Below are positions 1 to 64,000 of a stretch of 64,000 bases of DNA, piece by piece (position 1 is the first letter of the stretch; each line of letters opens with the position of its first letter). The DNA lies in NCBI GenBank assembly GCA_965208675.1, contig OZ242351.1:1056001-1120000 (forward strand). Reading direction: 5' to 3'. The notes below the pieces were generated by a model. The model was not told the DNA's origin and searched no databases. It saw nothing but the letters and a program-made list of their open reading frames with translations. Made by a program: the position numbers and the translations under genes. This DNA comes from Candidatus Poribacteria bacterium. GTDB lineage: Bacteria > Poribacteria > WGA-4E > PCPOR2b.

Positions 1-209
1 TTGTGACGGCGATTGCTGTCGATAAGAAAAGGATTATGACGGTGAGTTCGCTGATTAAAGTAGGCGCCTCGGAGGTTTACCTCAATGTTCCTACAAAAAT
101 TGGAATGCGCGGCGCTGAAGAAATTGTTCAATTAAACCTAACAGATTCCCAACGGGAACGGTTCACAAAATTAGTCGCGCGAAGCGTATCAGAACAGCAA
201 CGCTTCTAG
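1..209 (+). CDS. Malate/lactate dehydrogenase, C-terminal fragment (5' end outside window)
   Basis: AIAVDKKRIMTVSS...VYLNVPTKIG..GAEEIVQLNLT...ERF resembles the LDH/MDH C-terminal domain. Confidence 0.7.
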   Translation, partial: VTAIAVDKKRIMTVSSLIKVGASEVYLNVPTKIGMRGAEEIVQLNLTDSQRERFTKLVARSVSEQQRF

Positions 210-281
210 GGCAAACTAATTTAACCACGCCATTGGGAAGCGGCGAGGGAATTGAGCTTTTCAGCATGAAACGGACGATTC

Positions 282-1397
282 ATGAGAGAAATACATCGAA
301 AAATTCCTGAATTGATTGAAGCAGAAGAAATTGGCGCTTACTGTACTGTTGTGGAGTCGAAAGGCTCCACGCCGCAAAAGCCGGGCTCAAAGTTGCTGAT
401 TTTGCCTGATTTACGGAATATCGGAACGCTGGGCGGCGGGTGCGTAGAAGCCGAAGCGCGTCGGCAGGCGATTGGGTTAATGCAAGGCGGAATCCCGCGT
501 CTGCTAGATTTTCGGCTAGACAGCGACTATGGATGGGACGATGGGCTGATTTGCGGCGGGAACATGAAAATTTTTATTGATTTGCCCCAGAGCAACGATG
601 ATGCTTTTATGTTTACGCGTTTGGAAGATTTAATCGGCGAGAAAGTACCGCATGTTTTTGCTACGGTTGTGAAGAGCGAAATTAACGATATAAATGTCGG
701 TATGAAAATGATTGCCGCATCCAATGGCGATTGTATCGGTTCTCTGGGAAACTCCAATCTGGAAACCGCTATGCAACGTGAATCTACGGAAGTGCTCGCG
801 GAAAACTCGCCGCGAATTTTTCGCTGGAATTCAGGTGATGTCTGGGTTTTCATGGATCCGGTACAGCCCCGGCCAACACTGCTCATCGCTGGCGCCGGGC
901 ATGTCGGGCAAGCGCTGTGCCATCTCGGGGACTGGCTCGACTTTGATATTGTAATCGTTGATGACCGCCCAGATTTTGCGTCTAAGGAACGCTTACCCGA
1001 AGCCGACCAGATTATCATCGGCGATATCGCGGATGAATTGCGGAAATTCCCTATTGATAACATGACCTACGCCGTAATTGTCACGCGCGGCCACCGGCAC
1101 GACGAGGAGGCGCTTTACAGCGTGGTGGAGTCCGACGCCTGTTATGTTGGTTTAATCGGCAGCCGTAGGAAAATAAAACTCATTTACGATGATTTGCTTG
1201 CGCTCGGCGTCTCCAGAGAGCGGTTGGCTCGTGTCTACGCCCCGATTGGATTGGATATCAATTCCAAGACTGTGCCCGAGATCGCTGTGAGCATTGCGGC
1301 TCAACTGATTCAAATTCGGAACAGTGTCAATAAAGATGTTCGCTTCGATGCACAACCCGCACGTATGCCCACCGTTAACGTAAGCGATAGTACCTAA
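282..1397 (+). CDS. XdhC/CoxI family molybdenum cofactor insertion chaperone
   Basis: GSTPQKPG, GTLGGGCVE, GLICGG, GAGHVG, TRGHRHD, YVGLIGSRRK and APIGLDI motifs. Confidence 0.92.
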   Translation: MREIHRKIPELIEAEEIGAYCTVVESKGSTPQKPGSKLLILPDLRNIGTLGGGCVEAEARRQAIGLMQGGIPRLLDFRLDSDYGWDDGLICGGNMKIFIDLPQSNDDAFMFTRLEDLIGEKVPHVFATVVKSEINDINVGMKMIAASNGDCIGSLGNSNLETAMQRESTEVLAENSPRIFRWNSGDVWVFMDPVQPRPTLLIAGAGHVGQALCHLGDWLDFDIVIVDDRPDFASKERLPEADQIIIGDIADELRKFPIDNMTYAVIVTRGHRHDEEALYSVVESDACYVGLIGSRRKIKLIYDDLLALGVSRERLARVYAPIGLDINSKTVPEIAVSIAAQLIQIRNSVNKDVRFDAQPARMPTVNVSDST

Positions 1398-1501
1398 TAC
1401 CTAATAATGCAGCCTTGTTAGGTGAGGCGCCGCTAGATTAAAGCCAGCACATCCTAATCGCATTTTAAATAGGAATATACCTGAGTTTTGGCACCAGAAC
1501 T

Positions 1502-1843
1502 ATGCTGACAGTTCAATTAGATTCCGACAAAACCCATACAAAAAACGAAGTCGTCGAAATCGTAATGCAATCCCTGAATTTCGTTAGGGAACAGTCTACT
1601 CAAAATACCCTTCAGTATTCTTCATCGGATGTTTATTGGGTGTTGAAGAACCTGCTCAATTATATAAATAGGCGAGTAGATGGAGAATTTGTCCTGAAAC
1701 GCCTCAAAAAGGGCGCTTGGGGAATCGAATATGCTGATGCAAGCCTTGCGAAGCGCAAAGCAGATGAACGCCACAAAAAAGAGCTCCGCAGAACAGCCGA
1801 CTACATTCAGCAGATGACCACCGATGCCCCGTCCCGGGGGTGA
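1502..1843 (+). CDS. Hypothetical protein (113 aa)
   Basis: ATG ORF filling the gap between xdhC and the convergent PAP2 gene; no motif recognised. Confidence 0.6.
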   Translation: MLTVQLDSDKTHTKNEVVEIVMQSLNFVREQSTQNTLQYSSSDVYWVLKNLLNYINRRVDGEFVLKRLKKGAWGIEYADASLAKRKADERHKKELRRTADYIQQMTTDAPSRG

Positions 1844-1959
1844 TTCGCCGGCAAGATGTCGTTGGATTCCTGCGTTGACGCTTCTGGAAGGATATTCGAT
1901 TGATGAAATTAGCAAAAACGGCAGCCACGGTTTAGCGGATTGGCTGTCATCTCGCGAGA

Positions 1960-2829
1960 TTATGACAGCAGCCGATAAAGCGCCGCGGCGATTCCATAGA
2001 TAATACCCGCTAGAACTGTCCCGGCAATAGTATCGACCGCGTAATGAAATCTTCCGTACACGGTTCCGATGACTAGTCCAACGCAGAACGGACATAAGAT
2101 GATAAAGGCGAGCGTATCATACCGCATCGCATAGAGCAGTACGACTACGGCAATGGCAGCATGCGAGCTGGGAAAGGCGGTGCCCTTAGATGAACCCATC
2201 GAAAGGATAATATGCGTGAGCCGATGGAAAGGACCATTGGCAAGCCGTTCGCTAATCTTGTCAAACACGTAGCGCGGGCCGGCGACCGGCAGGAAAATAT
2301 AACAGATGAGGCACACATTGAAGGCAAAACATTCGGCAAAGACTACCTCACGGAATGCACCAATTCTACCTTGGAAATAAAGTACCGCCGGGAGAGATAG
2401 TACGATTGCATAATAACTAAAATAACACAGATGCAGAACCTCCGAAAGTGCTATTTTCTGAAGATGTTTGTTCAGATACATGCTGGGTTGCCCCATAAAA
2501 AGCCGATTCTCCCACCGAATAACCGCATCATCAAAGTAGCCCTTGCGTATCATTTGGGTGAGCGGCGAGACTCCCCAGTAAAATACCGGGATTGTCGCGA
2601 GGGGATACCATTCACGTACGAAACGAAACGGAAGCGGCAACGATCCACTTAATAAACTGAGGCACAATATGGCAATAACTAGGGTTGCATGGGCAAGAAG
2701 ATTGAGATACCACCGCACTAAATGCTTACGAAAGGCGGCAATCAATACACTTGTCAATCCCAGGTAGGCGATGACAACCCAGTCGACGGGAAGCAGGCTT
2801 GCAGACAGTCGTACAATGATTTGGTCCAT
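1960..2829 (-). CDS. PAP2-superfamily membrane phosphatase/phosphotransferase (AUR1-like)
   Basis: Multiple TM segments; PVAGPR, AFPSSH and GRFHYAVD motifs. Confidence 0.88.
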   Translation of the reverse strand: MDQIIVRLSASLLPVDWVVIAYLGLTSVLIAAFRKHLVRWYLNLLAHATLVIAILCLSLLSGSLPLPFRFVREWYPLATIPVFYWGVSPLTQMIRKGYFDDAVIRWENRLFMGQPSMYLNKHLQKIALSEVLHLCYFSYYAIVLSLPAVLYFQGRIGAFREVVFAECFAFNVCLICYIFLPVAGPRYVFDKISERLANGPFHRLTHIILSMGSSKGTAFPSSHAAIAVVVLLYAMRYDTLAFIILCPFCVGLVIGTVYGRFHYAVDTIAGTVLAGIIYGIAAALYRLLS

Positions 2830-2924
2830 GGGTTCAGGTCAGTGAGAAAAAAGCGAGGGAATCACTATTCCAACTCGTTGCGCATAGTATCAACGATTGA
2901 TGTCTAATTTGCAATAAAAGGAAT

Positions 2925-2953
2925 ATCTTACTTTCGCGTGCAAAGCGTGTCAA
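2925..2953 (-). promoter_or_regulatory. sigma70-type promoter for the PAP2 gene
   Basis: TTGACA-17bp-TAAGAT on the minus strand. Confidence 0.6.
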
Positions 2954-3002
2954 GCGGAAAAAAGGCAGATTAGCCCTTTTAGATGCTGACACCGGGCGGG
3001 TT

Positions 3003-3329
3003 ATGGCACCTGAAAACACCGATCTCCCACTAATCCTTGATGAAATTCCGCAATCCGACCAGCGAGACCTCCTCAAGAAGGTCGCAACCCAGGTTGTAAA
3101 GCGCCGGTTAACTGCGCCGGCGATTTTGTTTCTCGAGATGTGCAAACCGCTGAACTTTCTTGGGAGTCAAATACTTATCGCACTGAATCCATTTGTACAA
3201 ACCATTTTCAAATCGACCGAATACCAGAAATTTGCGCTAATCATTGAGAAAGATGCCAACGTTGAGCTGCTGATTCGATTAATTGAAGAGTTAGATGTGG
3301 AGGAGCAAAGGAATGCCGGATCACTCTAA
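3003..3329 (+). CDS. Hypothetical protein, overlaps the start of the glmL-like gene
   Basis: 108-aa ORF (PAILFLE..KPLNFLGSQ) whose stop lies after the next ATG. Confidence 0.75.
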   Translation: MAPENTDLPLILDEIPQSDQRDLLKKVATQVVKRRLTAPAILFLEMCKPLNFLGSQILIALNPFVQTIFKSTEYQKFALIIEKDANVELLIRLIEELDVEEQRNAGSL

Positions 3330-5133
3330 CGGGATGCGTTCAATCCTCGCAACAGATTGCGGCAGCACGACCACCAAAGCAATCCTAATTGAAAAACGGG
3401 GCGATGAATATCACCTTGTTGTGCGCGGAGAAGCTCCGACAACGGTCGAAGCACCGGTTGAGGATGTCACCGCCGGCGTCATCAACGCAATAACAGAGGT
3501 GGAGGAACTCGCCGGACGAAAGCTCCTAAACGGTGGACAGCTCATAAAACCCCAGCAGGACGATGTTGGTGTTGACCTGTATATATCGACCAGCAGCGCA
3601 GGCGGCGGGTTACAGATGATGGTTGCTGGCGTAGTGCTAAACCTCACCGCGGAGAGCGCGGAGCGAGCTGCGCTAGGCGCCGGGGCGATTGTCATGGACA
3701 CGATTGCTTCTAACGACAAACGATTGCCGCACGAACGGATTGAGCGCATTCGCCATCTCCGTCCGGACATGCTTCTGCTTTCAGGCGGGGTTGACGGCGG
3801 CACAACTTCCCATGTCGCGGAACTAGCAGAAATTATCGCTGCTGCCAGCCCCAAACCGCGTTTAGGGTTGGACTACAAACTTCCCGTCATCTTTGCAGGA
3901 AACAAAAATGCGCATGACCTCGTCCGCGAAAGGCTTGGAGACGAAATGGCGCTCGAGGTTGTCGATAATCTACGCCCCGTGCTCGAACGTGAGAATCTGA
4001 TGCCGACCCGCCTGAAGATTCAGAGCCAGTTCCTGGAGCACGTCATGGCGCATGCGCCAGGCTACAAAAAATTGATTTCATGGACAGACGAGCCAATTAT
4101 GCCAACGCCTGGTGCCGTGGGGGCAATCATTCAGACTATCGCGGAGCAGCGGGAAATCCAAGTCGTGGGCGTGGATATCGGCGGCGCTACCACAGACGTG
4201 TTCTCCGTATTTAAAAACCAACATAACGAAGGCGTTTTCAACCGAACAGTGAGCGCGAATCTTGGGATGAGCTACAGCGTTTCCAATGTGCTGGCGGAAG
4301 CCGGGATGGAGAATATTTTACGCTGGGCGCCGTTTGAAATTGACGCGGGCGATTTAGGCAATCGAATCAAGAACAAAACCATTCGCCCGACTACTATCCC
4401 GCAAACACTCCAAGAGTTGATAATCGAGCAAGCCATTGCGCGCGAAGCCTTGCGGTTAGCCTTTGAACAACACAAACGCCTTGCCGTCGAATTGCGCGGC
4501 GTGCAGCAACAGCGCACAATTTCCGAAGCATTCTCCCAAACCGAAACGGGCGAAACGCTTGTAGATATGCAATCGTTGGATTTAATTATCGGAAGCGGAG
4601 GCGTGCTTTCGCATGCACCGCGCCGAAATCAGGCGATGTTGATGATGATTGACGCATTCCAACCAGAAGGAATCACTCACCTCGCCGTTGACAGCATTTT
4701 CATGATGCCGCAGCTTGGCGTTTTGGCGCAAGTCAACACAGAGGCTGCTGGTCAGGTTTTTGAGCGCGATTGCCTCATCCACCTCGGGACTTGCATTGCA
4801 CCGGTTGGCAAAACGAAAAGAGGCGAATCTTGTGTGACAATCACCGCTAACCTGCCCGGCAGTGGTGATGTATCGGAAGCTGTACCGTTTGGCAATCTGC
4901 GCTTGTTTCCACTTAAAGCCGGGGAGAAAGCCAAGGTGGCGGTTCAACCGGAACGCAATTTCGATCTGGGTGCAGGACGCGGCAATGCGGTCGAAGCTGA
5001 AGTTTCTGGCGGGATAGTTGGATTGGTTGTGGATACGCGCGGCCGCCCTTTGGACATCGCGACTGATTCGACGCAGCGCATCGCCGACCTAAAGCGGTGG
5101 ACTCAAGCACTTGCGGTGTATCCTGAAACGTAA
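3313..5133 (+). CDS. GlmL/MutL-type (glutamate mutase L) actin-like ATPase
   Basis: ASKHA motifs TDCGSTTTK, SSAGGGL, GGVDGG, VDIGGATTDVFS, RTVSANLGMSYS; AGGAG RBS before ATG 3313. Confidence 0.85.
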   Translation: MPDHSNGMRSILATDCGSTTTKAILIEKRGDEYHLVVRGEAPTTVEAPVEDVTAGVINAITEVEELAGRKLLNGGQLIKPQQDDVGVDLYISTSSAGGGLQMMVAGVVLNLTAESAERAALGAGAIVMDTIASNDKRLPHERIERIRHLRPDMLLLSGGVDGGTTSHVAELAEIIAAASPKPRLGLDYKLPVIFAGNKNAHDLVRERLGDEMALEVVDNLRPVLERENLMPTRLKIQSQFLEHVMAHAPGYKKLISWTDEPIMPTPGAVGAIIQTIAEQREIQVVGVDIGGATTDVFSVFKNQHNEGVFNRTVSANLGMSYSVSNVLAEAGMENILRWAPFEIDAGDLGNRIKNKTIRPTTIPQTLQELIIEQAIAREALRLAFEQHKRLAVELRGVQQQRTISEAFSQTETGETLVDMQSLDLIIGSGGVLSHAPRRNQAMLMMIDAFQPEGITHLAVDSIFMMPQLGVLAQVNTEAAGQVFERDCLIHLGTCIAPVGKTKRGESCVTITANLPGSGDVSEAVPFGNLRLFPLKAGEKAKVAVQPERNFDLGAGRGNAVEAEVSGGIVGLVVDTRGRPLDIATDSTQRIADLKRWTQALAVYPET

Positions 5134-5271
5134 CAAATAGTTTTTAGTTCACGCCCGCGGACTCTCTCATCTCTAAGGGTTCTGAATGAAATCAGAATCT
5201 CTCTTCGTTCAACAACGCTATCCTCTCTTGCAATTCGCGTCTACCATCGGGAATTTTGCCCAAAAATGCCT

Positions 5272-6462
5272 TCACGCCTCACGCGGTGCGAAGCATTTTC
5301 GGTACAACGCAACAATCTCCTCCTGCGACGCTTGACGAGGGTTATTGCCCGGGCTTCCGCTAGCAATTGCATCTGATGCCATCCGTTCAATGACAGCGTC
5401 AAACTTATCCGGCGCTATACCAATTTCCCCTAGGCGCGGCATCTGAATGTCGTTAATCATGCGTTCAACCGCAGCAACGGCGCAATCCGCCTGACGCATT
5501 ACAGATAGACCTTCGATCGATTCCCCCATGGCGCGGGCGATATGGGCAAAGCGGTCAGGCGAACCCGCTAAGCTGTATTCCATGACATCAAGCAGCAGCA
5601 CAGCGTTTGATAAACCGTGATGTATATGGAAATATGCGCCGATGGGGCGGGACATTCCATGTACTAATGCAACGGACGCGTTGCTGAACGCCATTCCGGC
5701 AACGGTGGCTCCTATCATCATCTCCGTTCGCGCTTTTATGTTGCCGCCGTCCGCCCATGCTTGCCGAATTGAACCAGAAATTAACCGAATCGCTTCCAGC
5801 GCAAGCGCATCAGTGATCGGTTGAGCACGTTTTGAGATATAGGCTTCGATGGCATGCGTCAGCGCGTCAACGCCAACAGCGCTAGTCAAGTGCGGCGGAG
5901 TGGTGAGCGACAGAACCGGGTCCACAAGCGCGGCTTGCGCCAGCAAACATGGGCTGCTCAACATCATCTTCACATTTTTTTCAGTGTCGGTAATCACCGT
6001 GACTTTCGTGACTTCGCTGCCGGTACCGGCTGTCGTTGGGATGGCGATTAAGGGCGCGCCGGGATTCGGAATTTTGTCGACACCCATATAATCCGCCAGC
6101 TCACCGTCGTTGGTCAACTTCACCGCGATTGCTTTGCCGCAGTCGATTGCACTGCCGCCGCCGATGCTCACAATGAGGCTGCACCCGTCCGTACAATATT
6201 GCTTCAAGCCGTCATTAACGTTTTGCAGCGTAGGATCGGGGGTGACATCGGCATAGAGCGAGGTGTCAACCCCGGAAAGGTTAAGCTGTTTTACGACCTG
6301 ATCAACGTAGCCGATTTTAACAATTCCTGGGTCAGAAACAACCAATGCCCTGTTTGCGCCTAAACGCTTTGCCTGTTCGCCAACCCGCTTAGACGCATCA
6401 ATGCCGGTGATAATTGTAGGGGGTATGTTAAACGAAGAGACTGTCGATGTTAAATCGTCCAT
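5272..6462 (-). CDS. Iron-containing alcohol dehydrogenase
   Basis: GGGSAIDCGK, IPTTAGTGSEVT, DALTHAIE, HGMSRP and HHGLSNA motifs. Confidence 0.95.
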   Translation of the reverse strand: MDDLTSTVSSFNIPPTIITGIDASKRVGEQAKRLGANRALVVSDPGIVKIGYVDQVVKQLNLSGVDTSLYADVTPDPTLQNVNDGLKQYCTDGCSLIVSIGGGSAIDCGKAIAVKLTNDGELADYMGVDKIPNPGAPLIAIPTTAGTGSEVTKVTVITDTEKNVKMMLSSPCLLAQAALVDPVLSLTTPPHLTSAVGVDALTHAIEAYISKRAQPITDALALEAIRLISGSIRQAWADGGNIKARTEMMIGATVAGMAFSNASVALVHGMSRPIGAYFHIHHGLSNAVLLLDVMEYSLAGSPDRFAHIARAMGESIEGLSVMRQADCAVAAVERMINDIQMPRLGEIGIAPDKFDAVIERMASDAIASGSPGNNPRQASQEEIVALYRKCFAPREA

Positions 6463-6547
6463 TCTTCTGTTCCGTTAATTCGAGCTGAACCGAATTGCAG
6501 GTTTATCAAGATTTTTGCGGCGCGTCAACGCTTGTACGGCAGTTCAT

Positions 6548-8116
6548 CTAATGCCGAAAATGCCGCACGCCTGTGAAAACCATTGCCATACCGTAGCGAT
6601 CTGCCGCCTCAATGACCGATGCATCTCCAGCAGAACCGCCGGGTTGAATAATCCCGCATACACCCGCCGCGCCCGCTACTTCAATATTGTCCGGAAATGG
6701 GATATAGGCATCTGATGCAAGCAGTGCCGCTTTCGCCCTTTCTTCGCCGGCTTTCCTGACAGCGGTAATGCTTGCATCAACCCGGCTCATTTGGCCCGCA
6801 CCGATGCCGACGGTCTTGGTTCCACGAGCAAGCACGATACTATTTGATTTGACGTGCTTACACGCCTTCCAGGCAAACAGTAAGGATTCAATCTCCGCTT
6901 CGGTCGGTTGGCGCTTGGTAACAACCTGTAAGGTGTTAGGCGTAGTCTCGTGCATATCCCGACTCTGGAGTAGCACGCCTCCGACGACGTTTCGAATCTG
7001 CTTAACCGCCGGATTATGAGATAATTCGTTCGTTTCCAAGATTCGGCGGTGTTTCACGCGAGAAAGCGTTTTCAACGCTCTGTCCGTGTAGCACGGTGCG
7101 ATGATTGCCTCCACTTTAATCCCGGCTCTTGCCGCTTCGCGAATCGCGTTTGCGGCTTCTAAATCAACTTCACGGTTAAGACCGATGACACATCCAAAGG
7201 CGGAGAGGCGATCGCAATCGAGGGCATCACTGAACGCGCCCGCCAAATTTGAGGCAGCCGCCAACCCGCACGGGTTGTTGTGCTTGATTATGGCGCAGGC
7301 AGGTTCGGTGAAATCCTTTACTATCTCAATTGCCGCTTCTAGATCGAGGATATTGTTGTATGAAAGTTCTTGGCCGCTAAGTTGATTCGCCCATGCCGCG
7401 CAGGGCTCGGGCGAGGAATGCGCGCGATAGAAAGCCGCCGCTTGGTGGGGATTCTCGCCGTACCGGAGCGACTGGGCTTTTTCATAGCGAACGTCAAGAA
7501 TCTCGGGAAATTCTCCGTGCGATGACTCCAGGTTAGCCAAGTAACGCGATATAACTGCATCGTAATGAGCGGTATGGGCAAATGCAGCTTTTGCCAATCT
7601 AAACCGGGTTTCGTGCGATAGGCAACCATCGTTCGCCTCCAACTCAGCAACGGTGTCAGGATACTGGCTTGGATTGCTGAGCACAGCGACATCGCGGTAA
7701 TTCTTGGCTGCGGATCGGATCATTGCGGGACCGCCGATGTCGATGTTTTCAATCACTTCAGTAAGATCGATGCCTTTCTTCGCAATCGTCGCCTCAAACG
7801 GATATAGATTGCACACGACGAGATCAATCATCCCGATGCCGTTTTCCGAAGCCTGCGCAATGTGCTCAGGATTATCTCGAACAGCGAGCAACCCCGCATG
7901 TATCCTCGGATGGAGCGTTTTCACACGCCCGTCAAGCATTTCCGGAAAACCGGTGTGGTCGGAAACCTCGCGGATTCCAATTCCCAACTCCTGAAGGTGT
8001 TTGGCGGTGCCGCCCGTCGAAAGGATTTCCACACCTCTATGGACTAGGGACTTTGCGAGATTACCCAAGTCCGTCTTGTCGTAAACACTCACTAATGCAC
8101 GTCGGATATTTTTCAT
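6548..8116 (-). CDS. purH: Bifunctional AICAR transformylase/IMP cyclohydrolase
   Basis: RALVSVYDK, GRVKTLHP, IDIGGP, LRYGENPHQ, KHNNPCG, C-terminal RHFRH; start taken as MKNIRR at 8116. Confidence 0.97.
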   Translation of the reverse strand: MKNIRRALVSVYDKTDLGNLAKSLVHRGVEILSTGGTAKHLQELGIGIREVSDHTGFPEMLDGRVKTLHPRIHAGLLAVRDNPEHIAQASENGIGMIDLVVCNLYPFEATIAKKGIDLTEVIENIDIGGPAMIRSAAKNYRDVAVLSNPSQYPDTVAELEANDGCLSHETRFRLAKAAFAHTAHYDAVISRYLANLESSHGEFPEILDVRYEKAQSLRYGENPHQAAAFYRAHSSPEPCAAWANQLSGQELSYNNILDLEAAIEIVKDFTEPACAIIKHNNPCGLAAASNLAGAFSDALDCDRLSAFGCVIGLNREVDLEAANAIREAARAGIKVEAIIAPCYTDRALKTLSRVKHRRILETNELSHNPAVKQIRNVVGGVLLQSRDMHETTPNTLQVVTKRQPTEAEIESLLFAWKACKHVKSNSIVLARGTKTVGIGAGQMSRVDASITAVRKAGEERAKAALLASDAYIPFPDNIEVAGAAGVCGIIQPGGSAGDASVIEAADRYGMAMVFTGVRHFRH

Positions 8117-8202
8117 AATATTTATTGCCTTATTTACGCAACAAGAGAAACCGGCACGAAAATCAGCTATTTCACGCACACTTCTCTTCAGGATTTTTCG
8201 TT

Positions 8203-8970
8203 TCAGCGCTGAAGTGCGCGTACATGCTGCTGGACGGATTTCAACAAAAAAGTCTCCGCGTTGCCGCAGCTTAACACGCGAAAGCCCCGTTCCATGGCTT
8301 GAAGCGCATCCTCGACGGTGCCCGCCGGACATCCTACAGCGATATTTTTCGGCGCCGCGGCAGCCAGCACCCTCTCGGCTGCTTCAATAACTTTAGGGTG
8401 TGATGTCTGCCCCGTCACTCCCAAGGAAGCAGCGAGATCGCTCTTTCCTATGCTCAGCACATCAATTCCTTCGACTTCTACAATTTCATCAATGTTTTCG
8501 ACGGCTTCGGCGTCCTCAATCATAGCGGCGACAACGACTTCATCGTTGATGCCCGAATAATAATCCTCGGTCGATACCGCCCCGAACTTGATACTTCTGC
8601 CCGGACCAACACCGCGCTTCCCCTGCGGCGGGTAGAGCGCGCCATCGACAATCTGTTGCGCATCTTCTGCGTTACGGCAGTGCGGGACAAGAATACCCAT
8701 CGCCCCGAGGTCTAGCGCACGCATAATCATCGCCGTGTTAATTTCGTGAATACGTACGATTGGCGTAATACCGACCGCATAGGCAGCCAAAATCATCCGC
8801 TCCATCTCCGTCCAACCGATGGAACCGTGTTCGCCATCAATTCGGACATAATCTAAGCCGGCGTAACCGAGAATTTCCACGATTCCCGGTTCAGGCAGCC
8901 GAGCCCCAACGCCGAAGACAGTTGCGCCGCCTTTGAGTTTCCGTTTCATTGAATTCGTTCTGATGTGCAT
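8203..8970 (-). CDS. HpcH/HpaI aldolase family protein
   Basis: IDGEHG, ALDLGAMGILVP, YPPQGKRG, MIED and DLAASLG motifs. Confidence 0.92.
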   Translation of the reverse strand: MHIRTNSMKRKLKGGATVFGVGARLPEPGIVEILGYAGLDYVRIDGEHGSIGWTEMERMILAAYAVGITPIVRIHEINTAMIMRALDLGAMGILVPHCRNAEDAQQIVDGALYPPQGKRGVGPGRSIKFGAVSTEDYYSGINDEVVVAAMIEDAEAVENIDEIVEVEGIDVLSIGKSDLAASLGVTGQTSHPKVIEAAERVLAAAAPKNIAVGCPAGTVEDALQAMERGFRVLSCGNAETFLLKSVQQHVRALQR

Positions 8971-9278
8971 GTCCTATTCTCCCCGTATAACATCCCGCCA
9001 CATAATAGTGGAATATTCAGATATTTAAAATTCCAGAGGCATTATAGCATTCAATACGGCTCCGGTCAAGATCGACTTTCAATGCGGCAATCTTCCCTCT
9101 TTAGATTCATTACAATTCGAGTTTTCCAGATAATTATCGGGATTTTCTCACGGTTCGCAAACGGGGATATGCGTCCGTCTTTCTACTTGACTTCCTATGT
9201 ATTCGGCTGATAAAATCGTATGTAGATTCTAACTTCAATGACAGCGGCGGGAAAATTTTGAATGGGAGGAAGATTTGT

Positions 9279-10010
9279 ATGTCGAAACAGAATTGGCAAA
9301 CTTTAGCCAAAGCGTTAAACCGCGAACTCGGCTTGAAACACGCACCCATCGCGATTACGTTTTCTCACGATGCACCGAGTGATGCGGCGCAATACGAAGG
9401 AGAGATGCCAGAACCTTCAGCCGATGGTAGGACGGGGAAGGTCCCAGCCGGGTGCGTGTTTTGGACAGCGGCTACCGAAAAGACCTTTACTACTGAGCCC
9501 GAGGACCACTACAATTGCAGCGTTGGATGTGTCACGCATGGATTGAAAACGCTGGAAGATGTCATGGATAATGAAGATGTTCAGGGGCTCGTCGGATCCG
9601 GATGGGTTTCAGCGGAAGAAGCGATGCAGCTTCCATTTGTAAAACAGCGTTACAACCATATCACGTACGGTCCCCTAGGAGAAATTACTGTCGATCCCGA
9701 CGTGATACTCTTGCGGATAAACGCTTTTCAGGCGATGGTGATTCATGATGCGTTCAATGACATAGCAATTGTGAACAAACCACAATGCCACATCGTGCCA
9801 ATCGCTAAGGAGCAAAACAGACTCGCCATGAGTACGGGCTGCATCTTGAGCCGGGTACGAACGGGTATGCCGCCAGACGAGATGACGTGCACTATTCCGG
9901 CGCCGCAGTTGGAAGCAATCCTTGAAAAGTTAAAGGTTCGGCGGGAAGCGAATGCGGCGGCTTCTGCTTATGCAAACCAAGACGGGCGGCGTTTTGCTGA
10001 TCTGGCTTAA
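9279..10010 (+). CDS. DUF169 family protein
   Basis: PIAI, GCVFW, NCSVG, DPDVILL, PQC and GCILSR cysteine pattern; GGAGG RBS. Confidence 0.75.
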   Translation: MSKQNWQTLAKALNRELGLKHAPIAITFSHDAPSDAAQYEGEMPEPSADGRTGKVPAGCVFWTAATEKTFTTEPEDHYNCSVGCVTHGLKTLEDVMDNEDVQGLVGSGWVSAEEAMQLPFVKQRYNHITYGPLGEITVDPDVILLRINAFQAMVIHDAFNDIAIVNKPQCHIVPIAKEQNRLAMSTGCILSRVRTGMPPDEMTCTIPAPQLEAILEKLKVRREANAAASAYANQDGRRFADLA

Positions 10011-10310
10011 GCCTCGGCTAATCCGGACTTGACGGCAAGAACTTACACAATCTGCGCGCTCAGTCTATTTTGAGCCTCGCCATATTTGAATCTTTCGTCT
10101 GAAAAACCACGCAAATTAACGGTGTCCGCCAGAGAATGTATAGCGGGTGATAGTCCGTATCTGCTCCGGCGGTATCAAATTCCGTACCGGAGTCTGACTC
10201 AAGGGCAGCGGGGAGGAACGCACATAGCTTGTGCAATCATCCTGACAGGAGCGATTTTTGCTGTCGTACCCACGCTACCGCCGCTAGTGTGGTTTCCCCA
10301 TCTCCCCATT

Positions 10311-11153
10311 TCAGATTAACGCCGTGAATGCGGCATCCTTAGAACGCCGCGCGTATTGTGGAAACAGTTCGTCATGAATGTCGCTGCACTGCCGGAGATG
10401 GATATGGCGATTCGCGTCGGCAGTGTCAACTATCGTGGGATAGAACATCCCCGCGCCCGTCTCAACTTTATATCCGCCCGGGGAATGGACGCTCAAGTAC
10501 TTATGCAGCGTCTCTAAATCCGGTTTGGTTTTACAATGTTTTGTGCAATTCATGGTGAACATCCGACGCCGTGTACCACCGCCAAATGATGCGTGATAGG
10601 TATCGTGATTGAAAATCACGACATCACCGGGTGTATTTTCCAGTGCAACACTCGTTGGGAAGCCGCACGGCGGTATACCATACAGCGATTCCGAATGGTT
10701 CGGATCTATGTTTTCTGCTCTAACAAAGTGTAAAGGGTTTTGGCTGCCTGGGATGATGCGTAAGCAGCCCGACTCTTCAGTCAGCGGATCAAGATAAAAC
10801 GCCACCTTACAGGCGAAGAGCCGTCCCCAATTTCCGTCCGGATGCCAACCTGTGTTTCCGGTGTAATAGTTCCCGTCACCGCCTGCGAAGTTAAAATCTT
10901 CCCCGATTACGCCGCCGATTATTCCTTTGATACGTGCATCATCTAGCAGGGCACAGAGCCGAGGACGATGCTCCATCGGACCGCCGAACATTGTACGGCT
11001 TGATCCATCGTGGTCTTTACCGCCCCCGAATTGCTGAATCGTTATCTCAAATTCTTCCGTAATCCAATCCATCTCGTTCGGCGCAAACATACCGGGTATT
11101 GCGAGATAACCGAATGTGTTGAAGAAATTCACCTGATGTGCTGTTAGTTTCAT
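10311..11153 (-). CDS. Phytanoyl-CoA dioxygenase (PhyH) family Fe(II)/2OG oxygenase
   Basis: FNTFGYL, WHPD, GCLRIIPGS, PGDVVIFNHDTYH and RRMF motifs. Confidence 0.9.
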   Translation of the reverse strand: MKLTAHQVNFFNTFGYLAIPGMFAPNEMDWITEEFEITIQQFGGGKDHDGSSRTMFGGPMEHRPRLCALLDDARIKGIIGGVIGEDFNFAGGDGNYYTGNTGWHPDGNWGRLFACKVAFYLDPLTEESGCLRIIPGSQNPLHFVRAENIDPNHSESLYGIPPCGFPTSVALENTPGDVVIFNHDTYHASFGGGTRRRMFTMNCTKHCKTKPDLETLHKYLSVHSPGGYKVETGAGMFYPTIVDTADANRHIHLRQCSDIHDELFPQYARRSKDAAFTALI

Positions 11154-11262
11154 TGTGCGGCCTTCAGCGTAAAAGTACGGGAATTCGGTTATAGAGGTAA
11201 ATTGCTTGATTTCTCCTCACATCTCAGGCAAGGGCTAGGGTCGAAACACAGAACTCTCATGA

Positions 11263-12057
11263 CTAGCGCGCCTTAATCAACGCCCGCACGCGAACGGGGT
11301 CGACTTCGTTCGTTGTCACGCCGCCGCGTTTGATTGAGGTGCCGACGATAACGCCGTCCGCACACCGCAGGGTCTCAGCAAGGTTGTCGGCAGCGACGCC
11401 GCTTCCGGCGAACACCTTCCCTTGAGGAACTGCATCTTTGACGATTTTCAATTGCTTGAGGTCGGTGCGCTCGCCTGTGCCCGCTCCAGTGACGATTAGG
11501 GCATCAGCAAGCCCGCGATAATAAGTATCTCGGGCAACTGAAGCGAGGTCAATTCGTCCAAGCGGCACAGCGTGCTTGACAGCCACATCGGCGAAATTCT
11601 TGACATCGCTACCAAGGACGGACCGATAGCGCACGGTTTCATAAGCCTTGCCTTGCAGAACGCCCTGATCCGTGAGCATTGCGCCGGTGTGCACGTTGAT
11701 TCGGATAAAATCTGCGTTCGCCGCTGCGGCAATAGCTGTTGCGGACTTTGCGTCATTACGCAGTACATTTACGCCGATGGGTATCTTGGGAAAACGCTCT
11801 TGATGTTCGTTGACGATGATTGCCATAGCGGCAACGGTGTGCGCCTCTACGTAATCCGGGAAAAATGGCGCATCACCGTAGTTTTCTACGATAACCCCGT
11901 CGATGCCGTTGTCAATCAGCGCTTCAGCGTCCGCCAACGCCCGCGCACGTACCTCATTTAATGGAGATGCCTGTCTCGGACTGCCTAGCAGCGGGAGCAG
12001 ATGGACAACACCAACAATTGGTTTAGCACGGCTAAAGACGCCACTGATTCCTTGCAT
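11263..12057 (-). CDS. BtpA/SgcQ family protein
   Basis: GVVHLLPL, ENYGDAPF, GVNVLRND, ADVAVKH, VTGAGTG and GSGV motifs. Confidence 0.92.
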   Translation of the reverse strand: MQGISGVFSRAKPIVGVVHLLPLLGSPRQASPLNEVRARALADAEALIDNGIDGVIVENYGDAPFFPDYVEAHTVAAMAIIVNEHQERFPKIPIGVNVLRNDAKSATAIAAAANADFIRINVHTGAMLTDQGVLQGKAYETVRYRSVLGSDVKNFADVAVKHAVPLGRIDLASVARDTYYRGLADALIVTGAGTGERTDLKQLKIVKDAVPQGKVFAGSGVAADNLAETLRCADGVIVGTSIKRGGVTTNEVDPVRVRALIKAR

Positions 12058-12191
12058 AGATGGTGATTGCGACTGACTTTACTATGATTGGCGGTTTCAA
12101 CCACAACGGGGAACTAATGCCCGCATCAATACAATTGATTTCCCAATTGACGTTGAGAAACAAACACGCATTGTGTGTCGAACATTAGACC

Positions 12192-13042
12192 TCACTCCGA
12201 TTCCGGAAAATCCCAGATTTGAAGAGCGGTTTTTCCCAATATCCATTCCATATCCTCCGGTGCGAAAAAGTCCATTTCGTCTCGCACGACAGACAATGTT
12301 TGCGGATACGCTGCGGCATTCAGACAGACCGGCCAATCCGTCCCCCACATAATCCGCCGCCCGCCAAACGTGTGGTACACCTTCTTTACCATATCGTGCG
12401 TATCAGCCCAGGGATAAGCCGTCTTCGATAGCCACCAGGTGTGACTAATTTTGACGTATACGTTTGGGAATGCCGCCAGGTTGAGCAGAAGTTTCAAATG
12501 ATCCGGCCGATCGATGGCGCAGTCCGCCATGTGATCAATGACCATGGTTAGACCGCTGTGGCGTTCCAGTAATTTTGCCAATTCCGGCAAACGATCTGGG
12601 GCAGCATTTTCGGCGCCGTGCTTTTTTGTGACAAGCAACATGGGAACACCCAGTTCTTCAGCGCGGCTGAAGATTCTACGCGTTAACTCGCCGCCGTACC
12701 AAGCCCCCGCGCGCCTGCGGCAGGACTCAACCGCACGCCGTGAAATCCTTGGTCTTCCGTCCAATAACTAAGATGATCCGGCGCATCCGGGTCTTCAGGA
12801 TTAATACGACAGACGCCCATGAATTTATCCGGATAAGATTTCATCGCATGTGCAGTATAGGTGTTGTCCCAGCGATAGTGAATTGACTGTACAAGAACGG
12901 TCTTCTCCACACCGTTCGCCGCCATCAACTCCAACAACATCTCTGGCGTCGCGTCATGGTTAGGGGGAACGACGGTCTCTGGCGCCCAAGGGAACTGGGG
13001 ATCGTTTTTCCAAACGTGAACGTGTGGGTCGATAATTCGCAT
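12192..13042 (-). pseudogene. Amidohydrolase_2 family metallohydrolase split by a frameshift near 12705
   Basis: N-half IIDPHVHVW...GFHGVRL and C-half VIDHMA, YVKIS, MWGTDWP lie in different frames that meet at a G5 run. Confidence 0.8.
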
Positions 13043-13074
13043 ATGTGTTATTCTCTGAGAGGTCACACAGTGTC

Positions 13075-13463
13075 TAGGGCGTGTTGACATTCATGTGAAG
13101 CTGTCCATAATCGTAGGGGATCAACAGAGTGAATAGCGAGGGCGATAGTGTTTATCTGGTCGCCTCGCCCATTGATTAGCGCTGACTAGGTACGCCCAAA
13201 CCATACAGGATGAGTAGATTTTAGGTCGAATTTCAAACCTCGACAAAATTACCGCCGTGTTGCGCCATAGTCTTGGCTCAATTGAACCGGCAATTCGCGC
13301 TATACGCTAGGGTATTGTCGATTTTGGACGATTGCCTTACGGCAGCCCGAAAATCGTGTCTGATATGTGAACAAAGGGTTAGGAGACCTAACCCCTACGG
13401 AGCGTCATGAGTCTATGCACCGCTATTGATGATCCGGTTGTGATGAAATGTCAAAAAAAACTA
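13075..13463. mobile_element. MITE-like element with IS5-type ends
   Basis: Left end TAGGGCGTGTTGACATT; degenerate right end AAATGTCAAAAAAAACTA; internal similarity to 37.6-38.2 kb and 51.5 kb. Confidence 0.6.
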
Positions 13464-13559
13464 AGGCAATCGGCAAGTGAAACCAAACCTCAATTAGATG
13501 TGTCGATGCAAGGTAATTAGGTTCAAAAACAAAGCGAAAGATTTAAGACTAGCTACCGC

Positions 13560-14279
13560 CTAGTAAAGATAGTTTTCAGGCTGATAGCCGGATGGCTCGA
13601 GCACCACAATGACTGGCCGGTCGTCCGCAGATTTAGGAATCGGAAACGTTACTGTGTGATGCCGGACATAAAATATCGGGCTGCGTTGATGGCGCCTAAT
13701 GAATTCGCTCGCCGATACCATTTTGCCTTTGACCGGCGGCAGGTAGTAGTGCATGGGGAAAATCCACTTCGGTTCCAGAATATCAAGCATCGGCTCAAGT
13801 TCGTGCAATTTAAGCGTGAGCCGTTCGCCTACAATGGCAAGCAGTACATCACACCGGCCGATGAAGGGGGCAAGCTGATCCGCATCCAGCTCGTAACCGA
13901 GGTCGCCCATATGCAAGAACCAAAGGCCGCCGGCTTTGAAAGCGTACAGGGCATTATCGTCTGCGCCCTCCGGATGATCCTCCGCTTCGGCTGCTTTAAC
14001 CGTGATTAGCGGTTCGCCGTTGATTACGGCGTTGTCTCGGCCTTCGGCTACAGCCAGCGCATCAATTACGCGCGGGTTTCCCTCAACGAGTTCAACGTAG
14101 GAGTGCCCTCTATCCGTGAGCGAACTCGCGATCACTGTGCCCGCCTTTAGCCGGAAATCGTCATCGCCGGGCAGTCCGAGCGCGGAGGGCGTGTACGGAT
14201 CCATAGCGATAGTCGGTTTTCCGTTCTCCCAAAGCCGAAAGCAGGCAAGCCCTACCCATTCAAGCGAAACGGACATCAT
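13560..14279 (-). CDS. Metallo-beta-lactamase fold hydrolase (divergent)
   Basis: IAMDPY, FLHMGDLG and IFPMHY motifs; the HxHxDH motif is degenerate (SSLTDRGH). Confidence 0.75.
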   Translation of the reverse strand: MMSVSLEWVGLACFRLWENGKPTIAMDPYTPSALGLPGDDDFRLKAGTVIASSLTDRGHSYVELVEGNPRVIDALAVAEGRDNAVINGEPLITVKAAEAEDHPEGADDNALYAFKAGGLWFLHMGDLGYELDADQLAPFIGRCDVLLAIVGERLTLKLHELEPMLDILEPKWIFPMHYYLPPVKGKMVSASEFIRRHQRSPIFYVRHHTVTFPIPKSADDRPVIVVLEPSGYQPENYLY

Positions 14280-14290
14280 CCACGCTCCTT

Positions 14291-15292
14291 TTATTCCTCT
14301 CCGAGACCGCCCGCGCGTTCCATGCCCGCAATCTCCCACCACTTTGCGCCGGGCGACTTCTCGAGTACGATTGGCTTGAGAAAATCTACCGATTTCCGCA
14401 ACCCTTCATCAAGGTCGAAATATTCCGACTCCATTTCGACCGAAAGCACATGGTCATAACCGATGAAGCGGAGTGTTGTGGCAAACTCGCGCCATTCTAG
14501 TTCGGAGTGCCCCCATCCAACCAGAGTGTATGTCCAGGAACGATCCGCGGGTTGTTCAGGCGTGCTAGAGTCAGTGTTTCCCCGCAACCGCGCATTGTGG
14601 GGGTGGAAGGTTACGTCTTTTACGTGGACGTGCTGAACGAGCGGGCCGAGAAAGCGCGCGGCTTCGATAGGGTCAATGCCCTGATACCACAAATGCGAAA
14701 TATCGAAGTTGCAAGCAACAACATCACCAATTTCATCGTGCAACCGCTTCACGGCGACAGGGTTGTGAATCATATCGCCGCCATGCATCTCGAAACACAG
14801 CGTGACGCCGTGATCGGCGGCAATCTTCCCGTGTTCACGCCAGTAGGGGAGCAGCCGCTTCTCCCACTGCCATTCGAGGGTGTCGCGCAGGAAGGGCCAT
14901 TCGGCGAAAGTCACCCAATTTGGAGCTGTGTCGCCTTCGGCGCCTTCAGGCAACCCGGCAAGCAGCGTCATCCGCCGAATACCGGCTGCTTCCATAAACT
15001 TCCACGCCTCGCGAAGTTCCTGCGAATACTTATCGGCGACCGCCTTATTCGGCATGAGCGGCGCACCGTGCGCACCCATGGCGCTGATTTCGAGTCCATA
15101 CCGAGCATAGGTGTCATGCCAGCGGTCAATTTCACCTTTGTCTGCGAGGAGCTTCTGCGGATCACAGTATTTTCTCGCCCAAAGCCCCGCGATTCCAACC
15201 TCGATCGCCTGAAACCCCAGCTCTTGCGCATACCGCAGTCCATCCTCAAAATCTAAATGCATCAAGTTCTGTGAAATCACTCCGAGTTTCAT
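14291..15292 (-). CDS. Sugar phosphate isomerase/epimerase (xylose isomerase-like TIM barrel)
   Basis: CFEMH, NFDISHLWYQGIDP, HVHVKD, GWGH and LSVEME motifs. Confidence 0.92.
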   Translation of the reverse strand: MKLGVISQNLMHLDFEDGLRYAQELGFQAIEVGIAGLWARKYCDPQKLLADKGEIDRWHDTYARYGLEISAMGAHGAPLMPNKAVADKYSQELREAWKFMEAAGIRRMTLLAGLPEGAEGDTAPNWVTFAEWPFLRDTLEWQWEKRLLPYWREHGKIAADHGVTLCFEMHGGDMIHNPVAVKRLHDEIGDVVACNFDISHLWYQGIDPIEAARFLGPLVQHVHVKDVTFHPHNARLRGNTDSSTPEQPADRSWTYTLVGWGHSELEWREFATTLRFIGYDHVLSVEMESEYFDLDEGLRKSVDFLKPIVLEKSPGAKWWEIAGMERAGGLGEE

Positions 15293-15409
15293 GAAAAACT
15301 CCTTTTTCTCCTAAACCTACCTGTACGTTAATACTCACTTGATATTTGCCCAAATAGATAATGCAGTTGCAAATTCTTAATTAGATTATTTCAGTCACCT
15401 TGCGATTTT

Positions 15410-15439
15410 AGTATATCACGGTATATGATTTTTTTTCAA
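15410..15439 (-). promoter_or_regulatory. Promoter for the isomerase-MBL operon, just downstream of the terL stop
   Basis: TTGAAA-18bp-TATACT with an extended TG. Confidence 0.45.
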
Positions 15440-15462
15440 TACATTTGCGAGTCAATATTGGG

Positions 15463-17268
15463 TTATATGTGAACGATGTTTCTTCTTCGTTCTCGGCGGC
15501 GTTCGTCAAGTTCGCGTTGATTTGCGGTTGTCGTGACTCTGGCGCGGAGTGCACCTTGAACGGCATCGGGCGCGTCGTTGTGCTCCGAGGTCGGGAATTG
15601 TCGAAACTGTGTCCAGAACTCCGCGGGCAAACCTTGTTCATTGAACGCGAGCCACCCGTTTTTGATCGCGGGTTCAAGGGTTGCGATTCGTTCCTCTTTG
15701 TTTTGGTTTTGGCGGTGGTAATAGATGTTCTTGTCGAAGTTTAGCTTACTTTTCATGGCGTTGAACGCTGAAGTATTCGCTTGTTGGATAGTGTAGTCCG
15801 GGTCGGGTCGCTGTTCGCAAACGAATTTAGATTCAGGATTTGTGTGTCCAAGCATTGCATCCGCACGTTGGTGGAGCAGGATGGCATTCTCCATCTGTTC
15901 TGTGAGCGGAACGCGACCCATCCAGCAGAGCAGGATGTATGCGTTGACTCCAGCAAGGGAGTCCACATTGTATTCGCGACCACCGGGGAGGGGTTCCCAA
16001 GCGACGACGACGGCGCAGGCGAAAGCGTTTTCGCGAGTATCTTTCCCACCCATGGAGTCGAGATAGGTGGTAAAGCCCCCGACGTTATTCCAAAAGACGA
16101 GCCGCCCGTCCGAACGCCGGAGTCCGTTGCCTTCAACCCGGAATGTGACGGCGTTGTCCATATCGAAGAGCGACATGCTGGGGTCGCGGGCAATGTTCTG
16201 GAGTTCGCGCAAACAGAAGTGGTATCCTCGCTCAACAATCATCTTCCGGACTTTGAGATAGGATAGCTTCTCGGACCAGAGCGCAGTGACGCCAAGGTTC
16301 ATATCCTCCGCGTTGGCATTATAGAATTTGTCCGCCTTTGCTTCGCGTTCAGCATCATCTAATGTCAAGTCGCGATAAATGGCTTCCCATTCTTTCCATA
16401 GGTATTCGTGGGTCGGGTGGTACAGGTCTTTGGGGGAACGGATAGCTTTGTAGTGTACGTTTTTCCAGCCGGCTGTCTTCGTTAGCCGCATGGAGATGCT
16501 ATCCGGGTGTTTTACGGTATCGGCGAAGATAAGGTTGATGTTCCCTCCGATGTCGGAAGTGAACATGACGTCCGTAAAGAACCAATCCCAATCTTCTTCA
16601 CGCAGATCGGGGTTTACGCAGCGTTTCGGGTCTTCGAGGTCGTCGACGATGACGAGCGACGGTCGTTTGTCCTCGACGAGTGCACCGCGCGGGGATTGGT
16701 TGCGTCCGAGGGGCAAGAGGGTGACGCCGTTGGCAGTCTCGCATTCGTTCGCTTTCCAGAAGGGACCGCGGAGGACTCCGAAGTCCTCGGCAATTTTAGG
16801 CTTTTCCATCAGTCCTTTGATATTGCGCAGATTTCTTTTTGCCATGAATTCGTTGCGGCTGATGATTAGGATAAATTTCTCGTCCGGGACGCCTTCAGCG
16901 AGTTGGAAGGCTTTGAAACAGATTCTCCACAGCGGATACCAGATAGCGCAGCAGGTTGTCTTTGCGGAACCGCGCGGGGCTTGGACGTTGACTTTGGCGT
17001 CGGTTTTGTCATACGGGATGGGATTGAGCAGCCGCACATGATGGGGCTGAAGCGACGACATTGTGTTCGGGTTGTGGAGGTAGTATTCCACAAAGAATTC
17101 GGGAAAGATATAAGCCATGTGCACCAATAGCGCCCGGTCGTCATCATTCCGGATTACTTCTTGCCGTCGGATTTTCTCATAATGACTTCGGAGTTTCCGG
17201 CAGTTTCCGTCCCGTATCTCGCGGATTAGATTGGGATTGGGTTGAATCGGCGCCCGTTTCGTCGGCAG
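15463..17268 (-). CDS. Phage terminase large subunit (start uncertain: 17328, 17268 or 17118)
   Basis: Walker A APRGSAKTT, Walker B RPSLVIVDDLE, DWFF; RNase H-like nuclease motifs TYLD, VCEQ, KEERIATLEP..KNG, QFP..HNDAPDA. Confidence 0.88.
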   Translation of the reverse strand: MPTKRAPIQPNPNLIREIRDGNCRKLRSHYEKIRRQEVIRNDDDRALLVHMAYIFPEFFVEYYLHNPNTMSSLQPHHVRLLNPIPYDKTDAKVNVQAPRGSAKTTCCAIWYPLWRICFKAFQLAEGVPDEKFILIISRNEFMAKRNLRNIKGLMEKPKIAEDFGVLRGPFWKANECETANGVTLLPLGRNQSPRGALVEDKRPSLVIVDDLEDPKRCVNPDLREEDWDWFFTDVMFTSDIGGNINLIFADTVKHPDSISMRLTKTAGWKNVHYKAIRSPKDLYHPTHEYLWKEWEAIYRDLTLDDAEREAKADKFYNANAEDMNLGVTALWSEKLSYLKVRKMIVERGYHFCLRELQNIARDPSMSLFDMDNAVTFRVEGNGLRRSDGRLVFWNNVGGFTTYLDSMGGKDTRENAFACAVVVAWEPLPGGREYNVDSLAGVNAYILLCWMGRVPLTEQMENAILLHQRADAMLGHTNPESKFVCEQRPDPDYTIQQANTSAFNAMKSKLNFDKNIYYHRQNQNKEERIATLEPAIKNGWLAFNEQGLPAEFWTQFRQFPTSEHNDAPDAVQGALRARVTTTANQRELDERRRERRRNIVHI

Positions 17269-17725
17269 GGCGCCGGTTGAATTGAACAGACCCCGCGAGC
17301 GACGATAAGGCTGATCTATGCTTATCATGAATTTGCTGCCTCAATTTGAGCCGTTTAAGGTCATCAATATTTTCGGTTTCCGCCGCCAAGTCATCAACTT
17401 GTTGCATCCGTTTGAGGGATTGATCGAGGTTTGGCAGGTGTTCCGCAACCAAAAACTCGTATTGGTCTCTCAAGGCGTCTACGAGGGCATCGCCATATTT
17501 TTGGGTGTTGAAGCGATCTTTAATTTTTGGATTGCAGGTCTGAATGGCGGAACGTATAGTTTTTCGATCCTGCACCGCGTTGTCGGTTCTGCATTCTGCG
17601 TAGTTAGGGCTTTGGAAAATGGCATCAACGGTCTTCGTGGTACCGAATCGCGCGATGCTGTAGGCGATACTTTTTCGGATGTCTTCGTCTTTCAAGGCTT
17701 CCAACCAAGTGGTTTTATCTAGCAT
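17177..17725 (-). CDS. Putative terminase small subunit (182 aa, helical)
   Basis: Directly upstream of and overlapping terL; AGAGGA RBS; call rests on position, no motif recognised. Confidence 0.55.
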   Translation of the reverse strand: MLDKTTWLEALKDEDIRKSIAYSIARFGTTKTVDAIFQSPNYAECRTDNAVQDRKTIRSAIQTCNPKIKDRFNTQKYGDALVDALRDQYEFLVAEHLPNLDQSLKRMQQVDDLAAETENIDDLKRLKLRQQIHDKHRSALSSLAGSVQFNRRPADETGADSTQSQSNPRDTGRKLPETPKSL

Positions 17726-17918
17726 TTTATTATCCTCTGGGTATTTTTTTGAATTATTCGGTTACACCGGGTTACACTGAAATTACGCCGGTGTAATTCT
17801 CGGATTGCTGGGATTTAATCCCGGAGCGGATTTGGGGATTTATGAATTACACCGTTTTGTTTTTTTTTGCACATCGCGCCGATTGGTTAGTGAATTGTAC
17901 TACAGGCGTTAGCGGGGC

Positions 17919-17974
17919 AAAAAAAAACCCAAAAGCGACAGTTCTTAGTTTCAAGACCGTCCACTTTTGGGTTT
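17919..17974 (-). terminator. Long hairpin plus U-tract (intrinsic terminator/attenuator) upstream of terS
   Basis: Minus strand AAACCCAAAAGTGGACGGTCTT-GAAACT-AAGAACTGTCGCTTTTGGGTTTTTTTTT. Confidence 0.7.
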
Positions 17975-18081
17975 GCCTTGTCCGCTTGCGCGGTGGTTAT
18001 TTAGTTATAGCGGTTATTGTGCAGCGCACTTCTTTGAGTTTGCTGAAAAGCCGAAAATTAGCGTAAAATGTTAATGCTGTT

Positions 18082-18111
18082 ATTATACGGCAAAGCATTA
18101 TTGGTTGTCAA
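18082..18111 (-). promoter_or_regulatory. Consensus sigma70 promoter pointing at terS/terL
   Basis: TTGACA-18bp-TATAAT with an A-tract upstream. Confidence 0.75.
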
Positions 18112-18137
18112 GTTTTTTTTATCATTTCGTTAAATTC

Positions 18138-18191
18138 AGTGGAGAGTGGGAAGAGCAGTGGTTAGTGTCTAGTAGTCAGTGAGTAGTCTAG
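18138..18191. repeat. Degenerate heptamer (AGTnnnn) tandem array followed by a REP half
   Basis: agtggtt agtgtct agtagtc agtgagt agtctag. Confidence 0.6.
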
Positions 18192-18279
18192 TTTTGGGTT
18201 TCGCTATGGCGCAACTCAACCTATGTGCCTTCAAATCTTGTGCATATTTTCACCCGAAAAGGAGCGATTTGCCCCTTCA

Positions 18280-18753
18280 TCAATATTTGAAGTCGTAATA
18301 GCTATCATTCTGGGATTTTGCGATTAGAAGCAGAACTCCCACGCCAACCACAATGCCCCCTATCAAAACCGCGTCCGTCTCTGGGTCGTTGATAAACCCT
18401 TCCGCTCGCCAAGTATATATAATCCCTTGCGCGTCCACGTAAAACATCCGCACCTTGTCGCCTTCCAAAACAAGAGGCGGCGTATAAGTTGTCTTGCTCT
18501 TAAATGTTGATGAATATGCGTCGTAGGTTCCACGTGTTTCTGTCTTGCCTTTGGTAAACGGAAGATAAATACTGTCGCTCCAGACATAGATTTTACCCCC
18601 GGCTCCGTCAGGCACCACTTGTTGTGGAGGTCCCCAACTTCTAATAAGCCTCGATACATGACTACCCTTCCAAGAATTCATAATCTCCTTGGTACTGGGG
18701 CCACAGCCAACAAGAGCCACCAACAAGCTTATCAATAAGCAATGCAAACGCAT
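18280..18753 (-). CDS. Putative lipoprotein with a C-terminal TM helix
   Basis: Lipobox LVGC, SWKG...LIRSWGPP, hydrophobic C-terminus. Confidence 0.75.
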   Translation of the reverse strand: MRLHCLLISLLVALVGCGPSTKEIMNSWKGSHVSRLIRSWGPPQQVVPDGAGGKIYVWSDSIYLPFTKGKTETRGTYDAYSSTFKSKTTYTPPLVLEGDKVRMFYVDAQGIIYTWRAEGFINDPETDAVLIGGIVVGVGVLLLIAKSQNDSYYDFKY

Positions 18754-18858
18754 AACAATCTCCTCCCTAGTGTTTTTGGTTTATTAGAAGAATCATATCT
18801 ATATGTCAAAAGAGTTAGGATTTTTTTGAATTTTCGCTTTCCACTAGCCACTTTCTTT

Positions 18859-19608
18859 TTACTGTCGATAGCCGTTTTTGTCCCAAGTGGACACGGCGCC
18901 GTTGCCGTATTCGTTGATTCCTATGGCAGCCGTGCCTTCACCTTTGCCGTTTACTTGGACACGTCCGCCGTGTTCATTGACGCCGAGACTCGCGGCTACT
19001 TTCCCATCTATTCGATACACATTGACCTCCCCGCCATGTTCATTGACGCGAAACTTCGCGCCCGGTTTCAAGTCGTTACTATGGGTTTGGACACACCCGC
19101 CATCTTCATCAGAATAAAGGGATACGGTTGTTACAGGGACACGCACATCTTTATTATTATACTTATACTTATACGTACTATACGCAAACGTGTCAAACCT
19201 CCCACCACGATCGTCCACACGGAGAGACGCTTGTAATTCCTTATTATTGCGATAAACAGTAACCGTCCCGCCAACTCCAAGGGTTTCCAGCATCATTGAT
19301 TCAGTGTCAGTGCTACGGGTAACTATGGAGGCGCTCGCAAGCTTTACCGCCACATCCCCGTTTGGGGTATACACCTCGACACTACCACCAATTCCAAGCT
19401 CGGTTCGCTTGATGAGGTCAATCACGCTGTCACGACCAAGCTTCACCACTACGTTCCCGTCCGAATCAATCACCCTCAACTCAGAACACTCAATTACTCC
19501 AAACTTATCCCTTTCCGCGGTGACTGGTGAAACCAACAACGCGGTCAACAAACTCCCTATGACCCCGCCAACTATACCGCTTATAATCAGATAGTGTTTC
19601 GTATTCAT
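18859..19608 (-). CDS. Membrane-anchored beta-repeat hypothetical protein
   Basis: N-terminal TM/signal; ~22-aa repeats such as VNEHGGxVxV; DNA repeat ccgccrtgttcattgacgc 66 bp apart. Confidence 0.8.
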   Translation of the reverse strand: MNTKHYLIISGIVGGVIGSLLTALLVSPVTAERDKFGVIECSELRVIDSDGNVVVKLGRDSVIDLIKRTELGIGGSVEVYTPNGDVAVKLASASIVTRSTDTESMMLETLGVGGTVTVYRNNKELQASLRVDDRGGRFDTFAYSTYKYKYNNKDVRVPVTTVSLYSDEDGGCVQTHSNDLKPGAKFRVNEHGGEVNVYRIDGKVAASLGVNEHGGRVQVNGKGEGTAAIGINEYGNGAVSTWDKNGYRQ

Positions 19609-19633
19609 CGCAAATTCTCCTTATATTAGAAAC

Positions 19634-19780
19634 AGTGGTCAGTAGACAGTGGCTAGTGACCTGTTTGTTAATGACTACTGAATACTCTACGCACCTTTAC
19701 TTAACATAATACAATAGAATTCGCTAGGTGTCAACTCCAAATTTAGAGGTAGTGGGCAGTATCCAGTTGCCAGTGACCTG
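19634..19780. repeat. Two heptamer arrays, each ending AGTGACCTG
   Basis: agtggtc agtagac agtggct agtgacc (19634) and agtgggc agtatcc agttgcc agtgacc (19751). Confidence 0.65.
19706..19734 (-). promoter_or_regulatory. sigma70 promoter for the gene starting at 19608
   Basis: TTGACA-17bp-TATTAT. Confidence 0.65.
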
Positions 19781-20330
19781 TCCATTGCTTTCAGCTTGCA
19801 GGTCTAGCGTGAGCGGTAGCGGCGAAACGCGATAATTATGACGAATGAGACGCGTTCGGTTGAATGCGTTCGTGACTTGTTGGGCGTAGGGAAATTCACC
19901 CCGCAAGAACTAGGAAGAACTCTAAAAACTATCGCCTTCCCTATTCGGTCAGTTGATCCTCCTTATTAAGGAGGGGAATGGATATTGAATGAACCGAAAA
20001 GGATTGTCCGGTGTTGGCGTGAGGTTTAGGACTATCGCACTCGCTATTCAGTCGCTTGAACGTTGGGTTACGATCTGTCATAAAATGGGTACTGAGATCT
20101 TCCAGAAAGGCAGACCTGTTGGATTCATACGATTTCATTTATACTTGACAGTTACAGGAATTCATGAAAGTATGGGAAGGCTTACGATTGAGCGGCGAAT
20201 GTCGGTATACCTGGATCGGCGAGGGTGCTATGCAATCGGTGCGCCTGAATTGAATAGGTTTTCAGAACTAAATTTTGGCGTACCTACGTTAATGTCAAGT
20301 GTTTATATTCTATTTGAAAGAGAAGAGCCA

Positions 20331-23321
20331 ATGCCAGAAACGGATCAACTTTACGTGGCAGTGCCATCGGCAGGAAGACTCCACGAACATACGTTCAACA
20401 TTGAGTTTGGAAAGGTGCTGGCGGAAACAGATGCCCGCTGGCGTGCCCATTTTGATGAATACATTTTGCCAGAACGGTCGGGCACTCTTAGTTCTGGTCG
20501 GGCGGATATCTTAATTGATGACCCGCAAATGCCCGCGGCAGCCATTGAGGCGTCATTTAATCCGGCGGACGCTGATAGGGATGCTGAGGCCAGGCTAGGT
20601 CAGAATACGACACGAGGAGGTAGACCTCTGCTCGCAGTTCTGGCGTTACACATTCCGGAGGAATATTAAGGGCTTTCTGCAGATGCCGTATCCGACAAGC
20701 TAAAGGACGGATCGCAGCAGATTGGGTACGCACTGCATCAAAGCGGGTTGCGTGACGCAGATAATCGTCGGTGGCCCGCTGAAGGATTCATCCAAGGTAC
20801 CGTTCATGATGCGAGCCGCCTGATCGCCGCCTCTGCGATGCCTAATGAAGTGATAAACGCCCGCTCTGAAGAGGTGGCTCAGTTAATAAAGCAGGCGGCG
20901 GAAACGTTGAAATCGAGCCTTCACGAGAACGCACAACGGACAATAGCGGGACAAGTGGGGCAAAACTCTCCATTGGAGGGATTGAGGACTACGATGGTAC
21001 TCTGGTTGAACGCGCTATTAATCCAGCAGCGGCTGCAAGTTCAGGGAGTTAATGGCATTCCACCAGTTCCAACTGTATCGGGTGTCTCTCCGAATCCATC
21101 GGATCAGGTCGAAACGTGGCGGCGAATAATTGAAATCAACTGGCGGTCGATTTTTGAGCCAGCCGTCAACGCGTTAGCGGTTTGCGGCGACTTCCATCGC
21201 GCCGGCACTACCAAAGCTCTCAAACGTTTGATTGACGCGGTAGGTCTGATCGAAGATGCGGATTTGGGGCAACACATAAACGTGGGGGCTGAGTTATTTC
21301 CGAAGCTGGCTTCAGACCGGAAGAAGAGTGCGGCGTTCTATACGCAGCCGGCAACGGCGGAGTTACTTGCGAGTCTGACGATTAGGCAATCGGACAAACC
21401 CGAGTCGGAATGGACGCGGTCAGACTTTTTGCGCCGGTACGTCATCGCGGACTTGGCTTGCGGCACGGGCACGCTGTTACGGGAAGGCTATTTGCGTGTG
21501 CAATCTCTGCATGAATGGGCCGGAGGAACGGCGGAATCTGTCGCAGAACTGCATCGCGGTGCGATGGAACACGGGTTAAGAGGTACCGACATCAGTCCGA
21601 TTGCAGCGCACCTGACCTCATCAAGTCTCGCGAATATCGGAAAGGGTGAAAGTTACAGTGAAACTCAGATTGGTTGGGTAAGGGTTGGCGGTACAACAGC
21701 ACTGACTGGTGCTCTCGAATACCTCGCTAATCAGTTTGCAGAAGATTTGTTTGGGGTAAGTTTCGGCAGGGCTAGCGGTGTTCAAAACGAGGCGACGAGC
21801 GTGAAGATGCATGACGGCAGCGTGGACTGGGTTCTTATGAATCCACCGTATTCTAGAACACGCGGCGGCCAAAGCGCTTTTGATTTGACAAACTTAACGA
21901 AAGAGGATCGGAAGCGATGCCAGAAACGGTGGAAGGAATTGGTTAAGGACGAACCCGCGAGTTTGCGTGCTGGCATGGCTGCATCGTTCCTAGCGCTAGC
22001 CAAACACAAGGTCAAGGCAGGAACAGGTCGAATTGGATTTGTACTGCCCCTCACATGCGCTTTCGCCGATACGTGGACGAAAACGCGTCGAATGATTGAA
22101 GCGGAATTCACGGATATAGTCTTGATTGCGACCGCAAGCGGGGCTTCGCTTAAGCATGAGAGTTTTTCCGCGGACACGGGCATGGAGGAGATGTTATTGG
22201 TCGCAACGCGGCGGGAAAATCCCCAGGAGAGGGTTCGTGCCGTGTTACATTGTGTAACGCTCTATAAGCCTTGCACTAGGAATGGGGAGGCAGGGGAAGT
22301 GGCACGGGCAATCGAGCAAGCGAGGGTGCGGTGCACCACGACCAACATGACACATCCGATTACCGTAGGAGACAGCGAAATTGGGTGTATCACAATGATG
22401 CACGCTAACGGTCAGGGATCGCCGTGGAACATGGTTGGAGTGACACATGGCGGGTTGGCACTAGCCGCCGATGCACTTACACGGGGGACGCTTGACTATG
22501 TTGTGAATACACCAATTCCTTTAGGAACGGAGATGGGAACCATTGAAGAGGTTTTTACTGTCGGACCAACACACGACCTAATTGGTCATCCAAGAAATGG
22601 AGATCCGAGAGGCGCATTCGAATTTCATTCGGTGACGAGCGAGGTTGACGCGATTGGAGCAGATAGGGCGTTATGGGAAGCAAGTTCTAAAAGGCAACGC
22701 TCGCTGCGTGTGTTACCGACTCACAAGGGATTTGCACCCCCGGGGGTAGGGACACCGGATCAGCGCGCACAGATGAGATTGTATGCCAGCACATTGTTTT
22801 ATGCGCGTAATATCAGGTGGACGAGCCAGGCGCTATTGTCCGCATCAACCGAGCAACCCGTACTTGGCGGACGTGCATGGACTGCGCTCATACATGAGGA
22901 TGTGCGAGTGCGGAAGGCGTTTGCGCTGTGGTGGAACTCCACTCTTGGAATGATTGTGCACTGGACACAGGGGCAACGGACGCAAAACGGACGCTCGACG
23001 ACGCAGATTGGTGCGCTGAAGAAGATTCCCTGTCCGCGCCTAGACAGACTCGCGGAGGCGGTCCTCGAAATGGCAGCCGCCCGATTTGATGATTTGTCTA
23101 ACCAAGAGTTGCTTCCGGCAAAAAATGCGGTCGAGGACCCTGTGCGGGCGCAGATTGACGCTGCGGTGACGAATATGTTTGAGATTCATAAAGCACAGTC
23201 TGTCTCAGAAGAAGTAATGCCGTTACAGAGCGTTCCAGATTCGGGCATCAGAAATGCTGTTGAAATCTTGCGGCAGTTATGGTGCGCAGAGCCATCCGTG
23301 TACGGTCAGAGAATGTCGTAG
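20331..23321 (+). pseudogene. Type IIG-like fused restriction endonuclease/N6-methyltransferase with one in-frame TAA at 20667-20669
   Basis: PD-(D/E)xK-like GRADILI...IEAS; MTase motifs AFYTQP, DLACGTGTLL, MNPPY, FSADT; ORFs 19989..20669 and 20748..23321 share a frame. Confidence 0.8.
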
Positions 23322-23324
23322 ATT

Positions 23325-23520
23325 TTGTAGGTGGGGTAGAAATCAACGCAGTGGATAGCGAAGGCGATAGTATTTGCCGACCCATAAAATATCGCACTCC
23401 CTGCGTGGTCGATTGATTGTTGGGTTTCATTACATGCATATCGCTAACTGTTTTGATTCATATGCTGCGCTAATCTCACCCTAAAGACGGTCTTTGAATT
23501 ACCCGTTCAATCCACCCTTC
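23325..23520. repeat. Degenerate GTAG-type REP doublet containing CTATCGC motifs
   Basis: tgtaggtggggtaga ... gttgggtttca ... tcaatccacc. Confidence 0.45.
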
Positions 23521-23569
23521 AAAAACTAACTGTTGATATTTAAAGACCGAATGCAAAGAAGAAAATTGA

Positions 23570-24526
23570 ATGAATGAAGGAAAACTGAATTTGGAAGTTG
23601 GACCTTTGCGGGAGGAAGATCCGCCTGGATTCAAAATTGAATCTTTGACATCTTATTTTGAAAAGCCGTCATATACAGTGGTAATCCGCACCCTGGATTG
23701 GAAACAATTCCCTTTTCCCTTCCACACTAACCCTCCAATTTCAGAAATACAAAGCGTAACCAAATATTCTGAGGAGCAGAATTCTCCTGTTTCAGCGACA
23801 CCGACAGATTATATAAAATTGGGAACCCCGTTGCATTACAAATCTTCCAATTCCAAGAATAACTCGGAGTTAATGGCTGACGACAGAGAAAGCGCGTACG
23901 CTGAGAATCTGGATTGGGGAAGGGTTGGGAGTCCAGCGATGGAGAGCATGAAAAAGCACGCAAAGTCAACTTTTTATGGCGTGGCGAATAATTTTCAACT
24001 GGATATAACATGGGTTAATCATAACGTCTTTATGTATTGTACTTCAACTACACCTAACACTAGCTATGAGAGAAAATTGCAACGCGAGTGCTTATCTCCG
24101 GATTACAATTTCGGGACACGCATCGCAAGTCCATCTTGTTTCGCCGCACAACTCGGTTATGAGTTCGGCAAACAAGTTGACTTCGAGAAAAACCTGAAAT
24201 CCGATCCCCCGGGCTGGCACTTGATTAACGCTTACTTCCGACGACAATCCAAGTGCTTAGGTGAGTATCTCATCCATGTAGATCATGGTCCGGTATGCTA
24301 TTTGCCGGAAGAAAAAATCGAGAGAACGATGAATCAGGTATTTGATTCAGATTCTGATAATATCTTACCATTTTTAAAAAGGACAGAATACCAAGGGCAG
24401 CAGGAGTACAGGTTTGTAATCAGCGTTCAGTTTCAAAGAATTGCCAACCATAAGGATGAAAAAAATCAAACCTTCTTCCTGAAGGTATCAGGCAAGCTCA
24501 GGAACCTTATGACTCCATTGACTTGA
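23570..24526 (+). CDS. Hypothetical protein, possible ADP-ribosyltransferase-like fold
   Basis: AT-richer 318-aa ORF; IKLGT, FMYCTS, HGPVCY and KRTEYQGQQEYRF motifs. Confidence 0.7.
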   Translation: MNEGKLNLEVGPLREEDPPGFKIESLTSYFEKPSYTVVIRTLDWKQFPFPFHTNPPISEIQSVTKYSEEQNSPVSATPTDYIKLGTPLHYKSSNSKNNSELMADDRESAYAENLDWGRVGSPAMESMKKHAKSTFYGVANNFQLDITWVNHNVFMYCTSTTPNTSYERKLQRECLSPDYNFGTRIASPSCFAAQLGYEFGKQVDFEKNLKSDPPGWHLINAYFRRQSKCLGEYLIHVDHGPVCYLPEEKIERTMNQVFDSDSDNILPFLKRTEYQGQQEYRFVISVQFQRIANHKDEKNQTFFLKVSGKLRNLMTPLT

Positions 24527-24616
24527 GGGTAGAAGTAACTTTATTCGAGCGCACAGTTAGAAAAATAAGAGGGCATTTGATTGGCGCCGTTTGCACTTAA
24601 TAATGGACAACGCCAT

Positions 24617-24893
24617 AGCTCTTGTGGGATGGGTTGAGCGGGTAATTCGGCAATCAATTCTAAGGTAAGATTCGTCTAGAGGGTTTAACACCGCACTTAG
24701 CGAAATGCGTTTAGCGAAAACCAACGCTTTTGGTAATTGCGGCAATTATCCTACAATGGAGTCCGTTCGGATTTACGAAAAGCGTTCGGTTACGCTACAT
24801 CATTCGCGTAATTAAACAATCTGAACAATACGAACGACTATTAAAATATTGTGTGCTTTTTACCGTGTCCGCTCTACCCAACCTACAAGAGCT
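24617..24893. repeat. REP doublet (outer and inner inverted repeats)
   Basis: agctcttgtgggatgggttgagcgg / ccgctctacccaacctacaagagct; inner ccaacgcttt / aaagcgttcgg. Confidence 0.75.
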
Positions 24894-25007
24894 TGTCAAC
24901 ACTAGACGTATAGCGTACCGCTGGCAATCGGAATTCTCTCTTACTAAAATTCAACCCCTTGTAGGACCAATCTCCGAATCGCGGCACTTAATCCCGCAAT
25001 CTCAGCC

Positions 25008-25245
25008 TTTGTAAGTTGGGTAGACCGGCAAATAACAAAACCGTTCTGATTGCATTAACCGTGCAGGACGCGAAACAACCCGGATTGCCAATTAGGTGCA
25101 GCAAAACCCAACGCTTTTCTGCCGTCTAGAGATTTCAAAAGCGTTGGGTTTCGCTACCCACTACCAATGCTTGAACGCAGTCAACACACCAAACTTATGC
25201 CTCATAATCCACATGTTGCAACAATCCCGCTCTACCCAACCTAAA
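25008..25245. repeat. REP doublet
   Basis: gtaagttgggtagaccgg / ccgctctacccaaccta; inner aaacccaacgctttt / aaaagcgttgggttt. Confidence 0.75.
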
Positions 25246-25355
25246 AGAGCGAGGAAGAACTATCGCGCTCCTTGTTCAGTCGCTTGATCCTTCGCTATTC
25301 GGTCAGTTAATCGATTCGGAGATTGCTGCGACAGAATTTAATATGGGGATAGTGA

Positions 25356-25775
25356 TTACTGGGGTGGGGGGCGGCGGAGAGATTTGGGACGTCCGAGGAT
25401 TTCGGACAGGATTATGCCCTGGCGCACAGTCTGTGACGACAGGGAAATGCCAGCGATGGTGTCCACGTGCGGTAACTGCGCGCCGGCAGCGCGGTCCACC
25501 TCGCTTGGAGGGATTTCAGACTCGTCGGCAGAATCTTCATCGTGGGATGGTGTTTCCTCCGGCGTGGGCGGCGGTTCTTCGGTCTGCGCATGCGGCGCGG
25601 GCTGAAATTCTTCTTCCAATGGGTCGAGATTGCCCCAAGGCGGCAGAAAAACGCCATCTTCATCCTCAAGTACCTCATCGGGTTCTGACCGTTGGCGATT
25701 TTGCCTCCGCACCGCACTCACCAGCGCTATCAAGGCGAATATTACGAAAGGAATGTATTGAATCAATTCTTCCAT
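25356..25775 (-). CDS. YqfB-like small membrane protein of the floA operon
   Basis: N-terminal TM, acidic/Pro linker, C-terminal RQGIILSEILGRPKSLR; last gene of the operon. Confidence 0.75.
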   Translation of the reverse strand: MEELIQYIPFVIFALIALVSAVRRQNRQRSEPDEVLEDEDGVFLPPWGNLDPLEEEFQPAPHAQTEEPPPTPEETPSHDEDSADESEIPPSEVDRAAGAQLPHVDTIAGISLSSQTVRQGIILSEILGRPKSLRRPPPQ

Positions 25776-25791
25776 TGACTTTTGCCTCGTT

Positions 25792-25822
25792 TAATGCGTA
25801 ATACGTAATGCGTAATGCGTAA
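25792..25822. repeat. (TAATGCG)n heptamer tandem repeat, ~4 copies
   Basis: taatgcg taatacg taatgcg taatgcg taa. Confidence 0.85.
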
Positions 25823-25986
25823 GGATTTGATTAGGTCGACAAAACTCTACACATCGGCACTCAATCTTAAGGCCATCAAAAAATTGGGCTGAACCGCCCA
25901 AAGACTATCGCCTTCCGTGGGGATTTAGCGGGTTCCACAATCGTTCGGTTGACTTGGCACGCCAAAATGTCAACACGCCTCGGGCT

Positions 25987-27012
25987 TTACGAAACTCCCA
26001 GTGAATGGGATGACCGCGTTGTGTCACGATCGCCGCCCGGAACGGCGATGGATTGGCGCATCTCCGTGTCCGCAATGATGTTTCGGAGATTGTAGTAATC
26101 CATAACATTCATCCGGCTAGAAGTGAATGCGTCCGCAATACCGCGAGGCACTTCGGCTTCAGCCTCAATAAGTCCGACTGTCATCTCTTCGACGAGGGCT
26201 TTGTTTTCTTCTTCTTCCGCCTGCGCTCTCGCACGCCGTTCTTCGGCTTTAGCCCGAGCAATCTTTAATTCCGCTTGTGCTTGGTCTGTCTGCAATTTCG
26301 CCCCGACATTTTCGCCGACATTAATGTCCGCAATGTCAATGGACAAAATCTCGAATGCGGTGCCGGCTGATAACCCTTTCTCAAGGACCGTCTCTGAAAT
26401 TCGTACGGGATTTTCCAAGACCTGCTTATGGCTGGTTGCCGATCCGATTGTCGTGATGATGCCCTCACCGACTCTGGCAATAATTGTCTCTTCCCCAGCA
26501 CCGCCAACAAGCCGATCGATATTTGCTCTGACCGTCACCCTCGCCTTAACAACGAGCTGAATACCATCACGCGCAACCGCGGTGATGCCAACCCTATCGT
26601 CTCCTTTTGCAGGGATATCAATAATCTCCGGTGTGACGCTTACCTGCACGGCTTGCAGCACATCGCGCCCAGCAAGGTCGATAGCGGCTGCCCGCGCAAA
26701 GCCAAGGGTGATGTTAGCTTTATCCGCGGCGATGAGTGCGGCAACCACGCTTGCGACGTTCCCCCCTGCGAGGTAATGTGCTTCGAGATTATCGAGTGAA
26801 AGGTTTAGTCCGGCTTTCGTCGCATTTATTTGCGGGTCAATTATGCCTTTTGGCGGCACGCGGCGCAACCGCATAGCAATTAACGAAAAGATTCCAACGC
26901 GGACGTTTGCGGCGATGGCAGTAATCCATAATCGGACTGGGATGAAGGAAATCAGAAAAATGAAACCTATGACTACGACAACAGCAAGAAGGATAATTGG
27001 CAAGGTCAGCAT
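25987..27012 (-). CDS. floA: Flotillin-like protein FloA (YqfA family), copy 2
   Basis: [62 protein letters not shown]. Confidence 0.93.
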
Positions 27013-27032
27013 TTGTAAAGTCTCCTATAGAT

Positions 27033-27935
27033 TTACGACGTTAAGTTTCCTTCTCTGAACGCTGCGGCGACAGCGCGAGGGACGGACGCTTCAGCTTCAA
27101 CCACTCTTGCCCGCCTATCTTGGACATTCGCGGTCATCTCTTGCTTACGTGCGACGGCCATAGCACGGCGCTCCTCGGCTTTCGCTTGGGCAACAACAAG
27201 ATCGGCTTCAGCCTGCTCTGCCTGCAGTTCCGCACCGATATTTTTTCCAACGTTTACATCGGCGATATCAATAGAAAGAATTTCATATGCGGTGCCTGCA
27301 TCTAGCCCGCGGTCGAGCACAGTCTTGGAAATAATATCGGGGTTTTCGAGGACATCTTCGTAGGTGTCTGATGCGCCGATTGCGCTGATAATGCCCTCAC
27401 CGACGCGTGCGAGAATTGTCTCCTCACCCGCACCGCCAACGAGGCGGTTAATATTTGCCCTGACGGTGATGCGAACGGTAGCAATGAGTTCAACTCCGTC
27501 GAGAGCAACCGCACTGATCCTAGTCGTTGTGATAACGCGCGGATTTACACTCACCTGCACAGCATCAAGTACATCGCGCCCCGCTAAATCAATGGCTGCA
27601 GCGCGTTGAAAATTAAGGTCAATCTTTGCTTTATCCGCGGCAATTAATGCATTCACGACTCGCAGAACGTTACCACCTGCTAGATAGTGCGCCTCTAATT
27701 CAGGGGTAATAACTGTCAGTCCTGCTTTAGTCGCACTAACCTGTCCATTTACAATTACATTGGGGTTCACGCGACGTAAGCGCATCCCCACCAGATCGCT
27801 GACGATGCGAATACGCACACCCGCCGCCCGGGCGGCGATCCAAAGTCCAACCGGCACGAAGTAAAAAAAGATGAACAAAAAAAACAGAATTACTACGGCG
27901 AAAATTGCGATAGGCAATTGTCCCAATTCTTCCAT
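27033..27935 (-). CDS. floA: Flotillin-like protein FloA (YqfA family), copy 1, shorter C-terminus
   Basis: Same motifs; ends at AFREGNLTS without the DYY..N..ADT tail. Confidence 0.92.
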
Positions 27936-28069
27936 GTCGAATCTCCTTACAATTACCGATGGCGCCACTTAGCGCTGGATTTAACTACTCAAATCCGGAA
28001 TTCTCACACTGTGTTTTTGGACTCGATAACCCACACGCAGAATAGATTGCCAAAGGATATTCACATCAT

Positions 28070-28552
28070 TCAAAAACTGCGGACTACAACTCGGTTGCTC
28101 TCAACAACAATCACTTCCACTTCTGCATCAGTCTCGATGAATTCTCCACTTGTTACAACATCTACTCTGTGACCGTCAATTAAAGCTGCACCGGCTGGCC
28201 TTAGCGGCGTAATCGCACGACCGGATTTCCCAACAAGATTACCCAGACTCTCAGACGGCGCTTGAAAACCATCGGCGCTCTTTTGAGCGGTGTCAAGAAT
28301 AAAAGTCTTGCCGAGTCTCGTGCGAGGGGCAAGCCACAGCCCAAATATTGCAATCGGAATAGTCACGATGACGACGCCGCCAGCGTACATCAATGCCGTT
28401 TCCCAGCCTGCGGATAACCACACGCTCGCCACACCAATGGAAATTAATACAATTCCCGGTATACCTGCAGCGCCAAAACCGGGGAGCAAGATAATTTCAA
28501 TGAATACCAACAAAAGACCTAAACCGATGAGGAAGATGGGCAACCAAGACAT
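28070..28552 (-). CDS. Short NfeD family protein (TM + OB fold)
   Basis: EIILLPGFG, GKSGRAITPLRPAG and VDVVTSGEFI motifs. Confidence 0.9.
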   Translation of the reverse strand: MSWLPIFLIGLGLLLVFIEIILLPGFGAAGIPGIVLISIGVASVWLSAGWETALMYAGGVVIVTIPIAIFGLWLAPRTRLGKTFILDTAQKSADGFQAPSESLGNLVGKSGRAITPLRPAGAALIDGHRVDVVTSGEFIETDAEVEVIVVESNRVVVRSF

Positions 28553-28710
28553 GGGAATATGTAACACCTAATGCGAAAATTTTAAGGTTTATCCAATTGA
28601 ACGCTCAAGGCATTTTATTAGGTACACTCCGTGTACCATCGCGACACATATCGTTTTAAAACCCGATGTCAGCATTGTGACGCGGGTTACGGTTACTATT
28701 ATGTTTTTTA

Positions 28711-30240
28711 TCAGGTTTTGTCTATTCCTTCAACGAATATTTTGGAACCTTCAACGTCAACAATCTTTACGGACGCTTCCGCATCAACAAAATCTCCCAC
28801 GGTTACAACATCGAGCCTTTTGTTTTCAAGGCGAACGGTTCCAGACGGACGCAGCGGCGTAAGGGCGGTTGCGGTTTTGCCGAGATAGCTCTGAAAATCT
28901 TCCCTTGACGCGGAATGATAACCCAGTTCCGAATCCATGGCTGTTTCCAAAACAAAACGGTTCCAGGTACGCGTTTTGGGCAAGAGGTAAGCCAGAATTA
29001 TGGAGAATCCGAATGTCATTATAACCGACACAGAAAGCCAGAGGATTGCATCCTCAATTTCGTAAGCATTTTTGAATATATATAAGACGCTGCCGAACAT
29101 AAAAGCGATGCCCGCGATTCCTGCGACGCCAAATCCCGGAATGACAAAAATTTCTAACAACAACAATCCAATGCCGAGAACAAATGCAGTTGCAGCCCAT
29201 TCCGCTTTAATTTGAAGAAGCATATGACCACCGAAAAACAGACCGATACATAGTAGTCCAAGTACGCCGGGGACACCGAACCCGGGCGTCCGAAATTCCA
29301 CAAATAGCCCAAGTGCGCCTAATGAAAGTAGGATTGAGCTCGCCCAAGGACTCGTGAGAAAGAAAACAACCCTATCTGCCAGCGTTACCGAGACTTCTTC
29401 GATGATACTCTCTTTGAGCGATTTGATTTCTTTCACGTTATCGGAACCGAGTTCTGTCTGTTTCTGTAATATTGCTTCTTGAGTCAATGCCAAGCTGGTT
29501 CCGTTTATGTCGACTATCTTGTACAACGCCAACAGTTCTTCAACGGACTCTGCTTGTGCATCAGCCAAGTCGTACCGCGATGCTTCCTCCGCGGTGAGTG
29601 TCAACAGTTCACCGTCATCACCGCCAGCCACGATGACTTCCAGCTGCTCTCCAGCGGCTTTTCGTTCGTCATACTTGGCAGGTCTAATAGCCTCAATTTC
29701 TCCATTTTCCCCTCTGACGAGATAGAGCCGCTTATCCACCATTGCCGCGGCGACACCTGTATTCCTGCCTTGACGTTCCGCTGTTGATTTAATGGTGCCC
29801 CGGATGTACGAAACCGCTTTCTCACCGAGCGCTTCTCCTTGCATGGTAACGGGTGCAGCGTCGCCAATTGTTCCTCCGGATGTAATTACAATCTGGTCAC
29901 ATGCAAGTGAAATGAGCGCTCCCGCCGAGATAGCCTGCCGATTCACATAGGCGATTGTCGGAATCATAGTTTCCTGGATTGAGCGGACGATTTCAACAGC
30001 CGCATCTACACGGCCGCCGGGGGTGTCAATATCAAAAATTATCGCGTCGGCATTGACTTTCTCGCTCTCACGAATGCCGTTATTGATGTAGACGCTTAAA
30101 CCTCTGCCTATTTCAGTTCGTATACTGATGATGTAGACATACGCGTCGTCCTCTAAGGCAATTAGCGCGGAAATTGACAACAAACCTGCCAACATAATGA
30201 GAATGTAGGCGGCGATGCGCGTTTTTCGCTTGGTTTTCAT
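28711..30240 (-). CDS. Long NfeD (ClpP-like serine protease + TM + OB fold; YqeZ-like)
   Basis: IDTPGGRVD, AISAGALISLA, IGDAAPV, EKAVSY and TPLRPSG motifs. Confidence 0.92.
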   Translation of the reverse strand: MKTKRKTRIAAYILIMLAGLLSISALIALEDDAYVYIISIRTEIGRGLSVYINNGIRESEKVNADAIIFDIDTPGGRVDAAVEIVRSIQETMIPTIAYVNRQAISAGALISLACDQIVITSGGTIGDAAPVTMQGEALGEKAVSYIRGTIKSTAERQGRNTGVAAAMVDKRLYLVRGENGEIEAIRPAKYDERKAAGEQLEVIVAGGDDGELLTLTAEEASRYDLADAQAESVEELLALYKIVDINGTSLALTQEAILQKQTELGSDNVKEIKSLKESIIEEVSVTLADRVVFFLTSPWASSILLSLGALGLFVEFRTPGFGVPGVLGLLCIGLFFGGHMLLQIKAEWAATAFVLGIGLLLLEIFVIPGFGVAGIAGIAFMFGSVLYIFKNAYEIEDAILWLSVSVIMTFGFSIILAYLLPKTRTWNRFVLETAMDSELGYHSASREDFQSYLGKTATALTPLRPSGTVRLENKRLDVVTVGDFVDAEASVKIVDVEGSKIFVEGIDKT

Positions 30241-30266
30241 ATCTAACACCTGCTTTCCCCGATGGT

Positions 30267-30295
30267 ATTATATCTTTGGCGCGTGATGTTGTCAA
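30267..30295 (-). promoter_or_regulatory. Consensus sigma70 promoter of the nfeD-floA operon
   Basis: TTGACA-17bp-TATAAT. Confidence 0.8.
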
Positions 30296-30573
30296 GCGTT
30301 TTGAGAAGCGAAATTCTCAGAATTCATACCAATTGCTCCGCATATTCCGACCGGATGACCATGCTCAAACAGGAAACAACACCTCCTTAAAATTCACGAG
30401 AGTTTTTTTGTTTAAAGCGGACGATGTGTGTTATAATTAGGCAGTGCCGTTAGCGCTTTTATTCACAGCAATATTGAGTTGCACAATATACAGCGAGGCA
30501 ATACACCGTCAGGGTTTTTCACCGCGCTAACGGCTTAACGCCGAATGTCTGCAATGCAGGAGTTCCCGCTGAT

Positions 30574-33500
30574 ATGTCTATTCCGAAAATTTCCGTGAGC
30601 AATCCCGTACTAGCGAACCTGCTCATGATTACTATAATCCTGTTTGGCGCATATTCTTGGATTGTTCTTCCAAGAGATTTAACGCCGGAAATCTCATTTC
30701 GAATTGCAACTGTCACGACCTTCTATCCCGGCGCCTCATCGGAAGAGGTTGAAAAACTTGTCACTGCACCAATCGAAGAGGCAATTGAAGAAGGCGTGAA
30801 TTATGTTGACCTTATGCTGTCCGTTTCATCGGAAGCGCGGTCAGTCATCTCAGTTCAATTTGAGGAGATTAGCGACCGCGATTTCGACAAAGAGTTTCAG
30901 AATCTCCGCACCTCGGTCGATAGGGTGAATGATCTCCCAAATGAAATTCCAGATGAACCTCAGGTTATGTCACTCGACACATCAACGGGTTTTCCGATGC
31001 TGACTATCGCTGTTGGCGGCAATATTTCGGAGAATGAGATGAAACAGATTGCCGAAAACCTGAAAGATGACATTCTGGAAATCGAAAATATTTCCACGGT
31101 GCGTTTGGTGGGTTTACGCGAAAGAGAAATATGGGTTGAAGCGGATCCGGATAGACTCAGGGCGCATAACCTTCCAATCAACGAGGTAATCAATGCGTTA
31201 AAAACGCATAACCTGAATGTCCCTGCAGGAACTTTGGAGATTGGCGCATCTGAATACTTGGTTCGCACGATGGGAGAGTTTGGGAATTTAGAAGAGATTG
31301 AAGATACTATCATTCGTGTCCGCGGTACAGGGACGCCCTTGCGCGTGAGCGACATTGCCAAGGTATCGGACACCTATGAGAAACCGCGAACCCTTTCGCA
31401 TATCAACGGCGCCCCATCCATCAGCTTGACCATCCAGAAGAAAACAGAGGGCAACACTATCAGGCTGGTTAAGCAGATTCGCGAACTAGTTGAGAAAAGA
31501 AAGCGTGATATACCTGAACAGGCTGAAATCTCCGTGGTGAATGACTACTCCGTCGTGTTGAGCGAGCGGCTCGGAATTCTGCAAAACAACGCCGTGTTTG
31601 GCATTATTCTTGTTGTTATTTTACTCTTCCTGTTTATGGGATGGCGGAATGCGCTGTTTGCGGCATTGGGCATCCCGGTCGCATTCATGGCGACATTTTT
31701 CTTTATGCAAGCAACAGGGTATATACTCAGCGGGGTTGCGTTATTCGGTTTAATTCTCGTGGTCGGTATTGTTGTTGACGACGCTATTGTAGTGATAGAG
31801 AATGTATTCCGCCACATTCAGCAAGGCAAGTCTCCCAAAGAAGCCGCGGTTGCAGGCGCCGAAGAGGTTGGGTGGCCAGTTCTGTCAGCCAGCTTAACTA
31901 CGATTGCCGCTTTTGGGCCGCTGATGTTCATGTCGGGCGTTTCGGGACAATTCATGCGTGTTGTCCCTATCGTCGCCATTTTGGTGATAATTGCGTCGCT
32001 GTTAGAGGTTTTCATGATTTTACCGGCTCACATCTCTGAATGGGGAAAACCACAAAGCCGGCATGAACGGCGGCATGTATGGTTTGATAAGGTTCGCAAA
32101 GGATATTTGAAAATATTAAAGCCGATGATTCGATGGCGGTATGTCGTGTTCAGCGGCGTTCTGGCTTTCGGCGCGATTGTCTGTGTTACAGCATTTTTAT
32201 TACTGGATAGAGAACTTTTCCCCGGCGAGGATTTTTCGCAATTTTACATTAAGGCAGAAATGCCAACCTCTTTCGGATTAACAGAAACGTCTGCCGTGTT
32301 GACAAAAATCGAAGAAATTGCAATGTCCCTGCCGGCGCATGAGCGGGTCGCTGTCATATCCAATATCGGTATGCTCACACCAACATCCGGAATGGATAGT
32401 ACTACGCTAAGATCGAATGCCGGCGAGGTTCTGGTAGAACTTGTGCCGAAAGATCAGCGCGATCGGAGCGTGGACGAAATAATCGCATCCCTACGTGAAA
32501 AGACTGTGGCAATCGGCGGCGTTGAAAAGCTTTTATTTGACAAATTGCAAGGCGGTCCCCCGCAAGGCCGAGATGTTGAAGTGAAGGTCAAAGGAGAACA
32601 CTTTGAACCCTTACAGAGGATTGCAGGATTGCTCAAGGATGAACTTCGCAAGATGGATGGCGTGTACGACATACGAGATGATTTCCTCACGGGCAAAGCT
32701 GAACTTCAAATTCGAATCAATGAGGAAAAAGCACATCAATACGGGTTGAATATCTTCCAAATCGCTTACACGATGCGCAACGCCCTTGAAGGGAACATCA
32801 CCACCACCTATCGTGATGCGGATGAATCTATCGACGTAGTTGTGAAGTATGATCGAGGCAGCCTACAGACAATCTCGGATCTCCGGGAACTGCTTATCGC
32901 GGCCCCAAACGGCACTATTGTACCGTTGAAGGATGTGGCGGAGGTGCAAGAGAACCAAGGATATATGGAAATACGGCGTTTTGAAAACGAACGTGCAATC
33001 ACCGTGTTTGCCAGTGTGGAAAAAGAAAAGATTTCTGCCGTTGACGCCAACCAAGCACTAATTCAAGCTTTCGGCAACGTCGGGTCAATGTTTCCCGGCT
33101 ATCGGCTTGACTTTCGCGGTGTGTTCGACCAAATCAATGAGTCGTTTGCCGAACTTGTAAGACTATTTGTGGTTGGCCTATTGATAATCTATGTGATTTT
33201 AGGCACACAGTTCAAATCATTCCTTCAACCGATTATTATCCTCTTTGCGGTTCCGTTCGGAATTATCGGCGCTATGGTTGGACTATTAGCGGTCGGATCG
33301 ACGTTGAGCATGATTGCTATGTTCGGGATTGTTGCGCTCGCAGGTATCGTAATCAATGACTCCATTGTATTGATAGACTTCATCAATAGATACCGCGACC
33401 GCGGCTACAATAAGTGGCGCGCAATCCTCAAAGCCGGAAGCATTCGGTTACGTCCTATTATCTTGACCTCTGTGACCACTATCGTCGGATTGATACCGAT

Positions 33501-33717
33501 GGCGACAGGGCTTGGCGGAAAGTCTCCGATTTGGATGCCGTTGGCGAGCACAATTATATTTGGACTTTCTGCTGCGACGCTCTTGACGTTATTTGTGATG
33601 CCGCCATTATACGCGATAATAGCCGATTTGCGCGGCGTGTTCATCAGGCAAGAGCGCCGAGTATCTGTGCGTGAGGTTGAGGAAATTCCCGATGCTGCGG
33701 TACCTGCAGATGATTGA
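30574..33717 (+). CDS. RND efflux permease (AcrB/AcrD/AcrF family)
   Basis: 1047 aa; GIVVDDAIVVIEN, GIVINDSIVLIDF and RLRPIILTSVTT motifs. Confidence 0.95.
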   Translation: MSIPKISVSNPVLANLLMITIILFGAYSWIVLPRDLTPEISFRIATVTTFYPGASSEEVEKLVTAPIEEAIEEGVNYVDLMLSVSSEARSVISVQFEEISDRDFDKEFQNLRTSVDRVNDLPNEIPDEPQVMSLDTSTGFPMLTIAVGGNISENEMKQIAENLKDDILEIENISTVRLVGLREREIWVEADPDRLRAHNLPINEVINALKTHNLNVPAGTLEIGASEYLVRTMGEFGNLEEIEDTIIRVRGTGTPLRVSDIAKVSDTYEKPRTLSHINGAPSISLTIQKKTEGNTIRLVKQIRELVEKRKRDIPEQAEISVVNDYSVVLSERLGILQNNAVFGIILVVILLFLFMGWRNALFAALGIPVAFMATFFFMQATGYILSGVALFGLILVVGIVVDDAIVVIENVFRHIQQGKSPKEAAVAGAEEVGWPVLSASLTTIAAFGPLMFMSGVSGQFMRVVPIVAILVIIASLLEVFMILPAHISEWGKPQSRHERRHVWFDKVRKGYLKILKPMIRWRYVVFSGVLAFGAIVCVTAFLLLDRELFPGEDFSQFYIKAEMPTSFGLTETSAVLTKIEEIAMSLPAHERVAVISNIGMLTPTSGMDSTTLRSNAGEVLVELVPKDQRDRSVDEIIASLREKTVAIGGVEKLLFDKLQGGPPQGRDVEVKVKGEHFEPLQRIAGLLKDELRKMDGVYDIRDDFLTGKAELQIRINEEKAHQYGLNIFQIAYTMRNALEGNITTTYRDADESIDVVVKYDRGSLQTISDLRELLIAAPNGTIVPLKDVAEVQENQGYMEIRRFENERAITVFASVEKEKISAVDANQALIQAFGNVGSMFPGYRLDFRGVFDQINESFAELVRLFVVGLLIIYVILGTQFKSFLQPIIILFAVPFGIIGAMVGLLAVGSTLSMIAMFGIVALAGIVINDSIVLIDFINRYRDRGYNKWRAILKAGSIRLRPIILTSVTTIVGLIPMATGLGGKSPIWMPLASTIIFGLSAATLLTLFVMPPLYAIIADLRGVFIRQERRVSVREVEEIPDAAVPADD

Positions 33718-33800
33718 AAAATGAAGCCTGATACATCGTCAATAGTCAATGCAACTAAAAATTACACTTCACCTGCAATCCAATCAAAAAAGCAGCGTTA

Positions 33801-33827
33801 CCCCCCCTAGCCCCCTTATCAGGGGGT
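33801..33827. repeat. CCCCCTAGCCCCC...GGGGG short palindromic repeat
   Basis: ccccccctagcccccttatcaggggg, related to copies at 19958, 52466 and 52815. Confidence 0.5.
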
Positions 33828-33906
33828 ATCTGATGTGTGTAAATAAACATGTTAATGACTATAGAAGTCAAACATCACTTTCCCGGCTTAGGAAAATTAA
33901 TGTCCA

Positions 33907-34887
33907 ATGTCTGAAAGACGAGTTGCAATTGACGCTGTCCTGCAGGCAATTCAATTATGCCAGCGTGTGCAAGCCGAAATGGTAGATTCAGATTCGGTTG
34001 ACAAGTCTGATGGAAGTCCTGTAACCGTTGCGGACTTTGGATCGCAAGCGATAATTTGCCGGATAATAAGTGATAAGTTTCCAGATGATGCTATCGTTGC
34101 AGAAGAGGATTCCCAAGCATTGCGTAAAGATTCAACGCTTCTTGACCGTGTGGCGTCTTTCGTCTCGCAACAGGGAGAAGATTCATCGAGTCAAGCGGTT
34201 TGTGATTGGATAGACCGGGGGCGGGGGAAAATCGGTCAACGTTTCTGGACGTTGGATCCAATTGATGGAACGAAAGGATTCCTTCGGGGGGATCAATATG
34301 CTATTGCACTCGCATTGATTGTCAATGGAGCGGTGCAGCTTGGTGTGTTGGGGTGTCCGAATCTCCGGCAAGAATGGAAAATGGCGGGAGAAGAACGCGG
34401 ATGCCTTTTTGCGGCAGAACGAGGCAGTGGAACGCACATGCTTTCACTGGATAGCCGTATCAAAGAACCGGTTCGCGTTTCTTACACCGTGCACCGCCTT
34501 GCAGAGAGTTTTGAATCTGCGCACGGCGACGGTGCTGCCAATGCATCCATAGCCCGCAATCTCAAGTTTACAGAACCTCCAATTCGGGTTGACAGCCAGG
34601 CAAAATACGGACTTGTCGCACGCGGCGATGCGTCGGTATATATTCGTCTACCAAATCCGCTCTCGCCTGACAGACGGGAATGTATTTGGGACCACGCGGC
34701 TGGACTAATTGTAGTGGAGGAGGCGGGCGGCACGGTAAGCGATGCAGGCGGGAAGCGGTTGGATTTCCTTCAAGGGCGTCGGCTTACCGCCAACCGCGGG
34801 ATTGTGGCAACTAACGGCTTACTGCACCCTCATGTGCTTGAAGGCGTTCGGCTGCATGCAAAAACCGCCAGCGGACCGCCTATTTGA
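33907..34887 (+). CDS. 3'(2'),5'-bisphosphate nucleotidase, HAL2/SAL1 type
   Basis: KSDGSPVTVADFGSQA, WTLDPIDGTKGFLRG, DSQAKY and IWDHAAG motifs. Confidence 0.92.
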   Translation: MSERRVAIDAVLQAIQLCQRVQAEMVDSDSVDKSDGSPVTVADFGSQAIICRIISDKFPDDAIVAEEDSQALRKDSTLLDRVASFVSQQGEDSSSQAVCDWIDRGRGKIGQRFWTLDPIDGTKGFLRGDQYAIALALIVNGAVQLGVLGCPNLRQEWKMAGEERGCLFAAERGSGTHMLSLDSRIKEPVRVSYTVHRLAESFESAHGDGAANASIARNLKFTEPPIRVDSQAKYGLVARGDASVYIRLPNPLSPDRRECIWDHAAGLIVVEEAGGTVSDAGGKRLDFLQGRRLTANRGIVATNGLLHPHVLEGVRLHAKTASGPPI

Positions 34888-34945
34888 AATTGCAATCATA
34901 TATCCAAGAGATTGGGCTTCAATCAGAACGACCTTGGCACTGCGT

Positions 34946-35644
34946 TCATGTTCCCAATCGCGTTTGCCTTAACAGGCCGTACCCTTCCATAATTTGCGTG
35001 CAGTTATTCTCACCAATGATGTCGGCGCCGGCTTCAAGCATTGCGAGCGCCTTCTCGGTCGTCGCTATGTGGCCGCCCGCTGCCTTGACTCCGAAATCTG
35101 GTCCAACAGCATCGCGGAGAATGCGAACGTGGTCGAGCGTGCACCCGCCGCGCCAGCCGGTCGACGTCTTCACGAAATCAGCTCCGGATTCCTTTACCAG
35201 TTTGGCTGCTGCGACGATCTCCGCTGTAGAAAGCATTGTGGTCTCAACGATGAACTTAACCTCTGCATCCGGATTCGCCTGCCGAGCCGCATTGACCATC
35301 GCCCTCAACTCTCGCCGAACGTAATCGAGATTGCCCGCGCGCAGCGCAGGATAGTTAATCATGCAGTCGATACTGTCCGCTCCCTTTTCCACCATCATCT
35401 TGGCTTCCAAAACCTTCACTTCAGGCGGTGAAAATCCACTGGGGAAAGCCACGATTCCCACGATGGGGATTCCGCTGCCTTCCATTTCACGCTTTACCAC
35501 ATCCATCATATACCAAGTCGCGCACATGGCTCGCAAGCCGTATTTTTTGGCTTCGCTGCAGCGCAATATCCAGCCCTCTTCTAATTCTTCGGCTTCTCTG
35601 CACCCGAGTTCCAGCGATTGCGCTAGTTGTTCTTTAGTAATCAT
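34946..35644 (-). CDS. deoC: Deoxyribose-phosphate aldolase-like (divergent paralogue)
   Basis: VAFPSG, VKFIVET, DFVKTSTG and GVKAAGG motifs; N-terminal DHT motif absent. Confidence 0.75.
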   Translation of the reverse strand: MITKEQLAQSLELGCREAEELEEGWILRCSEAKKYGLRAMCATWYMMDVVKREMEGSGIPIVGIVAFPSGFSPPEVKVLEAKMMVEKGADSIDCMINYPALRAGNLDYVRRELRAMVNAARQANPDAEVKFIVETTMLSTAEIVAAAKLVKESGADFVKTSTGWRGGCTLDHVRILRDAVGPDFGVKAAGGHIATTEKALAMLEAGADIIGENNCTQIMEGYGLLRQTRLGT

Positions 35645-35681
35645 TTGGTTTTCCTTCCACACTAAATACGTTTAACGACGG

Positions 35682-37202
35682 TCATTGGTGCGGCCAAATC
35701 GGTTCCATGTCCCATGCGTCGAGCGAAACGAGTTTCGCTGTGCCGCCGCGCGCATATATAGAGACATCCACGCCTTCAAAACTGCCGGGATATATGCGTT
35801 TCGCCAGGCAACTCCGTTTGTTAGCGAATACTTCGATTACCGACCGATCGAGAAAAATTCGAAGCCGAAGCGGTTCGTTGTCACCAAGCGCTAAAGGCGC
35901 CGCCTGTTCCTCAAAATCCACGACATCGGGGTTTTGGCTTGAACGGCTGACATCAATCTTTATCCGGCACTCGGGACTCGTATAACTCACGAGGGTCTGC
36001 TCTGCACCACCGGAAGAATACCGTATCGCCAAACCGCACTCACGCGCTGAGACTAGTTCAATCACGGCGCTAATCTCAAGAACGTCGTTACCGATGCCTG
36101 CAAGACTAATCTCCTCGCCGGGAGAGATAACTATCCCAGACACTCGGCGCCGCCGCCGCCGCAGCTTATCCATCTCGGCAATCGGCTCCATTCTCAACAC
36201 CCCGCTGCCGGTTAAGGACAGAACCCTAGGAATAGCCATGATGCCGCACCAGCCGGCGGCTTGTTGAACCGAGAACCGCCGCCCTTCGCCAATCCACGAA
36301 AACATTATGCGCCGCCCGTCCGGAGCCTTCAGCGTCGCCGGAGCTAGGTAGTTGCCAGATTCCATCGTGACACCAATTGTGGGATTGTGATTGAGGCGGC
36401 TGTGTTTCTCCGGGTGAAACTTCTTCTCCGAAGGCGAATATGTACCGAGGTAGTATTGCGCACCGTGCTTGTGACTGGAGAAAATGAGCATGTGCTTGTC
36501 GCCGATAGAGAAAAAGTCAGGGACGGCGCAATCCTCATCAACCTCCGTCCACCCCCGCTTGCTCTCATAAAACTCGTGCTGGTATTCCCAGTGAATGAAA
36601 TCCGTGGAGGTCAGTAGAAAAGCCGTGTCACCACGTTCGGTACGCCCGCCGCAAATTAGATGCCAGAGATCTCCAAATTTCCAGACGCAAGGGTCAAACG
36701 GTTTCCACGGCGAACCCGCGGGCGGGGGCGGAATGATAGGATTGCCCTCAAATTTTTCCCAATGGACGAGCGACAAATCTGCGGGGTGGCTGCGGGCAAT
36801 ACATATTCCAGCCGGATTGCCGTAGTAAACCGCGGTCGGCACACCATCAACGATTACAATTGGCCCGCTCCAGCAACCGTTGCTATCCTGACCGCCGGGC
36901 GTCGGCGCAAGCGCCACCGGCAAATCCGTCCAATGGACGAGGTCCTCACTCATGGCATGCCCCCAATGCATATTAGAATCTTCCACTTCGTAGGGGTTGT
37001 TCTGATAGAATAGGTGGTACTTCCCCTGCCAGTAGAGGGGGCCGTTAGGGTCTTTGAGGAGATTGGCTGGCGCGACATAATGATAGAGCGGCCGATAAGG
37101 ATCGGCAGCACGCCGCACCCGGGCTCTCTTTACGGCCGCCGGAAGATTTAGCGGTGCGAGCGATTCGACGAGCATGTCTTTGGTCATATCACTGTGGCTC
37201 AT
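35682..37202 (-). CDS. Glycoside hydrolase family 32 protein with non-canonical catalytic motifs
   Basis: RPLYH, DPNG, YHLFYQ, HWGHA.S.DLVHW, CWSG and LDRSVIEVF; RDP reads FDP and WECP reads CAVP. Confidence 0.88.
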   Translation of the reverse strand: MSHSDMTKDMLVESLAPLNLPAAVKRARVRRAADPYRPLYHYVAPANLLKDPNGPLYWQGKYHLFYQNNPYEVEDSNMHWGHAMSEDLVHWTDLPVALAPTPGGQDSNGCWSGPIVIVDGVPTAVYYGNPAGICIARSHPADLSLVHWEKFEGNPIIPPPPAGSPWKPFDPCVWKFGDLWHLICGGRTERGDTAFLLTSTDFIHWEYQHEFYESKRGWTEVDEDCAVPDFFSIGDKHMLIFSSHKHGAQYYLGTYSPSEKKFHPEKHSRLNHNPTIGVTMESGNYLAPATLKAPDGRRIMFSWIGEGRRFSVQQAAGWCGIMAIPRVLSLTGSGVLRMEPIAEMDKLRRRRRRVSGIVISPGEEISLAGIGNDVLEISAVIELVSARECGLAIRYSSGGAEQTLVSYTSPECRIKIDVSRSSQNPDVVDFEEQAAPLALGDNEPLRLRIFLDRSVIEVFANKRSCLAKRIYPGSFEGVDVSIYARGGTAKLVSLDAWDMEPIWPHQ

Positions 37203-37295
37203 TTAGCTCCTCTTGCCGTTCTGACCGTCGCTATAAGCACTCAACCCGATGAGCACCAGACGCGCCGATAACAGTGTGCAGAATAGCCGTTTCAT
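37203..37295 (-). other. 30-codon mini-ORF, an inverted copy of the LamG signal peptide at 38391
   Basis: MKRLFCTLLSARLVLIGLSAYSDGQNGKRS vs MKRLFGTMLSVSLVLIGLSAYSIDQN; upstream leader also homologous. Confidence 0.8.
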
Positions 37296-37576
37296 AGACA
37301 ACCCCCTCATTTTTCTGCCACCCTCGGTTTGAATTAGCTAATCCAACTATGCGAAGCAAGATACACAAACGTTACAACTCAAACGAATACTTTTCCGCCT
37401 CGATTGCACAGATTCGGGGCTTTTGGCGATAAAACCCATGGGCATGGGTGAAGCGTTTTAGCTGCCGCCCGCTTCTATGAGTGGGTTCAAGCGTAACGGA
37501 CATTATAACACGATTACGGGAGATTAAACAGACAATTTGCAGTAAGCCTAACGGCGAGGACTCCTCGCCAATTGAC

Positions 37577-38171
37577 TAGGGCGTGTTGACATTTGGCATC
37601 CCGTAGGTTGAATTGAACGGTTAAACGGCAGTCCCTATCAAGTACAAAGGAATCTTTTGTAACACAATCTGTTAGATTGTGATCCGAGCCCGCAAACTAA
37701 CAGTTTGCGCTACTTATATCAGATTATCCAATGGTGACAACGTTTGCCGAATCTGTAGCCTCAAAATGTCAACAGAACCTAATACGGGTTGAATCAATTA
37801 TTGATTGTTCGGTCGAGATTTATATTCGACGACGAAACGTCAATCTTGAAAAACGACCTACAGCAATTCTTAATCGTCTCTGACTTTTGAACAGCGGGTT
37901 GGGAAACCCGACCCTTTTTTCACAATTGGATACGATTTCGGACTGCTGTAGGTTGTTTGACCAAAATCGACTCAATCTGTATGGTTGGAAGTTCCATGCC
38001 CGCGTTGGTCAATGGGCGAGGTAACCAGATAAACACTATAAGTAAAACTATCGCACTCCCTATTCAGTCGCTTGATCCCTCGCTATTCACTCGGTTGATC
38101 CCCTACGAAAATATTTGCGCCTTCGAGACTCCGTTAATCGTTCAATTGCGATAAAATGTCAATAGAAACTA
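37577..38171. mobile_element. Cluster of IS5-type MITE(s) with nested REP fragments
   Basis: Left end TAGGGCGTGTTGACATT (37577); right ends AATGTCAACAGAACCTA (37781) and AATGTCAATAGAAACTA (38171). Confidence 0.7.
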
Positions 38172-38390
38172 AATCGGCTACATTTTTTTTACACTATTTT
38201 TCCGATGTATAGTATAATATGGTGAGTTACAATATTTTGCGCCGCATAGATTATTATGAAGAAATGGGCGTATTTTCGCAAATTTGCGCAAGTTTGTTTC
38301 CCTTAAGTCACAGGATTCGCGCATCTAGCTTCGCTTAGTTGGGTATGGTGATTCAAACCGAAGGTGTCATAAAAACGAAAGGGGTTCTGT

Positions 38391-39218
38391 ATGAAACGGC
38401 TATTCGGCACAATGTTATCGGTGAGTCTGGTGCTCATTGGGTTGAGTGCTTATAGCATCGATCAGAATAACATCCTCGTCCATTGGTCATTCGACGAACT
38501 TGATGGAGAGATTTTTAAAGATGAATCGGGTAATGGCCATGATGGAAGACTTGATGGCGACGGCGCAGTCGTCGAAGGGAGAATTAACAACGCTGTCCAT
38601 CTGACTGGCGGTTACGTCACTTTGGCTTCGGGTATAGGCAATGTTGTTGAGTCCGTGGGCGAAACAGGCGAAATCTCTATGGAGGCGTCGATTTACATGA
38701 GCGCCCACGACGCTTGGGATTCGGTAATTTCAATTGGGGAAGGCGATGAGAATGGTCCGCTTGAGGGAAACAGAGCAATCATTTTCCGAATGATGGTCTC
38801 CCCCGATCTTACGCCATACTGGAACATAGGTTATCGAGCAGACCACAACTTCCCAGATTTCGTGTTCGACCTGGACACATGGTATCACTACGTTATTACG
38901 GGCGATAGCGAAACCAGCAAAATTTACATTAACGGCGAGCTAATTGTTGAAGACCCGCATTCCAACCACAATGTACCGGAGGACTTCGCATTCGCGACGT
39001 ATACGGATGTGTTCATGTTTGTTGGAGCGGGCGAAGCACCACACGTCTGGAGGTTTGAAGACGCAATTGTTGATGAAGTTGCAATCTACAATAAGGTGCT
39101 CTCCGAAGGCGAAATCAACGATTTGATGGCGAACGGGATTCCCGGTGTCCTCACCTCAGTTGATGCAAAGGACAAATTAGCCGCACGCTGGGGAGAAATT
39201 AAAGCGCAGCATGAATAG
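38391..39218 (+). CDS. Secreted LamG (ConA-like) domain protein 1
   Basis: Signal peptide, HWSFDE, WYHYV, KIYING, VDEVAIYNKVLS; tail VDAKDKLAARWGEIK. Confidence 0.9.
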   Translation: MKRLFGTMLSVSLVLIGLSAYSIDQNNILVHWSFDELDGEIFKDESGNGHDGRLDGDGAVVEGRINNAVHLTGGYVTLASGIGNVVESVGETGEISMEASIYMSAHDAWDSVISIGEGDENGPLEGNRAIIFRMMVSPDLTPYWNIGYRADHNFPDFVFDLDTWYHYVITGDSETSKIYINGELIVEDPHSNHNVPEDFAFATYTDVFMFVGAGEAPHVWRFEDAIVDEVAIYNKVLSEGEINDLMANGIPGVLTSVDAKDKLAARWGEIKAQHE

Positions 39219-39363
39219 AACCTCAGCGATGAATATTTACATTTATGATGTTTAGTAATTTATTGATTGTAGGGGCGTAGGCGCTTTGCCCCTACAATAC
39301 CTTTATCATCGGTCATTACCGATGCAAATGCCCAGAATTCCCGCGAATTTGTAGGAGAGTGCC

Positions 39364-40161
39364 ATGAACACATATGACTGCGAACCTACACTGACCGACA
39401 CACAAGTATTGGAGTTCTGCAAGCAGGGCTTCTTGATGCTGGAGGGCGTTGTTCCCGATGAAATCAACCGGCAGGCGTTTGAATTCTTGGAGGAACACAC
39501 CGAGCACGGATGTTCTGTTGGCAGTATAGACGGGGTTATTGAGAACGTGCTGCTAAACCCGCAAGCCACAGGCGCAATACGGTCTCTCCTAGGCAAGAAC
39601 TTCACCTATCCTGCGGACCTGTACGGTCCTGGAAATCAGATACAGTGTCCAAAACCGGCAGGCCCGTGGCACATAGACGGCGGCGCCGTGTTTGGTCCCC
39701 ATCTCGACTGTCTGCAGGTTTTCTACATCCCGCAGGATACGCCGCTAGAACTGGGACCGACCGAGGTGTTGCCGGGCTCCCATTTCCTCATTGCTGACGG
39801 CATTCCTTCCATGGCGCACTACGGCAGTATTCGGGGCGCGGTTGCCACAGCGGGACCGGCAGGTTCTATTTTTCTCACCGCCTACCCCATTTGGCACCGC
39901 CGCGGGGCATCTACGGCAAACGGCGTCCGCAATTTGCTGAAGTATTCCTATAAACGCACCGTGCCGCCGGAACGAGACTGGATTCGAGAACCGAACTTCG
40001 TGCCCCGGCGTGCTAAGGATGCACCGCCGCGGCAAAAATTTCATCGAGAACACCAACGAGCCATCTATGATGCTGCCGAGATGTTCTACTGGCTTTGCGG
40101 TATGCACAGCGAATATCATACGACCAGCGGAAATAATTTTCCGGTTCACCATTCTAGTTGA
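39364..40161 (+). CDS. PhyH family dioxygenase (copy A)
   Basis: WHID, GPTEVLPGSH and IWHRR motifs. Confidence 0.9.
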   Translation: MNTYDCEPTLTDTQVLEFCKQGFLMLEGVVPDEINRQAFEFLEEHTEHGCSVGSIDGVIENVLLNPQATGAIRSLLGKNFTYPADLYGPGNQIQCPKPAGPWHIDGGAVFGPHLDCLQVFYIPQDTPLELGPTEVLPGSHFLIADGIPSMAHYGSIRGAVATAGPAGSIFLTAYPIWHRRGASTANGVRNLLKYSYKRTVPPERDWIREPNFVPRRAKDAPPRQKFHREHQRAIYDAAEMFYWLCGMHSEYHTTSGNNFPVHHSS

Positions 40162-40501
40162 GTCTAACTTTTCGTCTGCTAATACGGAGAAGGCTATGCC
40201 AAGCGGCCGCCGTTGAGTTCACATTGATACGTTGCGGCGCGGGCTTGAGCAGAATGCTTCCGTAAAATTCCTTTCCTCTCAATCAAGACGCTGATACTAT
40301 TTGCAGTGAGTATCAACAATCCTACCAACCGTCGTAAGCTGAACCCAAGGCTTGTAAGGCGACACCATTAGCAATCAGGATTATTTCAAAAGAGAAATTC
40401 ACGCAGGCATTAAGAGATAACTTGTGTGAGACTAATCCTACCAACACAATCTTGACGATTTTGCAATCCATTGAGTCAGCCCTGCAATGGAAGGCATAAC
40501 G

Positions 40502-40615
40502 ATGTACGCCCAGCGTGCTAGGGTTTACCCCCGCGGGCGTAGTTTTTATGTTCGCGGGAATAATTCTCGCGGAACAAGACCGCGCCGAATTAGTTATCAG
40601 TAATAACTAAAGACG
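40502..40615 (+). pseudogene. Decayed 5' remnant of the LamG gene at 42799
   Basis: ccgcgccgaattagttatca matches ccgcgccgaattagatatca near 42876; same position after a homologous intergenic region. Confidence 0.6.
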
Positions 40616-40666
40616 ATTCAGGTGCGGCAATTGGTTGTTTAATTTGAATGTAAAGGAGTGCTAAAA

Positions 40667-41503
40667 ATGTCTAAGAACATGTTGAAATGGCTGATCGGCG
40701 CACTGGTTTCGACGGGCTTGGTATTCGCCGGGCCGAGTGCTCATAGCATCGACGAGAACAACATCCTTGTTCACTGGTCATTTGATGAACTCGACAATGA
40801 GATGTTCAAGGATGAAACGGGTAACGGTTACGATGCAGAACTGGTTGCCCCGGGGGAACTTGTCGAAGGAAAGTTCAACCAAGCTGTCCATCTGCCCGGC
40901 GGCTTTGTGAAGCTAGCGCCGAGCGACGTTGTTCAGAGTGTCGGCGATACGGGCGAAATTACTATGGAAGCGTGGGTTTTCTTCAACGAACTCCCGCCGG
41001 CGCAGTGGGATGGAGTCATCTCGGATAGCACCGCCCAATTTCGGATGATGGTGCAAGCCCCGGACCACAATCCGTACTGGAATGTCGGAAATCGCGCAGA
41101 CAAAAGCGATAAGGCTTTCAAGTTCAAAAAGAACCGGTGGTATCACTATGTCGCGCTAGGAGATACCAAAAACAGTAAAGTTTACATTGACGGGGAGCTC
41201 GTGGCTGAAGCGGCCCAACCAGCGAACCTTGATAAGAATTTGCCCAAACCGCCGGACGTCGACAAACCCTTCCAAATGCCGAAGCTCAAACAGGTGTCAA
41301 TCTTCGTCGGTGCCGGCGAGGCTGAACATGTTTGGAGGATTGACGACGCAATTATTGATGAAGTCGCAATCTACAACAAAGCACTCACCGAAGAGGAGAT
41401 TAGCGATTTGACGGAACGAGGGCTTGGCGAAGTTCTCCGCTCGGTCAATCCGCAAGGGAAGTTAGCCTCCCGCTGGGGAGAAATCAAGATGAAACGCCAT
41501 TAG
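40667..41503 (+). CDS. Secreted LamG domain protein 2 (paralogue of 38391)
   Basis: SIDENNILVHWSFDELD, IDEVAIYNKALT; tail VNPQGKLASRWGEIK; AAGGAG RBS. Confidence 0.9.
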   Translation: MSKNMLKWLIGALVSTGLVFAGPSAHSIDENNILVHWSFDELDNEMFKDETGNGYDAELVAPGELVEGKFNQAVHLPGGFVKLAPSDVVQSVGDTGEITMEAWVFFNELPPAQWDGVISDSTAQFRMMVQAPDHNPYWNVGNRADKSDKAFKFKKNRWYHYVALGDTKNSKVYIDGELVAEAAQPANLDKNLPKPPDVDKPFQMPKLKQVSIFVGAGEAEHVWRIDDAIIDEVAIYNKALTEEEISDLTERGLGEVLRSVNPQGKLASRWGEIKMKRH

Positions 41504-41650
41504 GGCTTCACATCAAATAATATGTCCGTTCATGATGGTTAACAGTTTATTGATTGCAGGGGCGATGACATTTCGCCCCTGCAAAGAGTTTACCAACGGA
41601 TTTTAACGTCGTAGATGCCCAAAATTCACACCAGGCCGCACTAGGGAGTT

Positions 41651-42448
41651 ATGAATACTTATGACTGCGAACCCGCACTGACCGACACGCAGGTACTAGA
41701 GTTCTGTAAACAAGGCTTCTTGATGTTGGAGGGCGTCGTCCCGGATGAAATCAACCGCAAGGCGTTTGAATATCTTGCGGAGCACACCGAGCACGGGTGT
41801 TCTGTCGGCAGTATAGACGGGGTTATTGACAACGTGCTGCTAAACCCGCAAGCCACAGGCGCGATACGATCTCTCCTAGGTAAGAACTTTACCTATCCTG
41901 CAGACCTGTACGGTCCAGGAAATCAAATAAAGTGTCCAAAGCCGGCAGGGCCGTGGCACATAGATGGCGGCGCCGTGTTTGGTCCGCATCTCGACTGTCT
42001 GCAGGTTTTCTACATACCGCAAGATACGCCTCTAGAACTGGGACCGACTGAGGTGCTGCCGGGCTCCCATTTCCTCATCGCCGACGGCATTCCTTCTATG
42101 GCGCACTACGGCAGTATCCGGGGCGCGGTTGCGACAGCGGGACCGGCAGGTTCTATTTTCCTCACTGCTTATCCCATTTGGCACCGCCGCGGGGCATCCA
42201 CGGCAAATGGTGTCCGCAACTTGCTGAAGTATTCCTATAAACGCACCGTGCCGCCGGAACGAGACTGGATTCGAGAACCGAACTTCACGCCCCGGCGTGC
42301 CAAGGATGCACCGCCGCGGCTCAAGTTCCATCGAGAACGCCAACGAGCCATCTATGATGCAGCCGAAATGTTCTACTGGCTGTGCGGTAAGCACAGCGAA
42401 TATCATTCCACGAGTCGGAACAATTTTCCAGTTCACGTTTCTAGCTAA
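41651..42448 (+). CDS. PhyH family dioxygenase (copy B, ~13 aa differences from copy A)
   Basis: Near-identical to 39364..40161. Confidence 0.9.
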   Translation: MNTYDCEPALTDTQVLEFCKQGFLMLEGVVPDEINRKAFEYLAEHTEHGCSVGSIDGVIDNVLLNPQATGAIRSLLGKNFTYPADLYGPGNQIKCPKPAGPWHIDGGAVFGPHLDCLQVFYIPQDTPLELGPTEVLPGSHFLIADGIPSMAHYGSIRGAVATAGPAGSIFLTAYPIWHRRGASTANGVRNLLKYSYKRTVPPERDWIREPNFTPRRAKDAPPRLKFHRERQRAIYDAAEMFYWLCGKHSEYHSTSRNNFPVHVSS

Positions 42449-42798
42449 GTCAATCTTTTCGTTTGCTAACATTGAACTTACGGAAAGGGCTAGGTCAAGC
42501 GGTCGTCAGTTTAGTTTGCATGGAGGCGTTGCCGCGCCGGCTTGAGTAGAACGCTTCCGTAAATGTCCTTACCTCTCAATTGTGACACTGATACTATGCA
42601 CAGTGAGTATCAACGAACCTACCATTCGGCGTAATTTGAACGCGACAATTTTAAGCCTTCGCGGTCAACTATTGGCGCCGTTGCAGGCAGAAATTCGCAC
42701 AGGCATGAAGATGGAACTTGTGTGAGATTTATCCAACCAACGCAATCTTAACGATATTATGTCCCACTAAGTCAACCCTACATTGGGAGGCAAAAAAG

Positions 42799-43584
42799 AT
42801 GAGAGTCCCAGTCTCAATATTAATCGCAGCGGTAGTTGCTTTCATGTTCTTGGGATTTATTGCCGCAGGACAAAGCCGCGCCGAATTAGATATCAATTCC
42901 GTTAAAGGAGGGTGGCTACTTGATGAGGGCGTGGGGGAGGAGGCCACGGATGCTTCCCGCCATCGGAACGTTGGGTCACTCAAGAACCGTCCAGAATGGG
43001 TGGAGGGTAAGTTCGGCAAGGCTTTGATGTTTGATGGAGACGGCGCCCATGTTGAAATTCCCCATGAGAAGAGTTTGGATGTAAAAGATGAATTTTCAAT
43101 TGTATTCTGGATGACAGCAAATCTAATTCCACCCGGTGGAACGACCAGAACCCTAGTCACTAAAAATAAATGGGAAGTGACCATTGACAATGGGACGATA
43201 CGGTTTTTCCTCAATCCAAAAAATGAGGTTTGTTGTGAAAGACTGTGGGGAATCACGGCGCTAAATGTAGACACGTGGTATCATGTGGCATGCACTTATA
43301 ACAATAAACACATGATAATGTATATTGACGGCGTTTTTGACGGTTCTCGTGAAGCATCAGGAGATATAAGCGGCACGCAGGACATGCATATCGGCCACGA
43401 CGTTGACCTGCATGGAGCTGGCGGATTTTTCGATGTCATCTTAGATGAAGTTATCCTCTTTGATGTTGCGATTACCGAAGATGATGTAAACAGCCTCATG
43501 AATGACAGCGCCGCGCTGCTACTCCCAGTTTCGCCCTCCGGCAAACTCGCGACCGCATGGGGACGAATAAAGAAACAAGATTAA
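42799..43584 (+). CDS. Secreted LamG domain protein 3
   Basis: WLLDEG, GKFGKALMFDG, WYHVACTY, LDEV; tail VSPSGKLATAWGRIK. Confidence 0.9.
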   Translation: MRVPVSILIAAVVAFMFLGFIAAGQSRAELDINSVKGGWLLDEGVGEEATDASRHRNVGSLKNRPEWVEGKFGKALMFDGDGAHVEIPHEKSLDVKDEFSIVFWMTANLIPPGGTTRTLVTKNKWEVTIDNGTIRFFLNPKNEVCCERLWGITALNVDTWYHVACTYNNKHMIMYIDGVFDGSREASGDISGTQDMHIGHDVDLHGAGGFFDVILDEVILFDVAITEDDVNSLMNDSAALLLPVSPSGKLATAWGRIKKQD

Positions 43585-43676
43585 TTCCGCCTGCCCGGCG
43601 ACTTCGTCAAACTGCCTCCAAGCGACGTGTTATGCTGCGTGCAAAAAGGGCAGGTATAAATTGAGGGATACACAGA

Positions 43677-45131
43677 ATGAAGCCCGGCAAACAAAAGGTT
43701 GAACGGTGGATTTTGAATCGCCGCATGGTTCAGATTGCCCTGCTGACCATCATATTCCTCATTGACATCTTTCCTTTGCATGCTCAACAAAACCGCGGCC
43801 GCGACACTAATCCTCCACCTGTTCAAGGCGGAGGTGAATCGCGACAATCAACAGCCGCATTGCAGAAACACCTCGATGCGGCTAATCTGTATGCGAAACA
43901 AAACGATTTCTCAAAAGCCATTGAACAGCTCCACAAAATGGTGGAGATAGACCCGCAATGCGTTGAGGCGCACATTCAGCTTGGAATTCTCCACTCCAAA
44001 ATAGGAAATCTCGACGACGCGCTTCAATCATATACACAGGTGGTGAAACTCAGGCCGGATTCTTACTCTGCCCACTACAATTTGGGAGTTATTCTCGCAC
44101 GGAGAGGGTTGTTTGAAAAAGCCGAGACAGAATACCGCCGCGCCATACAACTAGACGCAAATCAGCCCCTGCCGCACTATCAACTCGGTCTTGTGCTTGC
44201 CCAACGGGGCAAATATGAGGAAGCCCTCCCAAAATTCAAGAAAGCAGTTGCACTTGCTCCGAATGCGAGCGCCCACTATCAACTCGCCAATACATACTTT
44301 CGATTAGGTAACCGCGATGAAGGTGAGCGGCAATTAAAAAAATATAGGGGCATTCAGGCAAAACAATATTTCGACAAAGCAGAACAATCTTTCAAAAGCG
44401 GAAATGTGCAGGAAGCCATTAAATCATACCAGAGGGCGCTTGACACGGATGTTGAATTTGCCCTGGCATTTGCGAGACTCGGCGCAATCGCGCTTCAACA
44501 GAATGATTTGGAGGACGCGATTCGACATTACCGCGCATACCTAAAGTTAAAACCGGAATCCGTGCAAGCCCGGCAGACGTTGGCTTCCGCGGCTCTGAAA
44601 ATAAAGGACTTTGTAACGGCGGCAGAGGAATTTGAACAGGTCATTGCCAGAAATCCTACAGAGGCTTATCCGTTTTATGGTCTCGGCGCCGCCTATTTGG
44701 GAAGTTCTCAATTGGAAAATGCGGAAAAACACTTGCAAAAAGCGCTAGAAATAGAACCGGATTTTGCTGAGGCTTATTACCAACTCGGCTGGGTTTATCG
44801 GGAACGCGGCCAAATCGAAAATGCGATTGAATCCTTTAAGCGTTCAATTGCGATTCGACCGAATTTGGCGCCGGCATGCAATACGCTCGCATGGTATTAT
44901 GTCGAACAAGAGCAGCATTTAGATGATGCTGTGACACTTGCAAAAAGAGCGGTTGAATCTAATCCGATTGCGCCTTATTGGGATACACTCGCGCTTGCGC
45001 TGTATAAAAATCGAAGATACAAGGAAGCGTCTGAGGCAATTGGCAAAGCGCTCGCGCTGCAACCCGCCCATCCGGAATATGCGGCACACCAGAAATTAAT
45101 TAGGAATGGTATTATCGAGCAGAACAGATGA
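43677..45131 (+). CDS. Tetratricopeptide repeat protein with N-terminal signal/TM
   Basis: Repeated AHxxLG...A...Y..A...P TPR units; YWDTLA. Confidence 0.92.
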   Translation: MKPGKQKVERWILNRRMVQIALLTIIFLIDIFPLHAQQNRGRDTNPPPVQGGGESRQSTAALQKHLDAANLYAKQNDFSKAIEQLHKMVEIDPQCVEAHIQLGILHSKIGNLDDALQSYTQVVKLRPDSYSAHYNLGVILARRGLFEKAETEYRRAIQLDANQPLPHYQLGLVLAQRGKYEEALPKFKKAVALAPNASAHYQLANTYFRLGNRDEGERQLKKYRGIQAKQYFDKAEQSFKSGNVQEAIKSYQRALDTDVEFALAFARLGAIALQQNDLEDAIRHYRAYLKLKPESVQARQTLASAALKIKDFVTAAEEFEQVIARNPTEAYPFYGLGAAYLGSSQLENAEKHLQKALEIEPDFAEAYYQLGWVYRERGQIENAIESFKRSIAIRPNLAPACNTLAWYYVEQEQHLDDAVTLAKRAVESNPIAPYWDTLALALYKNRRYKEASEAIGKALALQPAHPEYAAHQKLIRNGIIEQNR

Positions 45132-46800
45132 AAATATCCCTCGGCAATCGGTGACGAAGAGCGTCCATTTTATAGTCCTCGCCATTTGGCTTTGCACGTG
45201 CCAAATCCTCAACGCACAGACACCAATATTCACAGATGTGACAAGGGAAGCCGGAATTGAATTCCAACATACGGACGGTCGAAGCGGACAGTATTATCTT
45301 CTCGAAGAGTTAGGTTCTGGTGCGGCATTTTTTGATTACGATAACGACGACGACTTAGATATCTATTTTGTGAACGGCACATATTTACCCGGCGCCCACG
45401 CCGAGAGGCAACCAACAAATGCCCTTTACCGCAACAACGGCGATGGTACGTTTACGGATGTAACGAGCCTTAGCGGCGTCGGCGACACCGGTTATGGGGT
45501 TGGCTGTTGCGTCGGAGATTTCGACAATGACGGCTATCTGGACATATATGTAACAAACTTTGGAAAAAACGTCCTCTACCGCAATAACGGAGACGGCACC
45601 TTTTCTGATGTAACGGACGCAGCGAATGTTGGGGACGGGCGTTGGGGGGCGAGTTGCGCCTTTGCCGATTATGACAATGACGGCGACTTAGATTTGTACG
45701 CGGCGAATTACGTCGAATTTAAGTTAGACGAAAACAAGGTTTGCCACCGCGGCGGGGTACGCACCTACTGTCCGCCGCAAGCCTTTGAAGGCGTAGCTGA
45801 CGTCCTTTACCGCAATAACGGGGACGGCAGCTTTTCCGAGGTTACCAAAGAAGCGGACGTTTCCAACCCGCGCGGCAGAGGGCTTGGGGTCGTGTGGGGA
45901 GATTACGACAACGACGGATATCTCGACCTTTATGTAGCAAACGATACGAATGAAAACTACCTATACCGCAATAACCGCGACGGCACCTTTACCGATGCAG
46001 CCTTTTTTGCTGGTTGCGCGTTGAGCGAACACGGCAAGATGGAGAGTGGTATGGGCGTGGACTTCGGGGATTACGATAACGACGGTTTTTTGGATATCGC
46101 CGTTACCAACTTTCAAAACGAAGTGGCTACGCTGTACCGAAACAACGGAAACGGATTTTTTACAGACGTTTCATACCCCTCCGGCACGGGAGAAAAGACC
46201 TTGCCGTCTTTAGGTTGGAGCGTGTGTTTTTTTGACTACGACAACGATACGGACAAGGACCTGTTTATCGCCAACGGACATGTCTACGACAATGTTAAAC
46301 TGTTTGACCCTTCGACAGCTTTCGCGCAAACCAATCACCTTTTTGAGAATTTGGGGAACGGGAGTTTTGAAGAAGTTACAGACCAAATCGGCACTGACTT
46401 TTCCCGCAAAACACCGAGCCGCGGTGCCGTTTTTGGGGACTACGATAACGACGGCGATATCGATATACTCGTCACAAACAGCAATTCAAAGCCGCAGCTC
46501 CTCAGAAATGACGGCGGCAATCGAAACAATTGGATAAAGGTGCGTGCCATCGGCACGGCGAGCAACCGCGCTGGAATTGGAACCCGAATCAAAGTTATGG
46601 CCGGCGGTCTGTCCCAGATGGCTGAGGTGAAAAGCGGTTCCGGCTACCTTGGGCAAAACGAAATCGCCCTGCATTTCGGGCTGGGGGAATACGACATAAT
46701 TGATAAAATCGTTGTCATCTTTACAAGTGGTAGAGTACGTGAGGTTGAGGCGGTTCCAGCCAATCAACTTATCCGGATTGAAGAGGCGTGGGAACGGTGA
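45106..46800 (+). CDS. CRTAC1 family protein (FG-GAP repeats + ASPIC/UnbV)
   Basis: Repeated DYDNDGxLD and LYRNNGDGTF; C-terminal GSGYLGQN...LHFGLG. Confidence 0.92.
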   Translation: MVLSSRTDENIPRQSVTKSVHFIVLAIWLCTCQILNAQTPIFTDVTREAGIEFQHTDGRSGQYYLLEELGSGAAFFDYDNDDDLDIYFVNGTYLPGAHAERQPTNALYRNNGDGTFTDVTSLSGVGDTGYGVGCCVGDFDNDGYLDIYVTNFGKNVLYRNNGDGTFSDVTDAANVGDGRWGASCAFADYDNDGDLDLYAANYVEFKLDENKVCHRGGVRTYCPPQAFEGVADVLYRNNGDGSFSEVTKEADVSNPRGRGLGVVWGDYDNDGYLDLYVANDTNENYLYRNNRDGTFTDAAFFAGCALSEHGKMESGMGVDFGDYDNDGFLDIAVTNFQNEVATLYRNNGNGFFTDVSYPSGTGEKTLPSLGWSVCFFDYDNDTDKDLFIANGHVYDNVKLFDPSTAFAQTNHLFENLGNGSFEEVTDQIGTDFSRKTPSRGAVFGDYDNDGDIDILVTNSNSKPQLLRNDGGNRNNWIKVRAIGTASNRAGIGTRIKVMAGGLSQMAEVKSGSGYLGQNEIALHFGLGEYDIIDKIVVIFTSGRVREVEAVPANQLIRIEEAWER

Positions 46801-46875
46801 TGTGCCGCCACCGTTAAGTCCCATTGGACGAAACTAAATGTAAGTAGAAAAAAACATCGTATTGTGTGATTTCTG

Positions 46876-46904
46876 TTGACGAGGGAGTGCAAACTGGGTA
46901 AAAT
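46876..46904 (+). promoter_or_regulatory. sigma70 promoter for PhyH-LamG-PhyH
   Basis: TTGACG-17bp-TAAAAT. Confidence 0.65.
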
Positions 46905-46918
46905 AGCCCGCAATAAAT

Positions 46919-47017
46919 TAGCAGGCATACGCCGTATGCCGCAGCACTCGTAACGAGGGTGCCATTTGGATTCAGAGCGCTGTGCGCATATCACGGCACA
47001 CGGAGTGTACCTACTAC
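46919..47017. repeat. Second REP family doublet (GGCACACTCCGTGTGCC type); half-copy also near 28620
   Basis: tagcaggcatacgccgtatgccg ... cggcacacggagtgtacctactac. Confidence 0.6.
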
Positions 47018-47069
47018 TATCGTGTCTTAAAATAGATATATCCAACAGACCGCAACAAGGAGTTGTGCC

Positions 47070-48035
47070 ATGAAATACGATAAAGAAAACAGGACGTTTG
47101 ACTGCGACCCGACCTTGACAGATTCACAGGTGCTTGAATTTTGCCGGAACGGATACCTGATTCTGGATGGCGTTGTCCCGGATGAAATCAATCAACTCTC
47201 CTGTGATTACTTGGATGGGAAACTACCCGCGAACCCAATCTACATTCCGGAAGGATTGACATCTGAGGACCTAGAGAGTTTTCGCACAACCGGCGAACCC
47301 TCCGGAATCATGCTTGAACAATGGTTTATTGAGCATGTTCTACTCAATCCACAACTCGCAGGCGCATTGCGCTCGCTGCTCGGCAAGAATGTCGGTCTGC
47401 CGGCGATTATTAGCCACCACCGGGCAGAATGCCCGGCGGGACCGCAGGGCTGGCATCACGATGCCGATTGCGTCTTTGGGCCCGAAGTCAACTTTGTCGA
47501 GGTTTTCTACTATCCTCAAGATACGCCTCGAGAACTCGGTCCTACTGAGGTGATACCCGGCTCCCACATCCGCCGTGTCCGGGTTGAACCCGGTAAAGAA
47601 GAATTTCGGGAGATTCCGCGGACGCCGCCGCACTTTGTCGTTTGGGAACCCACCAAGGTCGTAACCGCTGCACCTGCCGGGTCGATTATCATCCATCACC
47701 AAAGCGTCATGCACCGCAAAGGTCCGTCCACGGTGAAGGGGCTGCGCCGTATGCTTAAACACAACTACTGGCGCACCGTCCCGCCGCAAAGAGATTGGAT
47801 TATCGAGCCGGACTTTGACTTTCAAACAGCCGATTACTGGGGACACGGAATCGCCAAATATATTGCGCACATGTTCTATTGGCTGTGCGGAAAAGGGGAC
47901 GATTTCCGGATAATGGGCGGCCAAGCTTGGCCCTGGCACAACCGCAGCCAAATCGGTAAATCTTACGGATATGGGTTGACCGAAGGTTACCGCCCCAATT
48001 GGCGAAATAATAACGTTGATGATTACGCAGCTTAA
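47070..48035 (+). CDS. PhyH family dioxygenase
   Basis: DCDPTLTDSQVLEFC, WHHD, GPTEVIPGSH and VMHRK motifs. Confidence 0.9.
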   Translation: MKYDKENRTFDCDPTLTDSQVLEFCRNGYLILDGVVPDEINQLSCDYLDGKLPANPIYIPEGLTSEDLESFRTTGEPSGIMLEQWFIEHVLLNPQLAGALRSLLGKNVGLPAIISHHRAECPAGPQGWHHDADCVFGPEVNFVEVFYYPQDTPRELGPTEVIPGSHIRRVRVEPGKEEFREIPRTPPHFVVWEPTKVVTAAPAGSIIIHHQSVMHRKGPSTVKGLRRMLKHNYWRTVPPQRDWIIEPDFDFQTADYWGHGIAKYIAHMFYWLCGKGDDFRIMGGQAWPWHNRSQIGKSYGYGLTEGYRPNWRNNNVDDYAA

Positions 48036-48139
48036 TCGAGCTCACGGTAAATCAGATACTACACTGTCTAGAATGTCAGAAATTTCGCTTTTCATATCCA
48101 TCCTTAATCGTCTCCACAGAAGAAAGACGAGGTCTATAC

Positions 48140-48970
48140 ATGTCGAGGGTTTTGTTTTCAATGCTCGTCCTTGTCCTGATGTCGGGCTGGATATCGGGAA
48201 TAACACCGGTTTCCCAAGCCAAGGTGATAGGTGTTTGGCTCTTCAATGAAGGGAAAGGCAATGTTGCCAAGGATTCCTCCGGTAACGGGTTTGACCTGGA
48301 GGTCGTCAAAGGGAAGTGGCTTGAAGGTGGAGGTTCATTTGATGGCGCCTTGGGATTTAGTATGGCAACGTATGCTTCGATCGAGGTCAAAAAGAAAGAC
48401 GCAGAGTTTAACCTTGATAAAGGAGAATTCACGATTATAACGAGGGGATACCTAACAGGATTGAGCTCGTGTTGTGCAGGGATTCCCCGTTGGGAGGCAC
48501 TCAGCGGAGACTTTGACCGTGCAGGCTGGCTCATACATCCGGATACAGGAGCACCCGACTATGTGTTTAGTTGGTGGTATAATGATGGAGGCTGGACCAA
48601 AGCTGGAAGTTCAGGTGCACTAAGGTTTAAAGCGGAGTGGCATCAGTTTGCCGTGACTTTTGATACAAAGAGGATACTGATGTATCTTGACGGCGAAGAG
48701 ATAGCTGACTTCCCAGCGAACCGTGGGCCAACCCCCTTTGAAGACGGTGGAACACTCACTTACTCCCGCGACCGCTGTTGTGTCCCGCCCCGGATGTTCA
48801 CCGGCGCCATCGATGAAAGCCTTATAGCGGATGAAGCCTTCTCAGCAGCCGTAATAGCAGAATCAGCGAAGAAAGGACTTCAAAATACAGCCGCATTCAG
48901 ACAGGTGTTCGCCGTCGATGAGCGCGGTAAGTTAGCCACGACCTGGAGCCGATTGAAAACCCTATACTAA
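48140..48970 (+). CDS. Secreted LamG domain protein 4
   Basis: WLFNEGKG..AKDSSGNG, WHQFAVTFD, MYLDG, FTGAIDE; tail VDERGKLATTWSRLK. Confidence 0.88.
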   Translation: MSRVLFSMLVLVLMSGWISGITPVSQAKVIGVWLFNEGKGNVAKDSSGNGFDLEVVKGKWLEGGGSFDGALGFSMATYASIEVKKKDAEFNLDKGEFTIITRGYLTGLSSCCAGIPRWEALSGDFDRAGWLIHPDTGAPDYVFSWWYNDGGWTKAGSSGALRFKAEWHQFAVTFDTKRILMYLDGEEIADFPANRGPTPFEDGGTLTYSRDRCCVPPRMFTGAIDESLIADEAFSAAVIAESAKKGLQNTAAFRQVFAVDERGKLATTWSRLKTLY

Positions 48971-49116
48971 TCTGTGATACGAGGTTTAATTCTTGTTGCG
49001 ATGGATGTAGGAGTAAAACCCCTGACCCCGAATATCGTAGGACGACGTATTACGCATCACCGAACCGAATTTTCGAAGAACATAAACCATGTCTATAGAA
49101 AGGGAGAAAAATCGCG

Positions 49117-49977
49117 ATGACAGCTATGAAAACAGCCAATTGTGAACCCACGTTAAATGACCACGAAGTCTGGGCATTTTGCAAAAAGGGGTACCATGTG
49201 TTAGAGGGTGTTGTCAGTGACGAGATAAACGCGAAAGTGCTTGAATTCCTCGACGCCCACGAGGGGTTGGGCGGGCAGCTGAAAAATGAGGAGTGGTTTG
49301 TTGAAAACGTCTTTCTCAATCCTCAAGCCGCGGGCGCAGTGCGTTCATTGCTCGGCAAGGACTTCGGTCTGCCAGTCGGAATGGGCAATCATCGCGTCGT
49401 TTGCCCCAACCGAAGTCAGGGATGGCATCACGACGGGGCGGCACTGGTGGGTCCAGAGCTGAATCACCTGCAGGTGTTTTACTATCCGCAAGACTGCCCG
49501 GAGGAAATGGGACCGACCGGATTGGTGCCCGGCTCGCATTTTCTGCGCGCGCTTCAGAGCTGGATGAGCCACTACGGCGCCATTAGTAAAGAGGTCAAGA
49601 CATCAGCCCCCGCCGGTTCGATTTTCATAACCGCCTATCCGATATGGCATCGCCGCTCTAAATCGACTGCGAAAGGGATTCGCAATATGCTGAAATACTG
49701 CTATTGGCGGAGTACGCCCCCACAGCACGATTGGATAGCCGAGCCGAATTTCAACCCAATGACGGCAGACTTCCCCGACGCGACCGACTCACCGCGCCAA
49801 CAGTGCCAGTCTTGGTATGAAGTCGGCGAGATGTATTACTGGCTTCGCGGAGAACTGGACACATTTTACGGAATCATGGGCGGCGAAGGCTGGCCGCACG
49901 GCTATCCCGTAGCGTGGAAACCTGAAGGGTTCCGCCGTTTTTCAAAAGAGGCTGCAAACGCGCCCGCGCCACGGTGA
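49117..49977 (+). CDS. PhyH family dioxygenase
   Basis: NCEPTL, WHHDG, GPTGLVPGSH and IWHRR motifs. Confidence 0.9.
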   Translation: MTAMKTANCEPTLNDHEVWAFCKKGYHVLEGVVSDEINAKVLEFLDAHEGLGGQLKNEEWFVENVFLNPQAAGAVRSLLGKDFGLPVGMGNHRVVCPNRSQGWHHDGAALVGPELNHLQVFYYPQDCPEEMGPTGLVPGSHFLRALQSWMSHYGAISKEVKTSAPAGSIFITAYPIWHRRSKSTAKGIRNMLKYCYWRSTPPQHDWIAEPNFNPMTADFPDATDSPRQQCQSWYEVGEMYYWLRGELDTFYGIMGGEGWPHGYPVAWKPEGFRRFSKEAANAPAPR

Positions 49978-50002
49978 ACCGCGGCAAACGGCTTATACTG
50001 TG

Positions 50003-51325
50003 TCACTCTTCCGCGATGCAGTAGAGGTTTTTCTCGCCGCGCAAAATTATCTCGCTGCCAATGAGGGCGGCTGAGGCGCTGAAACTGTCGTCCAACCGAT
50101 TCTGCGCCAAAACGCTCGGTGTATCGTCGTGGCTAATCACCAGCGTTGTGCCGACTCGGTCGGTGATGTAGATTCGGTCCGCAGCAGCCACCGGAGAGGC
50201 GTAAATGTCGCGGAGGCCGCCAAGACGAAACGGTCCGCCCTGGTCCTCACCGGTAGTGGTATCCACCCGCGACAGTATCCCTTGGTAGTGGCGCAGGAAA
50301 TACAACGAGTTCCCATATAGCAGGGGAGATGGCACGTACGGCGTGCCGCGTTTGCGGCGCCACAGCACCCGGTCGGTTTCAGTAATGTCGCCCTTCGCAC
50401 CGTCTAACCGGATAGCCAGCAGCGCGCGTTTGTCATAGCTGCTGCCGGCGAAAACCAGCCCGCCCGCCGCCACCGGCGACGCCACGATGTTTGCCGACAA
50501 TCCCCCGCACTCCCAGATGACCGCACCGGTAATTAAATCGTAACCGCGCACCCGGTGCGTACCGCTAATGATGACCTGCGGTTTGCCTGCATGTTCGACT
50601 ACGATTGGCGTCGCCCACGACGTGACCTCGTCTCTCGCTGCGCTCCAGCGCTGTTTCCCGCTGCTTTTGTCGTACGCGGCGACGAACGACTGGCCTTCAT
50701 GATCCCAGTTGACAACCAACGTGTCACCGTACAGCGCAGGCGAACTGCCCTCGCCGTGACCGTGCTTGGTCTGCATTTCACCGAGATCCTTCTCCCACTG
50801 CGGCACTCCGTCCATGTCGAAGCAAAAAAGCCCGCGCGACCCGAAAAATGCGTATACACGCTCCCCATCGGTCACGGGGGAGTTGGACGCTAGGCTTGCG
50901 GTAAAATGCCCCATTTCGTGCGGCAATCCTTGGCGAACCGTCCGTTCCCAGAGAATCGTCCCATCGCGCCGATTAACGGCGATCACGAGGTACTTGTAAC
51001 GGTGTGTCACCGGTAGATTGTCGTGAGCGCCGGGTGCATCGCTATATTTGGGTTGCAAAGCCTCACCGTACGGCGCCGCAGCGGTCACGAATACCTTGTC
51101 CCCCCAGACGATTGGCGAAGAATGTCCGCCCCCCGGCAGTTCAATTTTCCACCGGATATTTTTGTCCTCGCTCCATTCTCCCGGCGGATCGGCATGCGGT
51201 GCAACACCAGTAGCCAACGGCCCGCGCCACTGGTGCCAGTAATGATTCGCATCGGTACCGTTAGCGCGCGTCATCGGGTGAATCAGTAGCCAGAATACCG
51301 CAAGGATAAATACAAATCGTTTCAT
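50003..51325 (-). CDS. PQQ-binding-like beta-propeller protein (BamB-like)
   Basis: WHQWRGP, GHSSPIVWG, SPVTDG, SWATP and YASPV repeats. Confidence 0.9.
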   Translation of the reverse strand: MKRFVFILAVFWLLIHPMTRANGTDANHYWHQWRGPLATGVAPHADPPGEWSEDKNIRWKIELPGGGHSSPIVWGDKVFVTAAAPYGEALQPKYSDAPGAHDNLPVTHRYKYLVIAVNRRDGTILWERTVRQGLPHEMGHFTASLASNSPVTDGERVYAFFGSRGLFCFDMDGVPQWEKDLGEMQTKHGHGEGSSPALYGDTLVVNWDHEGQSFVAAYDKSSGKQRWSAARDEVTSWATPIVVEHAGKPQVIISGTHRVRGYDLITGAVIWECGGLSANIVASPVAAGGLVFAGSSYDKRALLAIRLDGAKGDITETDRVLWRRKRGTPYVPSPLLYGNSLYFLRHYQGILSRVDTTTGEDQGGPFRLGGLRDIYASPVAAADRIYITDRVGTTLVISHDDTPSVLAQNRLDDSFSASAALIGSEIILRGEKNLYCIAEE

Positions 51326-51479
51326 TTTTTCTTCGATGTGAAAATCTCGTCTTTCTCAATCGGCGTGGACATGTGAGCCGACTGTGTCTTTAAGAGGTGG
51401 GAAGAAGTTTCGCGCATCAATACGTGCTAGAACATGCGGCGGGTGCGATGTTGATTCGCGAAAGGCACAAAGCCCGCGG

Positions 51480-51612
51480 ATGTTTACGTTACGTTGTTCG
51501 CAATCGTCTCTGATGTATGAGCAAAGGGTTGGGGGACCCAACCGCTGCGAAGGTCAGGTGTTTGTGCACCGCTCTTGAATGTCCGGTTGCGATGAAATGT
51601 CAACAGAACCTA
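51480..51612. mobile_element. Right part of the same MITE family; its terminal CTA is the stop codon of the adjacent PhyH gene
   Basis: aatcgtctctgat...aaagggttgggggacccaacc...gatgaaatgtcaacagaaccta, similar to 13352-13463. Confidence 0.6.
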
Positions 51613-52401
51613 CACGAACGCCCGGAGGCAGTCGTCGTCGAGCTGACGCAGCGGCGTAAAGTCGCGGTTGTTGTGATGCCAAGCGCGTTCGGTGCCGGTG
51701 CACACGTTGCTGACAGCGTTGTAGTTAAGGTACATGATCGCCCGCCGCCACGGCGAGACATTGTTCGCCGAACCGTGTAGCAGGTTGCAGTGGACAAATG
51801 CCACCGATCCTGCGGAGCCTACCAGCGCGTCAATGCCGTTTTCGTCAGCGTATAGTTTCATTGTGTCTTGATCGATGTGGTACAGGGAATAGCCGCTCCC
51901 CTTTGCGTCCACGTGCAGGCTTGAGTCCAGCGTACCGAGGCGGTGCGTACCCGGTACAACGAGGAGAGGCGACTTGGCAGCCGTGCAATCGTCGATAAAC
52001 ACCGATGCCATGATGCAGCGCGGTTCTTGCATGCCGTCGATGACTTTCCACGGCGGGTAATCCTGATGCCAGTCCCAAGCAGATCCCTTGCCGAGTCCGT
52101 ATTTCGGATTGATACGGCTCTGATGAAGGTACACATCATCCTTAAGTATTTGGCGCACCGGGTTCAGTATGCGCGGCAGCAGCGAAAGGCGCCGGAACGG
52201 TTCCGAATACACGTGCGCCCCGAAGACTAACTTCGCCGCGTCCGAATCATCCTTCTCACGCACCACCTCCAGTCCCTGCCGATTAAGAATCTCCGGCATG
52301 GCTTCCTGAAGAGTCTTCACCTCGTTCTCGCCCAGTAATCCGGGAAAGAACAGGTAACCCTGCTCCTCAAACTCCGCAATCTGCGCATCGCTAAGTTGCA
52401 T
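51610..52401 (-). CDS. PhyH family dioxygenase, ectoine/proline hydroxylase-like
   Basis: VYLHQSRINPK, WDWHQD..W...DGM, VPGTH and HGSANNVSPWRR motifs. Confidence 0.88.
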   Translation of the reverse strand: MQLSDAQIAEFEEQGYLFFPGLLGENEVKTLQEAMPEILNRQGLEVVREKDDSDAAKLVFGAHVYSEPFRRLSLLPRILNPVRQILKDDVYLHQSRINPKYGLGKGSAWDWHQDYPPWKVIDGMQEPRCIMASVFIDDCTAAKSPLLVVPGTHRLGTLDSSLHVDAKGSGYSLYHIDQDTMKLYADENGIDALVGSAGSVAFVHCNLLHGSANNVSPWRRAIMYLNYNAVSNVCTGTERAWHHNNRDFTPLRQLDDDCLRAFV

Positions 52402-52457
52402 TAAACCTTTCCAATTCTCCGAAACTCAAATCCATTTCCGTTAACCGAGTCAACACG

Positions 52458-52855
52458 AGCTGTGACCTCGCCTAAGCCCGCCTTATTAAGGAGGGGAAAG
52501 ATTATTGCTCGTTCTTGTAGGTTGGGTTAAGCGGTATTAACGAAAACACGTACGCATGCCGGGTGCGTGACGTGTTGTAATAACGTTAAAAATTTGAACT
52601 GATGAAGCGTAACCCAACGCTTTTTGTTTAATGCGAAGCGTATCGTTGACCGATAGTGGTTTCGGACAAGACTATCGCACTCACTATTCGTTCGCTTGAT
52701 CGTTGGGTTACGCTCCGCGTGTTTTGGAAGCCGCGTCGTAGGGTAATCGGAACGGAATCCCACCCATGACTGCTTTCGGATTTTCCCGCTTAACCCAACC
52801 TACAAAAGCTGCGACCTCCCCTAAGCCCGCCTTAACAAGGAGGGGAATGATTATT
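52458..52855. repeat. REP doublet flanked by ~49-bp direct repeats
   Basis: Perfect 20-bp IR ttgtaggttgggttaagcgg/ccgcttaacccaacctacaa; 14-bp inner IR; flanks agctgygacctc.cctaagcccgcctta..aaggagggg. Confidence 0.8.
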
Positions 52856-52910
52856 CGTTTTACCGACAAGGCGCATCCACCGTAGGAGAGGCATCCCATA
52901 TTTCCCTGAC

Positions 52911-55880
52911 TTATACTTTCGCGTTCAATTCCTCTACCAACAACTGCGGATCTCTACACACATGAAACGCCCACTGACCGAGTTGGCCCCAATTGTTGAC
53001 CGCGGACACCCACCGTTCGGCACCGGCATATTTTGCGTGCTCCTTGTCGGTTTCAAACCCCTTAATCTCCAAGATTAGATTGACTTCGTTCTTGAGCCGC
53101 ACGATAAAGTCCGGCTCGAAGTTGTGAGAAACACCGGTATACTCATACGGAATGCTAAGTCCGAGATGATCGTTGCGGACATAGTAGTCTACGACGTCAG
53201 ACTGCTCTAGCCGAAAGGTCGCCGAACGCTCCCAAGCCTCGGTATCAAGAACCACCTGATTCACATGGCTGCGTTCCGTGCCGTGGCAATAACGAGTGGT
53301 CATGAAGTCCACATCCGCCGATGTGCCGAAAGGTTTGTACCGGTTCAGAATTGGCAGCAGCGGTGGTTCGCCCTGCGTTTCGTCCGGTTGGATTGCCGCG
53401 ATAAGCCGTTCTACGACGCGGGTTACATACTTTTCTTGCCCTAGCTCGCATGGGTTACTTTCACGAAAATCGACTTTCCACTCTACGTAAGCATCGACCA
53501 ACCGGTACACCTGCGGGAACAACCGGTGCCGCGATTGTAAGCGAAGCGCGGTGTGGCTGTTCGGATTCGGATGCGTCTTGCTGTCCCCGACCAAATCTCG
53601 GACAATCCGCCGCGAAATCTCAAACTTAATGGCTTGAATGTGCGTGGTCTGATAGTACGCTTCGCGGTCCTGTAGTATGGCTTCACCCGGACCCAATGTA
53701 GACGGTGTACCCGTTTCATAGCCAACCGCAGGTTTGACATAAACGGCAGTCGGTGTAAGCTCTGGTTCAATTAACAACTGCGGCATCGCTTTAATATCCG
53801 CCTTAATCTCGTTCTTCTTTAGTGCAAAGGCGTATCCCTCAACGATGGGAAATCGAATCTCGTAACCCGCTCGCTCCGATAATGCGCGAACATGGTTCTT
53901 GGGTTTGTCCTCCTTCTCCGACTTACCCCGCGGGCGCCCTTTGAACGGAATCACCGAAAACGGGATGCCGTACACATCAACGTATTCTTCGGTCAGCAAC
54001 CCCGTTTCTGGATTTGGGGTGTAGTTCATTCGCCGCAGACCGCGCCCAACCACCTGTTCACACAGTAACTGGCTGGTGAACGCCCGAAGCCCGAGGATGT
54101 GCGTAACGTTCTGGGCATCCCACCCCTCGTTTAACATCGCCACGGACACGACGCACCGCACCTGCTCGCCCGGTTTCCCCCGCTTGCCGATAGTCGCCAC
54201 AATCCGCCGTAACTCTTCAGCCGCCTCCGACCCCTTCTTTGTCGAGTCGGCACTTTCTGCCTCAGCCAACTTTTTGCTGTCAATTCGGAGCGTTCGTAAC
54301 ATGCCTTCTTGGTTGGACAGCAGTTCGGGAAACACCGAACCCTGGGTGTACGCTGTCTTCGTCCGCTTCTTCTTTTTCGCCTTCCCTCCGTTTTCCCCGA
54401 CGATTTCAACCTCTTCTTCGCCGGATATTTTGCGGAAGAACATCTCCGCAATGTCGGTATTGTCGCAGACAATTATCATGACGGGCGGCGTCTTGTCTTT
54501 GGCGTCCGACGCCTCCTGAATGTATTCGTAGCGCTCCTTCCATTGGCTAGCGAGAGTTCTAAGCGCGTCTTCGGCATGTAAATACACAGCCTCCGGTTTC
54601 GGTTTTTTCCCCCTGCCCGGCAAAAACTCGGAAGGTTCGAGCTGATCGTTCACCGCGCGCCAGAGCCTGAAGTATTTCGGCTCGGGACGACCGGTGGTAT
54701 CGCTTACTGGCAATCGAGGGATTTTTGTGATACCGCTCTCAATAGCATCAACCAATCCGAAATCGCTGACGAGCCACGGGAACGGGGTGCCTTCCGGGTG
54801 ACCGCTGCCTTGTATGTAGAACGGTGTAGCGGAGAGATCGACGCAAAACCGAACGCCGCACGACCGGTTAATCGTGTCCAAACCGGTAACCCAGACGGTG
54901 GCGTCTCGGTTTTCGCTTTTTTCAGCGGCGGACAGTTTCTCATCGGTGGGAGCGGGCCGGTACGCATGATGCCCCTCGTCGTTCAACACCATAATTGGCG
55001 CGCGGTCATAGAGTTCGCCCAACACGCGCTGTGCAAAAGCGTCCGGTGTCTCTTCACCCTTATCCACGACGCCATAAGTAGAACCGCCTTCGCTGTGCGG
55101 CGACTCCGGCGCGAATTGATGCCAGTTGGTCACCAACACCTTCCCGCTGTTGAGCAGCGGACGGAGTTTGGTCGGGATAAGCTCAAATTCATCGTAGTAG
55201 TTTTCCGGCGATTCCGGCCGCAGCACCTGAAGCCGTTCCTTAATCGTCAAGTTCGGGCATACGATGAGCGCCGCCCTTGGGAATCGCTCATCGGAGGACA
55301 CCTTCCCGCGGTTGCAGAACGCCCAGGCAATCAACATCGCCATTACCACCGTCTTGCCGCTGCCGGTCGCCATCTTGCACCCGTAACGAATCAATGCCGG
55401 GAGGTCTTCTATGTCAGACGTGTCAACCAGCTTGTTGAGATCGTCATCGCTGAATTCAGGCTTAAAGGCGGTGCGTTTCCTCGCGCGGCGAATCTCGGCG
55501 AGCCAGATTATCGTCTCAACCGCTTCGCGCTGGCAGAAAAACAGCCGCGGTTCTCTATCTTCGCGCGTCCAGTGGTGCAGCAGTTCCCGCGTCACATTCG
55601 TCGCATTTCGATAATTCGATTCCCGCCACCGCCTAACGTCGCTGCGCAGGAAATTTACCAACGGCAGGTCATCCCGTTCCTCTTCTTGAAAGATTTCGAG
55701 TTGTTGACTGCCTGTGCGCTGCGTCTTATACCAGTACCCCGCCTCACGCCGCCCCCGATGCCTGTTCGCTTCGCCGGATTCCGTATCGTAAACCCAATGC
55801 GCGTGCGGTTCATCGTATGGACTGCACAGGATGGGCTGTTCAACGGGTTGGATTGGGATGTCGAGTTGGTTTTGGTTCAT
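52911..55880 (-). CDS. Type III restriction endonuclease Res subunit
   Basis: LFFCQREAVET, KMATGSGKT, NDEGHH, DLSATP, MLNEGWD, EQVVGRGLRR and PDFIV..ILEIKG motifs. Confidence 0.93.
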   Translation of the reverse strand: MNQNQLDIPIQPVEQPILCSPYDEPHAHWVYDTESGEANRHRGRREAGYWYKTQRTGSQQLEIFQEEERDDLPLVNFLRSDVRRWRESNYRNATNVTRELLHHWTREDREPRLFFCQREAVETIIWLAEIRRARKRTAFKPEFSDDDLNKLVDTSDIEDLPALIRYGCKMATGSGKTVVMAMLIAWAFCNRGKVSSDERFPRAALIVCPNLTIKERLQVLRPESPENYYDEFELIPTKLRPLLNSGKVLVTNWHQFAPESPHSEGGSTYGVVDKGEETPDAFAQRVLGELYDRAPIMVLNDEGHHAYRPAPTDEKLSAAEKSENRDATVWVTGLDTINRSCGVRFCVDLSATPFYIQGSGHPEGTPFPWLVSDFGLVDAIESGITKIPRLPVSDTTGRPEPKYFRLWRAVNDQLEPSEFLPGRGKKPKPEAVYLHAEDALRTLASQWKERYEYIQEASDAKDKTPPVMIIVCDNTDIAEMFFRKISGEEEVEIVGENGGKAKKKKRTKTAYTQGSVFPELLSNQEGMLRTLRIDSKKLAEAESADSTKKGSEAAEELRRIVATIGKRGKPGEQVRCVVSVAMLNEGWDAQNVTHILGLRAFTSQLLCEQVVGRGLRRMNYTPNPETGLLTEEYVDVYGIPFSVIPFKGRPRGKSEKEDKPKNHVRALSERAGYEIRFPIVEGYAFALKKNEIKADIKAMPQLLIEPELTPTAVYVKPAVGYETGTPSTLGPGEAILQDREAYYQTTHIQAIKFEISRRIVRDLVGDSKTHPNPNSHTALRLQSRHRLFPQVYRLVDAYVEWKVDFRESNPCELGQEKYVTRVVERLIAAIQPDETQGEPPLLPILNRYKPFGTSADVDFMTTRYCHGTERSHVNQVVLDTEAWERSATFRLEQSDVVDYYVRNDHLGLSIPYEYTGVSHNFEPDFIVRLKNEVNLILEIKGFETDKEHAKYAGAERWVSAVNNWGQLGQWAFHVCRDPQLLVEELNAKV

Positions 55881-55889
55881 GCAGGCTCC

Positions 55890-56999
55890 TTATGGTTCTG
55901 GGTAATCAGTTGTGTGTCGCGCTCTCCAATTCTTTACAAACTCTGAATCGTGCTTTTCCAATAGCTCCAGGCATTTGTCCTTTACGTCAGATGGCAAATT
56001 TTGATCGTGAACAGTAAGAATCTCCTTTATACCCATGGGTTCATTTAAGATATCCAAATGTTCGGCTAATTCCACTAAGGCACTACGGCTAGCATTTTCG
56101 AAATGGGGTATAGCTCGTCTCAGAATAGAAACCGAGTTTTTCACATCCAAACTGGCACTTACCCGAGCAAATGAACACACTGTCTCAGTTAGCAATAAAT
56201 CCTTATGTTTGGGATTTTCTGTAATTAAACGGTTGAGGAATTCTCGAAGTCCTTGATAGCATGCTTGCATGTGTAGGCGTCCGAGAAGATCTACGAAGTC
56301 ACGTAGACGATGTGCCTCAAAATCGACATAAGCATCTGAATCAACAGTAAGATTTAATAATCCCAGTATGGGGAAAATCACTTGTTGTGATTGCCTCGAA
56401 ACTAAAACGTGAGCCGCCTTGTATCTGAGTTCTAGGTCGTATTCTTCATCGTCAAACACATCTAAGAGTGCTTCGTCTCGTAATACCGTAATGTCGCGGG
56501 GATAGCGCCTGTGGTTTTCCAAGACTATCTCTTCTAACCTGTAAGCCGCGTTTTCTTTTTCTGATTCCCTGAATTGATTTTTCTGTATCTCTAACTCTTT
56601 TAGGCCTTCCTTGAATCCGCTTAGGTGCTTTTCAACATTATTCGCTATTAGCGATTTAAGTCCAAACCAAAACGCTATTCCAAGCGCAGACACGATGGTT
56701 AGGAAAAATACACCCCATTCTCTCATCTGTTCATCATTGGTGTCCCGCAACTCTCTTTCGAATTTGCCAAACTCTGCATCAATAAGTTTCGCTTTGACAT
56801 CCGTATAATTTTTAGCAAGGGCCATCTTTTCAATATTTTCGACAATCTTAAGTTGCTTTTCGAGTTCTGACACTCGTTTCTTGAGATCTTCGATTTCCTG
56901 CGCTGATTGCTGCGAGGTCTGATTCTGTTGGGGGGATACCGGGGGTGGTGTTACGCCGACTAACGCCCCTAGTAATAAGCATACTATGAATATTTTCAT
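55890..56999 (-). CDS. Hypothetical membrane protein (signal peptide, coiled coil, TM, helical C-domain)
   Basis: 369-aa AT-richer ORF with GAGGA RBS, located between mod and res. Confidence 0.8.
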   Translation of the reverse strand: MKIFIVCLLLGALVGVTPPPVSPQQNQTSQQSAQEIEDLKKRVSELEKQLKIVENIEKMALAKNYTDVKAKLIDAEFGKFERELRDTNDEQMREWGVFFLTIVSALGIAFWFGLKSLIANNVEKHLSGFKEGLKELEIQKNQFRESEKENAAYRLEEIVLENHRRYPRDITVLRDEALLDVFDDEEYDLELRYKAAHVLVSRQSQQVIFPILGLLNLTVDSDAYVDFEAHRLRDFVDLLGRLHMQACYQGLREFLNRLITENPKHKDLLLTETVCSFARVSASLDVKNSVSILRRAIPHFENASRSALVELAEHLDILNEPMGIKEILTVHDQNLPSDVKDKCLELLEKHDSEFVKNWRARHTTDYPEP

Positions 57000-57128
57000 T
57001 TTCTAGCCCTTATCCTCATCTCGCTCGCCGTGCATTGCCAAATCCATGGCACATCATTGAAAACTCGCTTGGATTTGTCAATCCAAGGGGAGCGGTACTA
57101 ACTTAGTCTCAGGGGGCAAAATTTCCAA

Positions 57129-58496
57129 TTAACCATCTTTTGTGGCCGATTTTTGCGGTATGATTTCTCTGATTACTTGTTGTACAGGGCTTCTGCTGTC
57201 AGGACCGGTCACCTTGGTTGGCAAGTAGCCGGTCTGATTCGCGTCGAATATAGCCTCGGTGGCGGCTAGTAGCACGGCATCGCGTGTTTCCCGGTTGTCC
57301 CCTGCTGCGGCGACGAACGTATCGAAAGTCGCAAGCGCATTCTGCCGATGAGTATTAATGACCTCTAAGTGTTTCTGGGCGGTATAGTTCTTAATCGAAC
57401 GATTAAGCCAAAGATAGATGGGAGAAAGTAAAAGCCCCTTCGCAAAAAGATTTTGCAATGCTGCGGTAAACTGAGTGCCTTGAGGGCTAAGGTTTGTATG
57501 TAACCAATAGAAAAACCCGAAGAACGCGATCGTAGCCACACCCGTCATTATGAGCCAAATCCTAGCTACCCCTTTGTGCTTTTCAGCCTGATCTGAAAAA
57601 ATCGTTTTGTGATGGGAAACTGATTTATCGGCCAGCGAATTTTGTATGTCAAGCTTTAGTTTCTCAAATTCTTGTTGCCTTTTGGCTTCCTGTTTCTCGA
57701 ACTCTTCGTTGTTTCGTTTACTTGTGCTAGTTTCCGCAGTCATTTGGTCTAAGGCTTTTGCAACCGTAGCATTGACATTGTTTTCAAGCTGATTGACTTT
57801 CCTTGAAGACAGAAAAGCTGAAATGTTTCGTAAGGATTCCTTCGCAGAATCACAAAACTGAGAAATTCTCTCCAGAAGTTGAGCATGTGCCTCTCGTGGA
57901 TTTTCGTCACTAATATCGAAATCCTCAATCTCTTCCACTGTCGCGTAAAACTGTCGTAAGTTCTGGCTAATGATATCTAGTTCGTTCCACGACAAATTCA
58001 GCAGTGATTCACGTGAAGAAGTCAAGACATCTTGAAACATTCCGTGTACCATTAACAAATTTGGATGCGGGAATTCGAAGCTAAATCCAGCCCCCGACAA
58101 ATCGGACCGATTTAACTCTTGAAAGTTGATTTCAGCTAGGTTAAGCCTTCTCAGCAAGTCGATATATCCCAGATTCGTTGCTTTGACGGACTGGAGACGG
58201 GAAAGAATTGTCTCAGGATCATTTGAAGTAACAAGTTGTTCATTTTCATCCCCTCGCTCCCATATTTCGACCATTGGATTTTCTGTGGCATCGCCCACCA
58301 TTTCAATATCATACGTCTTCGTGTTTTCAAAATCCGCGAGGTACCATATGGCCGCATCTTGCCACGTTAGTAGGCTATTAGAAAGCAAGACATTCTTTGT
58401 TTTGAATTCTTTTTGTAGGTTAGACCAGTCATTCCTGTCCCAAACCTGCCGAAACCTTGGCAAATCCAAATTAAAAAGCTTTTTTCTTTCTGCCAT
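57129..58496 (-). CDS. Hypothetical coiled-coil protein with two C-terminal TM helices
   Basis: GGAG RBS; TM pair followed by NYTAQKH..INTHRQNALATF..DAVLLAAT..IF...TGY. Confidence 0.8.
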   Translation of the reverse strand: MAERKKLFNLDLPRFRQVWDRNDWSNLQKEFKTKNVLLSNSLLTWQDAAIWYLADFENTKTYDIEMVGDATENPMVEIWERGDENEQLVTSNDPETILSRLQSVKATNLGYIDLLRRLNLAEINFQELNRSDLSGAGFSFEFPHPNLLMVHGMFQDVLTSSRESLLNLSWNELDIISQNLRQFYATVEEIEDFDISDENPREAHAQLLERISQFCDSAKESLRNISAFLSSRKVNQLENNVNATVAKALDQMTAETSTSKRNNEEFEKQEAKRQQEFEKLKLDIQNSLADKSVSHHKTIFSDQAEKHKGVARIWLIMTGVATIAFFGFFYWLHTNLSPQGTQFTAALQNLFAKGLLLSPIYLWLNRSIKNYTAQKHLEVINTHRQNALATFDTFVAAAGDNRETRDAVLLAATEAIFDANQTGYLPTKVTGPDSRSPVQQVIREIIPQKSATKDG

Positions 58497-58572
58497 GAAA
58501 ACTCCCAACCCTCCCAATCGTAATATTTTTGAGACTTCAGTGCTTGATATACCTTTTTACGATTGCATTACA

Positions 58573-61530
58573 TCAGTATCCCTGCTCATCGAAATTGTGG
58601 ACGCGCATGACTTCATTCCCGCGGGGGTCGATGACTTTGACGGCGACGCGTTGATGTTCGCCCGCGGGAAACGGCAAGGAGGTCGTGCCGCTGAAACTCT
58701 CAAAACGCTCCTCGTCAATAACGCCATTGAGGGCACGGGCAATTTTGCTCCAGGCTTTCTTGTCGGGAAAAAACGCTTGGGTAATGCAGAATGTCCTGCC
58801 GTCGTAGTCGCTGTCAATAAACCAGGCTGCTACCTGATCGGCGTCCGCGGGACTAACCGTGTTCTCCACCGGATTGTAAACGTCCACCCCCTCCATCCTG
58901 ACGATATATTCTCCATCCTCCAACGTTTCGATTGTCGTGCGCGGCGCGCCGAACACCGTGAACAGTTGACTCGAAGGCGTCTCCTTGAGTAAATCTCCCA
59001 TCGCCACGTCAGGGGTAATGAGCGCCATGTGAATTCGAATTCTCGAATTGGGATCTTCTTGAATAGCAGCCTGTGCTGCGCCGTCAAATCCGAAGCCCGC
59101 GAAGACCAAATCGTCGTACCCGCGTCGAAATGCAATTCGTATGCAGTCTTCAACCTGCATCGCCGTCACGGGACCGTGTTGAGGTCCAAACGCAACCGCA
59201 ATCCGGCATTCAGCAGTGTCATCTACCCAACTTCCTTCGGCGTGAAGGCTCTCACCTTCAAGCGGTTCAAGTGACGCGAATTTCATCCGCGTGTTGTTCG
59301 GAAAACTCACACCGTCATGTCTTAGCAGGCGTAGCATCTGATCCAGATACGCCTCGGCATTGGTGGGTTCGTGTTCCACATCCCCAGTTTCGAATGTATC
59401 CAAGTCATCCTCTGGTTCACCGCCAATCGGTGAATCAACGAAGAGCGATTCCTCGGCTGGCTGTACCGCCTCGACAGTGAAAGGACCGCTCACCCGCAGT
59501 TTCTTTGTGTCCACTTTTGGTTGATCGACCAATTCCTCGTTGTCGGCAGACGCGGCGATACACACATTCACGTCATCCATCTTCGCCCGCCACGCCTCGC
59601 GGTAATCGGTTAAAGCAACCTTTAAATCCGCGGTCCAAACGGGATCTGTATCAAACGGTACTTCCCACTCGTTCCATTGTCCTGCCGGTAATTCCCAGCG
59701 CCGCCGGTCGGCATCGGTGACGGCTTTTTTGCCCTCGCGTCGCTGTTTTTCTGCCAGCTTGGAGCGCAATACGGCGCGAGTCTCTGGAGTCACCGTCCCT
59801 AAAGCGCGGTTCAGTGTTTCCAGTTTGTCTTTGAGAATCGGTTCATATTTTGCTACGATGGGGTCAAGCGCTGTGTTTTGGGCGATGCTCTTGAGGGTAA
59901 TATGCGGAACGGTTCTGTTGATGAATCCGGCGGCGACGCCTTTCGATTCGTTCTTGAGTTGGTAGTATTTGAAGGTTCCTGTCAGTATACGCTGACGAGC
60001 AAGAGCGACCGCGACGCGGCTAGTATCAATGGTTATCCATCGTCTCCCCCACTGCTCTGCGACGCAAGCGGTGGTGCCACCTCCACAAGTTGGATCGAGT
60101 ACGAGATCGCCCGGGCCGGTCGTCATATGGAGAAGGCGTTCAATGATTTTAGTTGAAGTTTGGACAGCGTAATTAGGATGCGATTCGCCTGATGTGTCGT
60201 CCCAAAAGTTATTTATTCTCCTTCGTGGAATATCCTCCCAAAAAACAAAAGCACTTAACCTTCCACCATCGGACAAATTTAATCGTTGGGCTTTCTCCAG
60301 GCGTAGGATTTCTCCAGGACCAAATGCCCACTGGGCATTTGGTCCTGGAGAAATCTGGCGATTGCGCAGAATTAATGCACCACTCCGAGTATCACTAGGG
60401 TGTTGGCTTATTACACGATCGGCAGATTTGCACCACTTGCCACCTTCATCCAAAAGTTGTGTTTCCTCGGCGTCGGTTGAAGGTGTAATCAGGTCTCCGT
60501 GGATTGTCAGAACTCGATTGAATGTTTTGTCATTAGGACGCCGAATCTGGTCCGTCATGGTCCGGTAAAGGGTATGTAGCTTCGCATCTGATATATTCTT
60601 GACGTAATGCAATATGTAATCGTTGATTGCATTACCGGGCGTTGTGAAGTTCTTCTTTTTGAATACAATGGCAGCAAATGAATTTTCATTCCCAAACACC
60701 TCATCCATCAGACTCCGCACCCGATGGACGTTTTCGTCGCTAATCTGCACAAAGATGCTCCCACTGTCGGTTAACAGGTCCCTTGCGACAATCAGACGGT
60801 CGCGCAGATATGCGAGGTAGGAGTGAACGCCGAGCGTCCACGTGTCGCGGTAGGCTTTAATCTGTTCCCGTTCGCGCGTTAGGTCGCTCTCCTTGTCCTT
60901 CACATCTTTTTGAAAAACGGTGGGCTGGAAGTTTGAGCGGTAGTTGATTCCGTATGGTGGATCGATGTAAATCATCTGTACTTTCCCGGCGAGGTCTTCG
61001 CGGTGCGCCAGCGAACTCATCACGGTCAGGCTGTCACCCAAGATGAGGCGGTTCGACCAATCTACGTCGTGTTGGTAGGATTGCACCACTTCGTGGTACG
61101 CCTGTTGCGGGTCGGCGAACAGTTCGCGCTGCACATCTTCCCGCTGCGCCGCCTTCACGATAGCCTGTGCGCTCACGCGCTCGTGGATATGCAACGCCAC
61201 CGGATCGACGGCAAACGAGTTTGCCTCCTGTTTCCCCGCCCATTCTAGCCACGGGTCGTGGTGCCGCAACGCCGCCGCGAGGATTTGTACCTCCTCGGCG
61301 GAAAGCGGTTCACGCTGCGCCTTTTCGAGCAACGCCGGCAGTCGGTCAGCGTCCCCGCTCCCGTCAAATCGCAGAACAGGCGGAAGGTGCGGGTTATAGG
61401 CGTATTCTCGTTTCGGCGTTTCGCGAATCTTCGCATGTGAAGCAATCCCCGCCGGCGGATTATTCTTCCGCGTCGCCTCCTCGTGCCGGTAGTCTTTGAC
61501 TTCTGTATCCTGCCGTTGCTTTCGAGCCAT
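58573..61530 (-). CDS. Type III RM methyltransferase Mod
   Basis: LILGDSL, MIYIDPPYG, GSIFVQISDEN, VLDPTCGGGTT and VAVKVIDPRGNE motifs. Confidence 0.93.
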   Translation of the reverse strand: MARKQRQDTEVKDYRHEEATRKNNPPAGIASHAKIRETPKREYAYNPHLPPVLRFDGSGDADRLPALLEKAQREPLSAEEVQILAAALRHHDPWLEWAGKQEANSFAVDPVALHIHERVSAQAIVKAAQREDVQRELFADPQQAYHEVVQSYQHDVDWSNRLILGDSLTVMSSLAHREDLAGKVQMIYIDPPYGINYRSNFQPTVFQKDVKDKESDLTREREQIKAYRDTWTLGVHSYLAYLRDRLIVARDLLTDSGSIFVQISDENVHRVRSLMDEVFGNENSFAAIVFKKKNFTTPGNAINDYILHYVKNISDAKLHTLYRTMTDQIRRPNDKTFNRVLTIHGDLITPSTDAEETQLLDEGGKWCKSADRVISQHPSDTRSGALILRNRQISPGPNAQWAFGPGEILRLEKAQRLNLSDGGRLSAFVFWEDIPRRRINNFWDDTSGESHPNYAVQTSTKIIERLLHMTTGPGDLVLDPTCGGGTTACVAEQWGRRWITIDTSRVAVALARQRILTGTFKYYQLKNESKGVAAGFINRTVPHITLKSIAQNTALDPIVAKYEPILKDKLETLNRALGTVTPETRAVLRSKLAEKQRREGKKAVTDADRRRWELPAGQWNEWEVPFDTDPVWTADLKVALTDYREAWRAKMDDVNVCIAASADNEELVDQPKVDTKKLRVSGPFTVEAVQPAEESLFVDSPIGGEPEDDLDTFETGDVEHEPTNAEAYLDQMLRLLRHDGVSFPNNTRMKFASLEPLEGESLHAEGSWVDDTAECRIAVAFGPQHGPVTAMQVEDCIRIAFRRGYDDLVFAGFGFDGAAQAAIQEDPNSRIRIHMALITPDVAMGDLLKETPSSQLFTVFGAPRTTIETLEDGEYIVRMEGVDVYNPVENTVSPADADQVAAWFIDSDYDGRTFCITQAFFPDKKAWSKIARALNGVIDEERFESFSGTTSLPFPAGEHQRVAVKVIDPRGNEVMRVHNFDEQGY
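60307..60355. repeat. Perfect palindrome (24-bp arms, 1-nt loop) inside mod
   Basis: gatttctccaggaccaaatgccca-c-tgggcatttggtcctggagaaatc. Confidence 0.95.
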
Positions 61531-61594
61531 ATTGGTCTTTCCTTCTCTCAAATCTCAATGTTAGGGATTTGTTACTTGCCAATACCGATTAAAA

Positions 61595-62066
61595 CTAAAA
61601 CGTCCAACCCTCTCTTTCCATTAACCCTTGCAGATTTGTGCAGTCAACCCCAAAATGTTTACAAACATTTGGGATTTTCGGCGCGTTTTCCTTCCACTTT
61701 TCTTCGGTAACAACTCAGCCACGTACAAACTCCGCTTTTGCAATTACGAATGGATCTGCGCACGGACGACCCTTCAAGACATTTTTCCGGTTCACTAACT
61801 CCTGAAAATGCCGAACGGAGAAAATTTTGTTGACGAACAGCATTTCGACTGGTTCAGGCGGGGAAAAAAATGGCACCGTGGTCTTTTGCCCAATCAAATA
61901 TGTGGGAATGGTGTGCTTGAAGTTCTAGTTCTCTGCGGACCTCTCTTACAGAGACAATCTTTCCAATGGCTACCGCTTGATTGAACCTTTCCCAAAAAGT
62001 TGGGAATCGATCAGGATAATAACTGCCAAGTTCTCTGAAGCTGTTCGTGTCAAATACGTAAGCCAT
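61595..62066 (-). pseudogene. DUF4411/PIN-domain protein, disrupted by a +1 in a T7 run and an in-frame TGA
   Basis: YVFDTN..FPTFW..EV..EL / ADPFVIAKA..G*VVTEE..KIPNVCKHFGV..GWTF; TAATG coupling to the upstream gene. Confidence 0.85.
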
Positions 62067-63205
62067 TAGCCGGTCATCTTCCTCAGTAGGCAATCTTCCA
62101 GCCTAGGCAAATTTTTGACCTTGACATTCAAATGATCCGCAAGTTCTTCAATGGAACAACTTCCTTGATTATATCTACGGAACGCGAGTTCCAGAAATCT
62201 ATAACCTAGATAAACCGCGCGGGTATTGTAATAGTCGCCTCCCGTACCTTTTTGTGAATTAGCATGATGTGCTTTAGCCCATTGCTCTATCTTTTTTTTA
62301 TAGCCGTCAGATGTAAAGGTTCCCCGGTCGACTAGTTTCAACAAAATGACCGGTCGACTCACCTTATAATAACCTGCCAACTCCTCAATCACATCGTCAT
62401 TGTATACTGAATAATTTAGGCGAGTTTCCAAATGTTCAGAGGGCACCAAAAATTCGGCGGCAAATTGATTGCAAAAGACCTCAACTTGCTCACCTACTGG
62501 ATGGATGCCGCGCGTGATACCATTCTCTCCAAGCAGTAGGTGCGCTAACTCATGAAACAGTGAGAAAATCTGCCTCACAGGTGGTCTAGAATTGTTCAGG
62601 TAGATCACGGGAAACTGCTCATGGACAAGCGAAAAACCATCAACGAAATCATCCTGAAATGCGTCCTTGAAAACGAAGATTCCCTTTTCCTGAATGCAGT
62701 CCCTCCAGTTTTCGAAGGCTTCGGTCGAGTTTTTCCAATTTGCTTGCGTCTCAATACTAACGCTCAAATACTCCCGAACTCGACGTGCTAAGTCCGTTAT
62801 AGGGGCGCCAACTTGGACATGAAGGTCGCGAAAAATCTTCGTATCCACAGGATTTACGTCCATGATTAGTTCCATCAATGAAAGTTGCCTAGCGGCGGCA
62901 TGACGCAACAGCACATGGAGTCTCGGGTTTAGTTTCTCAATTTCCGAACTCCGCAATGAAAACTGGTCCGCTAGTTCGGGCTCTTGCGGAGCTTCGGGAA
63001 AGAAGAACAAGGCAATGGGACGTTTGAATTTATCAGCCAGTTTTTCAAGCTGGGCATAGGTCGGTGCACATTCCCCAGACTCCCAGTTGCAGATGGTTTC
63101 AATATTCTTATTGAGGAATTCAGCAACTTCCTTTTGCGTGTATCCTGAACGTTCTCTCGCCCACTTGATTATAGTAGGATTAACCCCTTGAACGTACTCG
63201 GGCAT
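62066..63205 (-). CDS. XRE-HTH + ImmA/IrrE (M78) metallopeptidase
   Basis: WARERSG..WESG..PTYAQLEKLA; RQIFSLFHELAHL; EVFCNQFAAEFLVP. Confidence 0.92.
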   Translation of the reverse strand: MPEYVQGVNPTIIKWARERSGYTQKEVAEFLNKNIETICNWESGECAPTYAQLEKLADKFKRPIALFFFPEAPQEPELADQFSLRSSEIEKLNPRLHVLLRHAAARQLSLMELIMDVNPVDTKIFRDLHVQVGAPITDLARRVREYLSVSIETQANWKNSTEAFENWRDCIQEKGIFVFKDAFQDDFVDGFSLVHEQFPVIYLNNSRPPVRQIFSLFHELAHLLLGENGITRGIHPVGEQVEVFCNQFAAEFLVPSEHLETRLNYSVYNDDVIEELAGYYKVSRPVILLKLVDRGTFTSDGYKKKIEQWAKAHHANSQKGTGGDYYNTRAVYLGYRFLELAFRRYNQGSCSIEELADHLNVKVKNLPRLEDCLLRKMTG

Positions 63206-63265
63206 AAATTCATCTCACAAATAAAATATAACGCAATGGAATGTTTTCGACGGCGGTAGCCTTTA

Positions 63266-64000
63266 GAGCCTGTTTGAAAAGTCATTTGATTCGATTTTGC
63301 ATTAAGTAAATGGAAGCGATGTACACCATAGTCTCAGCAGTCCTAGGATAGCGTTCATAATCCAAAGTCAATCGACGAAACCAACCAAGCCAAGAAAATG
63401 TGCGCTCAACAATCCATCGTAACGGGATAACTTCAAACTTCTGCTGTCCTAGCGTAGATGCAATCTCCAGTTGACATTGATGAGCAAAATATAACCAGTC
63501 TTCCAATTCTCCACGATAGGCGGCATCGGCACACACCAACTGAATGGTTATGTACCAGCTAAACACTTCTGTTAGTAACTCGATAGCAATCTGATTATCA
63601 CTGACATTCGCGTCAGTGACTTTGACCATCAATGGAATACCCGTCGTATCCGTTACTAGATGTCGTTTGCGTCCTTTGACCTTCTTGTGACCATCAAAAC
63701 CGCGAGTCGTCGCCAGTTCAGTTGTCTTAATGGATTGGCTGTCAATGATAGCTGCTGTCGGTGATGGTTCTTTGCCACCATCACAGCGTGATTGTTCGTG
63801 AAGTGCCTGATGAATCAAGAGCCATGTATTGTCGGCTTCCCACTTCCTAAAATGGTAATAGACGGTTTGCCACGGCGGCATATCGTATGGTAGCATTCGC
63901 CACTGGCAACCGGACTTGACGACATAAAAGATGGCATTGACAATTAAGTACATCTCCCATTTTAGAGGTCTACCTAATGGTTGAGGGGTTGGCAGAAACG
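63266..64000 (-). mobile_element. IS5-family insertion sequence (runs out of the window)
   Basis: Putative terminal IR GAGCCTGTTTGAAAA next to the transposase stop; other end not visible. Confidence 0.8.
63282..64000 (-). CDS. IS5-family DDE transposase (5' end outside window)
   Basis: GRP, GCQWRMLP, IIDSQSIK, GHKKVKGRKRH, ADAAY, RWIVERTFSWL and RRL..DYE motifs. Confidence 0.95.
   Translation of the reverse strand, partial: FLPTPQPLGRPLKWEMYLIVNAIFYVVKSGCQWRMLPYDMPPWQTVYYHFRKWEADNTWLLIHQALHEQSRCDGGKEPSPTAAIIDSQSIKTTELATTRGFDGHKKVKGRKRHLVTDTTGIPLMVKVTDANVSDNQIAIELLTEVFSWYITIQLVCADAAYRGELEDWLYFAHQCQLEIASTLGQQKFEVIPLRWIVERTFSWLGWFRRLTLDYERYPRTAETMVYIASIYLMQNRIK

Follow-up and report, generated by a model that had tools for sequence, protein, structure and literature searches.

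A 64-kb stretch of a Candidatus Poribacteria genome (64,000 nucleotides; hereafter the window) contains a compact cassette of ~2.7 kb (coordinates 15458..18132, minus strand) that, judged from its sequence and predicted structures, is with high confidence a phage-derived two-gene terminase unit, with one protein in the position of a small terminase subunit (TerS) and a catalytically intact large subunit (TerL). It belongs to a family whose members are maintained under purifying selection at fixed positions in the chromosome, a conclusion in which we likewise have high confidence. The preliminary description of this DNA treated the two genes as a single orphan pair, but there are six copies in this genome, and a survey of 176 genomes from the phylum found the family in 32. 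We propose tentatively, with a probability of roughly 0.4, that the cassettes are resident, helper-dependent packaging-initiation modules, which a phage would switch on and supply with capsids, and which would act both in hijack or interference and in lateral transduction.

The TerL gene (15463..17328, minus strand) is an uninterrupted 621-aa ORF, assigned by PHROG match, alignment and an AlphaFold2 model. The phrog_38 profile ('terminase large subunit'; PHROGs) matches residues 57-612 with an E value of 3.5e-53, and the model (mean pLDDT 78.8) matches solved large terminases across both domains, with PhiV-1 (E 1.3e-14) and T4 gp17 (E 2.4e-10) followed by HK97, D6E, T7 and Sf6. Taken separately, the ATPase half matches the ATPase domains of T4 gp17, P74-26, D6E and Sf6, and the nuclease half matches the nuclease domains of G20c, P22, RB49 and HCMV, as well as RuvC. 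There is no Pfam match at E values up to 0.01, the NCBIfam models TIGR01630 and NF033889 match only below their own cut-offs, and searches of the PDB with the sequence and a family profile returned only P-loop similarity to ABC ATPases. Across a 15-member alignment extending down to 33% identity, K123 and T125 of the P-loop (PRGxxK[TS]T), D229 and D230 closing the hydrophobic strand SLVIVDD, and D424, E505, D509, D585 and D588 of the nuclease half are all invariant. Their alignment positions and the model suggest that K123/T125 and D229/D230 correspond to Walker A and Walker B, respectively, and that the acidic residues form the nuclease site, with a presumptive assignment of those that bind metal. 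The protein therefore appears to have both the N-terminal P-loop ATPase and the C-terminal RNase H-fold nuclease of tailed-phage TerL proteins, in agreement with the intact TerL described previously; in none of the six copies of this genome does it lie beside recognizable portal or head genes of a virus or prophage. Two translation starts are candidates, the first ATG, 152 nt inside the small ORF, and a conserved ATG at residue 71, past the small-ORF stop codon, and within the 152-nt overlap codon-position counts favour neither frame as coding.

Directly upstream of TerL, and overlapping it by these 152 nt, is a 182-aa ORF (17177..17725, minus strand), the TerS-sized ORF noted earlier. The position and size expected of TerS (a gene of 100-250 aa just upstream of terL) are found in 24 of 24 full-length copies from four genomes, each having a same-strand small ORF of 162-235 aa that overlaps the TerL ORF. 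In the predicted structure, residues 1-70 form a compact helical domain (pLDDT above 90), 74-116 and 120-150 are helices, and 145-182 are disordered; this combination of helical domain, long hairpin and disordered tail is consistent with TerS and is not TerS-specific. The window-type small protein matches no TerS family in Pfam or PHROGs at E values up to 1, and its model has no Foldseek match in the PDB or BFVD at E values up to 0.001; VIA-align returns generic helical hairpins only (Z up to 8.5), the hairpin dominating fold searches. The small proteins of the paralogous type-iv cassettes match the TerS family phrog_4102 (E 1e-20 to 1e-23), but profile-profile comparison finds no link between these and the window type (probability 1%). 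At least four small-protein types are present in the family, and these have been swapped between cassettes. Prediction of a complex between TerL and the small protein gave a score of 0.00, which says nothing for or against an association. We also observed that the nearest atlas clusters of the small protein are viral without exception, and DUF2280 is no more than a lead.

The two genes are preceded by a series of predicted signals. A sigma-70 consensus promoter (TTGACA-18-TATAAT, 12/12; 18082..18111, minus strand), recognized as the cassette's own in the preliminary description, is constitutive-looking, and a transcript starting there would reach, after ~100 nt, an intrinsic-terminator-like hairpin followed by a run of nine T residues (17920..17974, minus strand; dG ~-27 kcal/mol for a 68-nt segment). 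This strong terminator between promoter and small ORF had been missed previously, as had the five further cassette copies. An array of TGTAAY/RTTACA repeats (17761..17851, minus strand), with four strict copies of which one is inverted, lies between the terminator and the small ORF, so that the order in the window's clade is consensus promoter, ~100-nt leader ending in a terminator, repeat array, small ORF and terL. A strict scan recovered the order promoter, terminator, small ORF in 9 of 11 A/B/C-type copies, 2/2 of F type, 4/5 in genus g11 and 1/7 in genera g8 and g14, and in none of five D/E-type and six type-iv copies; not every member of the family therefore shares this layout. Four unrelated hairpins occupy the same place in types A, B, C and F, each with a T run (7-8 within the extracted segments). 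The leader sequence is unique in this genome, and an Rfam search of 15200-20800 gave nothing credible, with two sub-threshold matches at chance level. Outside the cassette, a promoter-like site (15410..15439, minus strand; 10/12, with a TG extension) starts 24 nt past the TerL stop codon, close to the ~25 bp reported earlier, and faces a downstream xylose-isomerase-like TIM-barrel gene (14291-15292); eight promoter-like sites were observed in the region, compared with 3.5 +/- 2.0 in shuffled sequences.

Repeat motif and small-protein subtype vary together across the copies. TGTAAY/RTTACA is present 3-5 times within the 220 nt ahead of 8/8 subtype-1 small ORFs and is absent ahead of 3/3 subtype-2 ORFs; from the genome as a whole 0.17 would be expected per 220 nt, and 99.9% of 20,000 random windows have two or fewer. 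A different motif, ATGGATT/AATCCAT, occurs 3-4 times ahead of all three subtype-2 ORFs and 0-1 times ahead of the eight subtype-1 ORFs, and copy G001_1 combines a window-type TerL (76-78% identical) with a subtype-2 small gene and subtype-2 repeats. The TGTAAY/RTTACA array is a candidate recognition site for the small protein, either pac/cos-like or an operator, and the arrays could serve in autoregulation instead of packaging. In lambda (cosB and Nu1), SPP1 (pac) and P22 (pac) the recognition site lies beside or inside the small-subunit gene. The cassettes resemble pac-type phage terminases in having a two-domain TerL with conserved catalytic residues, a small gene directly upstream, and a subtype-specific repeat array just ahead of that gene, but differ in that, as far as was searched, portal, capsid, tail, lysis, replication and integration genes are missing, that there are six copies per genome, and that the sequence is less than 30% identical to any phage record. 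Late gene control in lambda and P22 uses a constitutive late promoter, a short terminated RNA and the Q antiterminator; the in silico layout of the cassettes appears similar, with a consensus promoter and, ~100-180 nt further on, a strong terminator ahead of late-operon-type genes, although it goes undetected in the D/E-type and type-iv copies.

The cassette forms the left edge of a strain-specific 10-kb island (15315..25368), with the TerL stop codon 148 nt from the island boundary. The island is not at this site in the sister genomes G001 and G003, which have 87-92 bp instead, and G002 has an unrelated 2.9 kb; a cassette with 82% nucleotide identity is present in another genomic context in G003 (64364-67032). 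The rest of the island consists of two membrane- or lipoprotein-like ORFs, a 226-aa ORF, a 318-aa ORF and high-copy short repeats, and it also encodes an 857-aa N6-methyltransferase-like protein. There are no att-like direct repeats at the island's two ends, and the window has no tRNA genes and thus no tRNA-type attachment site. As the preliminary description stated, the 64 kb yield no further recognizable phage gene, either with Pfam (47 ORFs, being 8 plus 39 of 120 aa or more) or with PHROGs (six neighbours, among which the sole match, on a lipoprotein, is to a family of 'unknown function'). That description had also considered that close relatives might carry a full prophage here, which none does, or that the region might be mis-assembled, of which we saw no sign. 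The segments 14000-16647 and 16620-18931 are matched without a single difference by contigs from three runs of one sample, which thus bridge the junction between the host gene and TerL, although this sample may be the source of the assembly and the agreement is then not independent support.

Relatives in other genera of the phylum point to a phage origin. Genomes of genus g11 each have one copy located after podovirus-like structural genes, with matches to phrog_156 (portal) and phrog_511 (internal virion protein), in an order that runs from structural genes and portal through to the small gene, TerL, and then host-like genes; the prophage-linked copy g11_G038b has the same promoter-terminator layout as the cassettes. 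Genus g5 has a TerL with 50% identity to copy F, and a P22/SU10-like portal gene is found 1-3 kb away from it. Two neighbours of the g11 small gene have homologues in the present genome at 2.716 Mb, but these were rejected as candidates, being part of an ordinary three-gene cluster without phage genes.

The present genome (G000) has no matches to PF04860, PF05133 or PF05065, for which the controls were positive; PF06074 (Mu portal) matched nowhere, controls included, and is therefore uninformative. The portal models phrog_156 and PF16510 match in none of the four genus genomes, all of which are closed, with control genome G013 positive, and the g5 portal protein used as a query also finds nothing in these four. 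In all, the structural-gene searches comprised six family models and one related portal protein in this genome, and two portal models and the same protein in its three sisters; portal or capsid genes may lie beyond the reach of these models. The flanks of the five other copies contain housekeeping, restriction-modification and IS genes, with no portal or capsid gene by Pfam (56 ORFs) or PHROGs (17 neighbours). These results bear on whether the cassette is one locus of a dispersed gene transfer agent (GTA), as had been suggested, whose head and tail genes would lie elsewhere and be too divergent to recognize. Several intact terminase pairs under purifying selection and inherited vertically at fixed loci in a cellular genome, together with the phage derivation of the packaging genes, are features shared with GTAs, and known GTAs can be split over several loci according to an excerpt of PMC5026251. 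Nonetheless, a GTA is very unlikely: this genome has no portal or major-capsid match and the three sisters have no portal match, a GTA would need one terminase and not six that differ in recognition subunit and each have a site of their own, and the distribution is patchy even within genera (g5 6/20, g8 9/40, g14 3/65).

All six TerL copies of this genome are full-length and free of stop codons, with the other five 37-69% identical to the window copy and one of them ending 12 kb ahead of the window's first base. The three other genomes of the genus have 8, 7 (five full-length) and 5 TerL matches, and among paralogues A, B and C the DNA homology runs from the start of the small ORF to near the TerL stop. 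In the 32 positive genomes of the phylum there are 1-7 family matches each, and 75 of the 84 matches in the survey are near full length without stops (counted from the table); decayed copies are represented by two fragments in G002 and by split or partial genes in G038, G040 and G061. The family was found in Candidatus Poribacteria records only. In IMG/VR the closest viral contigs share 24-31% identity with part of the ATPase domain; among phage records, those closest to TerL fall below 30%.

TerL has dN/dS values of 0.15-0.39 in 17/17 pairs, and the small ORF 0.08-0.63 in 16 pairs, with saturation in one pair. Locus C is syntenic in all four genus genomes, locus B in three with a decayed fragment in the fourth, and locus F in two, and syntenic copies persist at dS up to ~1; at loci B and F, TerL does not exceed the flanking host genes in dS (0.12-0.62 compared with 0.17-1.55). 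Long-term stable synteny of this kind is as compatible with a gene that benefits the host as with one that spreads itself, and the selection data indicate that the intact terminases have a function in these cells. The preliminary description had also allowed for a prophage relic, and for a locus confined to one strain with dN/dS near 1. The window locus is indeed present in only one of the four genus genomes, but cassette orthologues elsewhere have dN/dS of 0.15-0.19. A phage origin for the relic is borne out by the portal-linked g11 and g5 relatives, whereas passive decay is not. If the terminase genes were last in ancestral podovirus-like prophages, deletion of the rest would leave them next to host DNA as neutral remnants that have not yet decayed, as might be expected from TerL being last and followed by host-like genes in g11, from the 148 nt between the window TerL stop and the island boundary, and from the decayed, split and partial copies. 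However, both genes are intact in 24/24 full-length copies and 75/84 matches are near full length, dN/dS is 0.15-0.39 between syntenic copies at dS up to ~1, the catalytic residues do not vary even at 33% identity, and none of the six copies of this genome has another recognizable phage gene beside it. Given the selection data, we regard neutral persistence as close to refuted.

There are also indications of turnover. The window locus is absent from the three sister genomes, two syntenic pairs have cassette dS values (0.51 and 0.64) at least 2.5 times those of their flanks (0.02-0.25), and type-iv copies cluster by genome in a quick tree, all of which is consistent with exchange. An autonomous mobile element, in which the RNase H-fold nuclease of TerL would act like a transposase, partnered by the small protein for DNA binding, would explain why a discrete unit of 2.5-2.8 kb is multi-copy and why the same type is found in different contexts (the window copy compared with G003 and G001, and copy E with G002_2, 91%). 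We consider this highly improbable, as there are no terminal inverted repeats or target-site duplications at the unit ends, the paralogues of this genome diverged long ago (37-69% identity), synteny is stable at many loci, and the window copy came or went with the 10-kb island rather than alone; moreover, we know of no terminase that transposes. The ORFs scanned around the six copies include no tyrosine or serine recombinase, primase or Rep domain, and only IS-type rve transposases are present, near copies B and E.

Several neighbours are of defence type: copy C adjoins a Type ISP restriction-modification gene, copy B a methylase-Mrr fusion, copy E has Schlafen/AlbA_2 and NYN proteins nearby, and distant copies are accompanied by a TIR-TPR protein and an Mrr-ResIII protein. 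Small conserved accessory ORFs near the type-iv and D/E copies have no Pfam match. The cassettes could accordingly act in defence without transfer, as phage-triggered suicide or interference in which the terminase occupies procapsids or cuts host or phage DNA and aborts the infection, no useful transducing particles being made. Such a role is suggested by these neighbours (copies B, C and E, the window island and the distant copies), by the swapping of small-protein types, which would give different specificities, and by the patchy distribution (32/176 genomes), and the promoter and terminator layout would suit triggering by a phage. It is nevertheless rather unlikely, as no PADLOC model matches either cassette protein, the cognate repeat array has no obvious role against foreign DNA apart from autoregulation, and conservation of all the ATPase and nuclease residues implies a complete motor rather than a nuclease alone. 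Defence and helper-dependent packaging overlap, and sequence alone cannot separate them.

Of the possibilities raised in the preliminary description, a hijack or interference module gives the best fit to the cassette anatomy, from which we infer it. Six conserved cassettes in a sponge-symbiont-type genome with no recognizable capsid genes suggest a module awaiting phage capsids. The cassette alone would be silent because transcripts would stop at the terminator. On infection or induction, a related phage would provide a late-gene antiterminator or activator, allowing RNA polymerase to read into the terminase genes, and would also provide empty procapsids. The small protein would then bind its own repeat array beside its gene, TerL would cut at the array and dock on the foreign portal, and chromosomal DNA would be packaged by a headful mechanism from this fixed site, the cassette entering first. 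One outcome would be interference, with fewer phage genomes packaged; another would be lateral transduction, with transducing particles bringing the cassette and its neighbourhood, often including restriction-modification or island genes, to new cells, where recombination would presumably proceed through flanking homology instead of an integrase. That the small protein binds DNA, that antitermination takes place and that foreign capsids are used are putative steps, as are the direction in which packaging would proceed and its result. As for the helper phage, no close viral relative was found in IMG/VR (24-31%) or among phage records (<30%).

To our knowledge, the known packaging hijackers (SaPI/PICI small terminases, cf-PICIs, PLE and P4) all reside in excising, replicating islands, and lateral transduction, in the cases known, depends on a complete prophage or island. 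With the PICI/SaPI, cf-PICI, PICMI, PLE and P4-like satellites described in excerpts of PMC10085698, PMC10803314, 10.1101/2024.04.22.590561 and 10.1101/2025.02.19.639094, the cassettes share residence in the host, packaging-specificity genes and an association with defence genes, as well as, in our proposal, dependence on helper virions. They differ in having no integrase, excision, replication or regulatory module within ~8 kb of the six copies, in pairing TerL with a small subunit and no capsid genes in only ~2.7 kb, and in their long-term persistence at fixed loci. The mode of action that we propose would resemble lateral transduction (excerpts of PMC8575938, PMC8575950 and PMC12829572) in starting at a chromosomal pac site, filling successive headfuls with adjacent host DNA, and mobilizing neighbouring defence genes. 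It would depart from known lateral transduction, in which the terminase is that of a complete inducible prophage or island, in that the resident cassette would be an initiation module only, with capsids coming from elsewhere. Among titles and abstract openings, we found nothing on such cassettes in the literature on Poribacteria terminases, nor among the entries listed for orphan, stand-alone or domesticated terminases.

It is possible, if somewhat doubtful, that the cassettes represent an undescribed minimal phage parasite or a gene-exchange device kept by the host, in which a 2.7-kb assembly of site, recognition subunit and motor-nuclease, with no integrase or capsid genes, exists as diversified copies at fixed sites that are silent until a phage arrives and then become headful origins feeding stolen capsids, sabotaging the phage and mobilizing large chromosomal segments, neighbouring defence islands among them, through the uncultured symbiont population. 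If so, a resident, multiplied, diversified and long-conserved module for initiation only would be a different solution to packaging hijack, would make the distinction between defence system, satellite and gene transfer agent less sharp, and would provide a concrete route for gene flow and defence-island movement in abundant, uncultured sponge symbionts. Even if the mechanism is wrong, intact terminases that are functional in cells with no recognizable capsid genes call for an explanation. One named record of the TerL family is annotated 'hypothetical protein', and since Pfam and NCBIfam miss the family, standard prophage and defence finders will not report the cassette.

The minus-strand open frame at window 15463-17328 (621 aa) matches the PHROG family phrog_38 'terminase large subunit' over residues 57-612 (E 3.5e-53). 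It has no Pfam match and the NCBIfam TerL models score on it below their own cut-offs, which accounts for the 'hypothetical protein' label on the one named relative in the protein collection. Both domains of an AlphaFold2 model, computed from 15 family members (mean pLDDT 78.8), match solved large terminases, the best two being PhiV-1 (E 1.3e-14) and T4 gp17 (2.4e-10), followed by HK97, D6E, T7, and Sf6; isolated nuclease domains of G20c, P22, RB49, and HCMV are also matched. In a 15-sequence alignment with identities down to 33%, the P-loop residues K123 and T125, the acidic pair D229 and D230 behind a hydrophobic strand, and the nuclease-half acidic residues D424, E505, D509, D585, and D588 are all invariant. 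With this family match, fold, and residue conservation, the preliminary description of an intact TerL behind a TerS-sized ORF is borne out.

That ORF (17177-17725, minus strand) is a 182-aa frame directly upstream of TerL, overlapping the TerL frame by 152 nt. Its structural model (mean pLDDT 76.7) has a compact helical domain at residues 1-70 (pLDDT >90), long helices at 74-116 and 120-150, and a disordered tail, and is consistent with the usual small-terminase plan without being specific to it. No Pfam or PHROG family matches the window-type small protein; the small proteins of type iv, a cassette type of the sister genomes, match TerS phrog_4102 (E 1e-20 to 1e-23), and the two kinds have no profile similarity to each other. 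The language-model neighbours of the window protein all belong to viral clusters of similar length, among which the nearest named family is DUF2280, a lead only.

The pair had been taken for a single orphan, a view that has to be abandoned, as the window's genome (4.89 Mb in one contig, completeness 96.4%) contains six paralogous full-length, stop-free TerL copies (at 1.042, 1.071, 1.769, 2.116, 3.834, and 4.873 Mb). We refer to these as A to F; the window copy, at 1.071 Mb, is of the A/B/C clade, the others are 37-69% identical to it, and one ends only 12 kb ahead of the window's first base. TerL matches number eight, seven (five full-length plus two fragments), and five in the other three genomes of the genus, and all 24 full-length copies in the four genomes are preceded by a same-strand ORF of 162-235 aa that overlaps the TerL frame. 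DNA similarity among the A/B/C paralogues starts within 5 nt of the small-ORF start and stops near the TerL stop, showing that the repeated unit is the gene pair; that this cassette transposes itself we regard as highly improbable. Family-profile matches (E up to 1e-40) occur in 32 of 176 genomes of the phylum, at 1-7 per genome and all within three families of one order. By our count from the table, 75 of the 84 matches listed are near full length and stop-free, with eight partial matches and one interrupted by a stop making up the rest. A pattern scan of bacteria and archaea, with one genome per species, kept 50 distinct loci, all in Candidatus Poribacteria records.

No portal, capsid, tail, or integrase gene was found in the window by Pfam searches of 47 ORFs (8 plus a further 39, the latter all at least 120 aa) and PHROG searches of six neighbours, in agreement with the earlier claim that the 64 kb hold no other phage gene; the matches are to housekeeping genes, restriction-modification genes, and one IS transposase. 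Around the five other copies, Pfam searches of 56 ORFs likewise revealed no phage structural genes, and PHROG searches of the 17 neighbours lacking a Pfam match gave nothing. The genes flanking these copies are of housekeeping type (ABC transporters, IMP dehydrogenase, an HtrA-like protease, peptidyl-tRNA hydrolase) or are defence-type and mobile genes (a Type ISP restriction-modification enzyme, a methylase-Mrr fusion, Schlafen/AlbA_2, NYN, IS3-type transposases).

In the sister genomes G001 and G003, window position 15314 is joined to ~25368 with only 87-92 bp in between, and in G002 an unrelated 2.9 kb occupies the site; the window cassette thus forms the left end of an island of 10 kb that is specific to the strain. 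Up to ~25368 the island also contains two membrane/lipoprotein-like ORFs, a 226-aa ORF, a 318-aa ORF, high-copy short repeats, and an 857-aa protein with weak N6-methyltransferase matches, of which a 975-aa homologue near another cassette has a weak Eco57I methylase match. No att-like repeats were seen at the island ends, and no tRNA genes are present in the window. The closest cassette copies, 82% identical in DNA over window 15458-18132 (G003) and 81% over 15458-17108 (G001), share a context that is syntenic between them and unlike that of the window. Both sides of the host/TerL junction are covered without difference by contigs of three runs from one sample. In a metagenome contig of another study, about 760 other bases link 15304 to 20302, and the same run has contigs over 15430-17947 with roughly 5-10% of bases differing; there are hints here that the cassette and two neighbouring genes are an independent indel unit. 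Short repeats at 13074-13464, 19838-20254, and 24842-25675, with a common motif of ~37 nt, have many copies across the sister genomes and a contig depth 5-20x that of their surroundings; they resemble MITEs or REP elements and border the island's variable parts.

Nei-Gojobori dN/dS values, calculated with the overlapping 210 nt excluded, are 0.15-0.39 for TerL in all 17 pairs and 0.08-0.63 for the small ORF in 16 pairs, one further pair being saturated. By comparison of flanks, all four genomes of the genus are syntenic at locus C, three are at locus B, where the fourth retains a decayed fragment, and two are at locus F. TerL dS at loci B and F (0.12-0.62) does not exceed the dS of neighbouring host genes (0.17-1.55), indicating vertical inheritance since the genomes diverged. 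For two further syntenic pairs, cassette dS is 0.51 and 0.64 against 0.02-0.25 for the flanks, and in a quick tree the type-iv copies group by genome and not by locus, which together point to occasional replacement of cassettes in place. Locus C and the G001 copy G001_1 combine a TerL of one lineage with a small gene of another subtype (small-gene dN 0.68-0.86 versus TerL dN 0.13-0.22), and by these sequence comparisons small genes are swapped independently of TerL. A passively decaying relic does not explain these numbers, which speak against the earlier suggestion of a trimmed prophage relic in that form, phage descent itself being supported; we rate neutral relics as the least probable of the readings considered.

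No known virus appears to carry a close TerL relative: the best 80 of 522 IMG/VR relatives are 24-31% identical and cover part of the ATPase domain, and all 336 matching records in the phage collection are below 60% identity, the top matches (25-29%) being Mu-like phages and phages of Helicobacter, Paenibacillus, and Faecalibacterium. A quick maximum-likelihood tree of 40 copies has four clades, namely A/B/C with genus g11, D/E, genera g8/g14, and copy F with type iv and genus g5, where g5, g8, g11, and g14 are other genera of the phylum. The single TerL of g5 is 50% identical to copy F and lies 1-3 kb from a 540-aa protein matching P22_portal, SU10_portal, and phrog_156. In g11, one copy per genome follows genes matching phrog_399 'structural protein', phrog_511 'internal virion protein', and the portal phrog_156, and the row ends in the small gene and TerL; host genes, NADH dehydrogenase subunits for example, surround the remaining g11 copies examined. 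These contexts indicate that the ancestors of the family were temperate, podovirus-like phages whose late region ended with the terminase genes. At the g5 locus L123 there is no small ORF ahead of TerL, and a GIY-YIG/NUMOD3 homing endonuclease gene (L123:6266-7123) is found 1.8 kb upstream, with a GHMP-kinase-like gene between. Outside the window, a three-gene cluster of the window's genome (G000:C1:2716192-2718111; 268, 227, and 175 aa) has as its last two genes relatives, 50-56% identical, of the two genes preceding the small terminase gene in g11 prophage-like regions, and may be cargo common to phage and host.

Searches with Phage_portal, SPP1_portal, and Phage_capsid gave no match in the window's genome and were positive in control genomes; Portal_Mu matched nowhere, controls included. 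Neither phrog_156 and P22_portal (positive in the g5 control genome G013) nor the g5 portal protein used as query found a match in any of the four genomes of the genus. As far as these portal and capsid searches reach, a capsid supply seems to be absent from the genus, very divergent head genes being possible. GTAs bring their own heads, unlike the cassettes, with which no head genes were found, and a dispersed GTA seems very unlikely.

The promoter claimed earlier for the cassette is confirmed as a predicted perfect TTGACA-18-TATAAT at 18111-18082 (minus strand), and that claimed shortly past the TerL stop as a 10-of-12 site from 24 nt past the stop, facing the next gene. About 100 nt past the cassette promoter is a hairpin followed by nine T (17974-17920, minus strand; ~-27 kcal/mol on folding of a 68-nt segment). 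Eleven aligned A/B/C-type copies have one order: promoter, leader, hairpin and T run, 110-280 nt, and small ORF. A strict scan finds promoter then terminator in 9 of these 11, both F copies, four of five g11 copies (including the prophage-linked one), and one of seven g8/g14 copies, and in none of five D/E or six type-iv copies. The A, B, C, and F hairpins are four unrelated sequences, each with a T run (seven to eight in the extracted segments), so that structure and not sequence is conserved. Rfam gives nothing for the stretch ahead of the small gene, and the leader sequence occurs once in the window's genome. In the late promoter region of lambda and P22, transcripts from a constitutive promoter are halted ahead of the genes until a phage antiterminator opens the late operon; the promoter-before-terminator layout of the cassette would be alike.

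Short repeats lie between the terminator and the small ORF. All eight subtype-1 small genes (N-terminus '...TWLEALKDEDIRK...') have 3-5 copies of TGTAAY or its complement in the 220 nt immediately ahead of them and the three of subtype 2 have none, against a genome-wide expectation of 0.17 per 220 nt and at most two in 99.9% of 20,000 random windows. For ATGGATT and its complement the counts are 3-4 ahead of each of the three subtype-2 genes and 0-1 ahead of the subtype-1 genes. The window TGTAAY array includes one inverted copy, and its last copies are spaced ~10 nt apart. The repeats co-vary with the small protein, whatever the TerL lineage, and are therefore most likely bound by it, as a candidate recognition site. 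Lambda and SPP1 have packaging-recognition sites directly before the small-subunit gene, and the array would occupy the corresponding place; alternatively, it could be an operator for autoregulation instead of a packaging site.

Other cassette types differ at their ends. The D/E cassettes (in the window's genome copies D and E; L020:10383-10634 and L021:10472-10780) have ~250 nt conserved past the TerL stop, including an 83-102-aa ORF without Pfam match, and ~200 nt of this stretch also occurs alone at two other places in G002. Transcription from the D/E promoter, which abuts the small-ORF start codon, would give an mRNA with almost no leader. Five of six type-iv cassettes have a conserved divergent ORF of 77-91 aa directly upstream of the TerS gene (L026:8090-8347 and homologues), which has no Pfam match and may encode a regulator.

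We interpret the cassette as a complete packaging-initiation module (putative site, recognition subunit, and motor-nuclease) without a container, placed behind a predicted terminator and maintained by selection in several diversified copies. Helper-dependent packaging from its own chromosomal site would be the most economical mechanism, and we assign it a probability of about 0.4. A related phage would supply the late-gene switch and procapsids, the resident terminase would then begin headful packaging at its own site, phage yield would fall, and the cassette and its surroundings, often defence genes, would spread. The same spreading of the neighbourhood is reported for lateral transduction by prophages and PICIs (PMC8575938, PMC8575950, PMC12829572). 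A defence-only or suicide role is an unlikely rival, one that in sequence would look the same as helper-dependent packaging; the rest of the probability belongs to functions we have not thought of. Known satellites have integrases and replication modules, neither of which was found with the cassettes, and the known cases of lateral transduction begin in complete prophages or islands, which the cassettes are not. On these contrasts and that with GTAs, the proposed helper-dependent mechanism would make the cassettes a variant among phage-derived packaging hijackers. Among titles and the beginnings of abstracts we found no description of stand-alone terminase pairs of this kind.

Several other features of the window were noted. 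At 12192-13090 (minus strand), Amidohydro_2 is matched in two pieces, its C-terminal half by a 190-aa ORF and its N-terminal half by a 135-aa ORF that overlaps the first, and a relative (L126) has one intact gene of 286 aa; the cause looks to be a frameshift in the gene or an error of sequencing. At 25987-30249 (minus strand), a tandem pair of FloA flotillin-like paralogues precedes two NfeD-family genes. Laminin_G_3 paralogues form an array at 38391-43584 and 48140-48970 (plus strand), alternating with 265-aa ORFs of no matched family (39364-40161, 41651-42448) and set among PhyH dioxygenase, TPR, and FG-GAP/ASPIC genes. Pfam and PADLOC place a second defence-type cluster at 52911-63953, which includes a 989-aa ResIII helicase/Type III restriction-like protein, a 992-aa Type III methyltransferase (PADLOC E 6e-154), two unknown-family ORFs (369 and 462 aa), an HTH and M78 peptidase (IrrE/RmrA-like) protein, and an IS4/5-family transposase.
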